Positions 1 through 64,000 of a stretch of DNA of 64,000 nucleotides are shown piece after piece. The position numbers were made by a program, and so were the translations under genes. Numbering within the stretch: the first letter of the stretch is position 1; every line of letters begins with the position of its first letter. Origin of the DNA: a virus; IMG/VR virus record IMGVR_UViG_3300014838_000014, positions 1 to 64,000 of that record; one strand, given 5' to 3'. The notes under the pieces are model-generated. The model was not told the origin of the DNA. It ran no database searches and saw only the letters and a program-made list of their open reading frames with translations.

Positions 1-35
1 ACGTTCGACACTCACCTGTATCAATTTGATTTATT

Positions 36-311
36 TTACAACGGGAACTTTAATCCAAACGTTCGTTCGAACCATGCTGTAGCGTTGTGTTTTTCGTTCA
101 GCAATTGCATGATCGAATCAAGCGATGCGCCTTCTCGACCGAGCTCTTCATCGAACCTACGCGTTGCGATCATTGCTTTCGTCGTGATCTTGATCTCATC
201 GATCGTTCCACGCAACCTCACGTTCGTCGGTAATCCAACGACCCACGACGCTATCGATGCCAGGAACACCTTTTGAACGGTGTTTAAACCAACAGGGGCG
301 AGCACTTCCAT
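36..311 (-). CDS. hypothetical phage protein
   Basis: ORF 36..374(-); likely start at ATG 311 (MEVLAPV...), preceded by a TACTTA late-promoter-like motif (319-324, minus strand). Confidence 0.5.
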   Translation of the reverse strand: MEVLAPVGLNTVQKVFLASIASWVVGLPTNVRLRGTIDEIKITTKAMIATRRFDEELGREGASLDSIMQLLNEKHNATAWFERTFGLKFPL

Positions 312-367
312 GTCGGCATAAGTAGGTGGTATAGGCGAGCGTCGCTGCACGCAGAAGGACACACGAA

Positions 368-3300
368 GTGCCATCGAAGGAAGAGCTCACAGACCAGCTG
401 ACGCTGATGACGAAGTTGGCCGCTCAGGTGGAGCGTATGGCAGCGTCGACGGAGAAACTTGAATCGTCATACTCGCAGCAGATCGATGCCGTGCAGAAGC
501 TCGCCGCGGCGCTTGGACAGGTAAACACACAAGGCGCAGTTCAGAACGTCGATGTTCTCAGCAAATCGCTGAAGGACATGCAAGCGAAGATGAAGGACAT
601 CGGTAAGACGAGCGAGAAGGCGTTCCAGACGCTCGGCAAAAAGGTTGAGGAAACCGGCAAGACGATGAGCCAGAAGTTTCCGAAGTCGGTTGCAATCGGT
701 GCAGCGGCGTTGATCGGGTTCGTTCAGGGCACACGAAACCTCGTTTCATTGACTAAGGGCGTCGTTGGTTTCTTTGCATCGTTTGTTGACGGTGCATTTA
801 GCATCGCTGCGGCCATCATTGCGATACCGTTTAAGATATTTGAATCGTTGGTCGATACGGCAGCACGTTCAGCGGGTGGAATGTCTGAGCTCATGGTGGC
901 GATAGAGAACCTCAGGAAGGAGTTTGGGTTCCTGTATGGGCCAACCAATAAGGCGATCATCGACGTTTCCAAGAGCCTCAAGGGGTTCAAGGACACCGGT
1001 TTGAGCGCCTGGCGCGTGTTCGGTATGATGCACATGCGTCTTGAATTGTTACAGAAGGTTGCGACTGAGATGGGCGCAACGTTCACGTACCTGCGTGACG
1101 AGTTCGAGAAGAACGGTGGAGCGTTGCTCGCGTACCAGAAGGGATTGGGCCTCAGCGAGGAGCTGATGAAGTCGATTGCGCAGTACACGATCTCCATGGG
1201 CGACACGCTAGGCGACACGTTTAAAGAGATGACGAAGTATTCGCTTGGCATGGCGAAGGCGTTTGGATTGGATGCGAAGGTCATAAGCCGCGACATGGGC
1301 AAGGCGATCATGGACGTCAAGCACTTTGCTGGTGCAACGATACAGGAGATCGCACAGGCAGCAACTTACGCTCGTAAACTTGGTTTGGAATTGGACAAGG
1401 TCGTTGGAACGTTGGATACGTTTGAGACGTTCGATACAGCGGCAGAGAACGTTGCCAAGCTATCGCAATCATTCGGTGTTCAGATCGATGCGTTCGAGTT
1501 GATGAAGGCGCAGGATCCCGCCGAACAGATTGACATGCTACGTAAATCGTTTGCAAAAGCCGGCGTTGATTCATCGAACTTCAATAGACAACAATTGAAG
1601 TTGCTTTCGACGACGACGGGTTTGGACGAGGCAACCGCCAGGCAGGCGTTTTCAATGAAGAACCAGGGCATGGGTCTCGATGCGATCAAGAAGAAGGGTT
1701 CAGACGTTGAAAAGAAGACGTTGACACAGGCACAGGCGATGGAAAGGTTAGCTGATGCCATCGAAAGGCTCGTCATGCCGGGTGGCCAATTGCTCGGAAG
1801 CTATTGGGATCAGTTCATCCTTGGTGTTAAGAACGGTCTGCAATCCACGAAGGATTTCTGGGGAATGATGATCAACATCAGGATCGGTCTCCGCGATGTT
1901 TACTTCATCGGCGTGCAGTTGGGTCGAGTGCTTGAGAAGATCATTCCTGGATTGGGCGACATCTTTGGTGGATTAAAAGAGTTCTTCGCGCCGAAGTACT
2001 TCGATAAGCTGTTCAGGAGCATCAGCGATTCCGTGAAGAAGTTCTTCGATCCAAACAGCGCTTACAAGGATTCAATACCAACTTTGATCGAAAATCTACA
2101 GAATTGCTTCTTCGACATGGTAGATGAAGAGGGACCGAACGCTCGAAGAATACTTGACGGGTTCAAGACGTTTTTCTCCGCGTTCTCTAAGATTGCTGTT
2201 GTTGCAATTGGTTGGTTATCGCATCAAATCGCAGACGGAATGAAAGATATTGCTGATTTGATTTCAGGCAAGAAATCGTTAACAATGTTGTCTTCTGTTG
2301 GATCTGCGGCCAACGGCGGGTTAGGTTTTCTTGCGGAGATTTTCTTGCCATTGGGTCAAGCGTTGAAGGATGCGTGGAAGACCTTACAAGGACCGCTTTT
2401 TTCGTTGCTTGACACGATCGGTAAGCAAGTATGGAAATATTTGACGTCCGATGAAATGATTGAAAGATATAAAAAGTACGCTCCATACGTTGCTGCCGTT
2501 TTATTCGGTCCAGGTCTCGTTAGAGCTGGTATTACTACGTTAGCGATGTCGTTGGCCTCTGTCGCAGGTGGTCTTGCATCAACGCTCGTTGGAGGTGTCT
2601 TTAAAAAGTTAGGTGTAAAGATTCTTGGTGATATGTTCGATGATATTCCAACAAGCGGCGTTTCAAAATCAATTAATACTGCCATAAAATCGGCGTTTGG
2701 TGGTGTTTCTGCAACGGGTGCTGATGTAGGTTCTAAGATTGGCACATCAGCGATTGTTAAGATGACTAGCGGCATCGGTCAGGCTGCTGATGGATTTGCA
2801 AAGGCTTTAGGAGCATCAAATTTTGGTAGCGTTTTGGGCGGCGTTATTGGCGTTGCTGCCGCTGCTTATATTGGGATTGAAGGTAAGAAGCTTATCGATG
2901 AAACGTTTGATAAGGGAAAGAGATCTGATAAATCTCTTCGTGGTGCAGAGATGGAAGCATGGTCAGCCACTAGCGCGCAAACGCCGATGGAAAAGAAACT
3001 TCAACAAATCGACAAACTACAAAAAACGATTGCAGAACAACAGGAAGCGTTAAACACAAAAGGATTCGGCGAAAAAGCACTGAATTGGATTGCAGGCACA
3101 GATATTGCTGCTGATCAGGCTGCTGATGCACTTGCGAAGTCAAAACGTACGTTATCTGATCTACAGATGCAGGTCAAACAAGCCGAACAGTCTAACGCTG
3201 GTACAGTTGAAGCAGCTCGTAAGAAGATGGCATCTTCATTTGAATCGCAGAAGTTCATGGGTGATACGACGTTAGATGATGCAAAGGGTAAATTGCAATC

Positions 3301-4078
3301 GCTTGAAGACCTTAGCAAGAAGTTGATGGGAAAGAACTTTGATATTCAAAAGATGATCAACGGTGTTAAGGATAAGTTCAAAGGAATTTCATTTGATATT
3401 TTTTCTCCTGAACAGGCTGGATCGTTGGGTGCAAACGTTGAAGTGATGAATCAGTTACAAACTTACGTCAACGCACTTTGTAGCGCACTGGCAGGAATTG
3501 ATAAGTTAAAGCAATTCGGCGAACGAAAGATGGATCTGAAATCATTGCAGAACGTGAAAGCCATCGTCTCACAGATGATGGATACGTCGTTGGATTTGTC
3601 GCAAATGGTTACGAAGGTTGAAGCGAACACAGCGAACTTTCAGAAGAACGTGATGGCATTCACAGATGTCATAAAAGGCGATGAAAAGGGCCGCGGCGGA
3701 ATTTCAGGCGCTCTTATGGCCGTGTCAGACATGGTCGCGCAAACCAATGAGTTGAACAAGGCTCTCGGTAGCATCGGCAAGATTGACATAAAGACAAAGC
3801 TTCAGAACGTTGCGAACGCAGTGGGTCTCGGTAGCAAGGTCAGCTACACCGTGAATCCAAACAAGCAGGTGCAGGTCGTCATAAACCTCGAAGTAACGAT
3901 GGACGTTGACGAGGTCGAGAAGGTGATGATCATGCGTCAGAAATCGATCATTGCAGATCGTTTGAACTTCGCCACCGGTGAAAACGCTGGACAGCCTGGC
4001 ACTCCTGCAATTCCTCAATCGTACGTGAAGGGTCAACCTCTACCTAATATAACACCATCAGGTAACAGAACGTTGTAG
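368..4078 (+). CDS. tail tape measure protein (putative)
   Basis: 1236 aa, Ala/Gly/Lys-rich helical composition with hydrophobic stretches; lies upstream of baseplate-like genes. Confidence 0.7.
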   Translation: MPSKEELTDQLTLMTKLAAQVERMAASTEKLESSYSQQIDAVQKLAAALGQVNTQGAVQNVDVLSKSLKDMQAKMKDIGKTSEKAFQTLGKKVEETGKTMSQKFPKSVAIGAAALIGFVQGTRNLVSLTKGVVGFFASFVDGAFSIAAAIIAIPFKIFESLVDTAARSAGGMSELMVAIENLRKEFGFLYGPTNKAIIDVSKSLKGFKDTGLSAWRVFGMMHMRLELLQKVATEMGATFTYLRDEFEKNGGALLAYQKGLGLSEELMKSIAQYTISMGDTLGDTFKEMTKYSLGMAKAFGLDAKVISRDMGKAIMDVKHFAGATIQEIAQAATYARKLGLELDKVVGTLDTFETFDTAAENVAKLSQSFGVQIDAFELMKAQDPAEQIDMLRKSFAKAGVDSSNFNRQQLKLLSTTTGLDEATARQAFSMKNQGMGLDAIKKKGSDVEKKTLTQAQAMERLADAIERLVMPGGQLLGSYWDQFILGVKNGLQSTKDFWGMMINIRIGLRDVYFIGVQLGRVLEKIIPGLGDIFGGLKEFFAPKYFDKLFRSISDSVKKFFDPNSAYKDSIPTLIENLQNCFFDMVDEEGPNARRILDGFKTFFSAFSKIAVVAIGWLSHQIADGMKDIADLISGKKSLTMLSSVGSAANGGLGFLAEIFLPLGQALKDAWKTLQGPLFSLLDTIGKQVWKYLTSDEMIERYKKYAPYVAAVLFGPGLVRAGITTLAMSLASVAGGLASTLVGGVFKKLGVKILGDMFDDIPTSGVSKSINTAIKSAFGGVSATGADVGSKIGTSAIVKMTSGIGQAADGFAKALGASNFGSVLGGVIGVAAAAYIGIEGKKLIDETFDKGKRSDKSLRGAEMEAWSATSAQTPMEKKLQQIDKLQKTIAEQQEALNTKGFGEKALNWIAGTDIAADQAADALAKSKRTLSDLQMQVKQAEQSNAGTVEAARKKMASSFESQKFMGDTTLDDAKGKLQSLEDLSKKLMGKNFDIQKMINGVKDKFKGISFDIFSPEQAGSLGANVEVMNQLQTYVNALCSALAGIDKLKQFGERKMDLKSLQNVKAIVSQMMDTSLDLSQMVTKVEANTANFQKNVMAFTDVIKGDEKGRGGISGALMAVSDMVAQTNELNKALGSIGKIDIKTKLQNVANAVGLGSKVSYTVNPNKQVQVVINLEVTMDVDEVEKVMIMRQKSIIADRLNFATGENAGQPGTPAIPQSYVKGQPLPNITPSGNRTL

Positions 4079-4107
4079 TGTTTAAACGCGCCAAGTAGTA
4101 CTAAAAC

Positions 4108-4374
4108 ATGCCAAAGAAGAACGATCTAGTTAAACGATTGCGCAATGATGAACTGTACACGCAAGCGTTGGGACGAGCACGTACGCTTAAGGAGCGTGAG
4201 ATAATCGCTAACTTTGTTGAGGGATTCGTCAATAAGGTTGATGAAGTGATGGCGCCGTTGATCGAACGAGCTAAACGTGATCCCGAGTTTGCAAAGCAAC
4301 TAGTAAAGGCTATGTCGGAAGGTAAGGGCTTACTTACTGGTGGCCAGTCGTCGGTGTCGGGCTCGAATGCGTAG
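4108..4374 (+). CDS. hypothetical protein (tail module)
   Basis: 88-aa ORF tightly packed between structural genes. Confidence 0.6.
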   Translation: MPKKNDLVKRLRNDELYTQALGRARTLKEREIIANFVEGFVNKVDEVMAPLIERAKRDPEFAKQLVKAMSEGKGLLTGGQSSVSGSNA

Positions 4375-4376
4375 GA

Positions 4377-7300
4377 GTGATGTCTGATCCAGGTAACCCA
4401 TTGAATGCAGGATCTATCGGGTTTCCGATCGACGGTCAAATGTACACGTTCGACGTAGGTCTGCCAGACTCAGAAGGAGGATCACATGGCACATATGTGC
4501 CAGGCGTTGACGTCAGCGCAGGTTATGTGGATGCTAATGGTAAGCCGAAGGACGTCACGGCGCCGACAAGGACGACGTTAGCTCAATATATGAGCAAGGT
4601 TACGATGGGTAAGGAGGGATCAACGACGGTTCCTAATCAGTACGTAGTTGATCCCATTGGTCCATCGATCGTGACCATAAGCGATTCTAAGGGTTATCCG
4701 GGAGGATTAGAGAACCCTCCAATAAACATGAACACGTTCGCCGGTAAGAACGAGAGAACGATCGATTATAGGTCGCCTGTTTATCCGACGACATTAGCTA
4801 ACTCGATGAAGAAGGGTAAGTCGTCCATAAATTTACCTGATGGAAACGATGTCCTTGCAGGAGTTTCTGGGACGACGACGTACGTTGGTTCACCTGGAAA
4901 CCTATCGGGCGATGCAACAAACGATTCAACGCCATTGATCGGTCACGTTGACACATCGCAGACGATCGTCAATCCTTACGTTTCTGCCATTTTATCAAGC
5001 AACAGGTTTTCAGCCGCCGCGACAAACGTTCAGCAGTTCCCGTACGCCTCGATCGATATTTCTAATCCATCGCCATCGTTCAATCCATCGTTCACCAACC
5101 AAAACAAGCTCGGGTTGTACGATAAGAATGCAGGCCCACCGATCACTGCAGGTCGCTTAGCCGCTATTGGCCCCTTGTTGACTATGCGTGCAGGTCTCGA
5201 GCTCGGCTCGAATGATCCTGGTGCAGATCCAAACGACGGTGGGTTGCAAGCGAAGGCACTTTTGCCGGGTCTCGCACAATTGGGTACATCGACGGTTGAC
5301 GTTACGACGTTGTATGCTAGCGATGTTCTAAAATCATTGACGCAGGATGAACCATCTGGCAACGATGTGCTTAGCATCGGAGCACAATCATGGGGACAAC
5401 TTAACAACACGGATGATCCTTTCTCGGGCACTGATGCGTTGGGAATGCTTGCGTTGTCGACGGCATTGGTTGCCGGCATGATGGTTCTGTTTGATTCGTT
5501 GAGCGTCATTCTCGGAATGATAACTCCGACGATCAAATCGCCGTCGTTCGACGGTGAGGGAAGGTATACGCTTGGTGAACACTACCCTGGAATGGCATCA
5601 GCACAGAAATCGTCTCAACAAGGTGGAATAGGCGGCGTGGTTGCGTCCGTCAGCACGTTGAACTTCGGTGCGTTGCTTGGGATCGTTCCCACGAATTATC
5701 CGTTCAACCAAGCGCTTACGACGGGAATCAATGCGTTCTTTAGCATTCCTGGAGGCGGTGGAATCGGTTTGAATCAATTGGCGGGTGCGTTGACATCGTC
5801 GACTGACTCTCCTGGGTTTAACACCGTCGTCGCACGAGCGATCATCAGGAGCGGCGTTACGATCGTTGATAAGCTCAAGGGAATCGGTGGAAATCCGATG
5901 AACGTGATAAATTCCATCCTATCATTGATAGACACGATTAGATCATCGAAGATCGTAGCTGCGTGCAACGTGTTCGCAATGCTCGGCGATGCGCAGTTAT
6001 CGTTGCCTGGTGGTTACATCGATTCGACCGTTTCAAACACCGTGAAGGTGTCATCGATGGACGCAACCCCAGATACGTTGTCGAACGCAGCGAGCAAGAA
6101 CAGGTTACAATCCAGTCTTAAATTAGCGTGGTCATCGAATAGATCACGAGCGAACCTGTTGATTCCATCGCAGATACTTGCGTTGAACAGCGTGGTCACC
6201 ATGGATCAGTTCAATCCGACGGGTGCATCGAGTCCTGAATCGTTGGTGAACAACACCGTTACGCTACCGGAGAATTCTGGTCGAATAGATCCTGATACGG
6301 CGGCGCAGTTTGAAGCAACGCTTGAAGCTGAGTACGTTCCGTTTTACTTCCATGACATTAGAACGAATGAGATGGTTGGTTTCCATGCGTTCCTTGCATC
6401 GTTGACAGATGATTTCACGGCGTCGTACGAGAAGACAGAGGGATACGGTCGCGTTGAACCTGTGAAGATCTACAAGGGTACAGAACGTCGAATCAACATG
6501 TCGTTCTATATCATCTCAACGTCGCAGCAGGACTTTGATGAGATGTGGATAAAGATCAACAAGCTCGTCACGCTTATCTATCCGCAGTACACGAAGGGCG
6601 TAACGTTGCTGTCACAGGATCAATCGTATTCGTTTACACAACCGTTTAGTCAATTGATTGGAGCATCACCGTTGATCAGGATTCGCTTGGGTGATCTTAT
6701 TCGAGGAAACTACTCACAGTTTGCTCTTGCGCGGTTGTTCGGTCTCGGCAACAGCGATTTTCAACTCGACAACGTGCAGTTCACTGATGGATCATCGTAC
6801 GATCAGAGTCAACTTGATCTGTTGAACCAAGCCATTCAGGACGATTTGTTCAATCCACAGGGAAACACATACTACGTTGCTCCAGGAAACTACCCGTTGT
6901 ACCAAGATAACAGCATTCCGTTTTTGGGATCGTTCGGTGGTGCCACTGGACCTGCAAACGCTCCTACGTTCGATCCAAGCGTGTGTTCCATACCGAACAT
7001 GTTCATAGCAAAGATCAAAAAGGTTTCTGCGAATAGCAATGGTAACGCGATCATTGAGGTTTGTGAGATTGACATAAACGATGATCCTGTGTTCACGTCT
7101 GCGTTCTCAAGTGCTATATCAAGTGCTCAAGCGCAGTTCGAGAACGGTGATCCACTGCAAACGATCGTCGGCGGTACGTACTCGATACCGTTGGATGCTT
7201 TGATTCCTACGCCTCAGACGAAGCGTAAGTTGATGCAACAGGTTGCTCCTGGAAGTTCAGGAACGAGCTTTGCATCCACGTTGACGAACTTCATAGATCC

Positions 7301-7589
7301 TAGCAATAACGCGATTGCAAAGTCGTTCAAGGACACGTATGGTAAGGGTCTAGCGGGTTTCATTGAGACGATGAACTTTGATTGGTACGATAAGGTCACG
7401 TGGGAAACGTCTGTTCAAGGTAGGATAGCACCGAAGATGTGCAAGGTCACGTTAGGATTCAGTCCGATACACGACATCAGTCCTGGTATCGATCACATGG
7501 GTTACAACCGCGCTCCCGTGTATGGCGTCGGCGTTATGGGTTCGCCGAATGCATCATTCCCGACAAACATCCAACCGAGTAACAACTGA
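4377..7589 (+). CDS. virion structural protein, tail tube/baseplate-associated (putative)
   Basis: 1070 aa, G/S/T/N-rich; 'FHAFLASLTDDF..GYGRVEPVKIY..TERRINMSF' segment resembles myophage tube-initiator/baseplate proteins. Confidence 0.55.
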   Translation: MMSDPGNPLNAGSIGFPIDGQMYTFDVGLPDSEGGSHGTYVPGVDVSAGYVDANGKPKDVTAPTRTTLAQYMSKVTMGKEGSTTVPNQYVVDPIGPSIVTISDSKGYPGGLENPPINMNTFAGKNERTIDYRSPVYPTTLANSMKKGKSSINLPDGNDVLAGVSGTTTYVGSPGNLSGDATNDSTPLIGHVDTSQTIVNPYVSAILSSNRFSAAATNVQQFPYASIDISNPSPSFNPSFTNQNKLGLYDKNAGPPITAGRLAAIGPLLTMRAGLELGSNDPGADPNDGGLQAKALLPGLAQLGTSTVDVTTLYASDVLKSLTQDEPSGNDVLSIGAQSWGQLNNTDDPFSGTDALGMLALSTALVAGMMVLFDSLSVILGMITPTIKSPSFDGEGRYTLGEHYPGMASAQKSSQQGGIGGVVASVSTLNFGALLGIVPTNYPFNQALTTGINAFFSIPGGGGIGLNQLAGALTSSTDSPGFNTVVARAIIRSGVTIVDKLKGIGGNPMNVINSILSLIDTIRSSKIVAACNVFAMLGDAQLSLPGGYIDSTVSNTVKVSSMDATPDTLSNAASKNRLQSSLKLAWSSNRSRANLLIPSQILALNSVVTMDQFNPTGASSPESLVNNTVTLPENSGRIDPDTAAQFEATLEAEYVPFYFHDIRTNEMVGFHAFLASLTDDFTASYEKTEGYGRVEPVKIYKGTERRINMSFYIISTSQQDFDEMWIKINKLVTLIYPQYTKGVTLLSQDQSYSFTQPFSQLIGASPLIRIRLGDLIRGNYSQFALARLFGLGNSDFQLDNVQFTDGSSYDQSQLDLLNQAIQDDLFNPQGNTYYVAPGNYPLYQDNSIPFLGSFGGATGPANAPTFDPSVCSIPNMFIAKIKKVSANSNGNAIIEVCEIDINDDPVFTSAFSSAISSAQAQFENGDPLQTIVGGTYSIPLDALIPTPQTKRKLMQQVAPGSSGTSFASTLTNFIDPSNNAIAKSFKDTYGKGLAGFIETMNFDWYDKVTWETSVQGRIAPKMCKVTLGFSPIHDISPGIDHMGYNRAPVYGVGVMGSPNASFPTNIQPSNN

Positions 7590-7882
7590 TGTCGTTCTCT
7601 CGTTACTCGCGTACACCCGTTCTTAACTTCGGTGCACAATACGGCACGTGCAGAGCGCGTGAGGCCATACAGAAAGCGATCGCTGCGGGCACGTTGCTGA
7701 CAAAACCATTGGTGCTTCGCGGTGCCGAGAGGTTGGACACGATGGCCGGTGTGATCTATGGTGATGCACAATATTGGTGGGTCCTCGCCGCGGCGTCGAA
7801 CATCGGATGGGGATTGCAGTGCCCGCCTGGGACTTTGCTTCAGGTTCCTTCACTTGCAGACGTAGCATCGTTGATAGGTTAA
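7589..7882 (+). CDS. LysM-like baseplate/tail X-type protein
   Basis: 'ERLDTMAGVIYGDAQYWWVLAAASNI...PPGTLLQVP' pattern. Confidence 0.7.
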   Translation: MSFSRYSRTPVLNFGAQYGTCRAREAIQKAIAAGTLLTKPLVLRGAERLDTMAGVIYGDAQYWWVLAAASNIGWGLQCPPGTLLQVPSLADVASLIG

Positions 7883-7885
7883 ACG

Positions 7886-10798
7886 ATGGCAAACGACTTT
7901 AGCACGCTCACCGGGATCTACGATATGATGCAGCCGGCGGATCTCGCCGGCACGCAGGGATTGAGCTTGGGTGGTGATCCTAAGATCGGTTCGAATGCGT
8001 TCAACCAACTGCTTAGCGTTCTTGAGAACAATGGACGTGGAGTGTACACGGCGTCAGATCTCAAGGAGAAGTTGAGCAACCTAACATTGAAATCAAGCGA
8101 TGGAAACATCGATCTATCGGAATTCATACAGTTCTTTAGCACACAGGGTATTCTTGATCTTGGAAAGTTATCAGATGCTGCAAAGACGTACAAGGATGCA
8201 AAAGGCAATGCGGTACAGGTGTCAGGAATTCAGGAGATCATCGGTAAGGATTTTCAGCTGAACGGTGACGCGCAACAGAAGCTACCGTTCGATACGACGA
8301 TCATCCTGAGCAGGTCACCGTTCTTTCACCCCGCCACTCGCAACACGAAGAAGGCGGAGACGTTTTTAAACTCGATGCCGTCAACCATCCTCGCATCGTT
8401 GTCGCCGTACCTTCAGGTCGAGTTCCAGGTCAAGCGTGATCCATCGCATCAGCTACAAGCGCCTGGTTTGCTTAAATTTCTCTTGGGCGCAGTTGATAAG
8501 AACGGTCAGGACGCAACGTCCATGGCAAACAAAGCGATGATTGAAGGACATGAGATCAAAGGTAATTCTAACACGCCTGAGATCGATTTTGCCGGCATGG
8601 AGATGTTCACTAGCCCACAGACGTTGGTCAATCCACAACCCAACCTCAACGTTGGTACTGATGGAAATCGCTACGTTGATGTGATTGATCCGTTCAGACC
8701 ATTCGCTTCGTTGGAGCACTGCACGATAACAGCGGTTCCAGCAGTTGGAATGTACTCGTACAAGACGGCATCGCTTGTCATCAAACTACACGATCGTTCG
8801 AGGTTGAACGAGATCAGTGATCTTATCAGGCCACGCGTCTACACGGGAGTCACCGTGTGGATGACGTACGGTTGGCGTGCGCCAGTTCGCCCCGGTGAGA
8901 ATCCTTACTTTGACTACGTCAACAACACGATGTTGATGCGTGAGGCATATGGTATCATCAACAGCAACTTCACGTTTGATAACGTCGGTCAGGTGACAAT
9001 AACGTTGCAGCTCTTCACGAAGGGCGTCATCGAAATGCGTGAATCGAAGATCAGCGATAACATCAATGACATTGATTTCCAATTTAAACAGATAAAGATC
9101 ATTGCTGATCAGATTTCTGAGTATAGAAAGAAGTTAAAACTTGATCCTCCCGATGGAATAAGCAAGGAAATACGAAGGTTTTTGATACTTGACGCGGCCG
9201 AACAGGGTGAATTTCCCAACCTCAAGGTTCAGGATGTGACGACCGCGATAAACCAACTACGTGCAACGCTTGGAAACACAAAGGGAATCGATAAGGACGC
9301 TCTCAATGGTATGATCACATCGTTGCAGCAACTGTATGCGCCAGCGACGAACGATAAGACGAAGTTTAGTCTTAAGGATCGTTACGAGTCTCGAGTCACC
9401 TCAACGATCAACGCGATGTTCGATGAAGCGATAACGGGTACAGATCCTTTCCTGCCTATTTCACTCAAGAACGGTGGTTACAAGCCCTTGGTTGGTGACG
9501 AGATCGCTACGATATGTGATAGTTACAACTCTTCACCAAAGACGCCACCGGTGAATGGATTGGCACGTAAGGCCCTAGTTTCCTTTGGTAAGCTTTTCAT
9601 GGTGTTCGTCGTGAGGAACTTGATCAGCGCAAACGTTACCGATGAACTGCAGGTGTTCTTTTACAATCTCAATGAATCATGCGGTCCCGTGAGCGGTCAT
9701 TCCATCGCTGAGTTTCCGATTGATATGCTAATGTTCAAGGATCAGTATAGACAACACGTGCAGAAGATCGGTAGCGAAAGGATAACGTTGGAGGACTTTC
9801 TTCTGCTCATCATAAATGCACAGTTTCAGGATAATAGGTCTGTCGGTTATGGAATGTCTGCGTTCTACGAGGCGTATGATCCAAAGAATCCAGATGCAAA
9901 GCTCAAGGATCACGAGGGTGAGGAGAACTCGCAGCTTGGCAAGTACCTTAATAAGTGGGGAACGTTCAAGAAACCCGTCATAGAGATGTACATCGAGACG
10001 ACACACCAGCGCGTTCCTGATACGGGTTACACGGACATCCTGACGATGATGGATTATTCTGCGGTAAATTCGGCAACGTTGAACTCCGCTGACCTTCACA
10101 ACCTTGCGTCTAAGAAGATCATGAGGATCCACGTTTACGACAAACAGATGAGTCCTCGCAAGGCCGCGACGCAGTTGCTACGTGCTGATGATAAGGCCGG
10201 AGGATTCATATCGATACCTGCGACGGATTTTGCGATTCAAAAAACGACAGACAAGACGTTGGCTTCGATTCCAACGTCGATCGCGACCGTTCAGAGCGAC
10301 CTTGCGACTGGTCATATACAGATCGTTGACTTCACGAGTAACCAACAGATGAAGGATTTCGTGTCCAAGATGGTACCGACGATAAGGTTTGGATCGAACG
10401 GATCAACGATAACGAACGCGCAGCTCGCTTCGAAGGCTGATGCTTTGTTATCGACGGTGCAGATGATCAGGACGATGACAATGAAGAACTCAGCTCATGC
10501 GAACGGAAGCGGCGAGGGCGGTGTTCCACTGCGCGTCATTCCGGCGCAGTTGACGCTGACGACGTTGGGAAACGTGCTCGCCACGATGGCGCAACAATAC
10601 ATGGTAGATTTTCAGACAGGCACAACGCTTGATAACCTTTATATAGTCGTTGGCACGACTCACACGTTTGCGCCTGGAAAATTCGAGACCACGTGGCAGA
10701 TGGGTTATTCTGATGCATATGGTGTTTTTGAGGGACCACCAAACGTGCAAAAATGGATTTCTCAATTCCCTGCCACTGTGACAGGTGCTACTGGTTGA
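7886..10798 (+). CDS. baseplate hub-like structural protein (putative)
   Basis: 970 aa directly after the LysM-like gene; C-terminal 'LYIVVGTTHTFAPGKFETT' resembles the hub/gpD-type end motif. Confidence 0.5.
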   Translation: MANDFSTLTGIYDMMQPADLAGTQGLSLGGDPKIGSNAFNQLLSVLENNGRGVYTASDLKEKLSNLTLKSSDGNIDLSEFIQFFSTQGILDLGKLSDAAKTYKDAKGNAVQVSGIQEIIGKDFQLNGDAQQKLPFDTTIILSRSPFFHPATRNTKKAETFLNSMPSTILASLSPYLQVEFQVKRDPSHQLQAPGLLKFLLGAVDKNGQDATSMANKAMIEGHEIKGNSNTPEIDFAGMEMFTSPQTLVNPQPNLNVGTDGNRYVDVIDPFRPFASLEHCTITAVPAVGMYSYKTASLVIKLHDRSRLNEISDLIRPRVYTGVTVWMTYGWRAPVRPGENPYFDYVNNTMLMREAYGIINSNFTFDNVGQVTITLQLFTKGVIEMRESKISDNINDIDFQFKQIKIIADQISEYRKKLKLDPPDGISKEIRRFLILDAAEQGEFPNLKVQDVTTAINQLRATLGNTKGIDKDALNGMITSLQQLYAPATNDKTKFSLKDRYESRVTSTINAMFDEAITGTDPFLPISLKNGGYKPLVGDEIATICDSYNSSPKTPPVNGLARKALVSFGKLFMVFVVRNLISANVTDELQVFFYNLNESCGPVSGHSIAEFPIDMLMFKDQYRQHVQKIGSERITLEDFLLLIINAQFQDNRSVGYGMSAFYEAYDPKNPDAKLKDHEGEENSQLGKYLNKWGTFKKPVIEMYIETTHQRVPDTGYTDILTMMDYSAVNSATLNSADLHNLASKKIMRIHVYDKQMSPRKAATQLLRADDKAGGFISIPATDFAIQKTTDKTLASIPTSIATVQSDLATGHIQIVDFTSNQQMKDFVSKMVPTIRFGSNGSTITNAQLASKADALLSTVQMIRTMTMKNSAHANGSGEGGVPLRVIPAQLTLTTLGNVLATMAQQYMVDFQTGTTLDNLYIVVGTTHTFAPGKFETTWQMGYSDAYGVFEGPPNVQKWISQFPATVTGATG

Positions 10799-10891
10799 TG
10801 AACATTTGTGACGTTGGCGTACTGTTTTTAGTTCGATGTATGATGTGAACGACGAGTGCAACGTTCTCAACCTTCGTGTTACGATTCAGTC

Positions 10892-11176
10892 ATGGTACGA
10901 ACGTTGAATGATCAATGCCAGCTCAATCCTGGTGATTTGATCGAATGGGTGTATAAATCTGATTCTCAACCCGTCGATGAGGATGCCAAACTTTGGTCAA
11001 CGACGATGAAGCGTTGGGTTCCAATCGGCGTTCATCCCATGATGCTCATTTCGATGACAGACGAATTCTACATGTGGTTGACCCCGAAGGGGTTGTTCCA
11101 CGCGTGTGTGGATGATACGTCGGCATGCCCGTCGGCGGTCAGTTTCCTCGAGGTTGTTCCACGCGTGTGTGGATGA
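10892..11176 (+). CDS. array-fused small protein family (PGDLIEW family), copy A1
   Basis: paralogous core; reads through repeat 1 and spacer 1 and stops at TGA inside repeat 2; ATG 6 nt after a -10-like TACGAT. Confidence 0.75.
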   Translation: MVRTLNDQCQLNPGDLIEWVYKSDSQPVDEDAKLWSTTMKRWVPIGVHPMMLISMTDEFYMWLTPKGLFHACVDDTSACPSAVSFLEVVPRVCG

Positions 11177-11241
11177 TACACTTAGGCCCTTCCTATGTCT
11201 ACCACCGAGGCTGGTTGTTCCACGCGTTGTAGGAGAACCTC
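11091..11241 (+). CRISPR. mini-array A1: 3 repeats, 2 spacers of 33 nt
   Basis: GGTTGTTCCACGCGTGTGTGGATGATAC at 11091 and 11152 (identical); 3'-degenerate copy at 11213; period 61/61. Confidence 0.75.
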
Positions 11242-11242
11242 G

Positions 11243-11452
11243 ATGAAACCAGGTGATTTGATCGAGTGGGTGTATAAATCTGATTCTCAACCTGTCGATG
11301 AGGATGCCGAACTCTGGTCGACACCGATGCAACGTTGGGTTCCAATCGGCGTTCGACCTGCCATCCTCGTTTCGATCACCGACGAATTCTATTCTTGGTT
11401 GACCCCCGGGGGTTGTTCAGCGCGCGTGTGGATAACACGAAGATCATATTGA
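11243..11452 (+). pseudogene. PGDLIEW family copy A2 (frameshifted before repeat 1)
   Basis: 1-nt deletion just before the repeat (reads GCSAR rather than GLFHAR); degenerate repeats at 11411, 11472 and ~11527. Confidence 0.6.
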
Positions 11453-11556
11453 GCGCGAGAGGCTATACGGAGGTTATGTTCGCGCGCTGATGACATGATA
11501 GTCCACTGGAGTAGCGACCAATTCGGAGTTGTTTCACGTGCCATCGGAGAACATCG

Positions 11557-11808
11557 ATGAAACCTGGTGATTTGATCGAATGGGTGTATAAATCTGATTC
11601 TCAACCCGTCGAAGAGGATGTCAAACTCTGGTCGACACCGATGAAGCGTTGGGTTCCAATCGGTGTTCAACCAATGATGCTCATTTCGATCACCGACGAG
11701 TTTTATTCTTGGTTGACCGCGGAGGAGTTGTTCCACGCGCGCGTGGATGACGCGTGCGAAGGTCGTATCCCGGTCAGGCAACATTCTCGGTTGTTCCACG
11801 CGTTGTAG
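11557..11808 (+). CDS. PGDLIEW family copy A3
   Basis: paralogous core; repeats at 11726 and 11789 (period 63). Confidence 0.7.
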   Translation: MKPGDLIEWVYKSDSQPVEEDVKLWSTPMKRWVPIGVQPMMLISITDEFYSWLTAEELFHARVDDACEGRIPVRQHSRLFHAL

Positions 11809-11818
11809 GAGAATCTAG

Positions 11819-12073
11819 ATGAAACCAGGTGATCTCATCGAGTGGGTGTATCAATATAATTCTCAACCCGTTCTTGAGAATCAAGAACTCTGGTCAACGC
11901 CGATGCAACGTTATATTCCAATCGGTGTTCAACCTGCCGTTCTCATTTCAATCACCGACGAGTTCTATTCTTGGTTGACCCCGAATTGGTTATTCCACGC
12001 GCGCGTGGATGACGTGTTTGCGCCCGTCACGCGCGAACGCTTTCGGCGGGTTATTCCACGCGCGCGTGGATGA
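11819..12073 (+). CDS. PGDLIEW family copy A4
   Basis: paralogous core; ends VIPRARG* within repeat 2. Confidence 0.75.
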   Translation: MKPGDLIEWVYQYNSQPVLENQELWSTPMQRYIPIGVQPAVLISITDEFYSWLTPNWLFHARVDDVFAPVTRERFRRVIPRARG

Positions 12074-12128
12074 CGCGGTGTCGCGCTCTCTGGTCGCACG
12101 GCGAGACTGGGTTATTCCACGCGTTGTA
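11988..12128 (+). CRISPR. mini-array A4: 3 repeats, 2 spacers
   Basis: GGTTATTCCACGCGCGCGTGGATGACG at 11988 and 12049, truncated copy at 12110; period 61/61; both spacers ~70% GC. Confidence 0.75.
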
Positions 12129-12159
12129 ATCCTTTGATTTGTTTGTTACTATCTTTTTC

Positions 12160-12411
12160 ATGTCCTGCGAACTCTTGGAAGATGTTGTTGATAGCACCGG
12201 TCGCGAATTGTTTTTAACAATGAATGTTCACAACAATTTATTTATTGAAATTGAATCTTATACACACGAATCATGTTGTAGGTTTCACATTCCTCCCGAT
12301 GAAAAAGGAATCAAAAATGCGAACACGTTGATCGAAGCGTTGCAATCTTGGTTAGCACACGTGAAGTTGTGTGAAGATGATAACAATCACGTGTCAACTT
12401 CGACAAAATGA
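12160..12411 (+). CDS. hypothetical protein
   Basis: ORF; ATG 12160 follows a promoter-like TTGTAA...TACTAT. Confidence 0.5.
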   Translation: MSCELLEDVVDSTGRELFLTMNVHNNLFIEIESYTHESCCRFHIPPDEKGIKNANTLIEALQSWLAHVKLCEDDNNHVSTSTK

Positions 12412-13607
12412 ATTCAATACCGTTTTGTGTTCTGAAGCACGTCATCGGTACTCCACGGCACCTTCTCTTTAACGATGGGTTCTCGTGGGTGGATGTTATT
12501 CCTGATCACACGTTCTTCGTCAACGATGTAGTATTGGAGAACGATAATTGGTGCCTGAACACCGTTGCAAGGCTAGCGAACGTCGACTTGCAGTTGTTAC
12601 CACCATCGCGGTTCATCAATGCGATTAGATCGTGTTCGTTCACAGGTGATGTTCCATGGCAGAAGGTGATGCCCATTCGTGAACACCATGCCTTCGTGAG
12701 TGGCATCATTGATCGATCGAATGTGAGCATTGGTTCGCCTTCGTTGGGTTACTTTGAGACCGTTTGGAGGGCCGGAAATGCAGTCATTGCCTCATTGCAA
12801 CCCGTTCACGTTGATCGATCTAAATGGCAAACGTTGATATCGTTGAACAGGGGAAATGTGCCTGCGATCAGGTCGTTCGAGCCGAACGATGAAGGTGTGG
12901 CAAATCGGATTGTGTACAACAGGTTCGCCACGTTAACCGGCAGGTTGACAGTACAGAGCGGTTGTCCACAAATCCTTACGTTGAACCGTGAGTTTAGGAA
13001 CCTGATGGTGTCGCGTTACGGATCTGAGGGTTCGATCGTTGCGATTGACTTTGCTTCATTGGAGGCTCGCGTGCTTCTTTACGAGCACGGTGGATCGTGC
13101 GATGAACACGATCTGTACGGCTCGATCGCAAGGGAGATGGGTTGCGATAGGAACGCTGTCAAGGGTGCAGTGATCAGCGAATTGTATGGTAGCAGTAGGC
13201 AAGCGTTGAGTGATGCGTTGGGAATGAGCGGCAAGGAACTGACCGCGTTCGTGAAGCGAATCAAGTTGCAGTTCAGGACGAGCGAGCTGCTAGAACGAAT
13301 CAAGGCATCGTTCATCGCTAATGGCTACCTCACGAACAGGTACGGACGTCGAGTCGTTATTGATGATCCTCTCGACAACGTGCTTGTGAACTACTACGCT
13401 CAATCAACGGGCGTTGATGTCACGATGCTTGGATTTAACCAAATCATCGGTTTATTGCCGAACAGAGCACACCCCGTGTTCTTGTTACACGATGCAATGA
13501 TCGTTGACGTTCACAATGATGACCTTGAAGCGGTGATGGCGATTGATCACGTTAGGGTTCGAGGGTATATTCAACGTTTTTATATGAAATCAACGATCAT
13601 TGCTTGA
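12408..13607 (+). CDS. family A DNA polymerase domain protein (no exonuclease domains)
   Basis: 'TLTGRL', motif A 'DFASLEARVL', motif B-like 'RNAVKGAVISELYG', motif C 'LHDAMIVDV'. Confidence 0.75.
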   Translation: MNSIPFCVLKHVIGTPRHLLFNDGFSWVDVIPDHTFFVNDVVLENDNWCLNTVARLANVDLQLLPPSRFINAIRSCSFTGDVPWQKVMPIREHHAFVSGIIDRSNVSIGSPSLGYFETVWRAGNAVIASLQPVHVDRSKWQTLISLNRGNVPAIRSFEPNDEGVANRIVYNRFATLTGRLTVQSGCPQILTLNREFRNLMVSRYGSEGSIVAIDFASLEARVLLYEHGGSCDEHDLYGSIAREMGCDRNAVKGAVISELYGSSRQALSDALGMSGKELTAFVKRIKLQFRTSELLERIKASFIANGYLTNRYGRRVVIDDPLDNVLVNYYAQSTGVDVTMLGFNQIIGLLPNRAHPVFLLHDAMIVDVHNDDLEAVMAIDHVRVRGYIQRFYMKSTIIA

Positions 13608-13640
13608 ACACGTGACAGAACGTGGTTTACGTTTTGTGTT

Positions 13641-13823
13641 ATGCAAGACAACGATGAATACATTGAAGTTGGAATCGTCTACCTTGAACACGGCGTCGGT
13701 GGACCTGGTTTTTACATCTGGGAACGTGAGGACTTTGATGCGGGTTGCTTCTACTTCGGTAGAACGAGGCCGACAGAAAATGAACTGAAGGCGATCAATC
13801 CTCTGTACGTTGAGGTGCAGTGA
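13641..13823 (+). CDS. hypothetical protein
   Basis: 60-aa ORF overlapping the start of the next gene. Confidence 0.45.
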   Translation: MQDNDEYIEVGIVYLEHGVGGPGFYIWEREDFDAGCFYFGRTRPTENELKAINPLYVEVQ

Positions 13824-14458
13824 TGTCCCTCACTCCAGAACAGATCGAGCAGAACTGGACTCGTTTTACGTTGCTGTGTGAACGAACTGGCGATCGTGTT
13901 GCATCGATCAAGTCGATGCTTGATGAAATTGATGAAAGGCTGTGCCTGTGTCCAGCGTCAGCGAAGCGCGATTACCACTGTTGTTTTGCGGGTGGATTGG
14001 TTGATCACAGTTTACGTGTTCTCAACAACCTCGTCACGATCAACAATGCTTATAATTGGAAGCTACCGAAGCAGAGCATGATCATTGCATCGTTGTTTCA
14101 CGACCTCGGAAAGGTTGGTCTTCCAGGAAAGGAATCGTCAAACGACTTCTACGTTCCTCAGACTGATTCTTGGCGTCGCGACAAGTTGGGTGAGGAATAC
14201 ACGTATAATAACAATATAACATACATGACGACGCCCGATCGAACCGTGTTCGTCCTGCAACACTACGGCATCACGTTGAACGCTGATGAGTGGTTGGCGA
14301 TCAAGCTCAACGACGGAATGGTTCTGCCCGAGAACAAACCCTATTGCTTGAAGATCTCGCCGCTCGTCTATGGATTATCAACGGCAGATTACATTTCAAC
14401 GGTCAGCGAAAAGGACGTATTTTATTGGCCTGCCGTTGATCAAGACGTTACAGAATGA
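13823..14458 (+). CDS. HD-domain phosphohydrolase
   Basis: 'H..FAGGLVDHSLRV' and 'LFHDLGKVG' (YhaM/Cbf1-like HD motif). Confidence 0.75.
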   Translation: MSLTPEQIEQNWTRFTLLCERTGDRVASIKSMLDEIDERLCLCPASAKRDYHCCFAGGLVDHSLRVLNNLVTINNAYNWKLPKQSMIIASLFHDLGKVGLPGKESSNDFYVPQTDSWRRDKLGEEYTYNNNITYMTTPDRTVFVLQHYGITLNADEWLAIKLNDGMVLPENKPYCLKISPLVYGLSTADYISTVSEKDVFYWPAVDQDVTE

Positions 14459-14468
14459 TACTTATTCC

Positions 14469-14690
14469 ATGAGCAACCTGCTCAAAGAGTACATTCGGTT
14501 AGCGGTTTTGGAAGCGCATGATGCTCGGGTACCAAATCAATTGGTTTCCGATGACGTTGATGATGATGAAAGCGGCGAAGCGGTCGACGAGATGGGTGCA
14601 GGAGCTGGATCAGGCGGAATTGCGGGTTATACCGCTCCGTTGGGAGCAGATCCTGACCAACTTGGACGATCTAAAAACGGTAAGCGGTAG
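14469..14690 (+). CDS. small putative virion/late protein
   Basis: MSNLLKEYIRLAVLE N-terminus; TACTTA motif at 14459. Confidence 0.55.
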   Translation: MSNLLKEYIRLAVLEAHDARVPNQLVSDDVDDDESGEAVDEMGAGAGSGGIAGYTAPLGADPDQLGRSKNGKR

Positions 14691-14773
14691 AAACAAACGT
14701 GGTAAAACGATCTTGAACAACGCAGGGTGCGGTGTTAGGATCGAATTCGTAAGAAGGAAAGAGGAAGACGAAG

Positions 14774-15703
14774 ATGGCTGTGAACCTAGACGCAATTCGT
14801 AAGCGGATACTCGAACTAAGCGGACAGAGCAAGAACTCATCTGTCCAACTATGGAAACCGACGGTAGGCGAGTACAGAGTGCGTCCGCTACCTTGGAAGG
14901 ATACGACTCCTGAGCAACCGATAAAGGAACTGAGGTTTTATTACCTCGGTGAACAACGCAGGATCCTTGCTCCGATACAGTTCAATAAGCCTGATCCCAT
15001 TGCTGAGCTAACGCGGAAGCTGTATTCGAGCGGTTCGGCTGAAGATCGTGAGTTGGCAAAGAAGCTGCGAGCAAAGACGACGGCATACATTCCGATCATC
15101 GTTCGTGGTCAGGAGGACAAGGGTGTTCTGGTTTGGAGCTTGAATCCGTTCCTGTACCAACGAATGTTGAGCTTCTTCACAGATGAAGATGGCGGTGATT
15201 ACCTTGATCACGAGACAGGAAACGATCTAAAGGTCGCTCTTGTTCCTTCGAAGAAGGTGTACAACGGTAAAGCTCAACTCGACACGAACATCGATCTCAA
15301 ACGTTCGTGTAAGCTATCTGACGATCCTGCTCAGGCCAAGAAATGGCTCGATGCGATTCCTGATCTAAACGACCTGTATAAGTTACAGACGTATGATGAG
15401 ATCTCATCGTCATTGAACACGTGGCTCGATAGCGGAACAGCGATTGATCCAAAGGCTGATGGCGCCGCTCGTGGGGCTAAGCCGAAGGATGATCTCGACC
15501 TGTTGAAGGAAGAGATTGCCGCACAACCCGTTGTCGTTGAGTCGAAGAAGGCTGCGATCGATGAATCCGTGGTTGTTGAAAAGACCGCAACAAAGAAAGC
15601 GTCGAAGAAAGCTGTTAGCATCGATGATGACGATGATGCACCGAAGCCCGTGAAGCAGAGCCTCGAAGATGCATTTGCAGACCTGATGGTCGACGAGTCC
15701 TAA
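14774..15703 (+). CDS. single-stranded DNA-binding protein (gp32-like)
   Basis: 'YIPIIVRGQEDKGVLVW', 'DYLDHETGNDL', acidic C-terminal tail; upstream of recA. Confidence 0.75.
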   Translation: MAVNLDAIRKRILELSGQSKNSSVQLWKPTVGEYRVRPLPWKDTTPEQPIKELRFYYLGEQRRILAPIQFNKPDPIAELTRKLYSSGSAEDRELAKKLRAKTTAYIPIIVRGQEDKGVLVWSLNPFLYQRMLSFFTDEDGGDYLDHETGNDLKVALVPSKKVYNGKAQLDTNIDLKRSCKLSDDPAQAKKWLDAIPDLNDLYKLQTYDEISSSLNTWLDSGTAIDPKADGAARGAKPKDDLDLLKEEIAAQPVVVESKKAAIDESVVVEKTATKKASKKAVSIDDDDDAPKPVKQSLEDAFADLMVDES

Positions 15704-15738
15704 CGTTGTAGCTGGTGGCGATGTTCATTGCCACCGAT

Positions 15739-15810
15739 GCGTTTCTGGTGTAAAGTCGCACGCCCGGGATCCAATCGGGAGATGGAGGTGCAAGTCCTCC
15801 GTTACGCTCA
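15739..15810 (+). tRNA. tRNA-Gly(TCC)-like, possibly degenerate
   Basis: cloverleaf: GCG.../...CGC-T-CA acceptor, D arm GTGT/GCAC, anticodon stem CCCGG/TCGGG with loop GA-TCC-AA, T arm GGAGG-TGCAAGT-CCTCC; two T-T acceptor mismatches and A at position 33. Confidence 0.55.
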
Positions 15811-15844
15811 AATTCTATCAAATCACAATGTTCGTGGAGGTTAC

Positions 15845-17080
15845 GTGGCCAAGAAAGAGAAGCTCGAAGCAGGTTCTGTTAAAACTGATACAGAAGTACT
15901 CGATGAGTTAGATCAGCTGACAAGTTCGCTTATTCGAGATATAAATAAGGAATTTGGTCTACGAGTTGCTTATAACTTGGCGGAAACGCAGGCTCCAACT
16001 GTTGTTAAACGTTGGATTCCGACTGGATCCATACAATTAGATTATGCGATCAGGAACGCTCCTGGAGGAGGTTATCCTGAGGGAAGGATCATCGAGATCG
16101 CCGGAGTTCCTTCAGTTGGTAAGAGTCACCTTGTCTACCATACAGCTGCTAATGTCCAAGCGATGGGCGGACTAGTCGTATATATTGACACGGAGAATGC
16201 AACGCCGATCGATAAACTCAAGTTGATGGGAATTGACATTCGTAAGCGATTTGTGTACTGCGATACACACTGTACAGAAGAGGTGTTCAAGATCGTTGAA
16301 TCGATCATTCTAAAGGCAAAGTCGATGCCTTCGACGAAGGATGTGCCAATTCTCGTTGTTTGGGATTCAGTTGCGGCATCATCGCCAAAGGCTGAACTTG
16401 AGGGTGATTACGATAAGGATACGATGGGTCTACAGGCACGCGTCATAAGCAAGGCGATGCGAAAGATCACGGGTGTCATCGGTCAGAACAACATCACGTT
16501 CATCTGTGTCAATCAACTGAGGGACGCGATCGGCGTGATGCACGGTGATCCACAAACGACGCCGGGCGGAAAAGCTATTCCATACCATGCTAGCGTTCGA
16601 TTACGATTGACATCTGGATCGCAGGTCAAGGATAAACACGGAAACGTCATCGGAATTCACGTGATCTGCACCGTGAAGAAGAACAAGGTCGCTCATCCTT
16701 TCAGAAAATACGAGTTTGATATCATCTTCGGATCTGGAATTTCAGAATGCGAGTACATCTTTGATGAGGTTCGTTCGTACTGCGCAGAAAACGATGTTAC
16801 ATTCGATTGGACGGATGAAAAGGGCGTTGTTCACAACGTCATGGCAACAGTTGCGGGTACATCAGCTTGGAAGGATCTAATTGTCAGTGATACGAAGACG
16901 GGTGAAGTTCTCGTTGAGAAGAAGTTCTACAAGCCTGCATTCGGCGACGTGATGAAGGATCCACAGACGAAGTTCTTCGTCGATAAGGTGATCGAGGCTA
17001 CATATACGCTAAAAGTGGGCGAGAAAGCCATGGACGAGGGTGAATCGCCAGCAAGCGATGACGTTGAAGACGAGAGTTAA
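15845..17080 (+). CDS. recA: RecA/UvsX recombinase
   Basis: Walker A 'GVPSVGKS', 'YIDTE', 'WDSVAA', 'NQLR', 'TPGGKAIPYHASVRL'; GTG start after GGAGG. Confidence 0.92.
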   Translation: MAKKEKLEAGSVKTDTEVLDELDQLTSSLIRDINKEFGLRVAYNLAETQAPTVVKRWIPTGSIQLDYAIRNAPGGGYPEGRIIEIAGVPSVGKSHLVYHTAANVQAMGGLVVYIDTENATPIDKLKLMGIDIRKRFVYCDTHCTEEVFKIVESIILKAKSMPSTKDVPILVVWDSVAASSPKAELEGDYDKDTMGLQARVISKAMRKITGVIGQNNITFICVNQLRDAIGVMHGDPQTTPGGKAIPYHASVRLRLTSGSQVKDKHGNVIGIHVICTVKKNKVAHPFRKYEFDIIFGSGISECEYIFDEVRSYCAENDVTFDWTDEKGVVHNVMATVAGTSAWKDLIVSDTKTGEVLVEKKFYKPAFGDVMKDPQTKFFVDKVIEATYTLKVGEKAMDEGESPASDDVEDES

Positions 17081-17881
17081 GTGATCGAGTGTATGATATG
17101 TCATGCACAATTCACGATGGTTTCTAACTCGCACATCAAGAAACATGGATTGACGTGTGAAGAGTACAAACGAATGTTTCCAGGCGTTGTTTTAGCCAAA
17201 CAAACGTGGTTAGACGAATGGCGTAATAGCGATGTTAATAAACGACATTGTCGTGAACAAGCAATCATCATGCTTAATGATGATGAAATTCAAAAACGAC
17301 GACGCGTAGGATTGAATGAAATGTGGCAGGATTCTTTGTACCGTGAACGTCACGCAAAGGCAATGAAGGTTGCACTAAGCGTCGAGAGTTATCGTCAAAA
17401 AATAAAAAATCGAGTTGTCACGCATCGCATGCGAATGTCTAACTTTGATAAGTGGGTTGCTGATTTTGGTCACGATGAAGCCATTAAACGCCAAGCAGAT
17501 TGGATGTCAAAGAACGTTTTACCCACGAAATCTAAGAACACAAAGATTGAATTGATGGTTCAAACCATGCTAGATGAATTACGTGTTGAGTACAAAACGC
17601 AGTTTCCAGTTCTTCATTACTTGTGTGATGTGTACGTTCAATCATTGAATTTGATCATTGAAGTTAATGGAAATTATTGGCACGCAAATCCATCGATTTT
17701 TAAATCTGATGACATCATTGGACATAAGAAAACGTTAGCCAAAGAATTATGGCATAATGATGAACGTAGAGTAAATGAATTAATTGAAATGGGTTATAAA
17801 GTTCTTGTTCTTTGGGAAAGTGACATTAAGAAGATGAATTCAACGCAGTTAAAAACGCTGATAGACGAAAGGATAACGTAA
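17081..17881 (+). CDS. Vsr/DUF559-like PD-(D/E)xK endonuclease with N-terminal zinc finger (homing-endonuclease-like)
   Basis: CxxC..H..H finger; 'DVYV..LNLIIEVNGNYWH', 'GYKVLVLWESD'; AT-richer than neighbours. Confidence 0.7.
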   Translation: MIECMICHAQFTMVSNSHIKKHGLTCEEYKRMFPGVVLAKQTWLDEWRNSDVNKRHCREQAIIMLNDDEIQKRRRVGLNEMWQDSLYRERHAKAMKVALSVESYRQKIKNRVVTHRMRMSNFDKWVADFGHDEAIKRQADWMSKNVLPTKSKNTKIELMVQTMLDELRVEYKTQFPVLHYLCDVYVQSLNLIIEVNGNYWHANPSIFKSDDIIGHKKTLAKELWHNDERRVNELIEMGYKVLVLWESDIKKMNSTQLKTLIDERIT

Positions 17882-17886
17882 CAACA

Positions 17887-18333
17887 ATGAACATCAACGT
17901 AAAAGTTAAACTGGATGCCATTACCGCTTCGTTGCCAACGTATGCTACCGCCGGTTCTGCTTGCTGCGACGTTCGAGCCGCCCATGATGCCGTCGTTCAG
18001 ATGCGTGGTGGAACAGCTTTGATCGGCACCGGACTCTTTCTCGAGGTCCCGGATGGGTACGAGTGTCAGATTAGGCCACGGTCTGGATTGGCGTTGAAAC
18101 ATTGCATCACCGTTCTCAATTCTCCTGGTACGTTAGACAGCGATTATCGAGGAGAACTGAAGATTTTATTGATCAATCATTCATGCTATTATGATTTTAA
18201 CATCAATTCGGGCGATCGCATTGCACAGATCGCGTTCGTTCCTGTTACTCAAGCAACGTTTGACGTTGTCGATGAATTGAATGAAACCGAACGCGGTGAA
18301 GGTGGATTCGGATCGACTGGTGTCGCCGGCTGA
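17887..18333 (+). CDS. dut: dUTPase (trimeric)
   Basis: 'GSACCD', 'RPRSGLA', 'GTLDSDYRGE', 'RIAQ', 'RGEGGFGSTG'. Confidence 0.93.
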   Translation: MNINVKVKLDAITASLPTYATAGSACCDVRAAHDAVVQMRGGTALIGTGLFLEVPDGYECQIRPRSGLALKHCITVLNSPGTLDSDYRGELKILLINHSCYYDFNINSGDRIAQIAFVPVTQATFDVVDELNETERGEGGFGSTGVAG

Positions 18334-18743
18334 TGGATTTTACCGTTCAGTGGACGATTTCAGCCGACGTTGAATCACTTGTTGATAGCATCGTTGAGTG
18401 TAAAAAGGGGTTAGCAAACGCTTTAAAGGCGAAGAATCCGTTCAATACGAGGTTGAAGGTCGTTGCTTGTGATGCATATGCTTCGCCGAAGCTATGTGAA
18501 CTGCTCAATTTGAGCGAGCTGTGCACGTTGGTTGATCCTGATTCTGATGTTGAAATCGTCGTTGATGAACGTCATCCGATCAAACAATCTGAATTTTCAA
18601 CGCCGATCGCAGGGTTTGAACTGTTTACGTTGTATAACGATGAAATAATAGGTGATGATCGTATCAGGATCATTGTTCTGTGCGAAGTTGGTAACGATAA
18701 CGTTGAGATTTACTATGGCAACGTGGAGTTGGTGAGTTCATGA
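18333..18743 (+). CDS. hypothetical protein
   Basis: 136-aa ORF coupled to dut. Confidence 0.55.
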   Translation: MDFTVQWTISADVESLVDSIVECKKGLANALKAKNPFNTRLKVVACDAYASPKLCELLNLSELCTLVDPDSDVEIVVDERHPIKQSEFSTPIAGFELFTLYNDEIIGDDRIRIIVLCEVGNDNVEIYYGNVELVSS

Positions 18744-18985
18744 AGGATGCTGTTCTGTTTTTAGAGTTGTTGACGAAGAGGTTTCCACCCATTTCGAGGC
18801 ACAGCCATCAGTTGTTGCTCAGGAACGGGAAGTTGCAATTGAACCTCGTCAACGTCACGCCGTGTTGGAAGTTTACGTTCGATGACTCTGACGTGTTGAA
18901 ATCAGCAAATCAATTGGTCGATGAAATTGCACGGATCATGGTAACAACGAAGGAAGTTCCTCCGCCTCCTGATTCGATTGCTTAG
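18740..18985 (+). CDS. hypothetical protein
   Basis: 81-aa ORF with ATGA overlap. Confidence 0.55.
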   Translation: MKDAVLFLELLTKRFPPISRHSHQLLLRNGKLQLNLVNVTPCWKFTFDDSDVLKSANQLVDEIARIMVTTKEVPPPPDSIA

Positions 18986-18991
18986 ATGTTT

Positions 18992-19690
18992 TCATATGTA
19001 TCGTGCGTCTACACATACATTCGTTGATGGCACACGATCAGTTGATGGTGCACGTTCAGTTGATGGCATACATCGTTCATAGGCATCGTCTGTTCTCTGT
19101 GAGTAACCGTAGTCAACAAGCACAATACGTCCATCTGCCGCTTTACCCCATTGCATGTAACCGTCAATGTCATCGAATGTAATTTCATTGTTCTTGCGTA
19201 ATTTGTACAGTTTTTGTAGCAATTCGGGTGATTTGTTAGTTATATATTCGTTAGTTATATCTTTGAGGGTTATGAGTCTAGTACGTCCATCATCGTGACC
19301 TGTCGCGGCAATATTTAACTCTTTATCAGATTTGAACGGTCTAACAAGATCAGCGATGATCCACGTATATTTTTGTTCATCGTACTTGTGGATCTTTGTG
19401 ATGATTGATTTCAATAGAGATGATGCATTTTTATAGATTGCAACTTCTTCCTCGTTTTGTATAAGTCCTAATTCGTTGGATGCGATCTTCATAGCAAACC
19501 TGCTGCTCAACGTGTACGCGACTCGGCTCGAACCCTCGCCTAGTTTTTGTAACCTTCTGTCGGCATACTCAAGTCGCTCTTGTATCGTTTCTAACGACTT
19601 GAACTCATAGAGGTTGAATCGTTCATTGGCACCGTTCTTCGATCTGATTCTTTCAATCATCAGTTTGATGCATTCGTTGATAGCGTCCAT
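18992..19690 (-). CDS. protein-kinase-like fold protein
   Basis: Gly loop 'LGEGSSRVAY', 'AMKIA', 'QNEEE', 'IVLVDYG'; C-terminal PSTxRx repeats. Confidence 0.55.
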   Translation of the reverse strand: MDAINECIKLMIERIRSKNGANERFNLYEFKSLETIQERLEYADRRLQKLGEGSSRVAYTLSSRFAMKIASNELGLIQNEEEVAIYKNASSLLKSIITKIHKYDEQKYTWIIADLVRPFKSDKELNIAATGHDDGRTRLITLKDITNEYITNKSPELLQKLYKLRKNNEITFDDIDGYMQWGKAADGRIVLVDYGYSQRTDDAYERCMPSTERAPSTDRVPSTNVCVDARYI

Positions 19691-19758
19691 CGTTGATAGG
19701 TATCATGCAGTCTACCTACCGTTGAACTTCACGTGTTTCGTTGTTACTGTTGAAGTTC

Positions 19759-20745
19759 ATGGATTTGACGCAAACAGACAGACCCGTTTTGATAATTGAT
19801 GCGTACAACCTGTTCATACGTAGTTGGGCAGCATTTCCGACGATGTCAACGAATGGTTACCAAATGGGAGGGTGCATAGGGTTTTTAAAGACCATGAGAA
19901 GGCTGGTCGATGACGTTCAACCAAGCGCTGTGTACGTGGCGTGGGAGGGTGGAGGATCGACTAGGAGACGTAAGCTGTTTGCAGAGTACAAACTCGCGCG
20001 TAGACCTGAGAAGCTAAACAGGTTTTATGAGGATGATATTCCTGACACAGAGGACAACAGAAAGTACCAACTTGAATCATTAATTCACATGTCAAGGTGC
20101 ATTCCGATCTGTTCGTTGTACGTTTCTGATTGCGAAGGAGATGATCTCGTTGCATACCTTTGTTGTGGTCCCATGAGGGATCGTAACAAGGTGATCGTGT
20201 CGTCTGATAAGGATCTTTACCAATTGCTAGACGATAAAACGAAGCAATATAGCCTTCATAAGAAAACATTTGTGACGAAAAACGATGTGTTTGAGGAGTT
20301 CAGAGTTCAGTCGAAGCACTTCGCCATTGCAAAGGCGCTGTGTGGTGATAAGGGCGACAACGTGCCAGGATTCAGAGGAATTGGTTTCAAGACAGTTTCA
20401 AAGCTATTCCCATTTCTTGGATTGGAGGGTGATATCCTGTTACAAGATGTGATTGATTATGCCAGTTCACACGTTGATGAATCGAACAAATTTCGTGACA
20501 TCGTTGAACACGTTGAGGATTTACGACGTAATTGGGCATTAGTGTACCTCAATGGAAACATGCTTTCTGCAACGCAACAGGCGACGATAGATGGTCGATT
20601 GAGCTCCTATGAGCCGCGCAGCGATCACGTTGGATTGGTGAGGTTGCTCATCAAGGATGGCATCAACGATTTCAACGTTGCAGACTTCATGTACACGTTC
20701 AATTGCATTGAAGGGTTGAATAGCAATGGCAAAGGAGCTTCTTGA
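19759..20745 (+). CDS. 5'-3' exonuclease / T4 RNase H-like flap nuclease
   Basis: 'IIDAYNLFIR', 'EGDDLVA', 'SSDKDLYQL', 'GDKGDNVPG..GIGFKT'. Confidence 0.88.
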   Translation: MDLTQTDRPVLIIDAYNLFIRSWAAFPTMSTNGYQMGGCIGFLKTMRRLVDDVQPSAVYVAWEGGGSTRRRKLFAEYKLARRPEKLNRFYEDDIPDTEDNRKYQLESLIHMSRCIPICSLYVSDCEGDDLVAYLCCGPMRDRNKVIVSSDKDLYQLLDDKTKQYSLHKKTFVTKNDVFEEFRVQSKHFAIAKALCGDKGDNVPGFRGIGFKTVSKLFPFLGLEGDILLQDVIDYASSHVDESNKFRDIVEHVEDLRRNWALVYLNGNMLSATQQATIDGRLSSYEPRSDHVGLVRLLIKDGINDFNVADFMYTFNCIEGLNSNGKGAS

Positions 20746-22172
20746 TGGCAGATGTTAAAATGAGTGCATCTTTTTCTGAGTATGGAAAATCGTTTCAAGA
20801 GCGCATCATGCAGGCATTGCTCACTGATCCTCAGTGGGCAGAACAACTATCTGAGGTGATCGACGTTTCGTACTTTGATCTGAGGTACCTACAGTTTCTT
20901 GCGAAGCACTACTTCGATTATTCTAAGAAGTACAAAGTCTTTCCTTCGTTGCAGTTGTTAGTAACGATAATAAAGGATGAGTTGAAGGTAGGCACCGACG
21001 TTATTCTACGCGATCAGATCATTGAGTACCTTCAACGAACGAGAGCAAATCCAGACGTTGGCGATCTTGGTTACGTCAAGGATAAATCGCTTGACTTCTG
21101 TAGAAAACAGGCGTTGAAGGCGGCACTGTCAACAGCTGTTGATCAGATGCACGAAGGTAGGTACGAACAGATCGTTGAGGGAGTGAAGAAGGCCGTCAGC
21201 GTAGGTACATCACCATCATTGGGTCACGATTTTTTCAATGACTTCGATGCAAGGTTCACAGTCCTGCAACGTAACGCAGTTCCAACAGGAATTGATGAGC
21301 TCGACAGGAAGGACATCCTTAACGGAGGATTGGGATCGGGCGAGATCGGAGTCATAATAGCTCCGACTGGAGTGGGAAAATCTCATTTTTTGGTGTGGTT
21401 AGGCTGTCATGCATTGAAGTTAGGAATAAACGTTGTTCACTATACGTTCGAACTATCTGAGGAAGCAACGGCGATTCGTTATGATTCGAACCTGTGCGAC
21501 ATCGATTCGAACACCGTCATCGCCAACAAGGAACAGGTGATTGAAGCGTACAAATCGATGGGTGGTGAGATGGGTCGGTTGATCATCAAGGGGTTTCCGG
21601 CGAACACCGCTACGGTTCAAACGCTTCGAGCACACATGGAACGACTTGATCTACGAGGATTCAGACCGGGACTCATCGTAGTAGATTACGCTGACATCAT
21701 GCGTTCCTCAAGACAATACGATGCTTTACGACACGAGTTGAAACTCGTTTACGAGGAACTGCGTAGCCTAGGTCAGGAGAAGAAGTTTCCAATTTGGACG
21801 GCGAGCCAATCGAACAGAGAAGGCAGCCAAAGCGATGTCGTTGATCTAAACAATATGTCAGAGGCCTATGGCAAAGCGTTCGTTGCGGACGTTGTTTTAA
21901 GCATCAGTCGTAAGACGTATGAAAAAGCAACTGGCGAAGGTCGATTGTGCATTGCGAAAAATCGTGCAGGACGTGATGGCCTCGTGTATCCATTGCAGAT
22001 TGATACTGCACGTAGCAAGTTCGCGATCTGCGGAAACATCATGAGCTTTCAGAAGGCTTCCACTGATGACGAGAACGAACACAAGCGACAGATCAAGGCG
22101 AAGTGGTTGGAGATGAAGAACGATCCTGCGTTCGGTGGTGCGTTGAAGTCAAACGAACCCGAGACGGTCTGA
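20745..22172 (+). CDS. dnaB: DnaB-like replicative helicase
   Basis: Walker A 'APTGVGKS', 'VVDYADIM', 'WTASQSNR', 'AKNRAG'. Confidence 0.88.
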   Translation: MADVKMSASFSEYGKSFQERIMQALLTDPQWAEQLSEVIDVSYFDLRYLQFLAKHYFDYSKKYKVFPSLQLLVTIIKDELKVGTDVILRDQIIEYLQRTRANPDVGDLGYVKDKSLDFCRKQALKAALSTAVDQMHEGRYEQIVEGVKKAVSVGTSPSLGHDFFNDFDARFTVLQRNAVPTGIDELDRKDILNGGLGSGEIGVIIAPTGVGKSHFLVWLGCHALKLGINVVHYTFELSEEATAIRYDSNLCDIDSNTVIANKEQVIEAYKSMGGEMGRLIIKGFPANTATVQTLRAHMERLDLRGFRPGLIVVDYADIMRSSRQYDALRHELKLVYEELRSLGQEKKFPIWTASQSNREGSQSDVVDLNNMSEAYGKAFVADVVLSISRKTYEKATGEGRLCIAKNRAGRDGLVYPLQIDTARSKFAICGNIMSFQKASTDDENEHKRQIKAKWLEMKNDPAFGGALKSNEPETV

Positions 22173-22254
22173 TAGTTATGAAACACTGCAACGTATACAA
22201 GATGTTCGTATGGACCGCCACATGGTTTATGTTGGTCGGTAAGGAGAGATTGAA

Positions 22255-24747
22255 TTGACGACGTACACATACGACGAGGCCCGTGTCGCCTCGTGTGCTT
22301 ACTTTAACGGTGATTCTTTAGCTGCTGAGGTATTCATCACGAAGTATGCGCTTCGTGATGAAAATGGAGAGTTCATTGAATTGACGCCTACCGACATGCA
22401 CAGGAGGTTGGCACGTGAGTTTGCTCGTATAGAAGCAAAGTACGCGAATCCGATGTCTGAAGATGAAATCTTTGATATGTTCGATGGATTCAAGCGCATC
22501 ATACCGCAAGGATCACCGATGAGCGCCGTTGGAAATTCGTCGCAGGTTCAATCGTTGTCGAACTGCTTCGTCATTGCGCCTCCCGTTGATTCGTATGGAT
22601 CCATTGCAAGAGCCGATGAAGAAATGCTTCAGATACAGAAACGTCGTGGAGGCGTTGGTGTCGATCTTAGCAACATCAGACCGCGCAACACCGTTGTTCG
22701 CAATGCCGCGAGAACGTCAGCTGGCGTCATTAATTTCATGGAGAGGTACTCCAACACAACGCGCGAGGTCGCTCAGGGAGGTCGTAGGGGCGCTCTTATG
22801 GAGACGTTGGACGTTCGCCATCCAGACATCGAAACGTTCATCAATTCGAAACGTGATTTAACAAAGATCACGGGTGTGAACATTTCTATACGCGTTACAG
22901 ATGAGTTCATGAATGCCGTTGAAACGGACGCTGATTTTACGCTTCGTTGGCCGGTTGAGTCGACGATCGAATCTGCTAGAATTACACGCGTCGTCAAGGC
23001 GCGGACAATTTGGTCGCAGGTAATGCACGCTGCTTGGTTGTCAGCCGAACCAGGCGTTCTTAATTGGGACACCGTGATTCGTAACTCAATGGCGGATGAA
23101 TTTGCCGACAAGGGGTTCAAAACCGTTTGTACGAATCCATGTTCAGAATTACCCTTGAGCGTAAATGATTCATGTCGTTTGTTGTTGTTGAATGTTTTAT
23201 CGTATGTTGTTGATCCATACACAGACAATTCGCGTTTTGATTTTGAATCATTCAACAGCGATGCTCGTAAGGCACAACGCTTGATGGACGATCTCGTTGA
23301 CCTAGAAATTGAAGCGATAGATCGCATCATTGCAAAGGTCACCAGCGATCCTGAATCGATTTCTGAGAAGCAGCGTGAGCTTTCGTTGTGGCATGGCATT
23401 CGAACGGCGTGCGTGAACGGTCGTCGAACTGGCACTGGAGTCACGGCGCTTGGTGACGCCGTCGCTGCACTCGGCATGCGTTACGGTAGCGATGAATCGA
23501 TAAACGTCGTTGAATGCATCTATAGGGCCCTAGCGCTATCTACACATGCCAGCAGCGTCGAGCTTGCGAAGGAACGTGGAGCGTTTCCATCGTGGGAACA
23601 CGGTCGTTATAGCAATAATCCATTCGCGAAGCTTCTTCGTGAGTTTTCAACGTCAGACGTCAACGCTGACTTTGATGCATACGGTAGGCGAAACATCTCG
23701 TTGACAACGACTGCACCTGCAGGTAGCGTATCAATACTGACGCAGACAACTAGCGGAATCGAACCAGTTTATCTATTGAGCTACAAACGACGCAAGAAGC
23801 TCTCTGATGATGAGATTGTTTATGGTGCTAGCGTTGATTTCATTGATCAGGTCGGCGATAAATGGCAGGAATACATCGTTTATCACCCAGGTGTGAAGCG
23901 CTGGATGGATGTAACTGGAAAAACGAACGTCGATGAATCGCCGTATTTTCATGCAACTAGCAATGAGATAAATTGGTCGAAATCGGTAGAATTGTTATCA
24001 GTTGCACAAAAGTGGACTGAACATTCTATATCAAAGACGATAAACCTTCCAAAGGAAGCAACCGAAGCGCTCGTTTCAGACGTTTACATGAAGGCATGGA
24101 AGCTTGGAGTCAAAGGCGTGACAGTGTATCGCGATGGCTCCAGATCCGGCGTTCTCGTCTCCACGAAGGGCATGGACAACGCCGGACACGGTGCCAAGGA
24201 GATAACGGATCACCATGCTCCAAAGCGACCGAAGGAGCTAGAGTGCGACGTGCACCGTGTCAACGTGAAGGGTGAATCGTACCTCGTTCTCGTCGGTTTG
24301 CTCAAGGATCGACCTTACGAAATCTTTGCCGGTCTATCGAACAACGTAGAGGTACCGCGCAAAACGAAGAAGGCAATCATCGTCAAGAACGGTAAGAAGG
24401 ACGGCGTTGCAACGTATAACCTGAGAATACCATTGATTGACGATGAATTGCTTCTAAAGGACGTTGTTTCGTTGTTCGATAACCCTGAACACGGTGCGTT
24501 GACAAGAATGCTTTCGTTGTCGATGCGACACGGCGTACCAATTCAGTACCTCACTGAACAATTGAGGAAGGATAAGCATTCTGATCTTCAGAGCTTCTCA
24601 AGCGTCATTGCACGCGTTCTCAAGGGTTACATAAAGGACGGCACGATTGTCACTGATGAAAAGAAGTGTCCGGAGTGTGGATCAACATCGTTGGTTTATC
24701 AATCGGGTTGCGTATCGTGTAGCTGTGGTTGGAGTAAGTGTAGTTGA
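22255..24747 (+). CDS. nrdJ: ribonucleotide reductase, class II (B12-dependent) type
   Basis: 'LSNCFV', 'TNPCSELPL', 'TAPAGSVS', 'VTVYRDGSR'; C-terminal TSCPD-like region and Zn ribbon; no beta subunit nearby. Confidence 0.82.
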   Translation: MTTYTYDEARVASCAYFNGDSLAAEVFITKYALRDENGEFIELTPTDMHRRLAREFARIEAKYANPMSEDEIFDMFDGFKRIIPQGSPMSAVGNSSQVQSLSNCFVIAPPVDSYGSIARADEEMLQIQKRRGGVGVDLSNIRPRNTVVRNAARTSAGVINFMERYSNTTREVAQGGRRGALMETLDVRHPDIETFINSKRDLTKITGVNISIRVTDEFMNAVETDADFTLRWPVESTIESARITRVVKARTIWSQVMHAAWLSAEPGVLNWDTVIRNSMADEFADKGFKTVCTNPCSELPLSVNDSCRLLLLNVLSYVVDPYTDNSRFDFESFNSDARKAQRLMDDLVDLEIEAIDRIIAKVTSDPESISEKQRELSLWHGIRTACVNGRRTGTGVTALGDAVAALGMRYGSDESINVVECIYRALALSTHASSVELAKERGAFPSWEHGRYSNNPFAKLLREFSTSDVNADFDAYGRRNISLTTTAPAGSVSILTQTTSGIEPVYLLSYKRRKKLSDDEIVYGASVDFIDQVGDKWQEYIVYHPGVKRWMDVTGKTNVDESPYFHATSNEINWSKSVELLSVAQKWTEHSISKTINLPKEATEALVSDVYMKAWKLGVKGVTVYRDGSRSGVLVSTKGMDNAGHGAKEITDHHAPKRPKELECDVHRVNVKGESYLVLVGLLKDRPYEIFAGLSNNVEVPRKTKKAIIVKNGKKDGVATYNLRIPLIDDELLLKDVVSLFDNPEHGALTRMLSLSMRHGVPIQYLTEQLRKDKHSDLQSFSSVIARVLKGYIKDGTIVTDEKKCPECGSTSLVYQSGCVSCSCGWSKCS

Positions 24748-24762
24748 TGATCACGAACTGCA

Positions 24763-24768
24763 TACTTA
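24763..24768 (+). promoter_or_regulatory. putative late promoter motif TACTTA (representative)
   Basis: same or near motif just upstream of genes at 14469, 39875, 42411, 43035, 48097 and minus-strand 311, 19690, 45837, 57741. Confidence 0.45.
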
Positions 24769-24780
24769 ACGATCAGCAAC

Positions 24781-25122
24781 ATGAGAGTGAAGTTAGGTAC
24801 GCTTAAGCGCATCATTCGCGAGGTTGCGATCTCGCCTTCAGTTTATGAGAACAACGACGTTGTAAGCGATCCATTCGATCGTCCTAGCATCGCTAGATCG
24901 GTTGCTAACCTCGCTGATCCATTCAGACGCGGTATCGAGATGAACATGATCGTCGCTTCACGTGATAGCTACGATGCTGAAACGCATGAGCTAGATGATG
25001 CTGAACACCAACGAATAAAGGACGCTAGCGAAACAGCGTCAGAGATGATGATGTCACGTGTGAACAGGGTGATTCAGAACGTGTGGAACGAAGCGATGAA
25101 GGGCGTTGATAAACAATCGTGA
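24781..25122 (+). CDS. putative virion/late protein
   Basis: MRVKLGTLKRIIREV N-terminus; TACTTA at 24763. Confidence 0.6.
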   Translation: MRVKLGTLKRIIREVAISPSVYENNDVVSDPFDRPSIARSVANLADPFRRGIEMNMIVASRDSYDAETHELDDAEHQRIKDASETASEMMMSRVNRVIQNVWNEAMKGVDKQS

Positions 25123-25427
25123 AGCGCAAATCGATAAAGCTAAACGAACGACAGCTTCGTGACATCGCAAACGATGAATCCCGAAGGATCGTCACCGAGG
25201 ATGCATTCCTTCACGGCGTGCCAGAGTGGGCGTTGAGACAGGATGTTTCGGAGTTCGTTGATAACATCAAACATCGCATTACGCAGTTCATTCAATTGAA
25301 TAAGAGCCAGAACTCTTCAGATCAACGTGAATCGATCGCTGCAATGAATGATGTTTGCGATGACCTAGAAAAAAAGTTATACGATACGTTAGAGAATGGA
25401 TTGTATGATTTCATTAGGCGCGTTTGA
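25119..25427 (+). CDS. hypothetical protein
   Basis: coupled ORF; IKLNERQLRDIANDE N-terminus. Confidence 0.55.
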   Translation: MKRKSIKLNERQLRDIANDESRRIVTEDAFLHGVPEWALRQDVSEFVDNIKHRITQFIQLNKSQNSSDQRESIAAMNDVCDDLEKKLYDTLENGLYDFIRRV

Positions 25428-25467
25428 GCTGTTGTACGTGAACGTTTCATAGCGTACCATTCTGTGA

Positions 25468-25800
25468 ATGGAGAATCAATACTACGGTTGCAAGCGTACG
25501 TTGATGGAGCACACCGTCAGGTTTACTCTAAATGAAAACGATGGCGAATTGTTCATTGAGGTTGCAATGAACAACTTCCTTCCATGGTGGAAACGAGCGT
25601 TGGTTGCTTTGAAATACGTTTTCAAGCCTTCTTCATCGAAAGGTGGTCACTACGCTGAGACCTTGCTGAGGCTCGATGATTTGGTGAGGTTGCGTAACCT
25701 CGTCGACAGAGCGGGTGCTCTGCAATCTGCAGATCCAACCGTCAGAACGCTTCCAGATGATTCATCCGATCCGAAAGGATGGTCGGATCATGGCGTTTAG
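25468..25800 (+). CDS. hypothetical protein
   Basis: 110-aa ORF after a promoter-like element. Confidence 0.55.
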   Translation: MENQYYGCKRTLMEHTVRFTLNENDGELFIEVAMNNFLPWWKRALVALKYVFKPSSSKGGHYAETLLRLDDLVRLRNLVDRAGALQSADPTVRTLPDDSSDPKGWSDHGV

Positions 25801-26686
25801 TGCAAGGGTCCTCGCCGACAGCGTGAGTCCTGATAACGTTCGTTTGACCACCATTGAGGTCACGTTACCTCGAATAGTGTTGTCAGAATTCAACACACAC
25901 AGAGCGTTCTCACGTAACTCTGCGTCGTCACGTGCAATACCGGTTGAGAAGCGAATATCGATGGTTGAGAACGATCCATTCGTTCCAGAATCATTTGGTA
26001 AGAACACAAGGGGCATGCAAGCGAACGGTGAACTTGATGATGCAGAATCCGTAGAAGCACGTCGAACGTGGATAGTTGCGATGACAGACGCCATTGCTCA
26101 CGCTCGTTCGCTGGCAAAACTGGGCGTTCATAAGCAATTGGCGAACAGGTTGATCGAACCATGGTGTTGGCAAACGATAATCGTTTCTTCGACTGAATGG
26201 GATAACTTTTGGGGATTACGTCGCAATTCCGAAGCTCAACCTGAAATTCACCGTGCTGCCGATTTAATGTACGAGGCGTATAATTCGTCGCGACCTTGTC
26301 ATTTAAATTATGGTGATTGGCACCTTCCGTTGCTACAACCGGATGAAACTGTGCTTTCGTCGTACAGAAACAACGATGATCCGAATCTGCAACTAACGAT
26401 CGAACAAGCTTGTAAGGTTTCCTCCGGAAGGTGTGCAAGGATTTCTTATTTGACGCATGATGGAAAACGTGACGTTATGGCTGACATTGAACTGTGCGAG
26501 AAGTTGATAAGTTCTGGTCACATGTCGCCTCTTGAACACGTGGCCAGACCGATGAAACCGTACAATGATCCGTTTGTTACGAACAACATGCTTCCTGAAT
26601 TTGCATTTTGTGGTAATTTTCGTGGATGGGTGCAATATAGAAAAACGATCAAGAATGAGAGCAACTTTCTTGCGAGGTCAAAGTGA
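25790..26686 (+). CDS. thyX: flavin-dependent thymidylate synthase
   Basis: 'EFNTHRAFSRNSASSRA', 'HKQLANRLIEP', 'HMSPLEHVA'. Confidence 0.85.
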   Translation: MAFSARVLADSVSPDNVRLTTIEVTLPRIVLSEFNTHRAFSRNSASSRAIPVEKRISMVENDPFVPESFGKNTRGMQANGELDDAESVEARRTWIVAMTDAIAHARSLAKLGVHKQLANRLIEPWCWQTIIVSSTEWDNFWGLRRNSEAQPEIHRAADLMYEAYNSSRPCHLNYGDWHLPLLQPDETVLSSYRNNDDPNLQLTIEQACKVSSGRCARISYLTHDGKRDVMADIELCEKLISSGHMSPLEHVARPMKPYNDPFVTNNMLPEFAFCGNFRGWVQYRKTIKNESNFLARSK

Positions 26687-27279
26687 CAGCAAAAATCATC
26701 GTAATTGAGGGACCTGATCGTCATGGTAAGTCAACACAGGCGAGTTTGCTATTGAATTCATGTATCACGTCTGGATATAAAACGATTTTGTTGAAATTGC
26801 CAACGGTGATGTGCGCTAGAACGCACAAGCTCATATATAAAATGCTTGTAGATGGTCGTGCTCAGCGTTATCCAAACCTGTTTCAATTCATCAATTTCAT
26901 CAATAAATTGACGTTTCAGGTCTTGTACCTTCGTAAGTTGCTTGACGAGAACGATGTTGTGATTCTTGATCGATGGAACCTTTCATCGTTCGTGTACGGT
27001 AAAGCAACTGGCGTCAATCGATTGCTAAATTGGTTGATGTTCAGGTCATTGAAGGAACCGTTCGTGACGATCATCGTTCACGGTAAATCGTTCAAACGAT
27101 CGATAGAAGACGATTGTTATGAAAATGATACATCGTTGCAGAAGCGGGTCGCTGAACTGTACGGTGAATGGGCAGACGATAATTTTGCTAGCTGTATCAA
27201 GGTCAACAACGCCAATAATGACATCAATGGAATGCACGATGAAATATTCGTGAAGTTGCTGACCATCTGCGCTTTGTGA
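26683..27279 (+). CDS. tmk: thymidylate kinase
   Basis: 'IEGPDRHGKSTQ', 'ILDRWNLSSFVYG'. Confidence 0.8.
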   Translation: MTAKIIVIEGPDRHGKSTQASLLLNSCITSGYKTILLKLPTVMCARTHKLIYKMLVDGRAQRYPNLFQFINFINKLTFQVLYLRKLLDENDVVILDRWNLSSFVYGKATGVNRLLNWLMFRSLKEPFVTIIVHGKSFKRSIEDDCYENDTSLQKRVAELYGEWADDNFASCIKVNNANNDINGMHDEIFVKLLTICAL

Positions 27280-27338
27280 AATCGATTGAACGTTCTCAAC
27301 GCGTGTTGTAGAATTGCACTCGTACAGGGAGAAATAAC

Positions 27339-27618
27339 AGTGAAGCACTTCAAGTTTGCAGATTCAGTTTGGCACCGCGTCGTTCAGTGCGTTCAAGAGG
27401 GAATGCTCACCGGCACCGATGTAACCGATAGCCTACGTCAGATCAGCGTTAGTGTAGATGAAAACGATCCGCACGTGCTCGTGTTGACGCCTGAGTACCA
27501 GACACAGGTTAGAGAGATGCACGATAAGATGTTAGCTCATGCTCGTGAGCTACAGGCACAACGTTCGAGCAGCTTCATCGTCGGTGATGGCGAAGGCGGG
27601 AACAAGGAGTCTAACTAA
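27339..27618 (+). CDS. hypothetical protein
   Basis: 3' part of ORF 27286..27618; likely GTG start (VKHFK) after GGAG; start approximate. Confidence 0.5.
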
Positions 27619-27620
27619 CG

Positions 27621-27992
27621 ATGGCCGATCAATGCAAGCTCGAGTCGATGTGGGTCATGCAACGTAAGTTCATGGAACTGCTTCAGGAGAAGCGTGGTTT
27701 TTCGGCGTTTCCAGTTGATTTAGCGTCTAAGGAAGGTCAACTGTTCGTGAAGAACATTTCTTATGAATGTGCAGATGAACTTCACGAAGCAAGGCAACAC
27801 TTGAAGTGTAAGAGACACAGGTTGACAGTGACGGGTGAGTTTGATCGTGATGCATACATTGAAGAACTTGCTGACGCTCAGCACTACTTGCTTGAGATAG
27901 TGATTGCTTCAGGAATCTCAATCGAGGAGTTCTACGAAGCATACATAAAGAAGGATGAAATCAACGTCCTACGAATATCTGGTTCTTACTAA
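27621..27992 (+). CDS. MazG-like/dimeric dNTP pyrophosphatase (candidate dCTPase)
   Basis: 'ECADELHEA...EELADAQHY' all-alpha NTP-PPase motif. Confidence 0.65.
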   Translation: MADQCKLESMWVMQRKFMELLQEKRGFSAFPVDLASKEGQLFVKNISYECADELHEARQHLKCKRHRLTVTGEFDRDAYIEELADAQHYLLEIVIASGISIEEFYEAYIKKDEINVLRISGSY

Positions 27993-28090
27993 GAAGTGGT
28001 ACCACAATATGGCCTGTACAACGTTTTAGGGTGGGTTACATTGCTTTCCTGTGAGGAACGTTGTGTTCCTCTAACAAGGAGATTGAATCA

Positions 28091-28480
28091 ATGACGATAA
28101 ATGACGAGTTTGGTATAACTTCAATGTATAACGATTGGTTTAATGATTTTCGTTCATGGGCATTGACAAATAATAACAAACAAGGGTACGTACCAAGTAC
28201 GTCATACAGGACGGCATATTATGATGTTGATGGAAACTTAAACATCGAGTTTGATATTCCAGGGGTGAAGCGTGAGAACGTTAGCGTTACGATTGAGGAT
28301 CAAAAGCTCAATGTATCGTACGTTCGTAAGGATGCCAAGAAGGTCGATGTAACATACACCATACTTGAAGCGTTCGACGCTTCCACGACGACAGCCCGTG
28401 TTGAGGATGGTGTGCTCACGTTGGTTATTAAACGCCTTAAAAAGGATCAGAAAAATAGGATCACCGTTGAGGTGAAGTGA
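28091..28480 (+). CDS. small heat-shock protein (Hsp20)
   Basis: 'DIPGVKRENVSV', 'ARVEDGVLTLVI'; AAGGAG upstream. Confidence 0.85.
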   Translation: MTINDEFGITSMYNDWFNDFRSWALTNNNKQGYVPSTSYRTAYYDVDGNLNIEFDIPGVKRENVSVTIEDQKLNVSYVRKDAKKVDVTYTILEAFDASTTTARVEDGVLTLVIKRLKKDQKNRITVEVK

Positions 28481-28487
28481 CGTTGTC

Positions 28488-28512
28488 CACGGGGCACTTG
28501 CGTGCCCCGTTG
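28488..28512 (+). terminator. hairpin, putative terminator
   Basis: ACGGGGCAC-TTGC-GTGCCCCGT after the hsp20 stop. Confidence 0.5.
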
Positions 28513-28575
28513 TCGTTAACGAACGAAGTGTAAACGAAGTGTAAACGATTTTGACCGTGTGGTACAAGTTTTATC

Positions 28576-29523
28576 ATGAACTTTGACGTTGAAGCAAGAA
28601 CTATATACATGGCTCGTCATGGTTCGCATGCGTATGGTCTAAACACGCCTGACAGCGATGAGGATTTCAAGGGTATATGCGTAAAACCCAAGGAAGCTTA
28701 CTTTGGATTCACTCAGAGGTTCGAACAGCACGAACACATGGGTTCAAAATCTGATGGCATTGATCAAGTCGTATATTCGCTTGAGAAGTTTGCAAGCCTC
28801 GCCGCAGACTGTAATCCTTCAATAATTGAGGTTCTTCACGTTGATGAGAACGATATTATCAAGATCGATGAATTTGGTGAGTAGCTTAGGTCGATACGCG
28901 ATGAGTTTATCTCAAAGAAAGCGAAATATACATTTAGTGGATATGCTTTCTCGCAACTGAAACGCATCAAAACGCATAAAGAATGGTTGCTCAATCCACC
29001 CAGTTCAGAACCAAAGCGAAGTGACTTTGGTCTGTCTGACGCGATCGGTGTGACAAAGTCTGAAATCGGTGCGTATGCTTCTCTCATAGAAAACGGTCAC
29101 ACGTTGGAACTTCCAAAGGATTTGATCACGTTGTTTGTTCAGGAGCGAGCGTACCAATCTGCAGCTACAAAATACGACAACTACATCAACTGGAAGAATA
29201 CGCGTAATCCAAAACGAGCTGAGCTTGAATCTCGATTTGGGTATGACACAAAGCATGCTTCGCACCTCGTTCGATTGATGCGAATGTGTGAAGAAATACT
29301 AACGACTGGAATGGTTTTTGTGAAGCGTCCTGATAGGGAAGAAATTCTTGCGATAAAACGTGGTGAATGGTCGTATGATCGATTGATAGAGTACGCTGAA
29401 CTGATGCAGGCGAAGGTCGATTCGTTGTACGAGACGTCAAAGCTACGTCGCGAACCTAATCGATCGAAGATCGATAAAATCATCGTTGATATAACTGATC
29501 GTTACCTGCGAAAGCACGGGTAG
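28576..29523 (+). pseudogene. nucleotidyltransferase (YcgL/RlaP-like) interrupted by one in-frame TAG (28882-28884)
   Basis: 'GSHAYGLNTPDSDEDFKG' NTase motif; frame stays open after the TAG (LRSIRDEFISKK...FSGYAFSQLKRI) into ORF 28987..29523 with 'GYDTKHASHLVRL'. Confidence 0.7.
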
Positions 29524-29560
29524 AAGTGCAACTCATGTGTTTATGATGTATGATTCTATC

Positions 29561-29821
29561 ATGACAAACGATAGAATAAGGTTCGTCAATCCTGACGTTG
29601 AAATAGAAGTTCGTGGCTCTGAGATGCTGTTCGTTGCTTGGTGTTTAACACATGATTTTTACGATAGTGATATTGATCCGTTGCACCGTACTTCTTACGT
29701 TGAAGAACACCAAAAAAATGAAGAATTAAGCCTCATATTTTTGAAGAAACGTATCGAGGAGGCGTTGAAGCGACGCACCGATGAAGAACAAACGCCGTAT
29801 ACCATGAAAACGCATGGTTAG
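29561..29821 (+). CDS. hypothetical protein
   Basis: ATG 6 nt after a TATGAT -10-like element. Confidence 0.5.
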   Translation: MTNDRIRFVNPDVEIEVRGSEMLFVAWCLTHDFYDSDIDPLHRTSYVEEHQKNEELSLIFLKKRIEEALKRRTDEEQTPYTMKTHG

Positions 29822-30098
29822 AGATTTTTGTGAGCTGCATCCTGGTGACCTCATCAAGTGGGTGTATGAATCTGATTCTCAACCCGTTCGTGAGAATGAT
29901 GAACTCTGGTCAATGCCGATGCAACGTTATATTCCAATCGGCGTTCAACCCATGATGCTCATTTCAATCACCGACGAGTTTTATTCTTGGTTGACACCGA
30001 AGGGTTGTTCCACGCGCGCGTGGATGACGCGTGTGGTTTGCTCGCCGAAGGCTTCACTCGGGCGGGTTGTTCCACGCATTATTGGAGAACATAGATGA
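29814..30098 (+). CDS. PGDLIEW family copy B1
   Basis: paralogous core; repeats at 30003 and 30065; a -1 indel before repeat 1 is offset by a 34-nt spacer, so it still ends VVPRIIGEHR. Confidence 0.7.
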   Translation: MVRDFCELHPGDLIKWVYESDSQPVRENDELWSMPMQRYIPIGVQPMMLISITDEFYSWLTPKGCSTRAWMTRVVCSPKASLGRVVPRIIGEHR

Positions 30099-30349
30099 AA
30101 CCAGGTGACCTCATTGAGTGGGTATACAAATCTAATTATAAATCAGTTCGTGAGAATGATGAATTCTGGTCAACGCCGATGCAACGCTGGGTTCCTATTG
30201 GCGTTCAACCCATGATGCTCATTTCAATCACCGACGAGTTCTACATGTGGTTGACCCCAACGGGGTTGTTCCGCGCGCGTGTGGATGACGCACAGTTCGG
30301 CCCGACGCGGACCACGAGCTTGCCGGTTGTTCCGCGCTCATATGGATGA
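30095..30349 (+). CDS. PGDLIEW family copy B2
   Basis: paralogous core; ends VVPRSYG* in repeat 2. Confidence 0.75.
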   Translation: MKPGDLIEWVYKSNYKSVRENDEFWSTPMQRWVPIGVQPMMLISITDEFYMWLTPTGLFRARVDDAQFGPTRTTSLPVVPRSYG

Positions 30350-30409
30350 CACGTGGTTCACAAGGTTGGACAGACGATGGGTTGTTCTGCGCGTCGTCGA
30401 AGAACATTG
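30264..30409 (+). CRISPR. mini-array B2: 3 degenerate repeats, 2 spacers
   Basis: repeats at 30264, 30325 and 30380 (periods 61, 55). Confidence 0.6.
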
Positions 30410-30430
30410 CTGAAGCTAACATCCAACACG

Positions 30431-30470
30431 TTAGTGCCAGGAGATCTGATTGAGTGGCAATATGAACGGT
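30431..30470 (+). pseudogene. remnant of a PGDLIEW family copy
   Basis: TTAGTGCCAGGAGATCTGATTGAGTGGCAATATGAA = LVPGDLIEWQYE, then degenerates. Confidence 0.5.
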
Positions 30471-30684
30471 ACACGAGTTTGTGGTTCTGAAGAAGTGTGG
30501 TCACATAAACGTTGAGTTACGTATGCGCTGATGGATATTTTATTGTAGTTTCAATCATCAAAATTTCTATGATATTGTGTCTTGTTTATTATGATGCGAA
30601 GGAATGTGTGTAAACGCGTGTTGTAACGAGCTTGTAACACGTTGTTAACACCACGAGTGTGCTATGAATGGTACTTGTTGATGC

Positions 30685-31476
30685 ATGGAAACGGCATGGT
30701 GCAGCGATACGCACTTCAATTTATGGACGTTGAGTTCGAAACGTAGGTTCTTTACGGGATTGAACGATCGTGGAGTTGAACGTTTGATCATTTCTGGTGA
30801 CGTAAGCACCGGAAGGGTCGTCGAGCGCGACCTCGAGGTGATGTCACGCTTCTTTAATGGTCACGTTCACTTCGTCCTCGGAAACCATGACTATCACGGA
30901 CGTTACATCGATTCAGTTCACACAGACGTGCAGCGCATCACGAGAACGTATCCACGTTTACACTGGCTCACGCACGAGCACGTTGTTTCGTTGTCAGATG
31001 ACGTGGCATTGATCGGAACGGAAGGTTGGTATGATGCAATTGATTGTTCTGTGAATGCGATGAAGCTAACAACAGATTGGCATATGACGTTTGATTTTTC
31101 TCGTCAGGAAAACATGTACGAACGCGTTGAAGCATGGCGAAACATGGCGAACAGGTCGTCTGATGTGATCACTGATAGGTTGGAACGGGCTTTAGATGCC
31201 CACAGAATGGTCTACGTTGTTACGCATTTTCCACCGTGGAAGGAAGCCACACGTGCCGTCGGCACGCTTCTCGAGGGATTGTGGGTGCCCTACAACACGA
31301 ACGTTGCGCTGGGCAAAGCCATCGAGCGGGTCATGGTGGGTAGGAATGATGAGTACGTCGTGGTGCTGGCGGGTCACACACACGTGCCGTGCAACGTTCG
31401 AATCTCTAACAACATCGAGTGTCGAGTCGCTGGATCGTCGTGTTGGGGATCGAAGTTGCACGTGTTGACAGTGTAA
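30685..31476 (+). CDS. metallophosphoesterase (calcineurin-like)
   Basis: 'SDTH', 'SGDVS', 'GNHDY', 'THFPP', 'GHTH'. Confidence 0.85.
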   Translation: METAWCSDTHFNLWTLSSKRRFFTGLNDRGVERLIISGDVSTGRVVERDLEVMSRFFNGHVHFVLGNHDYHGRYIDSVHTDVQRITRTYPRLHWLTHEHVVSLSDDVALIGTEGWYDAIDCSVNAMKLTTDWHMTFDFSRQENMYERVEAWRNMANRSSDVITDRLERALDAHRMVYVVTHFPPWKEATRAVGTLLEGLWVPYNTNVALGKAIERVMVGRNDEYVVVLAGHTHVPCNVRISNNIECRVAGSSCWGSKLHVLTV

Positions 31477-31500
31477 AGCGAGTATCGACGGTGTTATGAT
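31471..31500 (+). promoter_or_regulatory. sigma70-like promoter (representative of a recurring class)
   Basis: GTGTAA-N18-TATGAT with ATG 6 nt downstream; similar at 10856, 28539, 29526, 34970, 48786, 53857, 57755. Confidence 0.55.
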
Positions 31501-31506
31501 TCACAA

Positions 31507-31947
31507 ATGATGAAGTTTTACTCAGCCAATGTCATTGCATCAGCGTGTGTAATTTTAGGAACGTGTGGATTCGTTCATTGTGAACGAATCGCGATGGCTG
31601 GTGATGAACAGCGACTAACGACATCGTTCAACGTTGAGGTCGACAAGATTGATAATGGAAAAGTTACAAAGCTGTATGATCAGATGCCACCGACGCGTGC
31701 TGGGACGTGTTTACCGATGTCCACGATCACGGCGAACTGGTGCTGCGTTGCTTCGACCGCTGACCTCATCGGCGCTGATTATGTAAACGCTGCTCTCACG
31801 TGCGTCAATACGAACGATGTTTCTAACGGTTCATTTGTTATTGGAACGACTTGCAACATCAGGAAGCCAAATAAAACATCTAACTACGTCGTGATAGGTC
31901 CGATGGGTAAATCAATCATTGTGTATCTCTCGTGCGAGACGAAGTGA
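31507..31947 (+). CDS. secreted/membrane hypothetical protein, Cys-rich
   Basis: signal-peptide-like N-terminus. Confidence 0.5.
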   Translation: MMKFYSANVIASACVILGTCGFVHCERIAMAGDEQRLTTSFNVEVDKIDNGKVTKLYDQMPPTRAGTCLPMSTITANWCCVASTADLIGADYVNAALTCVNTNDVSNGSFVIGTTCNIRKPNKTSNYVVIGPMGKSIIVYLSCETK

Positions 31948-31951
31948 TTCG

Positions 31952-32206
31952 ATGAAACCCGGTGACCTCATTGAGTGGGTGTACAAACGTAATTCTCAAC
32001 CCGTTCGTGAGAATGAGCAACTCTGGTCAACACCGATGAATCGTTGGATTCCAATCGGTGTTCATCCCATGATGCTCATTTCAATCACCGACGAGTTCTA
32101 TTCTTGGTTGACCCCGGAGTGGTTGTTCCACGCGCGCGTGGATGACATGGCGACCAACAATCGTCGGGAGCGAGAGCTGCGGGTTGTTCCACGCGCGCGT
32201 GGATGA
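31952..32206 (+). CDS. PGDLIEW family copy C1
   Basis: paralogous core; ends VVPRARG* in repeat 2. Confidence 0.78.
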   Translation: MKPGDLIEWVYKRNSQPVRENEQLWSTPMNRWIPIGVHPMMLISITDEFYSWLTPEWLFHARVDDMATNNRRERELRVVPRARG

Positions 32207-32334
32207 CATGATGATCGGCTCGCGCATAGCTCACGGGAATGAGGTTGTTCCACACGCGCGTGGATGACGTGGATTGCCTGTCGTCATTTCGCCGGACAAC
32301 AACAAATTGTTCCGCGCGAGTGCGTGGATGACGT
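32121..32334 (+). CRISPR. mini-array C: 4 repeats, 3 spacers
   Basis: GGTTGTTCCACGCGCGCGTGGATGACAT at 32121 and 32182 (identical), variant at 32243, degenerate at 32305; periods 61/61/62. Confidence 0.8.
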
Positions 32335-32403
32335 TACAGTAATTACGTTTGTGTAACTTGCGTCTGATTTGTGTAGTATTTGAAATGAAAGAGGATGTGT
32401 GTA

Positions 32404-33384
32404 ATGCGAACCGTGTTTTTGCTTCGTGGTCTTCCTGCTAGTTCTAAATCGACGTTTGCGGCAGATCTTTGTAAAAAGGAACCATGTCGATTTGCTCGCA
32501 TCAACAGAGATGATTTAAGGAGCATGGTCGTTGGTTACGGCAACGACCCTCATTCGTTGGGTCGATCTGGTGAGGATCTCATCAGGAACTTCAAGGACGA
32601 ACTCATTCGTCAGTCGTTCCGTGAGGGTTACGATGTCATCCTTGATGATACGCATCTCGTGCCACAAACGGTGAAGAAGCTTCATAAGTTGTTTGCATCG
32701 ATCGGTGACGTCAAGGTCATTGAAAAGGTGTTTAACGTTGACGTTGAGGAGTGCATCGTTCGTGATTCGAAACGCACTGGATTCGCTCACATCGGTGAGA
32801 AGATCATTCGTGATATGGCTCGTGGTGCAGGTCTCGATAAAAAGGGTAGGAAACTAGTTGATCGTGAAGTTTACTACGCTCCACGTTGGTCTCCAGGCGG
32901 TGCAGGTGCAGATCCTGAGAGCATGTTGCAGGACGTTAGTCTACCAAAAGCAATCATCTGCGATCTTGATGGCACGTTGTCGTTGTTGAACGGCAGATCG
33001 CCTTACGATGCTTCGACGTGTGATAATGATCTACCCAACGTACCCGTGATTGAGTGCGTTAAAGCGATGGCCCTTCAGGGTTATAAGACGCTGTTTACGA
33101 GTGGCCGTGAGAATAAGTTTCGTGAACCAACGATCAAATTCATTGAACAACACTGTAACATCATCAATGATGCAACAAACGAGTTAAAAACTATAGATTA
33201 TGACCTGTTCATGCGTGCTACAGGCGATCAACGTAAGGATTCGATCGTGAAGAGCGAGTTGTTCGATGCAAACGTTGTTGGTAAATACAACGTGGTGTTT
33301 GTGTTGGATGACAGAAATCAAGTCGTCGATTTTTGGAGACGAATTGGGTTAACGGTGTTTCAAGTCGCTGAAGGGAATTTTTAA
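32404..33384 (+). CDS. pseT: polynucleotide kinase/3'-phosphatase (T4 PseT-like)
   Basis: P-loop 'GLPASSKST', 'RINRDDLR'; HAD 'DLDGTL', 'SGR', 'DDRNQVVDFWRRIG'. Confidence 0.88.
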   Translation: MRTVFLLRGLPASSKSTFAADLCKKEPCRFARINRDDLRSMVVGYGNDPHSLGRSGEDLIRNFKDELIRQSFREGYDVILDDTHLVPQTVKKLHKLFASIGDVKVIEKVFNVDVEECIVRDSKRTGFAHIGEKIIRDMARGAGLDKKGRKLVDREVYYAPRWSPGGAGADPESMLQDVSLPKAIICDLDGTLSLLNGRSPYDASTCDNDLPNVPVIECVKAMALQGYKTLFTSGRENKFREPTIKFIEQHCNIINDATNELKTIDYDLFMRATGDQRKDSIVKSELFDANVVGKYNVVFVLDDRNQVVDFWRRIGLTVFQVAEGNF

Positions 33385-33387
33385 TTC

Positions 33388-33573
33388 ATGTGCGTTCGTG
33401 TCAATTGTTCTAAGTGTACCAAGCCTACGTTTAAAGGTTGTGGTAAGCACGTTGATGAAGTGTTGCGAGACGTACCCGTTACAGAACGGTGCGAGTGCAA
33501 CGTACGCTCGAACGGTGATAATTCTATAATCGATGTTTCGTTTGATTTTCCTGAGCAATTAAATGAATCTTGA
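33388..33573 (+). CDS. small Cys-rich protein
   Basis: 'C..C.KPTFKGCGKHV...RCEC'. Confidence 0.5.
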   Translation: MCVRVNCSKCTKPTFKGCGKHVDEVLRDVPVTERCECNVRSNGDNSIIDVSFDFPEQLNES

Positions 33574-34369
33574 TACCAAGAAGTTTCCTCGTACTCAACA
33601 CATTGAAGGATCACGTTTGCAACACGGTGACGGTGATATGAAGGTTATACCTTGGAGTGATCTGAAACGTAGGCCTCTCGTTGTTTCAGAGAAGCTCGAC
33701 GGCGCGAACGTTGGAATCAGCTTCAGCGATCAAGGTGACCTTCTTTTACAGTCTCGTGGCCATTACTTACGCGGTGGACCACGCGAGAAGCAGTTTGATA
33801 TATTCAAACAATTGGCGAACGATAACGTTGATGTGTTGTTCGATGCATTGTGTTCACGGTACATTTTATATGGTGAATGGATGTATGCTTGTCACTCCAT
33901 TTATTATGATGATCTACCGTGTTACTTTCATGCGTTTGATGTGTATGATAAGGAACGTGATGCATTTTTAAGCACGGCACGCAGAGATGGGTTGCTTTAC
34001 GATGTGTATAAAACGTTCATCACGTTTGCACCGGTTTTAGCGTACCAAAGAACGTTCAATGACATCAACGATTTGCTTGCGTTGCTTGGAAACTGTGGGT
34101 ATTTTACCAATGAACGCACGTCGAACTACCTCATAACCGCCCATGATTCAGGATTTCTTCGTAAAGATGGTGAAAACAATGAGATTCAAGAAGCGCTGTC
34201 GTGCCGTGATTGGAGCCCATTGATGGAGGGTCTGTACGTCAAGTTGGAGGATGATGAACGAGTGTTGGGCCGTTGTAAGTACGTCAGATCATCATTTACG
34301 AACACGATCGCTGGAAATGAAATACACTGGTTCGATAGACAGATCGTACAGAACAAACTAAGGAACTAA
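33563..34369 (+). CDS. ATP-dependent RNA ligase family protein
   Basis: motif I 'EKLDGAN', 'YGEW', 'FDVYD', 'EGLYVK', 'KYVR'. Confidence 0.8.
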   Translation: MNLDTKKFPRTQHIEGSRLQHGDGDMKVIPWSDLKRRPLVVSEKLDGANVGISFSDQGDLLLQSRGHYLRGGPREKQFDIFKQLANDNVDVLFDALCSRYILYGEWMYACHSIYYDDLPCYFHAFDVYDKERDAFLSTARRDGLLYDVYKTFITFAPVLAYQRTFNDINDLLALLGNCGYFTNERTSNYLITAHDSGFLRKDGENNEIQEALSCRDWSPLMEGLYVKLEDDERVLGRCKYVRSSFTNTIAGNEIHWFDRQIVQNKLRN

Positions 34370-34378
34370 GGGTACAAA

Positions 34379-34975
34379 ATGTCTGACAATGCTATGTGTT
34401 CAATGTGCTTCGAGTCTGGTCACTCCAACGTTGATTGCAAGGAGAACTTCGAACGCCTTGCGATGGTTGGTTCGATCGCTGCGATGATCGCTTCAAGGCT
34501 AAACTTCGTTCTGCCTGAGTGTAACAGCGCTAAACGAGGAGGTAAACCCACATCAACGATCAAGGTTGAACAGTACAAAGAGAAGTTTAAGTTTGTTGTT
34601 GTCTACTGCGAACTAGCAAATGCACACCTCGTTGATAACGCATGGATCGATCATCATGGCCCATCTTGCGTTGCTCCTCCATCAGATTTCGTGCGCAAGT
34701 GCCTTCACAACGATGCGTTTCACTACCGCAGGTGTTACCTTGACATGGTCAAACTCGTTCCTGATATGAAGCGAAGGATCGTTCATCGCGCAGACTTTAC
34801 TGAATTGTTATTTGACACCGTTGAACAACTAGACGCGTACCTTGCTTGTTTCAATGATTTAGGAAAGGCAGCTCTAATTCGTTCGTACAATGGAATAGAA
34901 ACGTTCAATGAACTATCGAACTTCTTACACGTAGTTTATTCGACTAACGAATTTCATGGTGCACGTCTGGTGTAA
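34379..34975 (+). CDS. hypothetical protein with N-terminal Zn-knuckle-like motif
   Basis: CxxCxxxxHxxxxC at the N-terminus. Confidence 0.5.
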   Translation: MSDNAMCSMCFESGHSNVDCKENFERLAMVGSIAAMIASRLNFVLPECNSAKRGGKPTSTIKVEQYKEKFKFVVVYCELANAHLVDNAWIDHHGPSCVAPPSDFVRKCLHNDAFHYRRCYLDMVKLVPDMKRRIVHRADFTELLFDTVEQLDAYLACFNDLGKAALIRSYNGIETFNELSNFLHVVYSTNEFHGARLV

Positions 34976-35004
34976 AGCAACGTTTTATGGTGTAATATCG
35001 TTTC

Positions 35005-35817
35005 ATGTCAACGTACGCATGGTTTACAGATTCGCACCTCGATCACCTTAAGGACGACGCTTCAAGGTTGATTGCGTTTGGTCAATCGCTTGTGAAGGAT
35101 AACCCGACGGGAATCTTTTGTAGCGGTGATTTAACCGTTTCGAGGAAGCTAATTTATCATCTATCGGCGCTGGAACGCATAACGCAGAGACCGTTTTACT
35201 TCGTGCTTGGAAACCATGATTACTATGGTGGTCAGATCGAATCTGTTCGGCAGGGAATGCGCTATCTTTCCACGTCAAGCCAACACCTGCGGTACATGCC
35301 AACGACGCCATACGTCTCGTTGAGTTCGAACACAGCATTGATCGGTCACGATTGTTGGTACGATGCGATGTACGGCGATTGGAAGACGAGCAATTGTTAC
35401 ATGAACGACTGGACTGAAATCGTTGACTTTCAGCTCGTCAACGGTGCGAAATCGACGATCGTTGCAAGGGCTCGCGAGCTCGCTCACGCAGGCGTCGAGC
35501 ACATTCAGAATGGTATCAAGGGCGCCGTGAAGTATCACAAATCGATCATCGTATTGACGCATTACGTGCCGTTTGAAGCGGCGCACACCTTCGAGGGAAA
35601 ATTAGCCGATAAATCATACGCTCCGTTCTATACGTGCAAGATGTTGGGTGATATGTTGATCGATGCAGCGAAGGCATATCCAAACGTTAACTTCAACGTT
35701 CTCTGTGGCCACACACATTCATCGTGGAACGGTAAAATCACCGCGAACCTAGAGTGTCACGTAGGAGGCACGCAATACAACGATCCGATCGTAAACGGAC
35801 TCATTGAGGTCGCTTGA
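35005..35817 (+). CDS. metallophosphoesterase (paralog of 30685)
   Basis: 'TDSH', 'SGDL', 'GNHDY', 'THYVP', 'GHTH'. Confidence 0.85.
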   Translation: MSTYAWFTDSHLDHLKDDASRLIAFGQSLVKDNPTGIFCSGDLTVSRKLIYHLSALERITQRPFYFVLGNHDYYGGQIESVRQGMRYLSTSSQHLRYMPTTPYVSLSSNTALIGHDCWYDAMYGDWKTSNCYMNDWTEIVDFQLVNGAKSTIVARARELAHAGVEHIQNGIKGAVKYHKSIIVLTHYVPFEAAHTFEGKLADKSYAPFYTCKMLGDMLIDAAKAYPNVNFNVLCGHTHSSWNGKITANLECHVGGTQYNDPIVNGLIEVA

Positions 35818-36087
35818 TTGTTTCCAGGTGATTTGATCGAATGGGTGTATGAAGATGATTTTCAACCTATTCGTGATGATGATTACCTTTTTTCAACGCC
35901 GATGAATCGATTCATCGGCGTTGGAAGTGATTATGGTCCTTATATTCTAATTTCAGTCACGCGTGAATTTTATTCATGGCTGACACCATGTGGATTGTTT
36001 CTTGCGCGTTTGGACGATGCAGTTCTGTACACAGAACAATGGACTGAAAAAAAAGTCCTGCCACGTGCCATCGAGAAATTTCAATGA
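35818..36087 (+). CDS. PGDLIEW family copy D1 (divergent)
   Basis: PGDLIEWVY core; eroded repeats at 35993 and 36054 keep the 61-nt spacing. Confidence 0.65.
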   Translation: MFPGDLIEWVYEDDFQPIRDDDYLFSTPMNRFIGVGSDYGPYILISVTREFYSWLTPCGLFLARLDDAVLYTEQWTEKKVLPRAIEKFQ

Positions 36088-36347
36088 AACCCGGTGACCT
36101 CATCGAGTGGGTGTATAAATCTGATCCTCAACCCGTCGATGAGGATGTCGAACTCTGGTCAACGCCGATGCAACGTTGGATTCCCATCGGTATTCACCCC
36201 GCCGTCCTCATCTCGATCACCGATGAGTTCTACACGTGGTTGACGCTTGAGGGGTTGTTCCACGCGCGCGTGGATGACACGAGGATCTGGCCACGCAGGA
36301 CTCTGTCTCCCTTGGTTGTTCCACGCGTCGTTGGAGAACATCTATGA
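36084..36347 (+). CDS. PGDLIEW family copy D2
   Basis: paralogous core; ends VVPRVVGEHL. Confidence 0.78.
   Translation: MKPGDLIEWVYKSDPQPVDEDVELWSTPMQRWIPIGIHPAVLISITDEFYTWLTLEGLFHARVDDTRIWPRRTLSPLVVPRVVGEHL
36253..36343 (+). CRISPR. repeat-spacer-repeat unit D2
   Basis: consensus repeat GGTTGTTCCACGCGCGCGTGGATGACAC at 36253, 33-nt spacer, trailer-type repeat at 36314. Confidence 0.65.
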
Positions 36348-36613
36348 AACCCGGTGATCTCATCGAACGGGTGTATGAAGTTAATCCTCAACCCGTTAAA
36401 GAGAATGAGAAGCTTTGGTCGACACCGATGAGTTGCTGGGTTCCAATTGGTATTCAACCGGCCGTCCTCATCTCGATCACCGATGAGTTCTATGTGTGGC
36501 TGAACACAAAGGGTCTATTCAACGCACGCATAAAAGACACTGCTTTCAGATCGTTGGATAGGATGCCATGGGGAGGTTGTTCAATGCGTGCGTTAATGAT
36601 GAGTTTAACATAG
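36344..36613 (+). CDS. PGDLIEW family copy D3
   Basis: paralogous core; degenerate repeats at 36513 and 36575. Confidence 0.65.
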   Translation: MKPGDLIERVYEVNPQPVKENEKLWSTPMSCWVPIGIQPAVLISITDEFYVWLNTKGLFNARIKDTAFRSLDRMPWGGCSMRALMMSLT

Positions 36614-36629
36614 GTGTTGATCCGGTTCA

Positions 36630-36980
36630 ATGAAGTGTAAAGCGTTTCAATTCCATTGTATGATCAATGTCATGAAGAGAAGAGCACGTAAGTTCACGAA
36701 GACGCAGCTTGTCAATCCGGTACCCGTCAGTGACATCACTGACATCGATGAATTGCAACGTCGTTTCACGACTGCTTCGTTGCTCAAGCGAAACGCGACG
36801 ACGAGAAAAGGGTTCCTCGAGGACGCGATGCACCGTCACTGTGCTCAGGCATGGGATGCAAAGAAGAAGCAACGAATGGTTCGACGTTATGTTGCGTCTG
36901 ATAACGTGATCATGCAGAATTCCACGCTCATCGATGAACTGCAACACCGCCTACAGGAGATCAAGGGTTCATTAAAGTGA
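36630..36980 (+). CDS. hypothetical basic protein
   Basis: ORF overlapping the MTase start; true start uncertain. Confidence 0.45.
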   Translation: MKCKAFQFHCMINVMKRRARKFTKTQLVNPVPVSDITDIDELQRRFTTASLLKRNATTRKGFLEDAMHRHCAQAWDAKKKQRMVRRYVASDNVIMQNSTLIDELQHRLQEIKGSLK

Positions 36981-37774
36981 ATGTTGTTTGGCATTCACCG
37001 GCGATGGACGTGTTGTCATCCTTCGACGATGAAGTGATCGATCTTGTGTACATAGATCCTCCGTTTGGCACGGGATCGTGCCAGCGTATGAATCGCCGGA
37101 AGAACGGCGAGATCATTTCGGAGATGTCGTATAGTGATACCGTAACTGGGTACATCGACGTCCTGAGGGCCCACGTAGGTGAACTAATGAGGATTCTCAA
37201 GCCGACGGGTATGTTGTACCTGCACCTCGATCGACACAACGTTCACCGTGCAAAGGTGATGTGCGATGACCTAATCGGCGAACAGAACTTCATCAACGAG
37301 ATCATCTGGAGCTACAACTTCGGCGGTCGAGGCAAGGATCGCTTCGCGCCGAAGCACGACAATATCTTAGCATACGCAAAGGATGCAAATCAACACATCT
37401 TCAACCTCGACGAGGTCGATAGGATTCCTTACGTTGCGCCTGAGATGCAGTACGTTGGAAGAGAACGCGACGAGGCAGAGAAGCGGATTGCGCTCGGTCA
37501 GGTTCCGACTGACGTGTGGGACATTCCGATCATTGGGACGGCATCAAAGGAGCGCACAGGATATCCAACGCAAAAACCGCTGAAGCTTGCTTCGAGGATC
37601 ATCACCGCTTCATCACCGAAAGGAGGGATCGTTCTTGATTGCTTTGCAGGGTCAGGAACGACCGGTGCAGCAGCACATAAGAACGATAGGCAATTCGTTC
37701 TTGTCGACGATAACAAGCAGTCGATCGACGTGATGAAGAAGAGGTTCGAAGGAATCGAGGTGGAATGGCTATGA
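36977..37774 (+). CDS. DNA methyltransferase (N6-A/N4-C, beta class)
   Basis: 'YIDPPF' before 'DCFAGSGTT'; 'GYPTQKP'. Confidence 0.88.
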   Translation: MNVVWHSPAMDVLSSFDDEVIDLVYIDPPFGTGSCQRMNRRKNGEIISEMSYSDTVTGYIDVLRAHVGELMRILKPTGMLYLHLDRHNVHRAKVMCDDLIGEQNFINEIIWSYNFGGRGKDRFAPKHDNILAYAKDANQHIFNLDEVDRIPYVAPEMQYVGRERDEAEKRIALGQVPTDVWDIPIIGTASKERTGYPTQKPLKLASRIITASSPKGGIVLDCFAGSGTTGAAAHKNDRQFVLVDDNKQSIDVMKKRFEGIEVEWL

Positions 37775-38262
37775 TCGGAAACATCGCCGTCTTTCCAGGA
37801 TCGTTTGATCCAGTGACGTACGGTCACATTGACGTAGTTTCTCGTGCCATGTCAATGTTCGATTACGTTTTTGTCATGGTCGGTAGGAACACAAACAAAA
37901 GCTACCTCTTCAACGATGCAGAACGCGGCGGAATGTTATTGAGTTGTTTGGCATATGCTTCAAACGTTCGTATCAGCGTGTTCGATGGATTGGTTGTCGA
38001 TTTTTGTCGTAGCGTCGGTGCTAAAACGATAGTTCGTGGTGTTAGGAATTCGAACGACGTTGAGTTTGAGATGCGAGCGTCGTACGTAAACAACGACGTT
38101 GCGTCCATAGACACGGTGTTCTTTCCAACTCGATCAACGTTGGCGTACGTTTCATCGTCGATGGTAAAGGAGCTAGCCTGGCACGGGGTCGACGTTAGCG
38201 GTTACGTACCACCGGTTGTGAACGAAGCGATCAAACTGGCCTATAAGAAAAAGCATGATTGA
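37771..38262 (+). CDS. coaD: phosphopantetheine adenylyltransferase
   Basis: 'AVFPGSFDPVTYGHIDV', 'IVRGVR', 'VSSSMVKELA'. Confidence 0.88.
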   Translation: MIGNIAVFPGSFDPVTYGHIDVVSRAMSMFDYVFVMVGRNTNKSYLFNDAERGGMLLSCLAYASNVRISVFDGLVVDFCRSVGAKTIVRGVRNSNDVEFEMRASYVNNDVASIDTVFFPTRSTLAYVSSSMVKELAWHGVDVSGYVPPVVNEAIKLAYKKKHD

Positions 38263-38722
38263 CAAAGCGGCCGAGGTCGGTGGCATCTTTTCGTTGCTTG
38301 TCTTCGTTCACTTCATCGCTGATTGGGTTTTTCAATCGCACGACTCAGCAATCAGAAAATCAAAGGATACATGCGTTCGAGCGGTACATTGTTGTGTTTA
38401 CGTGGCGTTCTTCATCGTTCCAATTGGTTACTATTACTACGTTCGATCAACGTTACCATTGTATTACTCAAGAACGTTGTTGTTGTCATTGGTGACGCTG
38501 TTATGGGTGAGTCACTTCATCATCGACTCGTATGTTATAACGTTGCTTTGGGCTAAGCACATCAGGAAGTCCATTGCGTTCAATGCTGGCATCACAGATG
38601 AACAAGCGTTTGCTTATATGTTTAGCACGCCTGTTGGTGCAATACTCAACATCACGATCGATCAGTTACAACACGTTGCCGTTCTAATCGTTGTCGCGGT
38701 TGCGTTGGTGTTCTTTCAATGA
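38255..38722 (+). CDS. DUF3307-like membrane protein
   Basis: 'HFIADWVFQS', 'SHFIID', 'DQLQH'. Confidence 0.7.
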   Translation: MIDKAAEVGGIFSLLVFVHFIADWVFQSHDSAIRKSKDTCVRAVHCCVYVAFFIVPIGYYYYVRSTLPLYYSRTLLLSLVTLLWVSHFIIDSYVITLLWAKHIRKSIAFNAGITDEQAFAYMFSTPVGAILNITIDQLQHVAVLIVVAVALVFFQ

Positions 38723-38982
38723 AACCCGGTGACCTCATTGAATGGGTGTATAAATCTGATTCTCAATCAGTTAATAAGCATGAGGAACTTTGGTCGACAC
38801 CGCTGCGTCGCTGGGTTCCAATTGGTATTCAACCTGCGATCCTCGTTTCGATCACCGATGAGTTTTATTCTTGGTTGACAACAAGAGGGTTATTCCATGC
38901 ACATGTTCTCGACGTCGATGCAAGTCCACGCTTCGGTCGCGGGCCAGCTGTCGTTCCACGCGTTATCGGAGAACATCGATGA
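38719..38982 (+). CDS. PGDLIEW family copy E1
   Basis: paralogous core; repeats at 38888 and 38949. Confidence 0.75.
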   Translation: MKPGDLIEWVYKSDSQSVNKHEELWSTPLRRWVPIGIQPAILVSITDEFYSWLTTRGLFHAHVLDVDASPRFGRGPAVVPRVIGEHR

Positions 38983-39233
38983 AACCAGGTGATTTGATCG
39001 AGTGGGTGTATCAATATAATTCTCAACCCGTTGATGAGAATGCCCAACTTTGGTCAACGTCGATGCAACGTTATATTCCAATTGGTGTTCAACCCGCCGT
39101 TCTCATTTCAATCACCGACGAGTTCTACATGTGGTTGACCCAGAAGGGGTTGCTCCACGTGCATGTGGATGACGCGAAGGCTCCAATGAGATATCGAATT
39201 ACCTCGTTGGTTGTTCCACGCGTTGTAGGATAA
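38979..39233 (+). CDS. PGDLIEW family copy E2
   Basis: paralogous core; repeats at 39148 and 39209. Confidence 0.75.
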   Translation: MKPGDLIEWVYQYNSQPVDENAQLWSTSMQRYIPIGVQPAVLISITDEFYMWLTQKGLLHVHVDDAKAPMRYRITSLVVPRVVG

Positions 39234-39238
39234 CATTG

Positions 39239-39493
39239 ATGAAACCAGGTGATTTGATTGAATGGGTGTATTCTAATTCTCAACCCGTTCTCGAAGATGA
39301 GAAGCTTTGGTCGACGCCGATGAATCGCTGGGTTCAAATCGGTGTTCACCCAATGATGCTCATTTCGATGACAGACGAATTATACGTGTGGTTGACACCT
39401 GATGGGTTGTTCAACGCACGTGTGGCTGACACCGGTGGCGTCATAGCTGGCGAGTATGGTGTTTTTCCACGCGTCGTCGGAGAACATCGATGA
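39239..39493 (+). CDS. PGDLIEW family copy E3
   Basis: paralogous core; repeats at 39405 and 39460 (period 55). Confidence 0.75.
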   Translation: MKPGDLIEWVYSNSQPVLEDEKLWSTPMNRWVQIGVHPMMLISMTDELYVWLTPDGLFNARVADTGGVIAGEYGVFPRVVGEHR

Positions 39494-39756
39494 AACCCGG
39501 TGACCTCATTGAATGTGTATATAAATCTGATTCTCAACCCGTTAATGAAGATGAGAAACTCTGGTCAACGCCGATGCAACGTTGGATTCCAATCGGTGTT
39601 CACCCTATGATGTTTATTTCGATGACAGACGAATTCTACACGTGGCTGACACCTGAGGGGTTGTTTCATGCGTGCGTGGATGATACAAGGAGTATGCGAA
39701 GGAAATACTGGGAGCACGTGGTTGTTAAACGAATGCATTGTTTTGTGCATCATTGA
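39490..39756 (+). CDS. PGDLIEW family copy E4
   Basis: paralogous core; repeats at 39659 and 39720. Confidence 0.72.
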   Translation: MKPGDLIECVYKSDSQPVNEDEKLWSTPMQRWIPIGVHPMMFISMTDEFYTWLTPEGLFHACVDDTRSMRRKYWEHVVVKRMHCFVHH

Positions 39757-39874
39757 TGCGAGTGCGTTTTGGTTGTTTTACAATTCAATGGTAGATGTTG
39801 GTCGATGATCTGTGTAAACCGTTGACGATTTCGCGATGTTGTAGATCCGCAAGTGCATGTCACCTATTTAACAC

Positions 39875-40828
39875 GTGACGTATGTATCACCAAAGGCACT
39901 AAAACGTGGAGACAACGTAGCGATCATTGCACCCGCTTCTCCGTTCAAATCAGATGAACTGGTCGCGGGGTTGGACATCGTCAGGGAGTGTGGATTGGAA
40001 CCTGTCTTGGGTCCCAACGTTCGTCGTCTAAGGACGATCGATATTCACGCCGCTCCGCTGATGGAACGCGTTGAGGAGCTGATGTGGGCGTACACCGACC
40101 CATCGATCTCAGGCGTCATTACGGTCACGGGTGGAATGGGTTGCGGTGAAACGTTGCCGTACCTTGACTTCGGTGCGATAAGAAGGTCGCGTCGAGTGTT
40201 GCTGGGAATAAGCGACATAACGGCGTTGAACAATGGAATTCTTTCGGGAGCTGAGTTGATCACTATCAACGGTCAATATCCATCGATTCGCGTCGATAAG
40301 GGCGATTCAGTGCGAGAGGCCGACAGCGAATCGCTTAGGACGGTGCTCGATCTCATGATGAGCGGCAAGACATGGCACGACGAGCCGTTCCGTATGAACC
40401 AACAGCTACCACGAACGGTGTCACCAGGTCGGGCCAGTGGGCACGTGATCGGTGGCAACCTCGACACGTTTTGCACGTTGATCGGAACGCCGTTCCTTCC
40501 AAGGCTGGACGGTGCAGTTCTATTTATCGAAGACGTATATAAACAAGGTGAAGCGATCGCGAGGTTATTAATACATTGTAAGCTTGCTGGAGTGTTTGAT
40601 AGAATAGCCGGCATCGTCGTTGGAGAGTTCATTGATGTACCAAAGAAGGAAGAAGCTAGAGAACCTTCGATTGACGACGTAATTCAACAATACCTTTCCA
40701 ATGGTCCGCCTTGTTCGTTTGGGTATAGCTTCAGTCATGGTGACATCACGATTCCAATTCCGATCGGTTCTCAGTGTGAGATGGACGCAGACACAGGAGA
40801 AGTTTCGTTCGATTTTTCAATGTTGTAA
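39875..40828 (+). CDS. S66 family LD-carboxypeptidase (LdcA/MccF-like)
   Basis: 'IIAPAS', 'GISDITAL' (catalytic Ser), 'GGNL', 'LFIED', 'FSHG...IPIG'. Confidence 0.85.
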   Translation: MTYVSPKALKRGDNVAIIAPASPFKSDELVAGLDIVRECGLEPVLGPNVRRLRTIDIHAAPLMERVEELMWAYTDPSISGVITVTGGMGCGETLPYLDFGAIRRSRRVLLGISDITALNNGILSGAELITINGQYPSIRVDKGDSVREADSESLRTVLDLMMSGKTWHDEPFRMNQQLPRTVSPGRASGHVIGGNLDTFCTLIGTPFLPRLDGAVLFIEDVYKQGEAIARLLIHCKLAGVFDRIAGIVVGEFIDVPKKEEAREPSIDDVIQQYLSNGPPCSFGYSFSHGDITIPIPIGSQCEMDADTGEVSFDFSML

Positions 40829-40858
40829 ACTTTGATTTTGTGATGTATTAATTTTAGC

Positions 40859-41836
40859 ATGAAGTGTAAATGTTGTACAAATGATTTTGTACCATGGACA
40901 CGAAAACGTTGTTGTAAGTTAATAAAAACGTTTTGTCTTGAATGTTGTCGCGATGGATTATATAGAATAATATTTGATTGTGTTTGTTGTAATAAACACG
41001 TTGATAAATGGCAAAAGAGTTTTCCTTCGCCGGTAAAGAGAAAATTTTGTTCACCAAGCTGTAAAAATGCACGGGAGCATGCTAACGGTATTAGACGTAA
41101 TTACATTGACAATTCATTTAAAAACGGCAAGACATACGAAGAATTATATGGAATAGAAAAGGCAAAAGAACTTCGCGAATTGAAGTCTAAACAGACGAAG
41201 GGTAAAACATACGAAGAGATTCACGGAATAGAACTTGCATCCGAACTTCGAAAAATTCGTTCTGAACGTTTTACGGGTGAAAAGCATCCAATGTTCGGAA
41301 AGCACCACACGAAAGAAACGTTGGCTAAACTTTCATTAGCACATTTAGGCGAAAATAATGCAATGTACGGCAAGGTTGTGCCAATAATGAGCTTTCGTGG
41401 CAAGTGCGGCATGTTTTGTAATATACCATTTCGTTCAACGTTTGAACTTGCGTTGTTAATACAATCGTCCAATGAACGTTGGATTGAATTCGTAACAGCT
41501 GAACCATTTCATATCAAATATGAATTGATCGTTAATGGAAGCGTAATAAAACACACGTATACTCCAGATTTTTATAGAAGTGACACAAAAGAACTCATTG
41601 AAGTCAAACCTTGTTGGAAGCTTGAACGTAACTTTCAAAGTTGTAATGAAAAACACGAAGCTGCAAAATTATTTTGTGATCAAAACGGTCTTAAATTCAA
41701 GATTATGACAGAAAATGATATTGCTGATGCAACGAAAATTTCGCGGATGACGCACGAACAACTCTGTAAGATTCCAGGCGTTGTTATGAGAGTGAAACCA
41801 CGCAGTGTAAGAACGGAACGATCAGGTGTAGAATGA
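40859..41836 (+). CDS. putative homing endonuclease (NUMOD3-like repeats plus TnsA-like PD-(D/E)xK domain)
   Basis: 'HPMFGKHHTKET', 'NAMYGK', 'FRSTFE', 'YTPDF...LIEVKP'; AT-rich island. Confidence 0.7.
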   Translation: MKCKCCTNDFVPWTRKRCCKLIKTFCLECCRDGLYRIIFDCVCCNKHVDKWQKSFPSPVKRKFCSPSCKNAREHANGIRRNYIDNSFKNGKTYEELYGIEKAKELRELKSKQTKGKTYEEIHGIELASELRKIRSERFTGEKHPMFGKHHTKETLAKLSLAHLGENNAMYGKVVPIMSFRGKCGMFCNIPFRSTFELALLIQSSNERWIEFVTAEPFHIKYELIVNGSVIKHTYTPDFYRSDTKELIEVKPCWKLERNFQSCNEKHEAAKLFCDQNGLKFKIMTENDIADATKISRMTHEQLCKIPGVVMRVKPRSVRTERSGVE

Positions 41837-41843
41837 TTGTACC

Positions 41844-42401
41844 TTGAAGCGAGCGCTTCTTCTGAATGCCGATTGGAGCACATTGAACTTCATCGCCGAT
41901 TGGCGCGCCGTTCTGCTTCACCTGAAGGATCGTGCTGAGATTGTCATCGATTTTAACACGGGTGAACGTAGCGTGTGGCACGATGAAAGCTTCACCAGTC
42001 CAGGTGAAACGATCGGTGCTCCCTTGAAATCGATGAACGTTCCTGCAACGATGAGGTTGAGGAGGTACATTCCAAAAAAATGGCGTACGCCTCATTTTGA
42101 AAAGCGTGTTTTGTTTAATCGTGATTGTTGGTGTTGCCAATACTGCGGAAAGAAGCTTGGATGGAGCACGATTGAGGTCGAGCACGTGTTGCCGCGTTCT
42201 CGAGGTGGAACAACGTCGTGGATGAACTGTGTGTCTGCGTGTCACGCTTGCAACAAGAAAAAGGACAACATGACGCCGAACGAAGCCGGCATGAGGTTGT
42301 TGAAGAAACCCACAGAACCCTTACCGATGCACTTTTGGGACGTTGAAAGGTCGAACTGTTGGCATCCAACGTGGGACACATTTATCGTCCGTGACAAATA
42401 G
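41844..42401 (+). CDS. HNH endonuclease
   Basis: 'RDCWCCQYCG', 'EHVLPRSRGG', 'NCVSACHACNKKK'. Confidence 0.85.
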   Translation: MKRALLLNADWSTLNFIADWRAVLLHLKDRAEIVIDFNTGERSVWHDESFTSPGETIGAPLKSMNVPATMRLRRYIPKKWRTPHFEKRVLFNRDCWCCQYCGKKLGWSTIEVEHVLPRSRGGTTSWMNCVSACHACNKKKDNMTPNEAGMRLLKKPTEPLPMHFWDVERSNCWHPTWDTFIVRDK

Positions 42402-42410
42402 TTACGGAGC

Positions 42411-42791
42411 ATGAGATCAACCATCAAAGAACTCAAACAGGTGATAACAGGAATGTTACGAGAATTTGGATCCCCATCGGGATCGCTTAGGACGGGTGGC
42501 AAGGGAAAGCAACAGTACAAGATCGGTAAGGTTGAACCCGAAAACCAGGAACTGTCGACGGTTCAGGCCGAGAGGATGTTTCCAGAATCGACTGAAGCGT
42601 GGGCGGAGATCGTTCCAGAAACGTATCCTGAGTTTCCATTCGATGATCCTCAGGTCATCAAAGCACGTTCTGCATGGTTCTTGATCGGTGGAAAGTTACG
42701 CGTTGCATTCGCTGACATGCCGCAGATCGAACTGATGCAGTGGAACCCTGAAACGAAGGATTGGTACGAGTTAGATACAAATGAGAATTAG
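42411..42791 (+). CDS. putative virion/late protein
   Basis: MRSTIKELKQVITGMLRE N-terminus; TAGTTA upstream. Confidence 0.55.
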   Translation: MRSTIKELKQVITGMLREFGSPSGSLRTGGKGKQQYKIGKVEPENQELSTVQAERMFPESTEAWAEIVPETYPEFPFDDPQVIKARSAWFLIGGKLRVAFADMPQIELMQWNPETKDWYELDTNEN

Positions 42792-43002
42792 GATCGGTGC
42801 ACTGAGGTACATCATCCGTGAGGTAGCGAACGATTGTTGGGGAGGTTCACGACCTGAGGAAACATACGATGAGGAGCTCGTCGATGATGATGCCTACAAG
42901 AAGCGAAGCGTCATCGTTCCTGATGACATCAAGAAATCTATCGATAAATGGTCATTGGCGATGGGTTTATCAAGTAAATCTAAACGTGCGCGATCACGTT
43001 GA
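42781..43002 (+). CDS. putative virion/late protein
   Basis: MRIRIGALRYIIREV N-terminus. Confidence 0.55.
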   Translation: MRIRIGALRYIIREVANDCWGGSRPEETYDEELVDDDAYKKRSVIVPDDIKKSIDKWSLAMGLSSKSKRARSR

Positions 43003-43034
43003 AACGCCATACTTAGACACCAGCAGAGGCATGC

Positions 43035-44204
43035 ATGCGATTGAACCTCAACGGATTGCAGAACATCGTTAAAAAGTCGCTCGGTGAGCATAAGGCCATT
43101 GAAGCGTTGAGGAATGAAATAACGCGTGTTTTTGGTCCTTCTGTCGTTGCCGAAGGAAAGATAGAAACTGTCGTCGCCGAGGCGAACGATTGGCTTGATG
43201 TTCTACAGAGAACAGGCAGGGACAATCGATTGGATTTTATGTCGAACGTGACGACAGCATTTATGGATCACACAAATCCTGAACTACGACGTTTTGCAGC
43301 TCGAGTGGTGCCGGAGAAGTTTCTTGGCAAGCTTACCAACGATCGTGACAGCGCGGTTAGAGCAGCCGTTGCACAGCGCATTCCTTTACCCGCCGTCGTT
43401 GAGATGATGAAGAAGTTCAGGAACGATGATACGTTGAGGACGATCTACAGGGAACGCAGCAAGAAAACGTCTGTAAATTTGCTTGAATCGGGCGTTAAGG
43501 CTCCTGAGAACGATGGTTTTACGCACCTAAATATTCACGGCGATGAAGCGATTGGCGACGACGCCTCAACGCCAGATGACATTGAATTGAGCGATGCGTG
43601 GTACGATGAACAGGCGAACAATTTCCTGCGAGATTATGGACAGAACATAGAATACGCATGGGAGGAGCTTGCGGTGAGCAGGTTCTGTAGCAGCACCAAA
43701 GCAACGTCTGGGGTCGTTGTTGATGCTGATAAGCTGTTGAAGAGCGTCAAGAAACTGATCAAAGACAAGGAAGATTTAGCGATGGAACGAAACGCACTCA
43801 AGGAAACGTTGGATTGGTTGAAGGATCAGGAAGTTCTACAGGAGACGGGTTTGCCCGAACTCGATGAAGCGATGGATCCAGTTCGACAGCTTGTTGAAGC
43901 AAATCTGACGCCTGATCAGTACATTGAACGTGCGACAGAGCTGTTTCAGGTTCAAGAATCCGTTCTTCCTGCAGCGATTCGCAAGTACAGGTTGGGTGAG
44001 AGCAATCGTCGTGGCACTCACGTACCGATGATTGCATGGTTGCCACACGACGGTGCAATTCGATCGATCGATGAACGTGCTCTCGATGCATTTTGTGAAT
44101 CATGGAACTCTCACCAACGACTTGCGGGTGAACCGATCAAGATTGAATGGTCGACCCACGCGCTTGACATGCGTAAGGTTGGATTCTCTGTCAAGTTGAG
44201 TTGA
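43035..44204 (+). CDS. hypothetical protein with HEAT/LRV-like repeats
   Basis: 'LRRFAAR', 'DRDSAVRAAVAQRI'; TACTTA at 43010. Confidence 0.6.
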   Translation: MRLNLNGLQNIVKKSLGEHKAIEALRNEITRVFGPSVVAEGKIETVVAEANDWLDVLQRTGRDNRLDFMSNVTTAFMDHTNPELRRFAARVVPEKFLGKLTNDRDSAVRAAVAQRIPLPAVVEMMKKFRNDDTLRTIYRERSKKTSVNLLESGVKAPENDGFTHLNIHGDEAIGDDASTPDDIELSDAWYDEQANNFLRDYGQNIEYAWEELAVSRFCSSTKATSGVVVDADKLLKSVKKLIKDKEDLAMERNALKETLDWLKDQEVLQETGLPELDEAMDPVRQLVEANLTPDQYIERATELFQVQESVLPAAIRKYRLGESNRRGTHVPMIAWLPHDGAIRSIDERALDAFCESWNSHQRLAGEPIKIEWSTHALDMRKVGFSVKLS

Positions 44205-44207
44205 TAA

Positions 44208-44783
44208 ATGACGCAGGGGTTCGTTGAATGGATAGGTGATGAAGGCTCGAGTGCCCTACCACGCGTTCCTCACGATTCGCTTCAGAACGATAACGCTCTC
44301 GCTGAATGGTTTGGCGTGGATTACGCAGAGCTATCAGTCATCCTCGTTCACCTGCGGTTCCTGTACGTGCTTCACCAGACGCACCATTGGTCAGCAATGG
44401 GAGATCCATTTTACGGTGATCACCAGCTTTTTCAACGGTTATATGAATCAACGGCTGAACAGATCGATGACGTTGCTGAAAAGGCTGTTGGTATGGGTAG
44501 CGAACGAAACGTTGACCTGTGTACGCAGTTGCAGCAGTTGTTTAAGCTATCAGCAGGAACGGCAACGAACGGGTCGGTGCCACAATCAAGCGAACTCGTG
44601 AGGAGATCGTTGTATGCTGAGAAGAGGTTCGTTGAGCTCATCGGTAACATGTTAGATCGTTTACGAGAGCAAGGTAAATCAACGAACGGCGTAGAAAATT
44701 TGTTGCAAGGCCTCGCAGATGCGCATGAACGTGCTATTTACCTGTTGAAACGTCGGACATTGACACCGGCGATAGGAATGTGA
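44208..44783 (+). CDS. Dps/ferritin-like protein
   Basis: 'HQTHHWSAMGDPFYGDHQLFQRLYE..QIDDVAEK', 'HERAIYLL'. Confidence 0.75.
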   Translation: MTQGFVEWIGDEGSSALPRVPHDSLQNDNALAEWFGVDYAELSVILVHLRFLYVLHQTHHWSAMGDPFYGDHQLFQRLYESTAEQIDDVAEKAVGMGSERNVDLCTQLQQLFKLSAGTATNGSVPQSSELVRRSLYAEKRFVELIGNMLDRLREQGKSTNGVENLLQGLADAHERAIYLLKRRTLTPAIGM

Positions 44784-45250
44784 AGATGACCATGAAAATC
44801 AACGTACACGACCTGAGGAAGTTGGTCAGCGAACAGCTCGGCGAAGAAGAGCTGGCGTTGGAACCCAAGGATGCTGGAAGCGGGAATTGGCGTGATGATC
44901 GGATCGTCGAGCTTGAGGCACTGCTTCAGGCCGCCCACGGTGAGATTTCTGAGCTTGAGGGTAAGATCAAGCAGATGCAGCATGCTGCGGTGTCTAGGGC
45001 ACCAGCAGGGGCTGCTACGGGGGTTCCCGGCGCTCCTAGGGCTCAGCGACCGATGAAGCAACAGTACAGGATCTATGGACGTAAGGGCGCGAACGTCGCG
45101 CACACTCGTATTCATGGTCAGGCGTATGGTGCTCCGCCCAACACGCGGTTCAAGTCCGGCGAAGAAGCCTCCCTTGAGAAGGGCGTCGATGGCAAGATTC
45201 ACGTTCGATCAGGCGATCGAGACCAGGTTTGGGATCCGATCGACGGATAA
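44780..45250 (+). CDS. putative virion/late protein with HTR-x-x-GQAY module
   Basis: KINVHDLRKLVSEQL N-terminus; C-terminal module shared with 56047..57741. Confidence 0.6.
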   Translation: MKMTMKINVHDLRKLVSEQLGEEELALEPKDAGSGNWRDDRIVELEALLQAAHGEISELEGKIKQMQHAAVSRAPAGAATGVPGAPRAQRPMKQQYRIYGRKGANVAHTRIHGQAYGAPPNTRFKSGEEASLEKGVDGKIHVRSGDRDQVWDPIDG

Positions 45251-45276
45251 CACAACGAAGAAGCTTAGCATTGATT

Positions 45277-45312
45277 TGCGGCGTTCGCTTGAATGAGTTG
45301 AACGCCGCATTC
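45277..45312. terminator. hairpin between convergent genes
   Basis: TGCGGCGTTC...GAACGCCGCA inverted repeat. Confidence 0.5.
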
Positions 45313-45324
45313 ACATGAGCGTTT

Positions 45325-45837
45325 TTAAATTTCGCCCTTGTTCTTCATCGACCATGCAACGGCGTATGGGTTGATTTTCTTGGAACCCTTCTTTGCGTTC
45401 TGTCGTTTCAACGCCTTGACGACTTTCCTTCCACCCGGTGGTGCAATTTGATCCATGCTATCGCTTTCGTCAACGTTCTTATCAGGTTGACAATCTGGAC
45501 AAGTACACGATGACGCGTGACCTGGGTGTCTTCCGCCACGTTCGCTTTCGTCGATGTCAACGCCGATCTCTTGCGTTTCGCCGCAGCTAGAACACGTGAC
45601 CTCGTCCATTTCAAGCGTGTCACCGCACCTGCTGCACGTGTTCGTTGATTCGTCGATGCTTTGACACCAACCACGGTTGTTCGAAGCTTCGCCTTTCTTC
45701 GGTTTTCCATTGCGTTCGTCCGCAACGCCCTCGCCAACATCGACCGCATCACCTATGGGTTCGCCGAACCTTTCCAGCAGGTGCTGCATCACAGTTCGCA
45801 ACGTTTCTTCGTCGAGACCGTTCGTTCGTCGTGCCAT
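45325..45837 (-). CDS. hypothetical late protein with Zn ribbons
   Basis: start MARRTNG after TACCTA; CxxC pairs; C-terminal 'NPYAVAWSMKNKG'. Confidence 0.55.
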   Translation of the reverse strand: MARRTNGLDEETLRTVMQHLLERFGEPIGDAVDVGEGVADERNGKPKKGEASNNRGWCQSIDESTNTCSRCGDTLEMDEVTCSSCGETQEIGVDIDESERGGRHPGHASSCTCPDCQPDKNVDESDSMDQIAPPGGRKVVKALKRQNAKKGSKKINPYAVAWSMKNKGEI

Positions 45838-45889
45838 GTAGAGTAGGTATCCGTGTACGACGGGACGTTTAAGTGTTACCATTCTTGAT

Positions 45890-46216
45890 ATGTCCCGTCG
45901 CAAGCACCTCGTGGTGAAGGATTTTGCTCGCATCATGTACAAGCACGATCCAATGCGCTTGAAGAGCCCCGATGAAACAGAATATGATTTTTTCGCCGTA
46001 AGCGTGTTGGCTAGGTTTCTTGAGAGCGGCGAAATCGTTTCTGATGAATCGTTTAATAAAGCACAAACGATCGTTTGTGACGTAGCAAATCTACTCTTCA
46101 GCGAAGAATTGAATATGTCTGACGATGATTTGTCTGCGTTCATTGGTGAATTGTTGACTACGTATAATGATTCATATGACAAGAAAAAGAAACGTGGAAA
46201 AGGAACCGTAAAATGA
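45890..46216 (+). CDS. hypothetical protein
   Basis: 108-aa ORF coupled to the next gene. Confidence 0.55.
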   Translation: MSRRKHLVVKDFARIMYKHDPMRLKSPDETEYDFFAVSVLARFLESGEIVSDESFNKAQTIVCDVANLLFSEELNMSDDDLSAFIGELLTTYNDSYDKKKKRGKGTVK

Positions 46217-47154
46217 GAGTGCTGGTGACGGGCGCGGCCGGTTTCTTGGGATCACACATATGTAACAGGTACCTTGACGATGGAAACGATGTCATTGGTA
46301 TCGATGATTTTTGCTCATCAAGCGAAAAGAGCGATCACTTAAAATCGTTGAAGCAGCGTTCTCGGCACTTCACCTTTTTTGAATGCGATGTGAGCACCGT
46401 TGAAGTTAACGCTCACGTCGATCTCATAATCAATATGGCATGTCCAGCATCGCCGCCGGCATATCAATCGATGCCAGTTCACACCATGATGACGTGTGTA
46501 AATGGCGTGCAGCACATGCTTGAATTAGCTTGTACACACGGTGCAGTGTTTGTTCAAGCGTCGACGAGCGAAGTTTATGGCGATCCAATAAATTCTCCAC
46601 AACGGGAATGTGATTGGGGAAACGTTAACTCATACGGACCACGATCGTGCTACGACGAGGGTAAACGGGCGGCTGAGTCTCTGTGCTATGATTACTTTCA
46701 TTCTCACGGCGTTGATGCAAGGTTAGTTCGAATATTTAATACGTACGGTCCTTGCATGGATCCATGGGATGGTCGAGTGGTGAGCAACTTCATTAGACAA
46801 GCCTTGCAAAACGATCCAATCACGTTGTATGGCACCGGAAAGCAAACCAGGAGTTTTTGTTACGTTAGCGATACTGTTGATGCGATCGTTAGAATGGCGG
46901 CATTGAAGAACAATCCGTTAACGCCGATCAACGTTGGAAATCCGAATGAATTCACGATAATTGAATTGTACGATTTGTTGCGTAAGAAGTTGGGTGACCT
47001 TCGGCTTGAAATGAAGGAATTGCCTGTCAATGATCCAACGGTGCGGCGTCCTGACATCACGTTGGCACGCAACGTTCTTGGATGGGAACCAAGGATTGAA
47101 CTGAGCGAAGGCCTTGATATGACGATAGAACACTTCAGGAGGGTTCTGAAGTGA
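46213..47154 (+). CDS. UDP-glucuronic acid decarboxylase (UXS-like extended SDR)
   Basis: 'TGAAGFLGSH', 'ACPASP', 'ASTSEVYGDP', 'RSCYDEGKR', 'RIFNTYGP', 'DGRVVSNF'. Confidence 0.88.
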   Translation: MRVLVTGAAGFLGSHICNRYLDDGNDVIGIDDFCSSSEKSDHLKSLKQRSRHFTFFECDVSTVEVNAHVDLIINMACPASPPAYQSMPVHTMMTCVNGVQHMLELACTHGAVFVQASTSEVYGDPINSPQRECDWGNVNSYGPRSCYDEGKRAAESLCYDYFHSHGVDARLVRIFNTYGPCMDPWDGRVVSNFIRQALQNDPITLYGTGKQTRSFCYVSDTVDAIVRMAALKNNPLTPINVGNPNEFTIIELYDLLRKKLGDLRLEMKELPVNDPTVRRPDITLARNVLGWEPRIELSEGLDMTIEHFRRVLK

Positions 47155-48059
47155 CAATTTACATGTACGTGCATCCTGCGTATGCAGATTGCATTTTTTA
47201 CTCACAAACGACGGCGTTGTTCACGTCGTTAAAGCAGGCAGGCGTTGTGATTGCCACTGGAGACGACGAATTTTCTAAGTGTTTGCCGTTGCCGAGTGAT
47301 AAGCTTATCACGTATGGTGTTTTTGACAACGTTTCTGCGCTGGTTGAACGATGGTTCCTACCCGAGAACAGGTGGATGTTCGTCGTTGATGAGCAGGGTG
47401 GAGGAGACAACGGACCTTATTCAAGAGCGTTGAGTTACATGCAGAAACGTGACGCGAAGAACATCCTCGTGACGTATCAAAACGCAAAGGACCTTATGTT
47501 TTTGACGAATTCAGGAGTCAGGTTCTCAATCATGCCTCATTGTGTCCTCAACGTGAGACAGTTGACGAACAAGACAAGGGATGTGATCGTGTCGGGACAG
47601 TTCGATCAAAACTACTACCCAGTTCGAACTCGCGTCGCCGGTTTGATTCAGGGATACCTCAAGAACAACGTTGAGGTTCTTCCACATCCTGGGTTCGAAA
47701 TTTCAACGGCTCATCACAACTTGTACGGTGAGAGGTACTTCGAGCACGTTGAAACGTTTCGAATGGGCGTTGTGTGTAAAGCCGGTTGGCACGATCGAAT
47801 GGTGGGTAAATACATTGAGTTCGGTGCGTGTCACGTGCTTCCCATCGGTGATTGTCCGTCGTACATGCCTAAGGCAATGAAAGAATCGATGCTCGATGTT
47901 TCAGAGATGAAGGACGCCGACTTAATTTCTGAGGTCGCACGATTGTTGGCGACGCCGGATGAGTTGAACCAACGAATCGAAACGTATTCTGAATGCGTTG
48001 CAGCATATTACACTGCTTTGCCTAATGCCCGCCGCGTCGTTGAGGAGATCAGCTCTTGA
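47151..48059 (+). CDS. putative glycosyltransferase (GT-B-like)
   Basis: 'YPVR', 'HPG', 'KYIEFGAC..LPIGD' C-terminal motif; follows the UXS-like gene. Confidence 0.5.
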   Translation: MTIYMYVHPAYADCIFYSQTTALFTSLKQAGVVIATGDDEFSKCLPLPSDKLITYGVFDNVSALVERWFLPENRWMFVVDEQGGGDNGPYSRALSYMQKRDAKNILVTYQNAKDLMFLTNSGVRFSIMPHCVLNVRQLTNKTRDVIVSGQFDQNYYPVRTRVAGLIQGYLKNNVEVLPHPGFEISTAHHNLYGERYFEHVETFRMGVVCKAGWHDRMVGKYIEFGACHVLPIGDCPSYMPKAMKESMLDVSEMKDADLISEVARLLATPDELNQRIETYSECVAAYYTALPNARRVVEEISS

Positions 48060-48096
48060 TGTTGTATACTTAGAACCAGAAGAAGGAGATCGAACA

Positions 48097-48447
48097 ATGC
48101 TAAATCCACTGAAGACCTGCTTGTGTGCGTTAACCATCGCGTGTGTCACTGCGTGTACTGCTGCCGAACTCACCACCGCGAAGGCAATAACTGCCGTTGT
48201 AGGACAGGTGTGCGAGGTTGTGTTCGTTTCTGCAGATCCAGCGTTGGCTCCACTGTGCACGACCGCCGTTGAACTCGAGAATGCGATTCAGCAGGCGATA
48301 AATGAATTTCAGACGACCGTCGTCGATGGTGGCGTTGCCAGCTCCGCTCCTGCCGCGAAGCAGCACGTTCCAGCAAACAACGAAGTCTATGCTACGTTGC
48401 TGAAGCGAGGGAACAGCAAGGTTCTTGCGTACACGGTGAAGAAATGA
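48097..48447 (+). CDS. putative lipoprotein
   Basis: signal peptide with lipobox-like 'VTAC'; AAGGAG SD; TACTTA upstream. Confidence 0.5.
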   Translation: MLNPLKTCLCALTIACVTACTAAELTTAKAITAVVGQVCEVVFVSADPALAPLCTTAVELENAIQQAINEFQTTVVDGGVASSAPAAKQHVPANNEVYATLLKRGNSKVLAYTVKK

Positions 48448-48731
48448 TCGTCACTCAGCTCAATGCGGTCGACATCGCTAGCTACCTCGCTGCAGGCCTT
48501 CTTGCCTCTTCGAAGCTGTTAGACGCTGCTAAACCTGTGTGGGATAGGTTTCCAAAATGGTTGGCAGTTGCAATTCCTGTCTTTGTGCTTGATATTCCTC
48601 AGGTGACGCAGGCGCTCATGACGGTTAATTCGGGTGTAGGATTGACGGCTGCATTGTTAACGTCAGTTGCGCTTTTGCTTCCTGGCATTGAAAAGGCAGA
48701 AGCTGGAACGGTGACCGTTTCAAAGCAATAA
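48444..48731 (+). CDS. small membrane protein (holin-like candidate)
   Basis: 95 aa with 2-3 hydrophobic segments. Confidence 0.4.
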   Translation: MIVTQLNAVDIASYLAAGLLASSKLLDAAKPVWDRFPKWLAVAIPVFVLDIPQVTQALMTVNSGVGLTAALLTSVALLLPGIEKAEAGTVTVSKQ

Positions 48732-48749
48732 AGCGATCAAAGCTTGCTT

Positions 48750-48779
48750 ATGGGCCCTGTTTTGGGCCCATTGTTTTTA
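48750..48779 (+). terminator. rho-independent terminator
   Basis: ATGGGCCC-TGTTTT-GGGCCCAT followed by TGTTTTT. Confidence 0.65.
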
Positions 48780-48840
48780 AGCGTTGTGTAAACGTGTGGT
48801 CCGTTGTGGTACTGTTCAACCATGGACTCGATAACAATAA

Positions 48841-51090
48841 ATGAACAGTAGATTACCTCAAAAATTCGTTGGAATACACTCTCACACGGGATTCAGTCCA
48901 TTTGATGGGCTCGGGTACCCTGACGAACATTTTACATGGTGTATGGAAAATGGATTAGATGCACATGCAATAACAGACCACGGAAATTGTAACGCCTATG
49001 CTCACGCACAGCTGTGGATCGAGAAGTGGAATGCAGAGCACAAGGATAAACCTTTCAAGTACATTCCTGGCGTTGAGAGCTACTTTCACCCAGATTTGAC
49101 GGCGTGGGAACAAGATAAATCGATCGCCGATCAGGCTCGTATCGATAAGAAGGTTGCAAAGAAGGTTGCTTCCTCACAGGAGGAGTACCAAACGAAGCTC
49201 ATCGTCAACACAGATCAGAACGACGAGACAGAAAGCATCGAGATGACGAACGCTCTCGTCGTTGAGGACGAGGATGAGAGCAAGTCGACGAAGCACTTCA
49301 ATCCCGTCAACCGTCGTCATCACCTTGTCCTGTTACCGAAGAACACCGCAGGTCTGTTGAAGATCTTTGGTCTCGTGTCGTGGTCGTACCTCCATGGGTT
49401 CTACAGGTTTCCAAGGATAGATGCCAAGCTACTTCGTGAGGCTGCAAAGGATCGCAACATCATCGCATCGTCTGCGTGCATTGCGGGACAACCTGCGTTC
49501 AATGTGTTTCAAGAAATACAGAAGCTATCGTTCGACGAGCTTGATCAGAAGCTTCTCGACGATCCTTCGCTTCTCGAGCGGTGCGTTACGTCTATTGGCA
49601 ACACGTATGACCTGATGACAGACGTTCTTGGAGACGGTAACTACTACCTTGAGCTTCAGTTCAACAAGCTCGCCGCTCAGAACCTCGTGAACAGAGCGAT
49701 CCTCGAGTTCGCAAAGCGTAACGGCGTCGAACAACAGCTCGTGGTGACGTGCGATTCACACTATCCTCGGCCTGAACTGTGGAAGGAACGTGAGCTCTAC
49801 AAGAAGCTCGGATGGATGAACTACAAGGAGATCGATTCTGCTTCGCTACCGAACTCCGTCGATGAACTCAAGTGTCAATTGTACCCGAAGAACGCGAAGC
49901 AGCTTTGGGATGAATACCTTCTATCCAAGGAGGGAACCAGTTTCTACGATGACGACGTGATCTGCGATGCCATCGAACGTACACACGACATCGCTCACCA
50001 CGTGATCGGTGAGGTGCCGCCTGATCGTTCGCCGAAGTTCGCCGATAAGTTGCTTGTTCCAGAGGACATCACGGCGTTCAATCACCTCGTGAAGCTGTGC
50101 ATGGATGGAATGGTCAAACGCGGTCTACGTGACGATCAATCGTACGTTGACAGGTTGAAGGAGGAACTCGGCGTCATCAAGACGATGAAGAACGCCGTGT
50201 ACTTCATATCGTACCAAAAAATAATGGAACTCGCTAGGAGCGTTTGTTTATGCGGTCCTGGTAGAGGTTCAGGAGGTGGATCTCTCGTTGCTTACGTCCT
50301 GTACATCACAGACCTCGATCCATTAAGGTGGGATTTGCCGTTCTCGCGGTTCCTGAGCGTGTACAGGAAGGGTGCACCTGACATAGACACCGACCTATCA
50401 AATCGCGACAAGGTTCTCGATCAATTAAGGGCATTCTTCGGGTTTGAGAACGTGGTTCCCATCTCGAACTACAACACGTTTAAGTTAAAGACCCTTGTCA
50501 AGGACATCGGAAAGTTCTACGGCGTGCCTTTCGAGGAGACGAATGCGGCAACGAGGACGGTTGAGGAGGAGGTGCGCAAGGCGACGATGAAGGACTCGGA
50601 TGATAAAAATCTTTTTGTCTTGCAGTTTGATGATGCGATGAAATATTCTCCATCGTTTAAATCTTTTATTGAAAGGTATCCAAACGTTGCAGAATCAATT
50701 AAGATATTGTTCAAACAGAACAGATCGCTTGGTCGCCACGCCGGGGGTGTATTGATTGCTGACGACTTGCCGAACAAAATGCCGCTTGTGGCAAGTCACG
50801 GCGAACCACAATCTCCATTTGTTGAAGGCGTAAACTTCAAACATTTGGAATACATTGGCAACTTTATTAAATACGATTTGTTGGGCCTTGAAACGCTTCG
50901 TTTGATTGAAAGAACGATTGAATTAATAATCGAAAAAAATGGAGGAATTATTGAATTAGAAATTGATGGTGTCAAACATAGGTTGCTGGCTTCAGCGTAC
51001 GTTAAGTTGGTTGATGGTTCATTTGTGAAAGCTGGTCTCTTAAAGGTTGATGATGATGTTATCATTCCAATGGAGACGAGAAATGACTAA
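48841..51090 (+). CDS. dnaE: DNA polymerase III alpha subunit, N-terminal fragment
   Basis: PHP 'HSHTGFSPFDG', 'AITDHG'; 'GPGRGSGGGSL', 'PDIDTD', 'GRHAGG', 'KYDLLGL'. Confidence 0.9.
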   Translation: MNSRLPQKFVGIHSHTGFSPFDGLGYPDEHFTWCMENGLDAHAITDHGNCNAYAHAQLWIEKWNAEHKDKPFKYIPGVESYFHPDLTAWEQDKSIADQARIDKKVAKKVASSQEEYQTKLIVNTDQNDETESIEMTNALVVEDEDESKSTKHFNPVNRRHHLVLLPKNTAGLLKIFGLVSWSYLHGFYRFPRIDAKLLREAAKDRNIIASSACIAGQPAFNVFQEIQKLSFDELDQKLLDDPSLLERCVTSIGNTYDLMTDVLGDGNYYLELQFNKLAAQNLVNRAILEFAKRNGVEQQLVVTCDSHYPRPELWKERELYKKLGWMNYKEIDSASLPNSVDELKCQLYPKNAKQLWDEYLLSKEGTSFYDDDVICDAIERTHDIAHHVIGEVPPDRSPKFADKLLVPEDITAFNHLVKLCMDGMVKRGLRDDQSYVDRLKEELGVIKTMKNAVYFISYQKIMELARSVCLCGPGRGSGGGSLVAYVLYITDLDPLRWDLPFSRFLSVYRKGAPDIDTDLSNRDKVLDQLRAFFGFENVVPISNYNTFKLKTLVKDIGKFYGVPFEETNAATRTVEEEVRKATMKDSDDKNLFVLQFDDAMKYSPSFKSFIERYPNVAESIKILFKQNRSLGRHAGGVLIADDLPNKMPLVASHGEPQSPFVEGVNFKHLEYIGNFIKYDLLGLETLRLIERTIELIIEKNGGIIELEIDGVKHRLLASAYVKLVDGSFVKAGLLKVDDDVIIPMETRND

Positions 51091-52234
51091 GTTTTACGTT
51101 TACGTTGATTCAACAACTGAAGAAACACCAAGACCTTTTTACGTTGGAAAGGGCACCAAAGACAGGATTGATAATGAACAGCGAAACAAACGTCATGTAT
51201 TTGTTTCAAATAAACACGGCTTTTCAAGAAGCGTTGTTTTCACGACTGAAAATGAAATTGAGGCGCTTTCACACGAAGTGAAGTTGATTGCAGAACTTCA
51301 CACCTACGTCAAGGATCCATTATCATCGTCGATTTCAGCAAATTTTACGTATGGTGGCGAAGGCGTTATTGGTATAAATGAACGTTGGGTTGAACAGTAC
51401 AAAGACGGCGTTTTAGTCAAAAAATTTGCTAACTTTCATGAAGTTGCCGAACACTTTGGATTTACTAAGTCTGGCGTTGTTAGCAATGCATTCTCTGGTA
51501 GGTGCGTTTTTCCAGTCGTGATGCGAGAATTTACGTGGAACGTTGAACCATCGAGAAAACGTAAGTTGTCATCGACACATGGAAATTCAATGATTATTCT
51601 CGAATTAAATCCGCAAACAAATGAAGTAATAAAAGAATATGCGTCAATCACAGAAGTTGTAAAATCAAAGAAAATAATGTACTCATACTTGATGAACGCA
51701 ATTCGTTCGACCAATCCAAAAGCAATGGAGAAGTTGATCGCTAAAACGGGTAGCAAGTGGGCATTCAAGGATGAAAAACACAACGTAGGAAAAATTCATA
51801 ATTCGAACGTTCAATCACCATCAGGTCCTAAACCCGTGGTCGTTGTTTATTCAACTGGTATAAAACGTATATATCCTTCAACTGTCAGGGCAGCACAAGC
51901 GTTGGGCATTAATCCAAATGAGTTGCTAGCGATTCTTCACGGTGATAACATTCAACGATCTGATTTTACGTGTTCATTTCTGCACGAAAGCGATCATCGT
52001 AAGGACGTTGTTAGGTCGAAGGAATGGATCAATGCGCTTGCTGGCATAAATGGAATTCAAATCGTGAAATTGGATAAGTCTGGAAACGTCATAGAAAAAT
52101 TCAACTCAATTTCAGAGGCTGAACGTCGCGAAGGGTTTATGCATCATGAAATTTATAAACAATTGAGAATTGATAGCGTTTTGCATGCCAATGGGTTCAC
52201 CTACAAACGTGTTGAGGAGCAATCGAATGTCTAA
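51083..52234 (+). CDS. GIY-YIG homing endonuclease with NUMOD1-like repeats, inserted in dnaE
   Basis: 'FYVY...PFYVGKG', 'N.TYGGEG', repeated 'KEYASITE'/'EKFNSISEAER'; AT-rich. Confidence 0.75.
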   Translation: MTKFYVYVDSTTEETPRPFYVGKGTKDRIDNEQRNKRHVFVSNKHGFSRSVVFTTENEIEALSHEVKLIAELHTYVKDPLSSSISANFTYGGEGVIGINERWVEQYKDGVLVKKFANFHEVAEHFGFTKSGVVSNAFSGRCVFPVVMREFTWNVEPSRKRKLSSTHGNSMIILELNPQTNEVIKEYASITEVVKSKKIMYSYLMNAIRSTNPKAMEKLIAKTGSKWAFKDEKHNVGKIHNSNVQSPSGPKPVVVVYSTGIKRIYPSTVRAAQALGINPNELLAILHGDNIQRSDFTCSFLHESDHRKDVVRSKEWINALAGINGIQIVKLDKSGNVIEKFNSISEAERREGFMHHEIYKQLRIDSVLHANGFTYKRVEEQSNV

Positions 52235-53852
52235 AATAACCTCAATCAATTCCGTCGCCACGTCGTTTGACGACATCAAATCGTGGTACGAAACGCACCT
52301 TGCACCAAACGTCATTGACTTTGATGATCAGAAACCCTACGAAGTCTACTCTGAGGGACGGTTTTGCGGTATATTCCAGTGCACAGGCCAAGGTGCCCAA
52401 CGATTGTTTAAAAAAGCAAAACCCAAGAGCATCGTTGACATTGCAGCGTTGACGTCGATATATCGACCGGGTCCTCTTGCGGCGCACGTCGACAAGCTTT
52501 GGCTTGAACACGAACAATCGCCGTACGATTGGGGTCATCCATTGATAAATGAAACGTTGAAAAATACTCGAGGATTATTGGTGTTTCAAGAATCTGTGAT
52601 GCACCTCGTCAACAAGGTTTCAGGGTTTCCGATGGCTGAGACCGATGAGGTTCGACGTGCCATCATGAAGCGTAGCATTTCTGGTGGTGAAGCTGCCAAA
52701 AAGAAAATGCAGGAACTTGAGGACAAGATTGTTGCCGGCGCAGTCAAGAACGGCGTTCCTGAGCCAACGGCACGTAAGATGTACGAAACGATATGCTTTA
52801 TGTCAGGTTATGGTTTCAATTGTGCGCACGCCGTTGCCTATAGCATCGATTCGTTTTGGTGTGCGTGGCTTTTAACGTATTATCCTGATGAGTGGGTCTG
52901 TTCATATCTCGAGTCCATGTCTACGACGCCCGATAAACGAGCAAAGGCATTCGGTGAGGTGAAGTCGTTGGGTTATCAGATCGTATCGATCGATGTCAAT
53001 TACGCAAAGAAGGGTTGGACAGTTCTTCCCGGCAAGAAGTTGATGCCATCAATGTCATCGTGCAAGGGCGTCGGTGAATCGGCCGTAGATGAGATCATCT
53101 CCATGCGTCCGATTGAATCGATCGAGCGGTTGCTGTGGAACGATGACGGATCATGGCGTCCAAGCAAATTCAATTCCAGAGCGCTCGGTACGTTGATCAA
53201 GGTCGGTGCGTTCGATAGCCTCGGTTGCGTGGGTCCTGATAGAGTGTTCAAGAACTACAAACACATGCATGAAACGCTTCTTGGTTCGTATGAGGAAACC
53301 ATCACACGCAGGCGAAAGGGCATCGAAGAGACGGTCGTCGTCTCTCGTGACCATTCTACTCTGCTCAAGCGATCGACAAAGAAGGATCCACATGAGGGTC
53401 GACGTAACTTCTTTGAGCTTGCCCGTGGTCTCGCTGAAACGTGTACGGAGGAATGGACGAACCGCGAAAAGGCAGAGCTATATGCAGAGGCGTTTGGAAC
53501 GGTTGACGTCATGATGATGTTCGATCAGACGTTGTTCGATAGGCTTGCTGAGAAGAACGTTCGATCTATCGAGGAGCTTGAGGTCGGTGAGAAGGACATC
53601 GTCTGGTTTGTCACCGTTGTTTGTGCGGCGAAGAAAGGCAAGGGCGTACCTTCAGCAGGAACCATGAAGAAGACCAAGAACGGTAAGTCGTACGCTCAAC
53701 CGTTCGTCACCGGTCCGTCAGGAAAACCGCTACGCCTCAACGTATGGAGCGCGAAGGAGCTATTGCCGACGTATAAGCTGTGTTTTGCTGAGGTTGACAG
53801 GAATGACTACGGTTTCTCAACGACACAGTGGCGAATCAAGGAGATCGCATAA
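52227..53852 (+). CDS. dnaE: DNA polymerase III alpha subunit, C-terminal fragment
   Basis: 'GIFQ', 'SIYRPGP', 'LVFQE', 'GYGFNCAHAVAY', 'KGVG'; own GAGGAG SD before ATG 52227. Confidence 0.88.
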   Translation: MSKITSINSVATSFDDIKSWYETHLAPNVIDFDDQKPYEVYSEGRFCGIFQCTGQGAQRLFKKAKPKSIVDIAALTSIYRPGPLAAHVDKLWLEHEQSPYDWGHPLINETLKNTRGLLVFQESVMHLVNKVSGFPMAETDEVRRAIMKRSISGGEAAKKKMQELEDKIVAGAVKNGVPEPTARKMYETICFMSGYGFNCAHAVAYSIDSFWCAWLLTYYPDEWVCSYLESMSTTPDKRAKAFGEVKSLGYQIVSIDVNYAKKGWTVLPGKKLMPSMSSCKGVGESAVDEIISMRPIESIERLLWNDDGSWRPSKFNSRALGTLIKVGAFDSLGCVGPDRVFKNYKHMHETLLGSYEETITRRRKGIEETVVVSRDHSTLLKRSTKKDPHEGRRNFFELARGLAETCTEEWTNREKAELYAEAFGTVDVMMMFDQTLFDRLAEKNVRSIEELEVGEKDIVWFVTVVCAAKKGKGVPSAGTMKKTKNGKSYAQPFVTGPSGKPLRLNVWSAKELLPTYKLCFAEVDRNDYGFSTTQWRIKEIA

Positions 53853-53918
53853 CGCAGTGTAAACGTGTTGTGAGTCGTGGTACATTTTTGATTGTTGAGG
53901 AGGTACGTTGAAGTGTTT

Positions 53919-54230
53919 ATGACAAGTGAAACATTGTTTGACATTGAACCCGCAAACGATAGTGAGTGTACGAGGTTCGTTGTTTCTGCGTGTCCTACGT
54001 CAGTCACTTTCATGATTGATGATGGAAACTTCAGCGTTCGACGTATAAACGGTGAAACAAGCGTTTTGCTTTCAAAGAGCCTAACGTTGGAACAGGCACG
54101 TGAGCTCGGCAAAGAACTCACAGATTTCGTTCGTCGTTGTGAAAGTTGTCGAACGAACGTTGCACTGATAATGTCTTCGATTGGCACGAACTTTGAGAAA
54201 GATGATTGCGTTGTAAAGGGCGACCAATGA
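53919..54230 (+). CDS. hypothetical protein
   Basis: ORF after a promoter-like element and GAGGAGG. Confidence 0.45.
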   Translation: MTSETLFDIEPANDSECTRFVVSACPTSVTFMIDDGNFSVRRINGETSVLLSKSLTLEQARELGKELTDFVRRCESCRTNVALIMSSIGTNFEKDDCVVKGDQ

Positions 54231-54429
54231 ACGTTCTCATGTTGAATTTTAATACTATCTTTATCGTGGAAGTTATTTGGTTTATTTCAACAGGAATAGA
54301 ACGTGAAATGTGTTATTGATGTATATTATCGTATTCTTGCGATCCTTGTCGTCAAGGTGGCTTTGCTTGTTGGTACGTACTTTATTTTCTATTGGTTGAT
54401 ACACGAACTTACATTTTAAAGGAGCGACG

Positions 54430-54627
54430 ATGCCAACGTATGAGTACGAGTGCAAACGATGCAATTGCACGTTCGAAGAGACACAGAGGATCACAGATCA
54501 GCCCATAAAACGCTGTCCAAGGTGCTCTGGTGTGGTATCAGGTGGCACAGGCGTGGTGTTCAAGGGCGGTGGGTGGGCAGCTGACCTCTACGCAAAGCCC
54601 GTGCAATCGAACGATGATTCTAAATGA
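54430..54627 (+). CDS. FmdB-family zinc-ribbon protein
   Basis: 'MPTYEYECKRC...CPRC...FKGGGW'. Confidence 0.8.
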   Translation: MPTYEYECKRCNCTFEETQRITDQPIKRCPRCSGVVSGGTGVVFKGGGWAADLYAKPVQSNDDSK

Positions 54628-55193
54628 ACAATCAACGCATTGTTATGTTGGTCGGACCTGACATGTGTGGTAAGACGAACATCGCCGCTCGTTTATCGTT
54701 GGCAACAGGAATCAGAACGTTCAAGGCATCGTCTGAACACAAGGCGTTCCTTGGAGATCAGAGGCAGTTCATCAACGATCTGCGTTACGCTGACCCACGC
54801 ATTCTCGACTTCATCAAGCAAACAGGAACGAGCGTGATCTTCGACCGCGCATACCCGTGTGAATGGGTGTATTCGAAGTTCTTCGGACGCGAGACTGATG
54901 AAGCAGTGCTACGCTACATCGACGATGGCTATGCTAGCATTGGTGTAAAAATCATCGTGTGTACGCGGCGATCGTTCGTTGGGATCAATGATGATTTAAA
55001 CTCGAACATCGATGAAAAGGCCCTCAACGAACTGTCTAGGTTGTACAAAGAATTTTTATGCACATGGACGCATTGCGCCGGAACAACGTTGTTTGTAGAT
55101 GAGCTCAACAACGACGTCCACCGTGAGGTTGATGAAATTATGCGCGTGATGGGTTACAATCGCGACGAACGTTGGGTGGTGTCTCATCTATGA
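54624..55193 (+). CDS. deoxynucleoside monophosphate kinase-like protein
   Basis: 'GPDMCGKTN', 'FDRAYPCEWVY'. Confidence 0.65.
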   Translation: MNNQRIVMLVGPDMCGKTNIAARLSLATGIRTFKASSEHKAFLGDQRQFINDLRYADPRILDFIKQTGTSVIFDRAYPCEWVYSKFFGRETDEAVLRYIDDGYASIGVKIIVCTRRSFVGINDDLNSNIDEKALNELSRLYKEFLCTWTHCAGTTLFVDELNNDVHREVDEIMRVMGYNRDERWVVSHL

Positions 55194-55477
55194 AGTGCAA
55201 AATACATACAACGTACGTCGGTAAACAAGAACCGACGAAGACGATTGCTCACCCAGACGGTTGTCCAACGTGTTGGGAAATATTTGATTCTCAATCGTTA
55301 TCGAATGCTTTATCGACGGTGAACATTGAATTGACGCTTGAGGAGGCTAGGTTGTTCACGGTGACGTTGTACAGCATCATCAACATGGGCTTCGATTCGT
55401 CACGACACCAACCAGCATTGAAGAAGTTGTTTGAGTTGTTACACAAAGCAGAACAAGGAAATGCATCAAATGGGTAA
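55190..55477 (+). CDS. hypothetical protein
   Basis: coupled ORF. Confidence 0.45.
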   Translation: MKCKIHTTYVGKQEPTKTIAHPDGCPTCWEIFDSQSLSNALSTVNIELTLEEARLFTVTLYSIINMGFDSSRHQPALKKLFELLHKAEQGNASNG

Positions 55478-56018
55478 TCCGCATAGCCTGGTCTGGTTGG
55501 ACATTGAAACGACCGGCCTCAATCCAAGCAAAGACTCGATTCTTGAGGTTGCAGCTGCCATAGCGCCGTTTGATGATCCATTCAACGTCACGTTCATTGT
55601 AGACAACGTCATTTGGTTTCATCCTGATCTGGTCAATCATCAGGATAAGTTCATCATTGACATGCATACGAAGAATGGGCTGTGGCGTGAGTGCGGTCAC
55701 AACCTTAACGCAAAGGACGTCGGTGAGGTAGAAAACGAACTTTTGAAGTTCATCACTATTCCACAAGATCATAATGAATTCACGCTCGCTGGATCATCGG
55801 TGCACTTTGATCATTCGTTCATCACCGCGTGGATGCCGAGGTTGACGAAGAGGTTGTCGCACCGTCACTATGATGTCAGCTCCATTGAACTGTTTGCACG
55901 GAGCCATGGTATGCTGCCCCCAGAGAAGGCAGGAGCACACCGTGCGATGCCTGATATCTTGGAATCAATCAAACGCGCAAAGGCGTGTCGTGATTGGTTG
56001 ATGGCGACTCTGCAATGA
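55470..56018 (+). CDS. orn: oligoribonuclease-like DEDDh exonuclease
   Basis: 'WLDIETTGL', 'MHTKNGL', 'LAGSSVHFD', 'DVSSI', 'HRAMPDI'. Confidence 0.82.
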   Translation: MGNPHSLVWLDIETTGLNPSKDSILEVAAAIAPFDDPFNVTFIVDNVIWFHPDLVNHQDKFIIDMHTKNGLWRECGHNLNAKDVGEVENELLKFITIPQDHNEFTLAGSSVHFDHSFITAWMPRLTKRLSHRHYDVSSIELFARSHGMLPPEKAGAHRAMPDILESIKRAKACRDWLMATLQ

Positions 56019-56046
56019 AGTCACACGTTTGATTACGTTACTTACG

Positions 56047-57741
56047 TTACTTCTTCCTCTTCGTTCCCATCGCTAAGTTCTTCGGATCGTTGGGATCCCA
56101 CTCGTATTTTCCACCTATTGCACCGGCGCCTCCACCAAAACTAGTGAAGCCGTCTCCACCAAAAAACTCGTTGTTACCAAATCCTGACCCGCCGCCGCCC
56201 ATACCTGCAAACCTGTTCGTGCCGTGCGACGGCGACGACATGCCACGGACGGTTTTGATCGGTTGACGAGCGTTGTACTTGAAACCAATCTCGTTCTCAA
56301 GAGCGTTTCTGACCTTGTCGATGTCATGACGACCTGGGACAGTGATTCGAGGATCGTTCAACCTTTTGATGGTGATGTTTCTTGCTAAGGCTTGCAACTC
56401 AAGAAAAGAGTACTCGTACTCGTCGTTCGATAGCTTGAACTCAACGAATGCGTCGATGTTCTTGAACTCTGGTTCAGCCTGCATTTCGCCGATCGTTTCC
56501 TCTGCATCTGATTCAACGGTGTCCTTGTACGATGGCTTGACTTCCCACTTCTTCAATTTTGGACCCTTGTCAAGGTTACGCTCCGCAACGTCATCTGGAT
56601 CGGGCGTGTATACATACTTGACGCCAAGCTTTCTGTAACCAGGTCCACCTTCGTTTACGATCTCACTTAGCACAAGATCATTGATGTACTGCCTCACTTC
56701 TTCAACGGGATCCCACGTTTGAGTGTGTTCGCCTCCTGTCTTTTTGACGTTTGCCTTGCCGTTGTCGATCGAAACCTCGGCCTGTTCACCCGCCGCAAAC
56801 TTCGTATCATAATCTCCAGCATATGCTTGACCCTTCACTCGTGTGTGTACAGGCCATGAACCGATCGAGTTTGATCCTGGTTTCTTTCCTCTGATTCGAG
56901 GATATATTTTGTACGTTGTTTTCTTCCCGCTCTTGTTTGTTTGTGCTTTACTCGTAGCGCTCGATGTTGGAGCGTTTTTGTCGCTGCCGGAGCAAAGCGT
57001 CGCTCCATTTCGAATTGTCGTGTGTTCTATATACTTTCCATCTATAACAAGTATGTTTCGACCACACTTGTCGCAGTACATCATCGTTGTTTGATTTTGT
57101 CGTTTGCTTTTATCTCTTGGCGGAGAATTAAAAGTTTCAGCCCAACCACAGTGTAATTTATCGTAAATCAATCCATACGCATAACGTCTTGCCATTCTTT
57201 GCGTTTCAAATGATTTTTTTTCTTCCCTTATCAAATCTTTGTTGATAAAAGATCCTCCACGAATAAATACGTTTGCATCTTCAATGCGAATTTCAAAAAA
57301 TAAATCTTTTGCTCTATGGATGAAACTTCTTGGCCAGTTTCCGCCTCGTTCAGAATATTCAGAAACGTATTTTGCTCGTTCGTCCCAATAGTTATTCTTT
57401 GGCGGCGTTTGTGATGGTTGAGGTGCAGACGACGCGGGTCGTACGGGGTTTTCCTTTGGCACCTGTTTAACGTTCTGATCGTCGTAACCCTTGAACTCCG
57501 GTCCGTAGCGAAACTTGCTCGTCTTATCCAACAGACGATCCTTCGCAAGGTTTATGTCGACCATTTTGCCGTGCGCAGATGGATCGTCAACGTTACGATC
57601 GGGATGGTACTGTGTCGCCAACCTTCGCCATGCCTTCTTGATTTCTTCATCAGAGGCGTTAGGTGACACACCAAGAACGTCGTACGCATTCTTTATGGCT
57701 TCCTGTATCAAACGAGCGATGACGCGAGAACCGATCTTCAT
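56047..57741 (-). CDS. J-domain (DnaJ-like) multidomain protein
   Basis: 'AYDVLGV...[17 protein letters not shown]' (HPD motif); WGR-like segment, CxxC, shared HTR..GQAY module, Gly/Phe-rich tail. Confidence 0.75.
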
Positions 57742-57790
57742 TTCCCTAAATAGGTTGTAAATGAAACAGATCAAGTGTAAGATTGTGTGC

Positions 57791-59089
57791 ATGAAGCAAC
57801 GCCTGCTCGTTCAAACGCAGCTGTCGAACATCGTCAACGGAAAATTTGACTTAGGTGCAGACTCTGGATGGCAGATGATAATCAATCGTTGCCGTGAAAT
57901 GTTAAAGTTGAATGCTGACCTTTACATTGACGTTCTCGTGCCATATAATGATTATTATGACAGAGGTTTAGTGCAGTTGGTTACAAGCGTGTTCGATGTC
58001 AATCCTGATTTGTGGAAAAAGTATGGTGGCGAACGCAGATTGAACTACATCGAGCATAAAATTGTTCCGAATGCGTTAGCAACGCGTTATGATTTTTGTT
58101 GGGAAGAAGAAATATATGCTCTCGGGTTAGACGATAAGAACAACGAACGATATGACGCTGTTTACATCAATGATCCAATGCTTCTGAGACACTACAAGGC
58201 AATGTTTCACGTTGCTGGTGGTTATCAACCAAAGTTTTACGTACACTCGCACTTCGTTGACGTACCTGAGTGTCCGAAGTTCCCGCAGGAGGCTTCGTTG
58301 TGGTTGGGTCAGTGCGAGGCAGCGCTTCGAGCCGATTACAATTTCTGGCAGTGCGAATCTGCAATGAATCAATTCTTCGATTCGATGGGAAAGTGGTTCA
58401 CTCAGGACGTCGTTGACGATGTTCGTTCGAAGTCAATGCCGTCGGATGATGGCTATTCGATGGAAGAAATCACTCAACCCATCGATAAAAGTAAGCTGCG
58501 TTTCTCCGTTGATGATTGGAGGCTCAAGACGTGGGGAAAGATCGTTTTGTTCTTTCCAAATAGAATTTCGCATAGCTCTGGAGATTATACGAACGGCGTG
58601 AACTTCATGTTCAACATCCTTCCTGAGCTACGAAAACGTCGCGACGATTTTGTTGTCGTATGTGGTAATCCTAACCTGAAGTTCTCGAACGATCAGTTGC
58701 TCGAACAGTGTGGAAGGAACGGATACGTCAAGTTACACGATTTCACGTTGAACCGCGATGAGTACAAGTTTGTTGCTCAACACTCGAACATTTCGTTGGG
58801 CCTTTATAACAAGGATCCATACGGTGGAACGGCTAGCAGAGAGTGCATTGAGTCTGGATGTTATCCAATATGGTTGAATAACTTTGAATATGCTAGCATT
58901 GCCAACGAAGCAGGCGTTGGTGAATACGTTCTTGCAAAACCTGATTTAAGCGATATCGTTGACGTTCTCGACGAAAGGATCAATTCATACAACTTTGAAG
59001 TTGTCAAACGATTGCAGAAAGTCGTTCGTAAACGTTGTTCGTACGAGCAAACAGTACCTTCAATGATGAAAAGGATGGGCCTACTATGA
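57791..59089 (+). CDS. putative DNA glycosyltransferase (GT-B-like)
   Basis: 'LFFPNRIS', '[13 protein letters not shown]'; first gene of the epimerase/dCMP-hydroxymethylase operon. Confidence 0.5.
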
Positions 59090-60054
59090 AAGTTGTGATA
59101 ACGGGTTGTGCAGGTTTCATCGGTAGCAACCTCGCCGTTCATTGTTTAAACTTGGGGTGGGATGTCGTTGGAATCGACGACATGAGCAACGGTCACCGTG
59201 AGTTCGTTGATGATCGCGTTGATCTGATTGAGAGGCAATTCGATAGTGGATTTAACGACGTTCTTAAATGGTCTGAACGACCAGACGTCGTTGTTCACCT
59301 GGCCGCTCTACCCAGAGTGAGTTATTCAGTGGAGAATCCTGCGAAGACGTTCGAGGTCAACGTTCTTAGGTCGATGTCGTTGATCAAGTCGTGCTGTGAT
59401 AATGGCATTCCGATCGTCTTTGCGAGCTCATCCAGCGTTTATGGTGGTGCTGATACGTTGCCAACCGTAGAATCCGATCAGAAGAAACCAAAGTCACCTT
59501 ATGCGCTTCACAAGTCAACCATTGAGGATTACTTGGAATTATATGGTAAATTGTACGGATTGAAATCAATATCTCTGCGATTTTTTAACGTGTTCGGTAA
59601 GAACCAATTGGGAAGTTCACCGTATTCGTGTGCCGTGTCTGCGTGGTTGACAGCGATTCATAGTGGTCAACCGATGCGTTCTGATGGCGACGGAAAACAG
59701 AGCCGTGACCTGTGTCACGTTGACAACGTTACCGATGCATGCGTTAGATCGATCAAGTGCTTGTCTCGCGATCCATCTCATACCCTTCTGGGGGCAAGAT
59801 ATAACGTTGCTTGTGGAAAATCAGTGACAAACAATGAGATCATAGATTACATGATGAAGAGGTATCCCGGTGCAACGAAGATAGATTCTCATTGGCGCGC
59901 CGGTGATGTAATGCATACGTTGGCCAGCATCGAAAGCGCGCGTTCTGGATTGGGTTATGTGCCCATGGTTGAGGTATGGACAGGAATTGAACGGACGTGT
60001 GATTGGTACGATGCTAATTGGGACGCGATCAAGAACATGAAGAAGGGACTATAA
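59086..60054 (+). CDS. NAD-dependent nucleotide-sugar epimerase/dehydratase
   Basis: 'TGCAGFIGSN', 'ASSSSVYG', 'SPYALHK', 'LRFFNVFG'. Confidence 0.85.
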   Translation: MKVVITGCAGFIGSNLAVHCLNLGWDVVGIDDMSNGHREFVDDRVDLIERQFDSGFNDVLKWSERPDVVVHLAALPRVSYSVENPAKTFEVNVLRSMSLIKSCCDNGIPIVFASSSSVYGGADTLPTVESDQKKPKSPYALHKSTIEDYLELYGKLYGLKSISLRFFNVFGKNQLGSSPYSCAVSAWLTAIHSGQPMRSDGDGKQSRDLCHVDNVTDACVRSIKCLSRDPSHTLLGARYNVACGKSVTNNEIIDYMMKRYPGATKIDSHWRAGDVMHTLASIESARSGLGYVPMVEVWTGIERTCDWYDANWDAIKNMKKGL

Positions 60055-60815
60055 TGTACTATAAAAACGGCGTGTCAGACATCAGACGGGAGTTTTCGTA
60101 CCTTCTTAAGAATGGACATTTCACGAGCTTCGATCGCGAGGCTTCGATGACGAGCATCGTTGGTTCTAAGACGATCGAAATCATCGGCGCAGCGTTCATC
60201 GTTGATGACAGCGTGATCTTTGGAAAGGTCAACGATGACTATGTCGCTCGAGAACATGCATGGTACGTGTCAAAGTCATTGAGCGTTAATGATTTTCCTG
60301 GCGGCGCACCTGAGGTGTGGAAGGCGATTGCATCAAAAACGGATGCAATGGTGAACTCGAACTACGGTTACCTCGTGTACGGTGTGGAAAACAATTCTCA
60401 GCTTGAACATGCCATCGCTGAGTTGAAGAAGAACGAAGAGAGTCGTAGGGCGATTGTGATTTATACGCGTCCAACGATGTGGAATGATTACAACGTTGAT
60501 GGAAGAAGCGATTTTGTTTGTACGAATGCAGTGCAATACGTCATTCGCGATGGTTACGTTGATGCAATCGTGCAGATGAGATCAAACGATTCTCACATAG
60601 GTTATAAGAACGATTGCGCGTGGCAAAAAACGTGTCTACGCGAGGTTGCGAGCGCAGTCAATTATCCAGCTGGCAAAATTTACTGGCAGGTTGGTTCTTT
60701 GCACGTTTATGAAAGGGATTTCTACCTCGTTGATCATTATTCAAAGACGGGCGAAACGAGCATCACGAAGAAGCAATACAATGAATTGTACCCGAGCTCG
60801 TGTTACAATCGGTGA
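60054..60815 (+). CDS. dCMP hydroxymethylase (T4 gp42-like thymidylate-synthase fold)
   Basis: 'NSNYG', 'SRRA', catalytic 'DFVCTNAVQY', 'MRSND..GYKND.AWQ' (Asp at the dCMP-specificity position), 'SLHVYE'. Confidence 0.8.
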   Translation: MYYKNGVSDIRREFSYLLKNGHFTSFDREASMTSIVGSKTIEIIGAAFIVDDSVIFGKVNDDYVAREHAWYVSKSLSVNDFPGGAPEVWKAIASKTDAMVNSNYGYLVYGVENNSQLEHAIAELKKNEESRRAIVIYTRPTMWNDYNVDGRSDFVCTNAVQYVIRDGYVDAIVQMRSNDSHIGYKNDCAWQKTCLREVASAVNYPAGKIYWQVGSLHVYERDFYLVDHYSKTGETSITKKQYNELYPSSCYNR

Positions 60816-60831
60816 AGGAGAATCGGAACAC

Positions 60832-61395
60832 ATGACATGCATATGCGGTATCGTCAAGGGTGGAACGGTGTGGCTCGGTGGCGACAGCGCCGCAACTAAT
60901 GGAGGAAACCTAGATCGAACGATCATCAATGACCACAAGGTGTTCGTCAGGGAAAACGTTGCCTTCGGCGTTTGTGGATCGCCGAAGGTCATGGATGCAA
61001 TCGCTCACGTTCTTGAACTTCCCGTTCACCAACCCAACGTTAGCAACCGTGCGTACCTCGTCGGTGAATTAGCACCTGCGATGACGAACGTCTTGAAAAA
61101 GCTTGATTGCGTTGTTGTTGATCCATCGTACGGAACTTGTTTTAACGGTGCTATGTTGATCGGATACAATGGAGCTCTGTATCAGATGGAGGGTAATTTC
61201 CAACTCATTCAAGCCGCTCGAGGTTACGATTCCGTCGGTTCTGGATCACCTGCTGCCCTAGGATCGCTTCGATCAACGCGTGGTTGGAGCAATCCACGCA
61301 AGCGAATCCTCGAGGCACTGAAGGTCTCCTCTGAGGAGAACGCTGGCGTTGCGCCTCCGTTCAATGTTGTCCACGTGAAGAGCATCACGTCGTGA
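60832..61395 (+). CDS. Ntn-hydrolase, HslV/proteasome-beta-like
   Basis: N-terminal 'MTCICG...GGDS', 'KVF', 'VGSGS..ALGSL'. Confidence 0.7.
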   Translation: MTCICGIVKGGTVWLGGDSAATNGGNLDRTIINDHKVFVRENVAFGVCGSPKVMDAIAHVLELPVHQPNVSNRAYLVGELAPAMTNVLKKLDCVVVDPSYGTCFNGAMLIGYNGALYQMEGNFQLIQAARGYDSVGSGSPAALGSLRSTRGWSNPRKRILEALKVSSEENAGVAPPFNVVHVKSITS

Positions 61396-61979
61396 CATGC
61401 ATCGTTGGAGTCGTTGATGGTGACCATGTATTGATCGGTGGCGATTCGTTAGAAAGCGATGCATATGCCAGCGCAGAAGGCGATTCGTACGTGCTTCAAC
61501 GCAACGATGAAAAGGTGTTCGTGCTCGGTGAGTTCGTCGTTGGGTTTTGTGGTAGCTATCGCGTTGGTCAATTGATTCGTTATTCGTTCAAACCAAATTC
61601 ACCGAAGGCGAACGATGATAACATAATGTCATACATGGTGAATGAATTCATCAATGTGTTACGAACAACGATGGAACAACACGGAACGTTGAAAACTGTT
61701 GAAGGAGAGGAATCGTTCGATGCTCAACTTCTCGTTGGATGGCAAAATAGGTTGTTTGTGATCGGTGATGATTTTAACGTTGGAATCATGAAGGATGAAT
61801 GGTGTGCAATCGGTTCTGGATCCCAATTCGCATTGGGATCGTTGCACACGACGAGCGAATTAGAAGATCAGATTTCGACCGATGAAAGGATCAAACACGC
61901 CCTTAGAGCAGCATCGATGTACAGTCCATGGTGTAAGGGACCATACACGTTGGTGAGGACGCCAATCAACAATGAGTAA
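61392..61979 (+). CDS. Ntn-hydrolase, HslV/proteasome-beta-like (tandem paralog)
   Basis: 'MTCIVG...GGDS', 'KVF', 'AIGSGSQFALGSL'. Confidence 0.7.
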   Translation: MTCIVGVVDGDHVLIGGDSLESDAYASAEGDSYVLQRNDEKVFVLGEFVVGFCGSYRVGQLIRYSFKPNSPKANDDNIMSYMVNEFINVLRTTMEQHGTLKTVEGEESFDAQLLVGWQNRLFVIGDDFNVGIMKDEWCAIGSGSQFALGSLHTTSELEDQISTDERIKHALRAASMYSPWCKGPYTLVRTPINNE

Positions 61980-62547
61980 ATCACCCACGCTTACGGTTTA
62001 TACGGGACCAATGTTCTCTGCAAAGACGTCTAGGTTGTTGCTCGATCTCGAAAGGTTCAAGCACCAACACAGGAACGTCATGGCGTTCAAACCGGTGATC
62101 GACGATCGTTACAGCGACGTGGACATCGTTTCACATATGGGTTGGCGTTACCCGGCGATCGGCATAACGGAGGGTGCTGACGTCCTGAAGCTGCTTGCAG
62201 AACGAAATCATCCATCTGACGTTGTTGCCGTTGACGAAGCATTCATGGTCGTTGGCATCTCCGAGGTGCTCATCTGGTTGTATCGCACGGGCATCGACGT
62301 TGTCGTCTCGACGCTTGACTTATCCTCGACTGGGAAACCATTCAAGGAAGTTGAGAAGCTCCTACCGTGGGCCACGAGGGTCGAGAAGTGCGTTGCTGTG
62401 TGTGCAGAATGTGGTCGCGACGCGGCATACACGCATAAAAAACTGGTTTCCGGGAACGAGATTGAGATCGGTGGCGCTGAGTTGTACGAACCCAGGTGTT
62501 TGTTTCACCATGCGTTGATCTACAAGAGACCGAAGCTTGGCGAGTGA
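61972..62547 (+). CDS. tdk: thymidine kinase
   Basis: 'GPMFSAKT', 'VDEAF', 'C..CG', 'IGGAELYEPRC'. Confidence 0.88.
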   Translation: MSKSPTLTVYTGPMFSAKTSRLLLDLERFKHQHRNVMAFKPVIDDRYSDVDIVSHMGWRYPAIGITEGADVLKLLAERNHPSDVVAVDEAFMVVGISEVLIWLYRTGIDVVVSTLDLSSTGKPFKEVEKLLPWATRVEKCVAVCAECGRDAAYTHKKLVSGNEIEIGGAELYEPRCLFHHALIYKRPKLGE

Positions 62548-62551
62548 TTCG

Positions 62552-62887
62552 ATGAAACCTGGCGACCTCATCGAATGGGTGTTCAAACGTAATTCTCAAC
62601 CTGTCGATGAGGATGCCGAACTCTGGTCAACGACGATGAAGCGTTGGGCTCCAATCGGCGCTCATCCCATGATGCTCATTTCGATGACAGACGAATTCTA
62701 CATGTGGTTGACCCCGAAGGGGTTGTTCCACGCGCACCCGGATGACACGCCGGTTCCGATCCCGTTAATCACATCGACTCGGGTTGTTCCGCGCGCGTGG
62801 ATGACACAGACAACTACGTGCGAACCTGGTGGCGCGAAGACAGTTATTCCACGCGACTTATCGGAGAACATCGATGAAACCAGGTGA
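62552..62887 (+). CDS. PGDLIEW family copy F1
   Basis: a 2-nt deletion in repeat 2 removes the in-frame stop, so the ORF reads through two spacers. Confidence 0.7.
   Translation: MKPGDLIEWVFKRNSQPVDEDAELWSTTMKRWAPIGAHPMMLISMTDEFYMWLTPKGLFHAHPDDTPVPIPLITSTRVVPRAWMTQTTTCEPGGAKTVIPRDLSENIDETR
62721..62873 (+). CRISPR. mini-array F1: 3 repeats, 2 spacers
   Basis: repeats at 62721, 62782 and 62842. Confidence 0.65.
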
Positions 62888-63140
62888 CCTCATCGAATGG
62901 GTGTACAAATGTAATTCTAAACCTGTTCACGAGAGTGAACAAATCTGGTCAACGCCGATGCAATACTGGATTCCAGTCGGCATTCATCCTACGATCCTCA
63001 CTTCGATCACCGACGAGTTTTATGTGTGGCTGAACCCGAATGGTTTGTTCCACGCGCGCATGGACGACACGTATGCAAGGGTGGGATGGAAGACGGGCAA
63101 GGAACGGGTCGTTCCACGCGTTGTCGGAGAACATCGATGA
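62874..63140 (+). CDS. PGDLIEW family copy F2
   Basis: repeats at 63043 and 63107 (period 64); ends VVPRVVGEHR. Confidence 0.75.
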   Translation: MKPGDLIEWVYKCNSKPVHESEQIWSTPMQYWIPVGIHPTILTSITDEFYVWLNPNGLFHARMDDTYARVGWKTGKERVVPRVVGEHR

Positions 63141-63397
63141 AACCAGGTGATCTAATTGAGTGGGCGTACAATCGTAATTTTCTACCCGTTCGTAAGAATG
63201 AGGAACTCTGGTCAACGCCGATGAAACGCTGGATTCCAATCGGCGTTCATCCCATGATGCTCATTTCAATCACTGACGAGTTTTGTTATTGGTTGACGCC
63301 CGATGGGTTGTTTCACGCACGCAGGGATGACACCTCTGCAATCGCCGATCCCATGACGATGCGCGCCGGTTGTTCTATATGCGTGTGGATGACATGA
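63137..63397 (+). CDS. PGDLIEW family copy F3
   Basis: repeats at 63306 and 63368 (period 62). Confidence 0.7.
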   Translation: MKPGDLIEWAYNRNFLPVRKNEELWSTPMKRWIPIGVHPMMLISITDEFCYWLTPDGLFHARRDDTSAIADPMTMRAGCSICVWMT

Positions 63398-63413
63398 GTG
63401 TCGGAGAACATCG

Positions 63414-63671
63414 ATGAAACCAGGTGACCTCATCGAATGGGTGTACAAACGTAATTCTAAACCTGTTCACGAGAGTGAACAAATCTGGTCAATGTCGATG
63501 AAGAATTGGATTCCAATCAGTGTTCGTCCCGCAGTCCTCATCTCGATCACCGACGAGTTCTACGTGTGGCTGAACCCAAATGGGTTGTTCCACGCGTGTA
63601 GGGATGACACAGGAGTCCACCACCGTGGGCTGTACAGCCGGACTCCGGTTGTTCCGCGCACGCAGGGATGA
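63414..63671 (+). CDS. PGDLIEW family copy F4
   Basis: ends VVPRTQG* in repeat 2. Confidence 0.75.
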   Translation: MKPGDLIEWVYKRNSKPVHESEQIWSMSMKNWIPISVRPAVLISITDEFYVWLNPNGLFHACRDDTGVHHRGLYSRTPVVPRTQG

Positions 63672-63725
63672 CACGATGTTCGTGTGGCCTGTAAACGAGC
63701 GAGGAACGGTTGTTCCCAGTGTTGT
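63583..63725 (+). CRISPR. mini-array F4: 3 repeats, 2 spacers
   Basis: repeats at 63583, 63647 and 63708 (periods 64, 61). Confidence 0.65.
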
Positions 63726-63818
63726 CTGACCGATCAATTTTCACCACGAACCTGTAGTTTGAATGAATGAAGAGTAGATTAACATATGGTTTTTATTCAA
63801 GATTCTGGAGAAGAAACA

Positions 63819-64000
63819 ATGGTTGATTGTACAAACATAGAGCGTCCTTCGTGGCCTGAAGTGTGGATGGCGCTTGCTGAGAAGATTTCTGAACGTTCAT
63901 ACGATCCACGTTTACGCGTCGGTGCGATCATCGTCAGCGTTGACAACACGTCGGTGTTGAGCGTTGGGTACAACGGAAACGCGCGAGGGTTACCAAACGT
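63819..64000 (+). CDS. dCMP deaminase (partial, runs off the window)
   Basis: my translation: MVDCTNIERPSWPEVWMALAEKISERSYDPRLRVGAIIVSVDNTSVLSVGYNGNARGLPN. Confidence 0.8.
   Translation, partial: MVDCTNIERPSWPEVWMALAEKISERSYDPRLRVGAIIVSVDNTSVLSVGYNGNARGLPN

Follow-up and report, generated by a model that had tools for sequence, protein, structure and literature searches.

Canonical type I-E CRISPR arrays combine a 28-29-nt repeat with a 32-nt spacer, giving a 61-nt period, and are further marked by an 8-nt 5' handle and a PAM-derived G. Virus-borne mini-CRISPR arrays without cas genes have non-coding leaders, repeats identical to those of the host, and spacers directed mostly against related viruses (Medvedeva et al. 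2019, PMC6858448; review, PMC11656645). Small non-coding RNAs placed behind promoters are also known from phages, namely Racr solitary repeat units (PMC10651486) and CRISPR-like regulatory RNAs (bioRxiv 10.1101/2024.10.29.618823); some of them are of type I-E and have two or three spacer-like segments (PMC10651486; bioRxiv 10.1101/2024.10.29.618823). None of these known elements, whether virus mini-arrays, RNA anti-CRISPRs, or phage CRISPR-like RNAs, is coding (PMC6858448, PMC11656645, PMC10651486, bioRxiv 10.1101/2024.10.29.618823). No description of a translated spacer was found in a literature search, and an overlap of CRISPR memory with coding sequence appears to be undescribed so far.

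Organization of the C1 locus

The window, which is the whole 64-kb stretch of DNA that was analysed, belongs to a large soil phage and holds 18 copies of an ~85-aa gene in six clusters (profile search). Copies in the window are designated by cluster letter and number, homologous loci by L numbers. Copy C1 has the following features (window positions).

31952-32206, + strand: C1 gene, 84 aa, comprising the core, repeat 1, spacer 1, and then repeat 2 up to the stop
31952-32119, + strand: conserved core, 56 codons, predicted to encode a small beta-barrel protein (dN/dS, codon-position variation, and AF2 model)
32121-32149, + strand: repeat 1, 29 nt with a 14-nt perfect palindrome, read as LFHARVDD plus M
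32150-32181, + strand: spacer 1, 32 nt, read as the loop ATNNRRERELR; unique and without a match in any collection searched
32182-32210, + strand: repeat 2, exactly as repeat 1; in the +1 frame it gives VVPRARG, with the TGA stop (32204-32206) inside its own GGATGA
32211-32242, + strand: spacer 2, 32 nt, past the stop
32243-32271, + strand: repeat 3, one mismatch
32272-32304, + strand: spacer 3, 33 nt
32305-32334, + strand: repeat 4, terminal and degenerate, with an insertion

The ATG of C1 lies 4 nt past the stop of the upstream ORF 31507-31947; a segment of that ORF (31715-31762) gives 80-90% matches over 30-45 nt to several unrelated bacterial genomes. A simple scan of the C1 surroundings for promoters and terminators found nothing. 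Repeat 1, spacer 1, and repeat 2 together specify the last ~28 residues of the protein; past repeat 2 the array goes on with periods of 61 and 62 nt and closes with the degenerate repeat. The 61-nt period leaves a remainder of 1 on division by 3, which is why the repeat reads LFHARVDD in its first copy and VVPRARG-stop in its second. The first-pass annotation had made this point, with the TGA supplied by the GGATGA of the second copy, and had described spacer 1 as a translated, variable segment of the gene; the former is confirmed in C1, the latter by the anatomy of C1 together with the frame reading across copies.

Comparison with virus-borne arrays and CRISPR-like RNAs

The cassette is like virus-borne mini-arrays in having one to three spacers, a cas-less vicinity, constant repeat and spacer lengths, and a degenerate last repeat. 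It differs from them in that a selected gene takes the place of the 'leader', translation extends over the first repeat-spacer-repeat, at least 18 copies of the cassette are present, and neither a host repeat nor a spacer target was found (genomes, relatives, and, for five spacers, IMG/VR).

With Racr units and CRISPR-like RNAs it shares phage-borne CRISPR repeats with the potential to load host Cas proteins or titrate them, and with Racr also the single repeat that is seen in a few copies (E4, L015, and L016). Unlike Racr, its repeats lie inside a translated frame and mostly come with spacers, and no promoter-like site adjoins C1. An array embedded in an ORF would be missed by the Racr search pipeline, because predicted ORFs are masked first (PMC10651486).

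Copies and clusters in the window

All significant repeat copies found by profile search of the window fall inside the six clusters, and the repeat has 13 window matches at up to 3 mismatches, compared with 0 in 100 shuffles. Besides C1, the clusters are as follows.

10892-12130, + strand: cluster A, four copies, of which A1 and A4 carry two spacers apiece and A2 has a frameshift
29814-30480, + strand: cluster B, two copies and a remnant
35818-36613, + strand: cluster D, three copies; in D1 the repeats are decayed and the VLPR tail is kept
38719-39756, + strand: cluster E, four copies in tandem; in every unit, the second repeat bears GGAG together with the ATG of the copy that follows
62552-63720, + strand: cluster F, four copies; repeat 2 of F1 has a 2-nt deletion and its stop is lost

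Longer arrays with full repeats are those of A1, A4, B2, C1, F1, and F4. In tandem clusters the second repeat of a unit keeps its 5' half; the 3' half is changed and holds GGAG 7 nt before the next ATG, and stop and start of adjacent copies overlap as ATGA. The tandem unit measures 260 nt, of which 199 nt reach from the variant repeat to the following repeat 1 and the other 61 nt complete the unit.

Irregular units were seen at two places. The remnant third copy of cluster B (30380-30480) consists of a degenerate variant repeat followed by the fragment PGDLIEWQYER without an ATG. In F1 (62781-62887) the GGATGA stop frame is lost, and the gene, now 111 aa long, continues through a second spacer and the variant repeat after it.

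Several frame-related statements of the first-pass annotation on the window copies were recounted and agree with the present data. V-x-P/K-R is found in the shifted frame in 14 of 18 copies (exceptions A2, A3, D3, and F3); off-size first periods of 55, 64, and 64 nt retain the frame; the upstream -1 indel of B1 is compensated, here by a 62-nt period; and spacer 1 is free of stops in window copies with an intact upstream frame.

Phage context and relatives

The window corresponds to a replication and nucleotide-metabolism module of a large phage, with Pfam matches to ribonucleotide reductase, RecA, DNA polymerase III alpha, DnaB-like helicase, thymidylate synthases, thymidine kinase, dUTPase, polynucleotide kinase, RNA ligase, and DNA methylase. 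ThyA-type and ThyX-type thymidylate synthase families are both matched within the 64-kb module, as are HNH and NUMOD3 families. DNA polymerase III alpha (48841-53852) appears to be split, with finger and HhH in ORF 52170-53852 and a separate ORF (51047-52234) before it. Three very large ORFs (1236, 1070, and 970 aa; 368-10798) that immediately precede cluster A are without Pfam match. No tRNAs were found in a tRNA search, and INPHARED held no relative of the phage.

Homologues of the protein were found only in metagenomic and IMG/VR contigs, including contigs of 361 kb and 82 kb and a viral contig of 46 kb, and on a phage-like contig binned in a Bdellovibrionota MAG. This last copy (L044, G001:C9), with two full repeats and a degenerate third, lies on an 89-kb contig next to unknown ORFs, a sigma-70-like gene, and an AAA ATPase; the contig is probably phage rather than host DNA.

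No cas family was present among the 25 listed of 38 matched Pfam families (49 window ORFs), nor in 10 large ORFs scanned singly, and neither the related 46-kb contig nor the Bdellovibrionota MAG yielded Cas1 or CasE. A search of 185,579 species genomes with the exact degenerate pattern gave no cellular array with this repeat, and no repeat array was present in 124 Bdellovibrionota at up to 3 mismatches. Thirteen repeat loci from the genome-wide scan were set aside: 12 were single chance matches in GC-rich genes, and the thirteenth was the same cassette in the Bdellovibrionota MAG.

Repeats and array geometry

Geometry was measured on 63 non-redundant units from all lineages. A 61-nt period was found for 25 of 40 first periods and 8 of 12 later ones, and is common to lineages and contigs from AT-rich to GC-rich; 33 of 52 spacers are 32 nt long. 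Repeats have a palindromic core followed by GGATGAC and 2-3 nt, and the base 3' of the repeat is G in 31 of 52 (60%). Of 28 repeat pairs from within arrays, 14 are identical, and the mean is 2.1 mismatches per 26 nt; for arrays that share a contig, a mean of 4.6 differences per 26 positions was counted, and array-specific variants are common to all repeats of the array concerned. Decay in arrays with at least three repeats is greatest in the repeats farthest from the gene, which fits acquisition at the ORF-proximal repeat.

Features of CRISPR arrays that were found are the 28-29-nt palindromic, near-identical repeats, the unique ~32-nt spacers, and the degenerate gene-distal repeat; a non-coding AT-rich leader was not found, the upstream flank being selected coding sequence. 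The geometry is that of a CRISPR-type array. From the 61-nt period, the palindrome, the 8-nt tail, and the G, presumably PAM-derived, we take the repeat to be type I-E-like. The period, the palindromic core with GGATGAC and 2-3 nt, and the frequent G are as in canonical type I-E arrays; unlike in these, no cas operon was seen, an AT-rich leader is absent, no CRISPR family in Rfam matches the repeat, and the stem is shorter and without covariation (85% of cells pair; zero two-sided, i.e., compensatory, changes).

The missing covariation, and the outcome of the searches made for cas genes, a host array, a protospacer, and an Rfam match, none of which was found, would also suit a different origin, in which the repeat would be some phage-specific element for recombination or regulation, with an unconstrained, fast-drifting loop lying between its copies. 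A core dS of ~0.85 points the same way, in that neutral drift alone would erase spacer similarity between paralogues. The sharp 32-nt ruler argues against such an origin, and so do the young arrays C1, A1, A4, L011, L016, and L027, in which identical repeats enclose unrelated spacers, so that tandem duplication followed by drift is excluded. Further evidence against a drifting loop comes from the spacers themselves and is given below.

Selection on the gene and predicted fold

Pairwise dN/dS of the core was 0.27-0.30, about 0.28 (294 pairs; 25 non-redundant gapless copies), and third positions vary at the invariant residues P3, G4, D5, L6, and I7 and in the S-I-T-D-E-F-Y block. The synonymous changes noted in the first reading of the sequence, and the selection on the protein proposed from them, are thus upheld by the dN/dS then called for and by the variable third positions. 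On this substitution pattern, the ORF upstream of the array is a real gene under purifying selection.

An AF2 model built with 42 homologues was all-beta with a mean pLDDT of 86, and is taken as supportive only, because conservation of VVPR in its alignment is partly nucleotide-driven. Strands are predicted at residues 58-62 (LFHAR) and 77-83 (VVPRAR), and the spacer-encoded residues form a lower-confidence segment between them; structure prediction had been proposed earlier as a check for a spacer loop before a VVPR strand. Fold searches returned weak SH3, Tudor, and FeoA-type matches, the best with Z 4.5 (2.3 A rmsd, 55 residues), and Foldseek E-values were >0.5. Pfam, PHROGs, and ESM Atlas contain no family for the protein.

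The lack of a family or function in these three resources, and the fact that the gene occupies the leader position in every array, could be accounted for if the upstream 'gene' were simply a conserved CRISPR leader with an open frame by chance and nothing translated. This is hardly credible given the dN/dS of 0.27-0.30 and the variable third positions at invariant residues, and is further contradicted by GGAG 7 nt before internal ATGs, by the ATGA stop/start overlap, by the confident fold prediction, and by the frame-specific depletion of stops in spacer 1 (p=0.0004).

Protein length is 84-90 aa in most copies, including copies with decayed repeats, and in some of the latter (e.g., D1 and L032) VLPR or VVPR is retained via synonymous changes. 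In about 8 of 48 copies repeat 2 is read in another frame and VVPR is absent, so this strand is not strictly required.

Coding constraint on spacer 1

Among 39 non-redundant first spacers with repeat 1 in frame, 38 are open in the coding frame, compared with 25 and 30 in the other two frames (Fisher p=0.0004); composition-preserving shuffles gave 27.8+-2.7, with a maximum of 37 in 2000. The one first spacer with a stop belongs to a copy that has stops in the core as well. Four copies with frame-shifting periods read through the second spacer, which is also open, and bring the number of fully translated spacers to 42. Spacer 1 is constrained as coding sequence.

A comparison of stop frequency between first and later spacers, as proposed in the first-pass annotation, was carried out: first spacers are almost all open, but the 12 later, untranslated spacers are likewise stop-free in the equivalent frame (12/12), an outcome reached by 1.7% of shuffles. 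In the two remaining frames 11 and 10 of the 12 are open, so openness of later spacers is not frame-specific.

An open, translated, and variable segment invites an interpretation as programmed diversification, in which each acquisition would write a new exposed-loop peptide on a multicopy scaffold and the resulting, changing repertoire of binders would be what is selected. The 38 of 39 open first spacers agree with this, as do the many paralogues per genome with loops that are all different, the AF2 hairpin with its lower-confidence loop, and the frame retention through off-size periods of 55, 64 (four times), and 85 nt, through compensating indels, and in read-through cases. Against it, the frame is kept by 6 of 15 off-size first periods, close to the one third expected, and the loop peptides match shuffled expectation in composition and in hydropathy (-0.54 vs -0.54+-0.11), only stops appearing to be filtered. 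The persistence of intact genes where repeats have decayed also counts against it, and no integrase was found in the window, the 46-kb contig, or the MAG (Pfam matches listed). The loop peptides look like random sequence filtered for stops alone.

Origin and turnover of the spacers

All 52 spacers are unique and without a match among the related loci examined. Spacers of the window have 61% GC vs 47% for the window as a whole. Their period-3 GC signal is 15.55 vs 12.16+-0.91 in shuffled spacers, a value reached by 0 of 2000 shuffles, and the GC-rich phase is distributed 21/12/16 over the three codon positions of the gene. By codon position, GC is flat in spacers (0.62, 0.60, 0.65) and 0.48, 0.38, and 0.53 in the core. 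Since the period-3 signal is unrelated to the gene frame and GC is flat across positions, the composition fits spacers that would be fragments taken in random phase from GC-rich coding DNA and not evolved in place.

No source for the spacers emerged from the collections searched: INPHARED phages gave nothing significant in near or distant modes, PLSDB plasmids gave chance-level matches only, and neither 401 Acidobacteriota and 301 Pseudomonadota genomes nor the Bdellovibrionota MAG carrying a copy held a protospacer. In IMG/VR, the five spacers tested had zero matches and the exact repeat was also absent. Bacterial matches of ~90% to one spacer were rejected as chance, being sited in unrelated genes.

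Loci L023 and L028 are 99% identical in the core, in repeats 1 and 2, and in 80 nt beyond, and have unrelated spacers of 32 and 56 nt, with the frame kept in both. This pair is direct evidence for spacer replacement. The 32-nt ruler, the identical repeats within arrays, the foreign composition, and the full replacement between 99%-identical orthologues together support the view that the variable segment acts as an acquired CRISPR spacer and not as a drifting loop. With the spacer composition being independent of the codon positions of the gene, and a whole spacer exchanged between near-identical flanks, an origin outside CRISPR is very improbable.

Turnover among strains was otherwise low. A second sample of the phage is 99.86% identical over 4.8 kb with zero indels, and 14 strain variants of window copies in the protein database have unchanged loops and 0-2 substitutions. 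Locus L003 is without one exact 61-nt unit that is present in L006 and L008; fresh acquisition was considered and rejected, as the two repeats differ and the pattern fits deletion by recombination. Loss of this unit (L003:7500-7990 vs L006:4927-5480) fuses two gene copies into a 163-aa open frame. A newly added gene-proximal spacer was not seen in any of the orthologous loci compared, where the sole length polymorphism resembles a deletion. The comparison of orthologous loci for polarised spacer addition, which had been put forward earlier, yielded the complete replacement in L023/L028 but no polarised addition. Spacers do turn over, as L023/L028 shows, but slowly relative to strain divergence, since strain variants keep their spacers; in this the cassette differs from a diversity-generating retroelement.

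Cassettes are the most conserved DNA between related phages, with 99% identity vs much more diverged flanks (L023:9900-10420/L028:569-1120; window/L002-L004), and are the sole megablast-level similarity between the window and the 46-kb contig. These alignments suggest exchange or gene conversion of the cassettes.

The slow turnover also bears on programmed diversification. The one orthologue pair with a swapped loop speaks in its favour, but strain variants from other samples hold the same spacers with point changes only, and we consider programmed diversification rather doubtful.

Interpretation

The cassette is probably a cas-less, type I-E-like CRISPR mini-array that overlaps the 3' end of a multicopy phage gene, the variable loop being a by-product. 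In the mechanism we propose, a Cas1-Cas2-type integrase, probably that of the host, would insert spacers at the gene-adjacent repeat; some 30% of insertions would bring an in-frame stop and would be purged by selection, because the protein would need its last strand. The conserved nucleotide repeat may have a CRISPR role at the RNA or DNA level, providing guides or decoys for a type I-E system of the host. The variable loop would then most likely be a tolerated by-product of spacer turnover and not a selected diversification device.

The first-pass annotation had gone further and proposed that spacer acquisition diversifies the protein, each event writing a new peptide and moving the old one beyond the stop. 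The proposal is partly supported: spacer 1 lies in a selected frame, is foreign-like in composition, has been swapped once, and adjoins arrays whose decay is polarised away from the gene. As a description the proposal holds; as a selected function it is left unsupported by random-like loops, by strains that keep their spacers, and by the absence of any new gene-proximal spacer in the loci compared. That a CRISPR integrase serves as a writer of protein sequence, placing random peptides into an exposed hairpin loop on a multicopy small beta-barrel scaffold and so building a heritable, RT-free repertoire of binders, is in our judgement unlikely. There is no sign that the phage deliberately uses the variation.

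The same holds for the proposed RT-free counterpart of diversity-generating retroelements. The likeness is in outcome only: a phage protein with a conserved scaffold varies locally, in a segment close to its C-terminus. Unlike in these elements, there is no template repeat and every variable segment is unique, no adenine-directed pattern is seen and whole segments are replaced, and no reverse transcriptase is present among the 25 listed of 38 matched Pfam families (49 window ORFs). The comparison may serve as an analogy of outcome, not of a demonstrated function.

Conclusions

CRISPR arrays are treated as non-coding, and pipelines that search for viral repeats mask genes beforehand (PMC10651486); an array lying partly in coding sequence would escape them systematically. 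In this cassette one nucleotide repeat, read in two frames, provides two strands of one protein, and a captured spacer becomes part of that protein. Spacer integration can thus edit a protein, and selection visibly removes those spacers that would break it. The cassette also offers a natural case in which to test how far a small fold tolerates random sequence. It adds to the forms in which cas-less CRISPR elements are known from large phages and, if the loop were functional, it would represent a new route to targeted protein variation.
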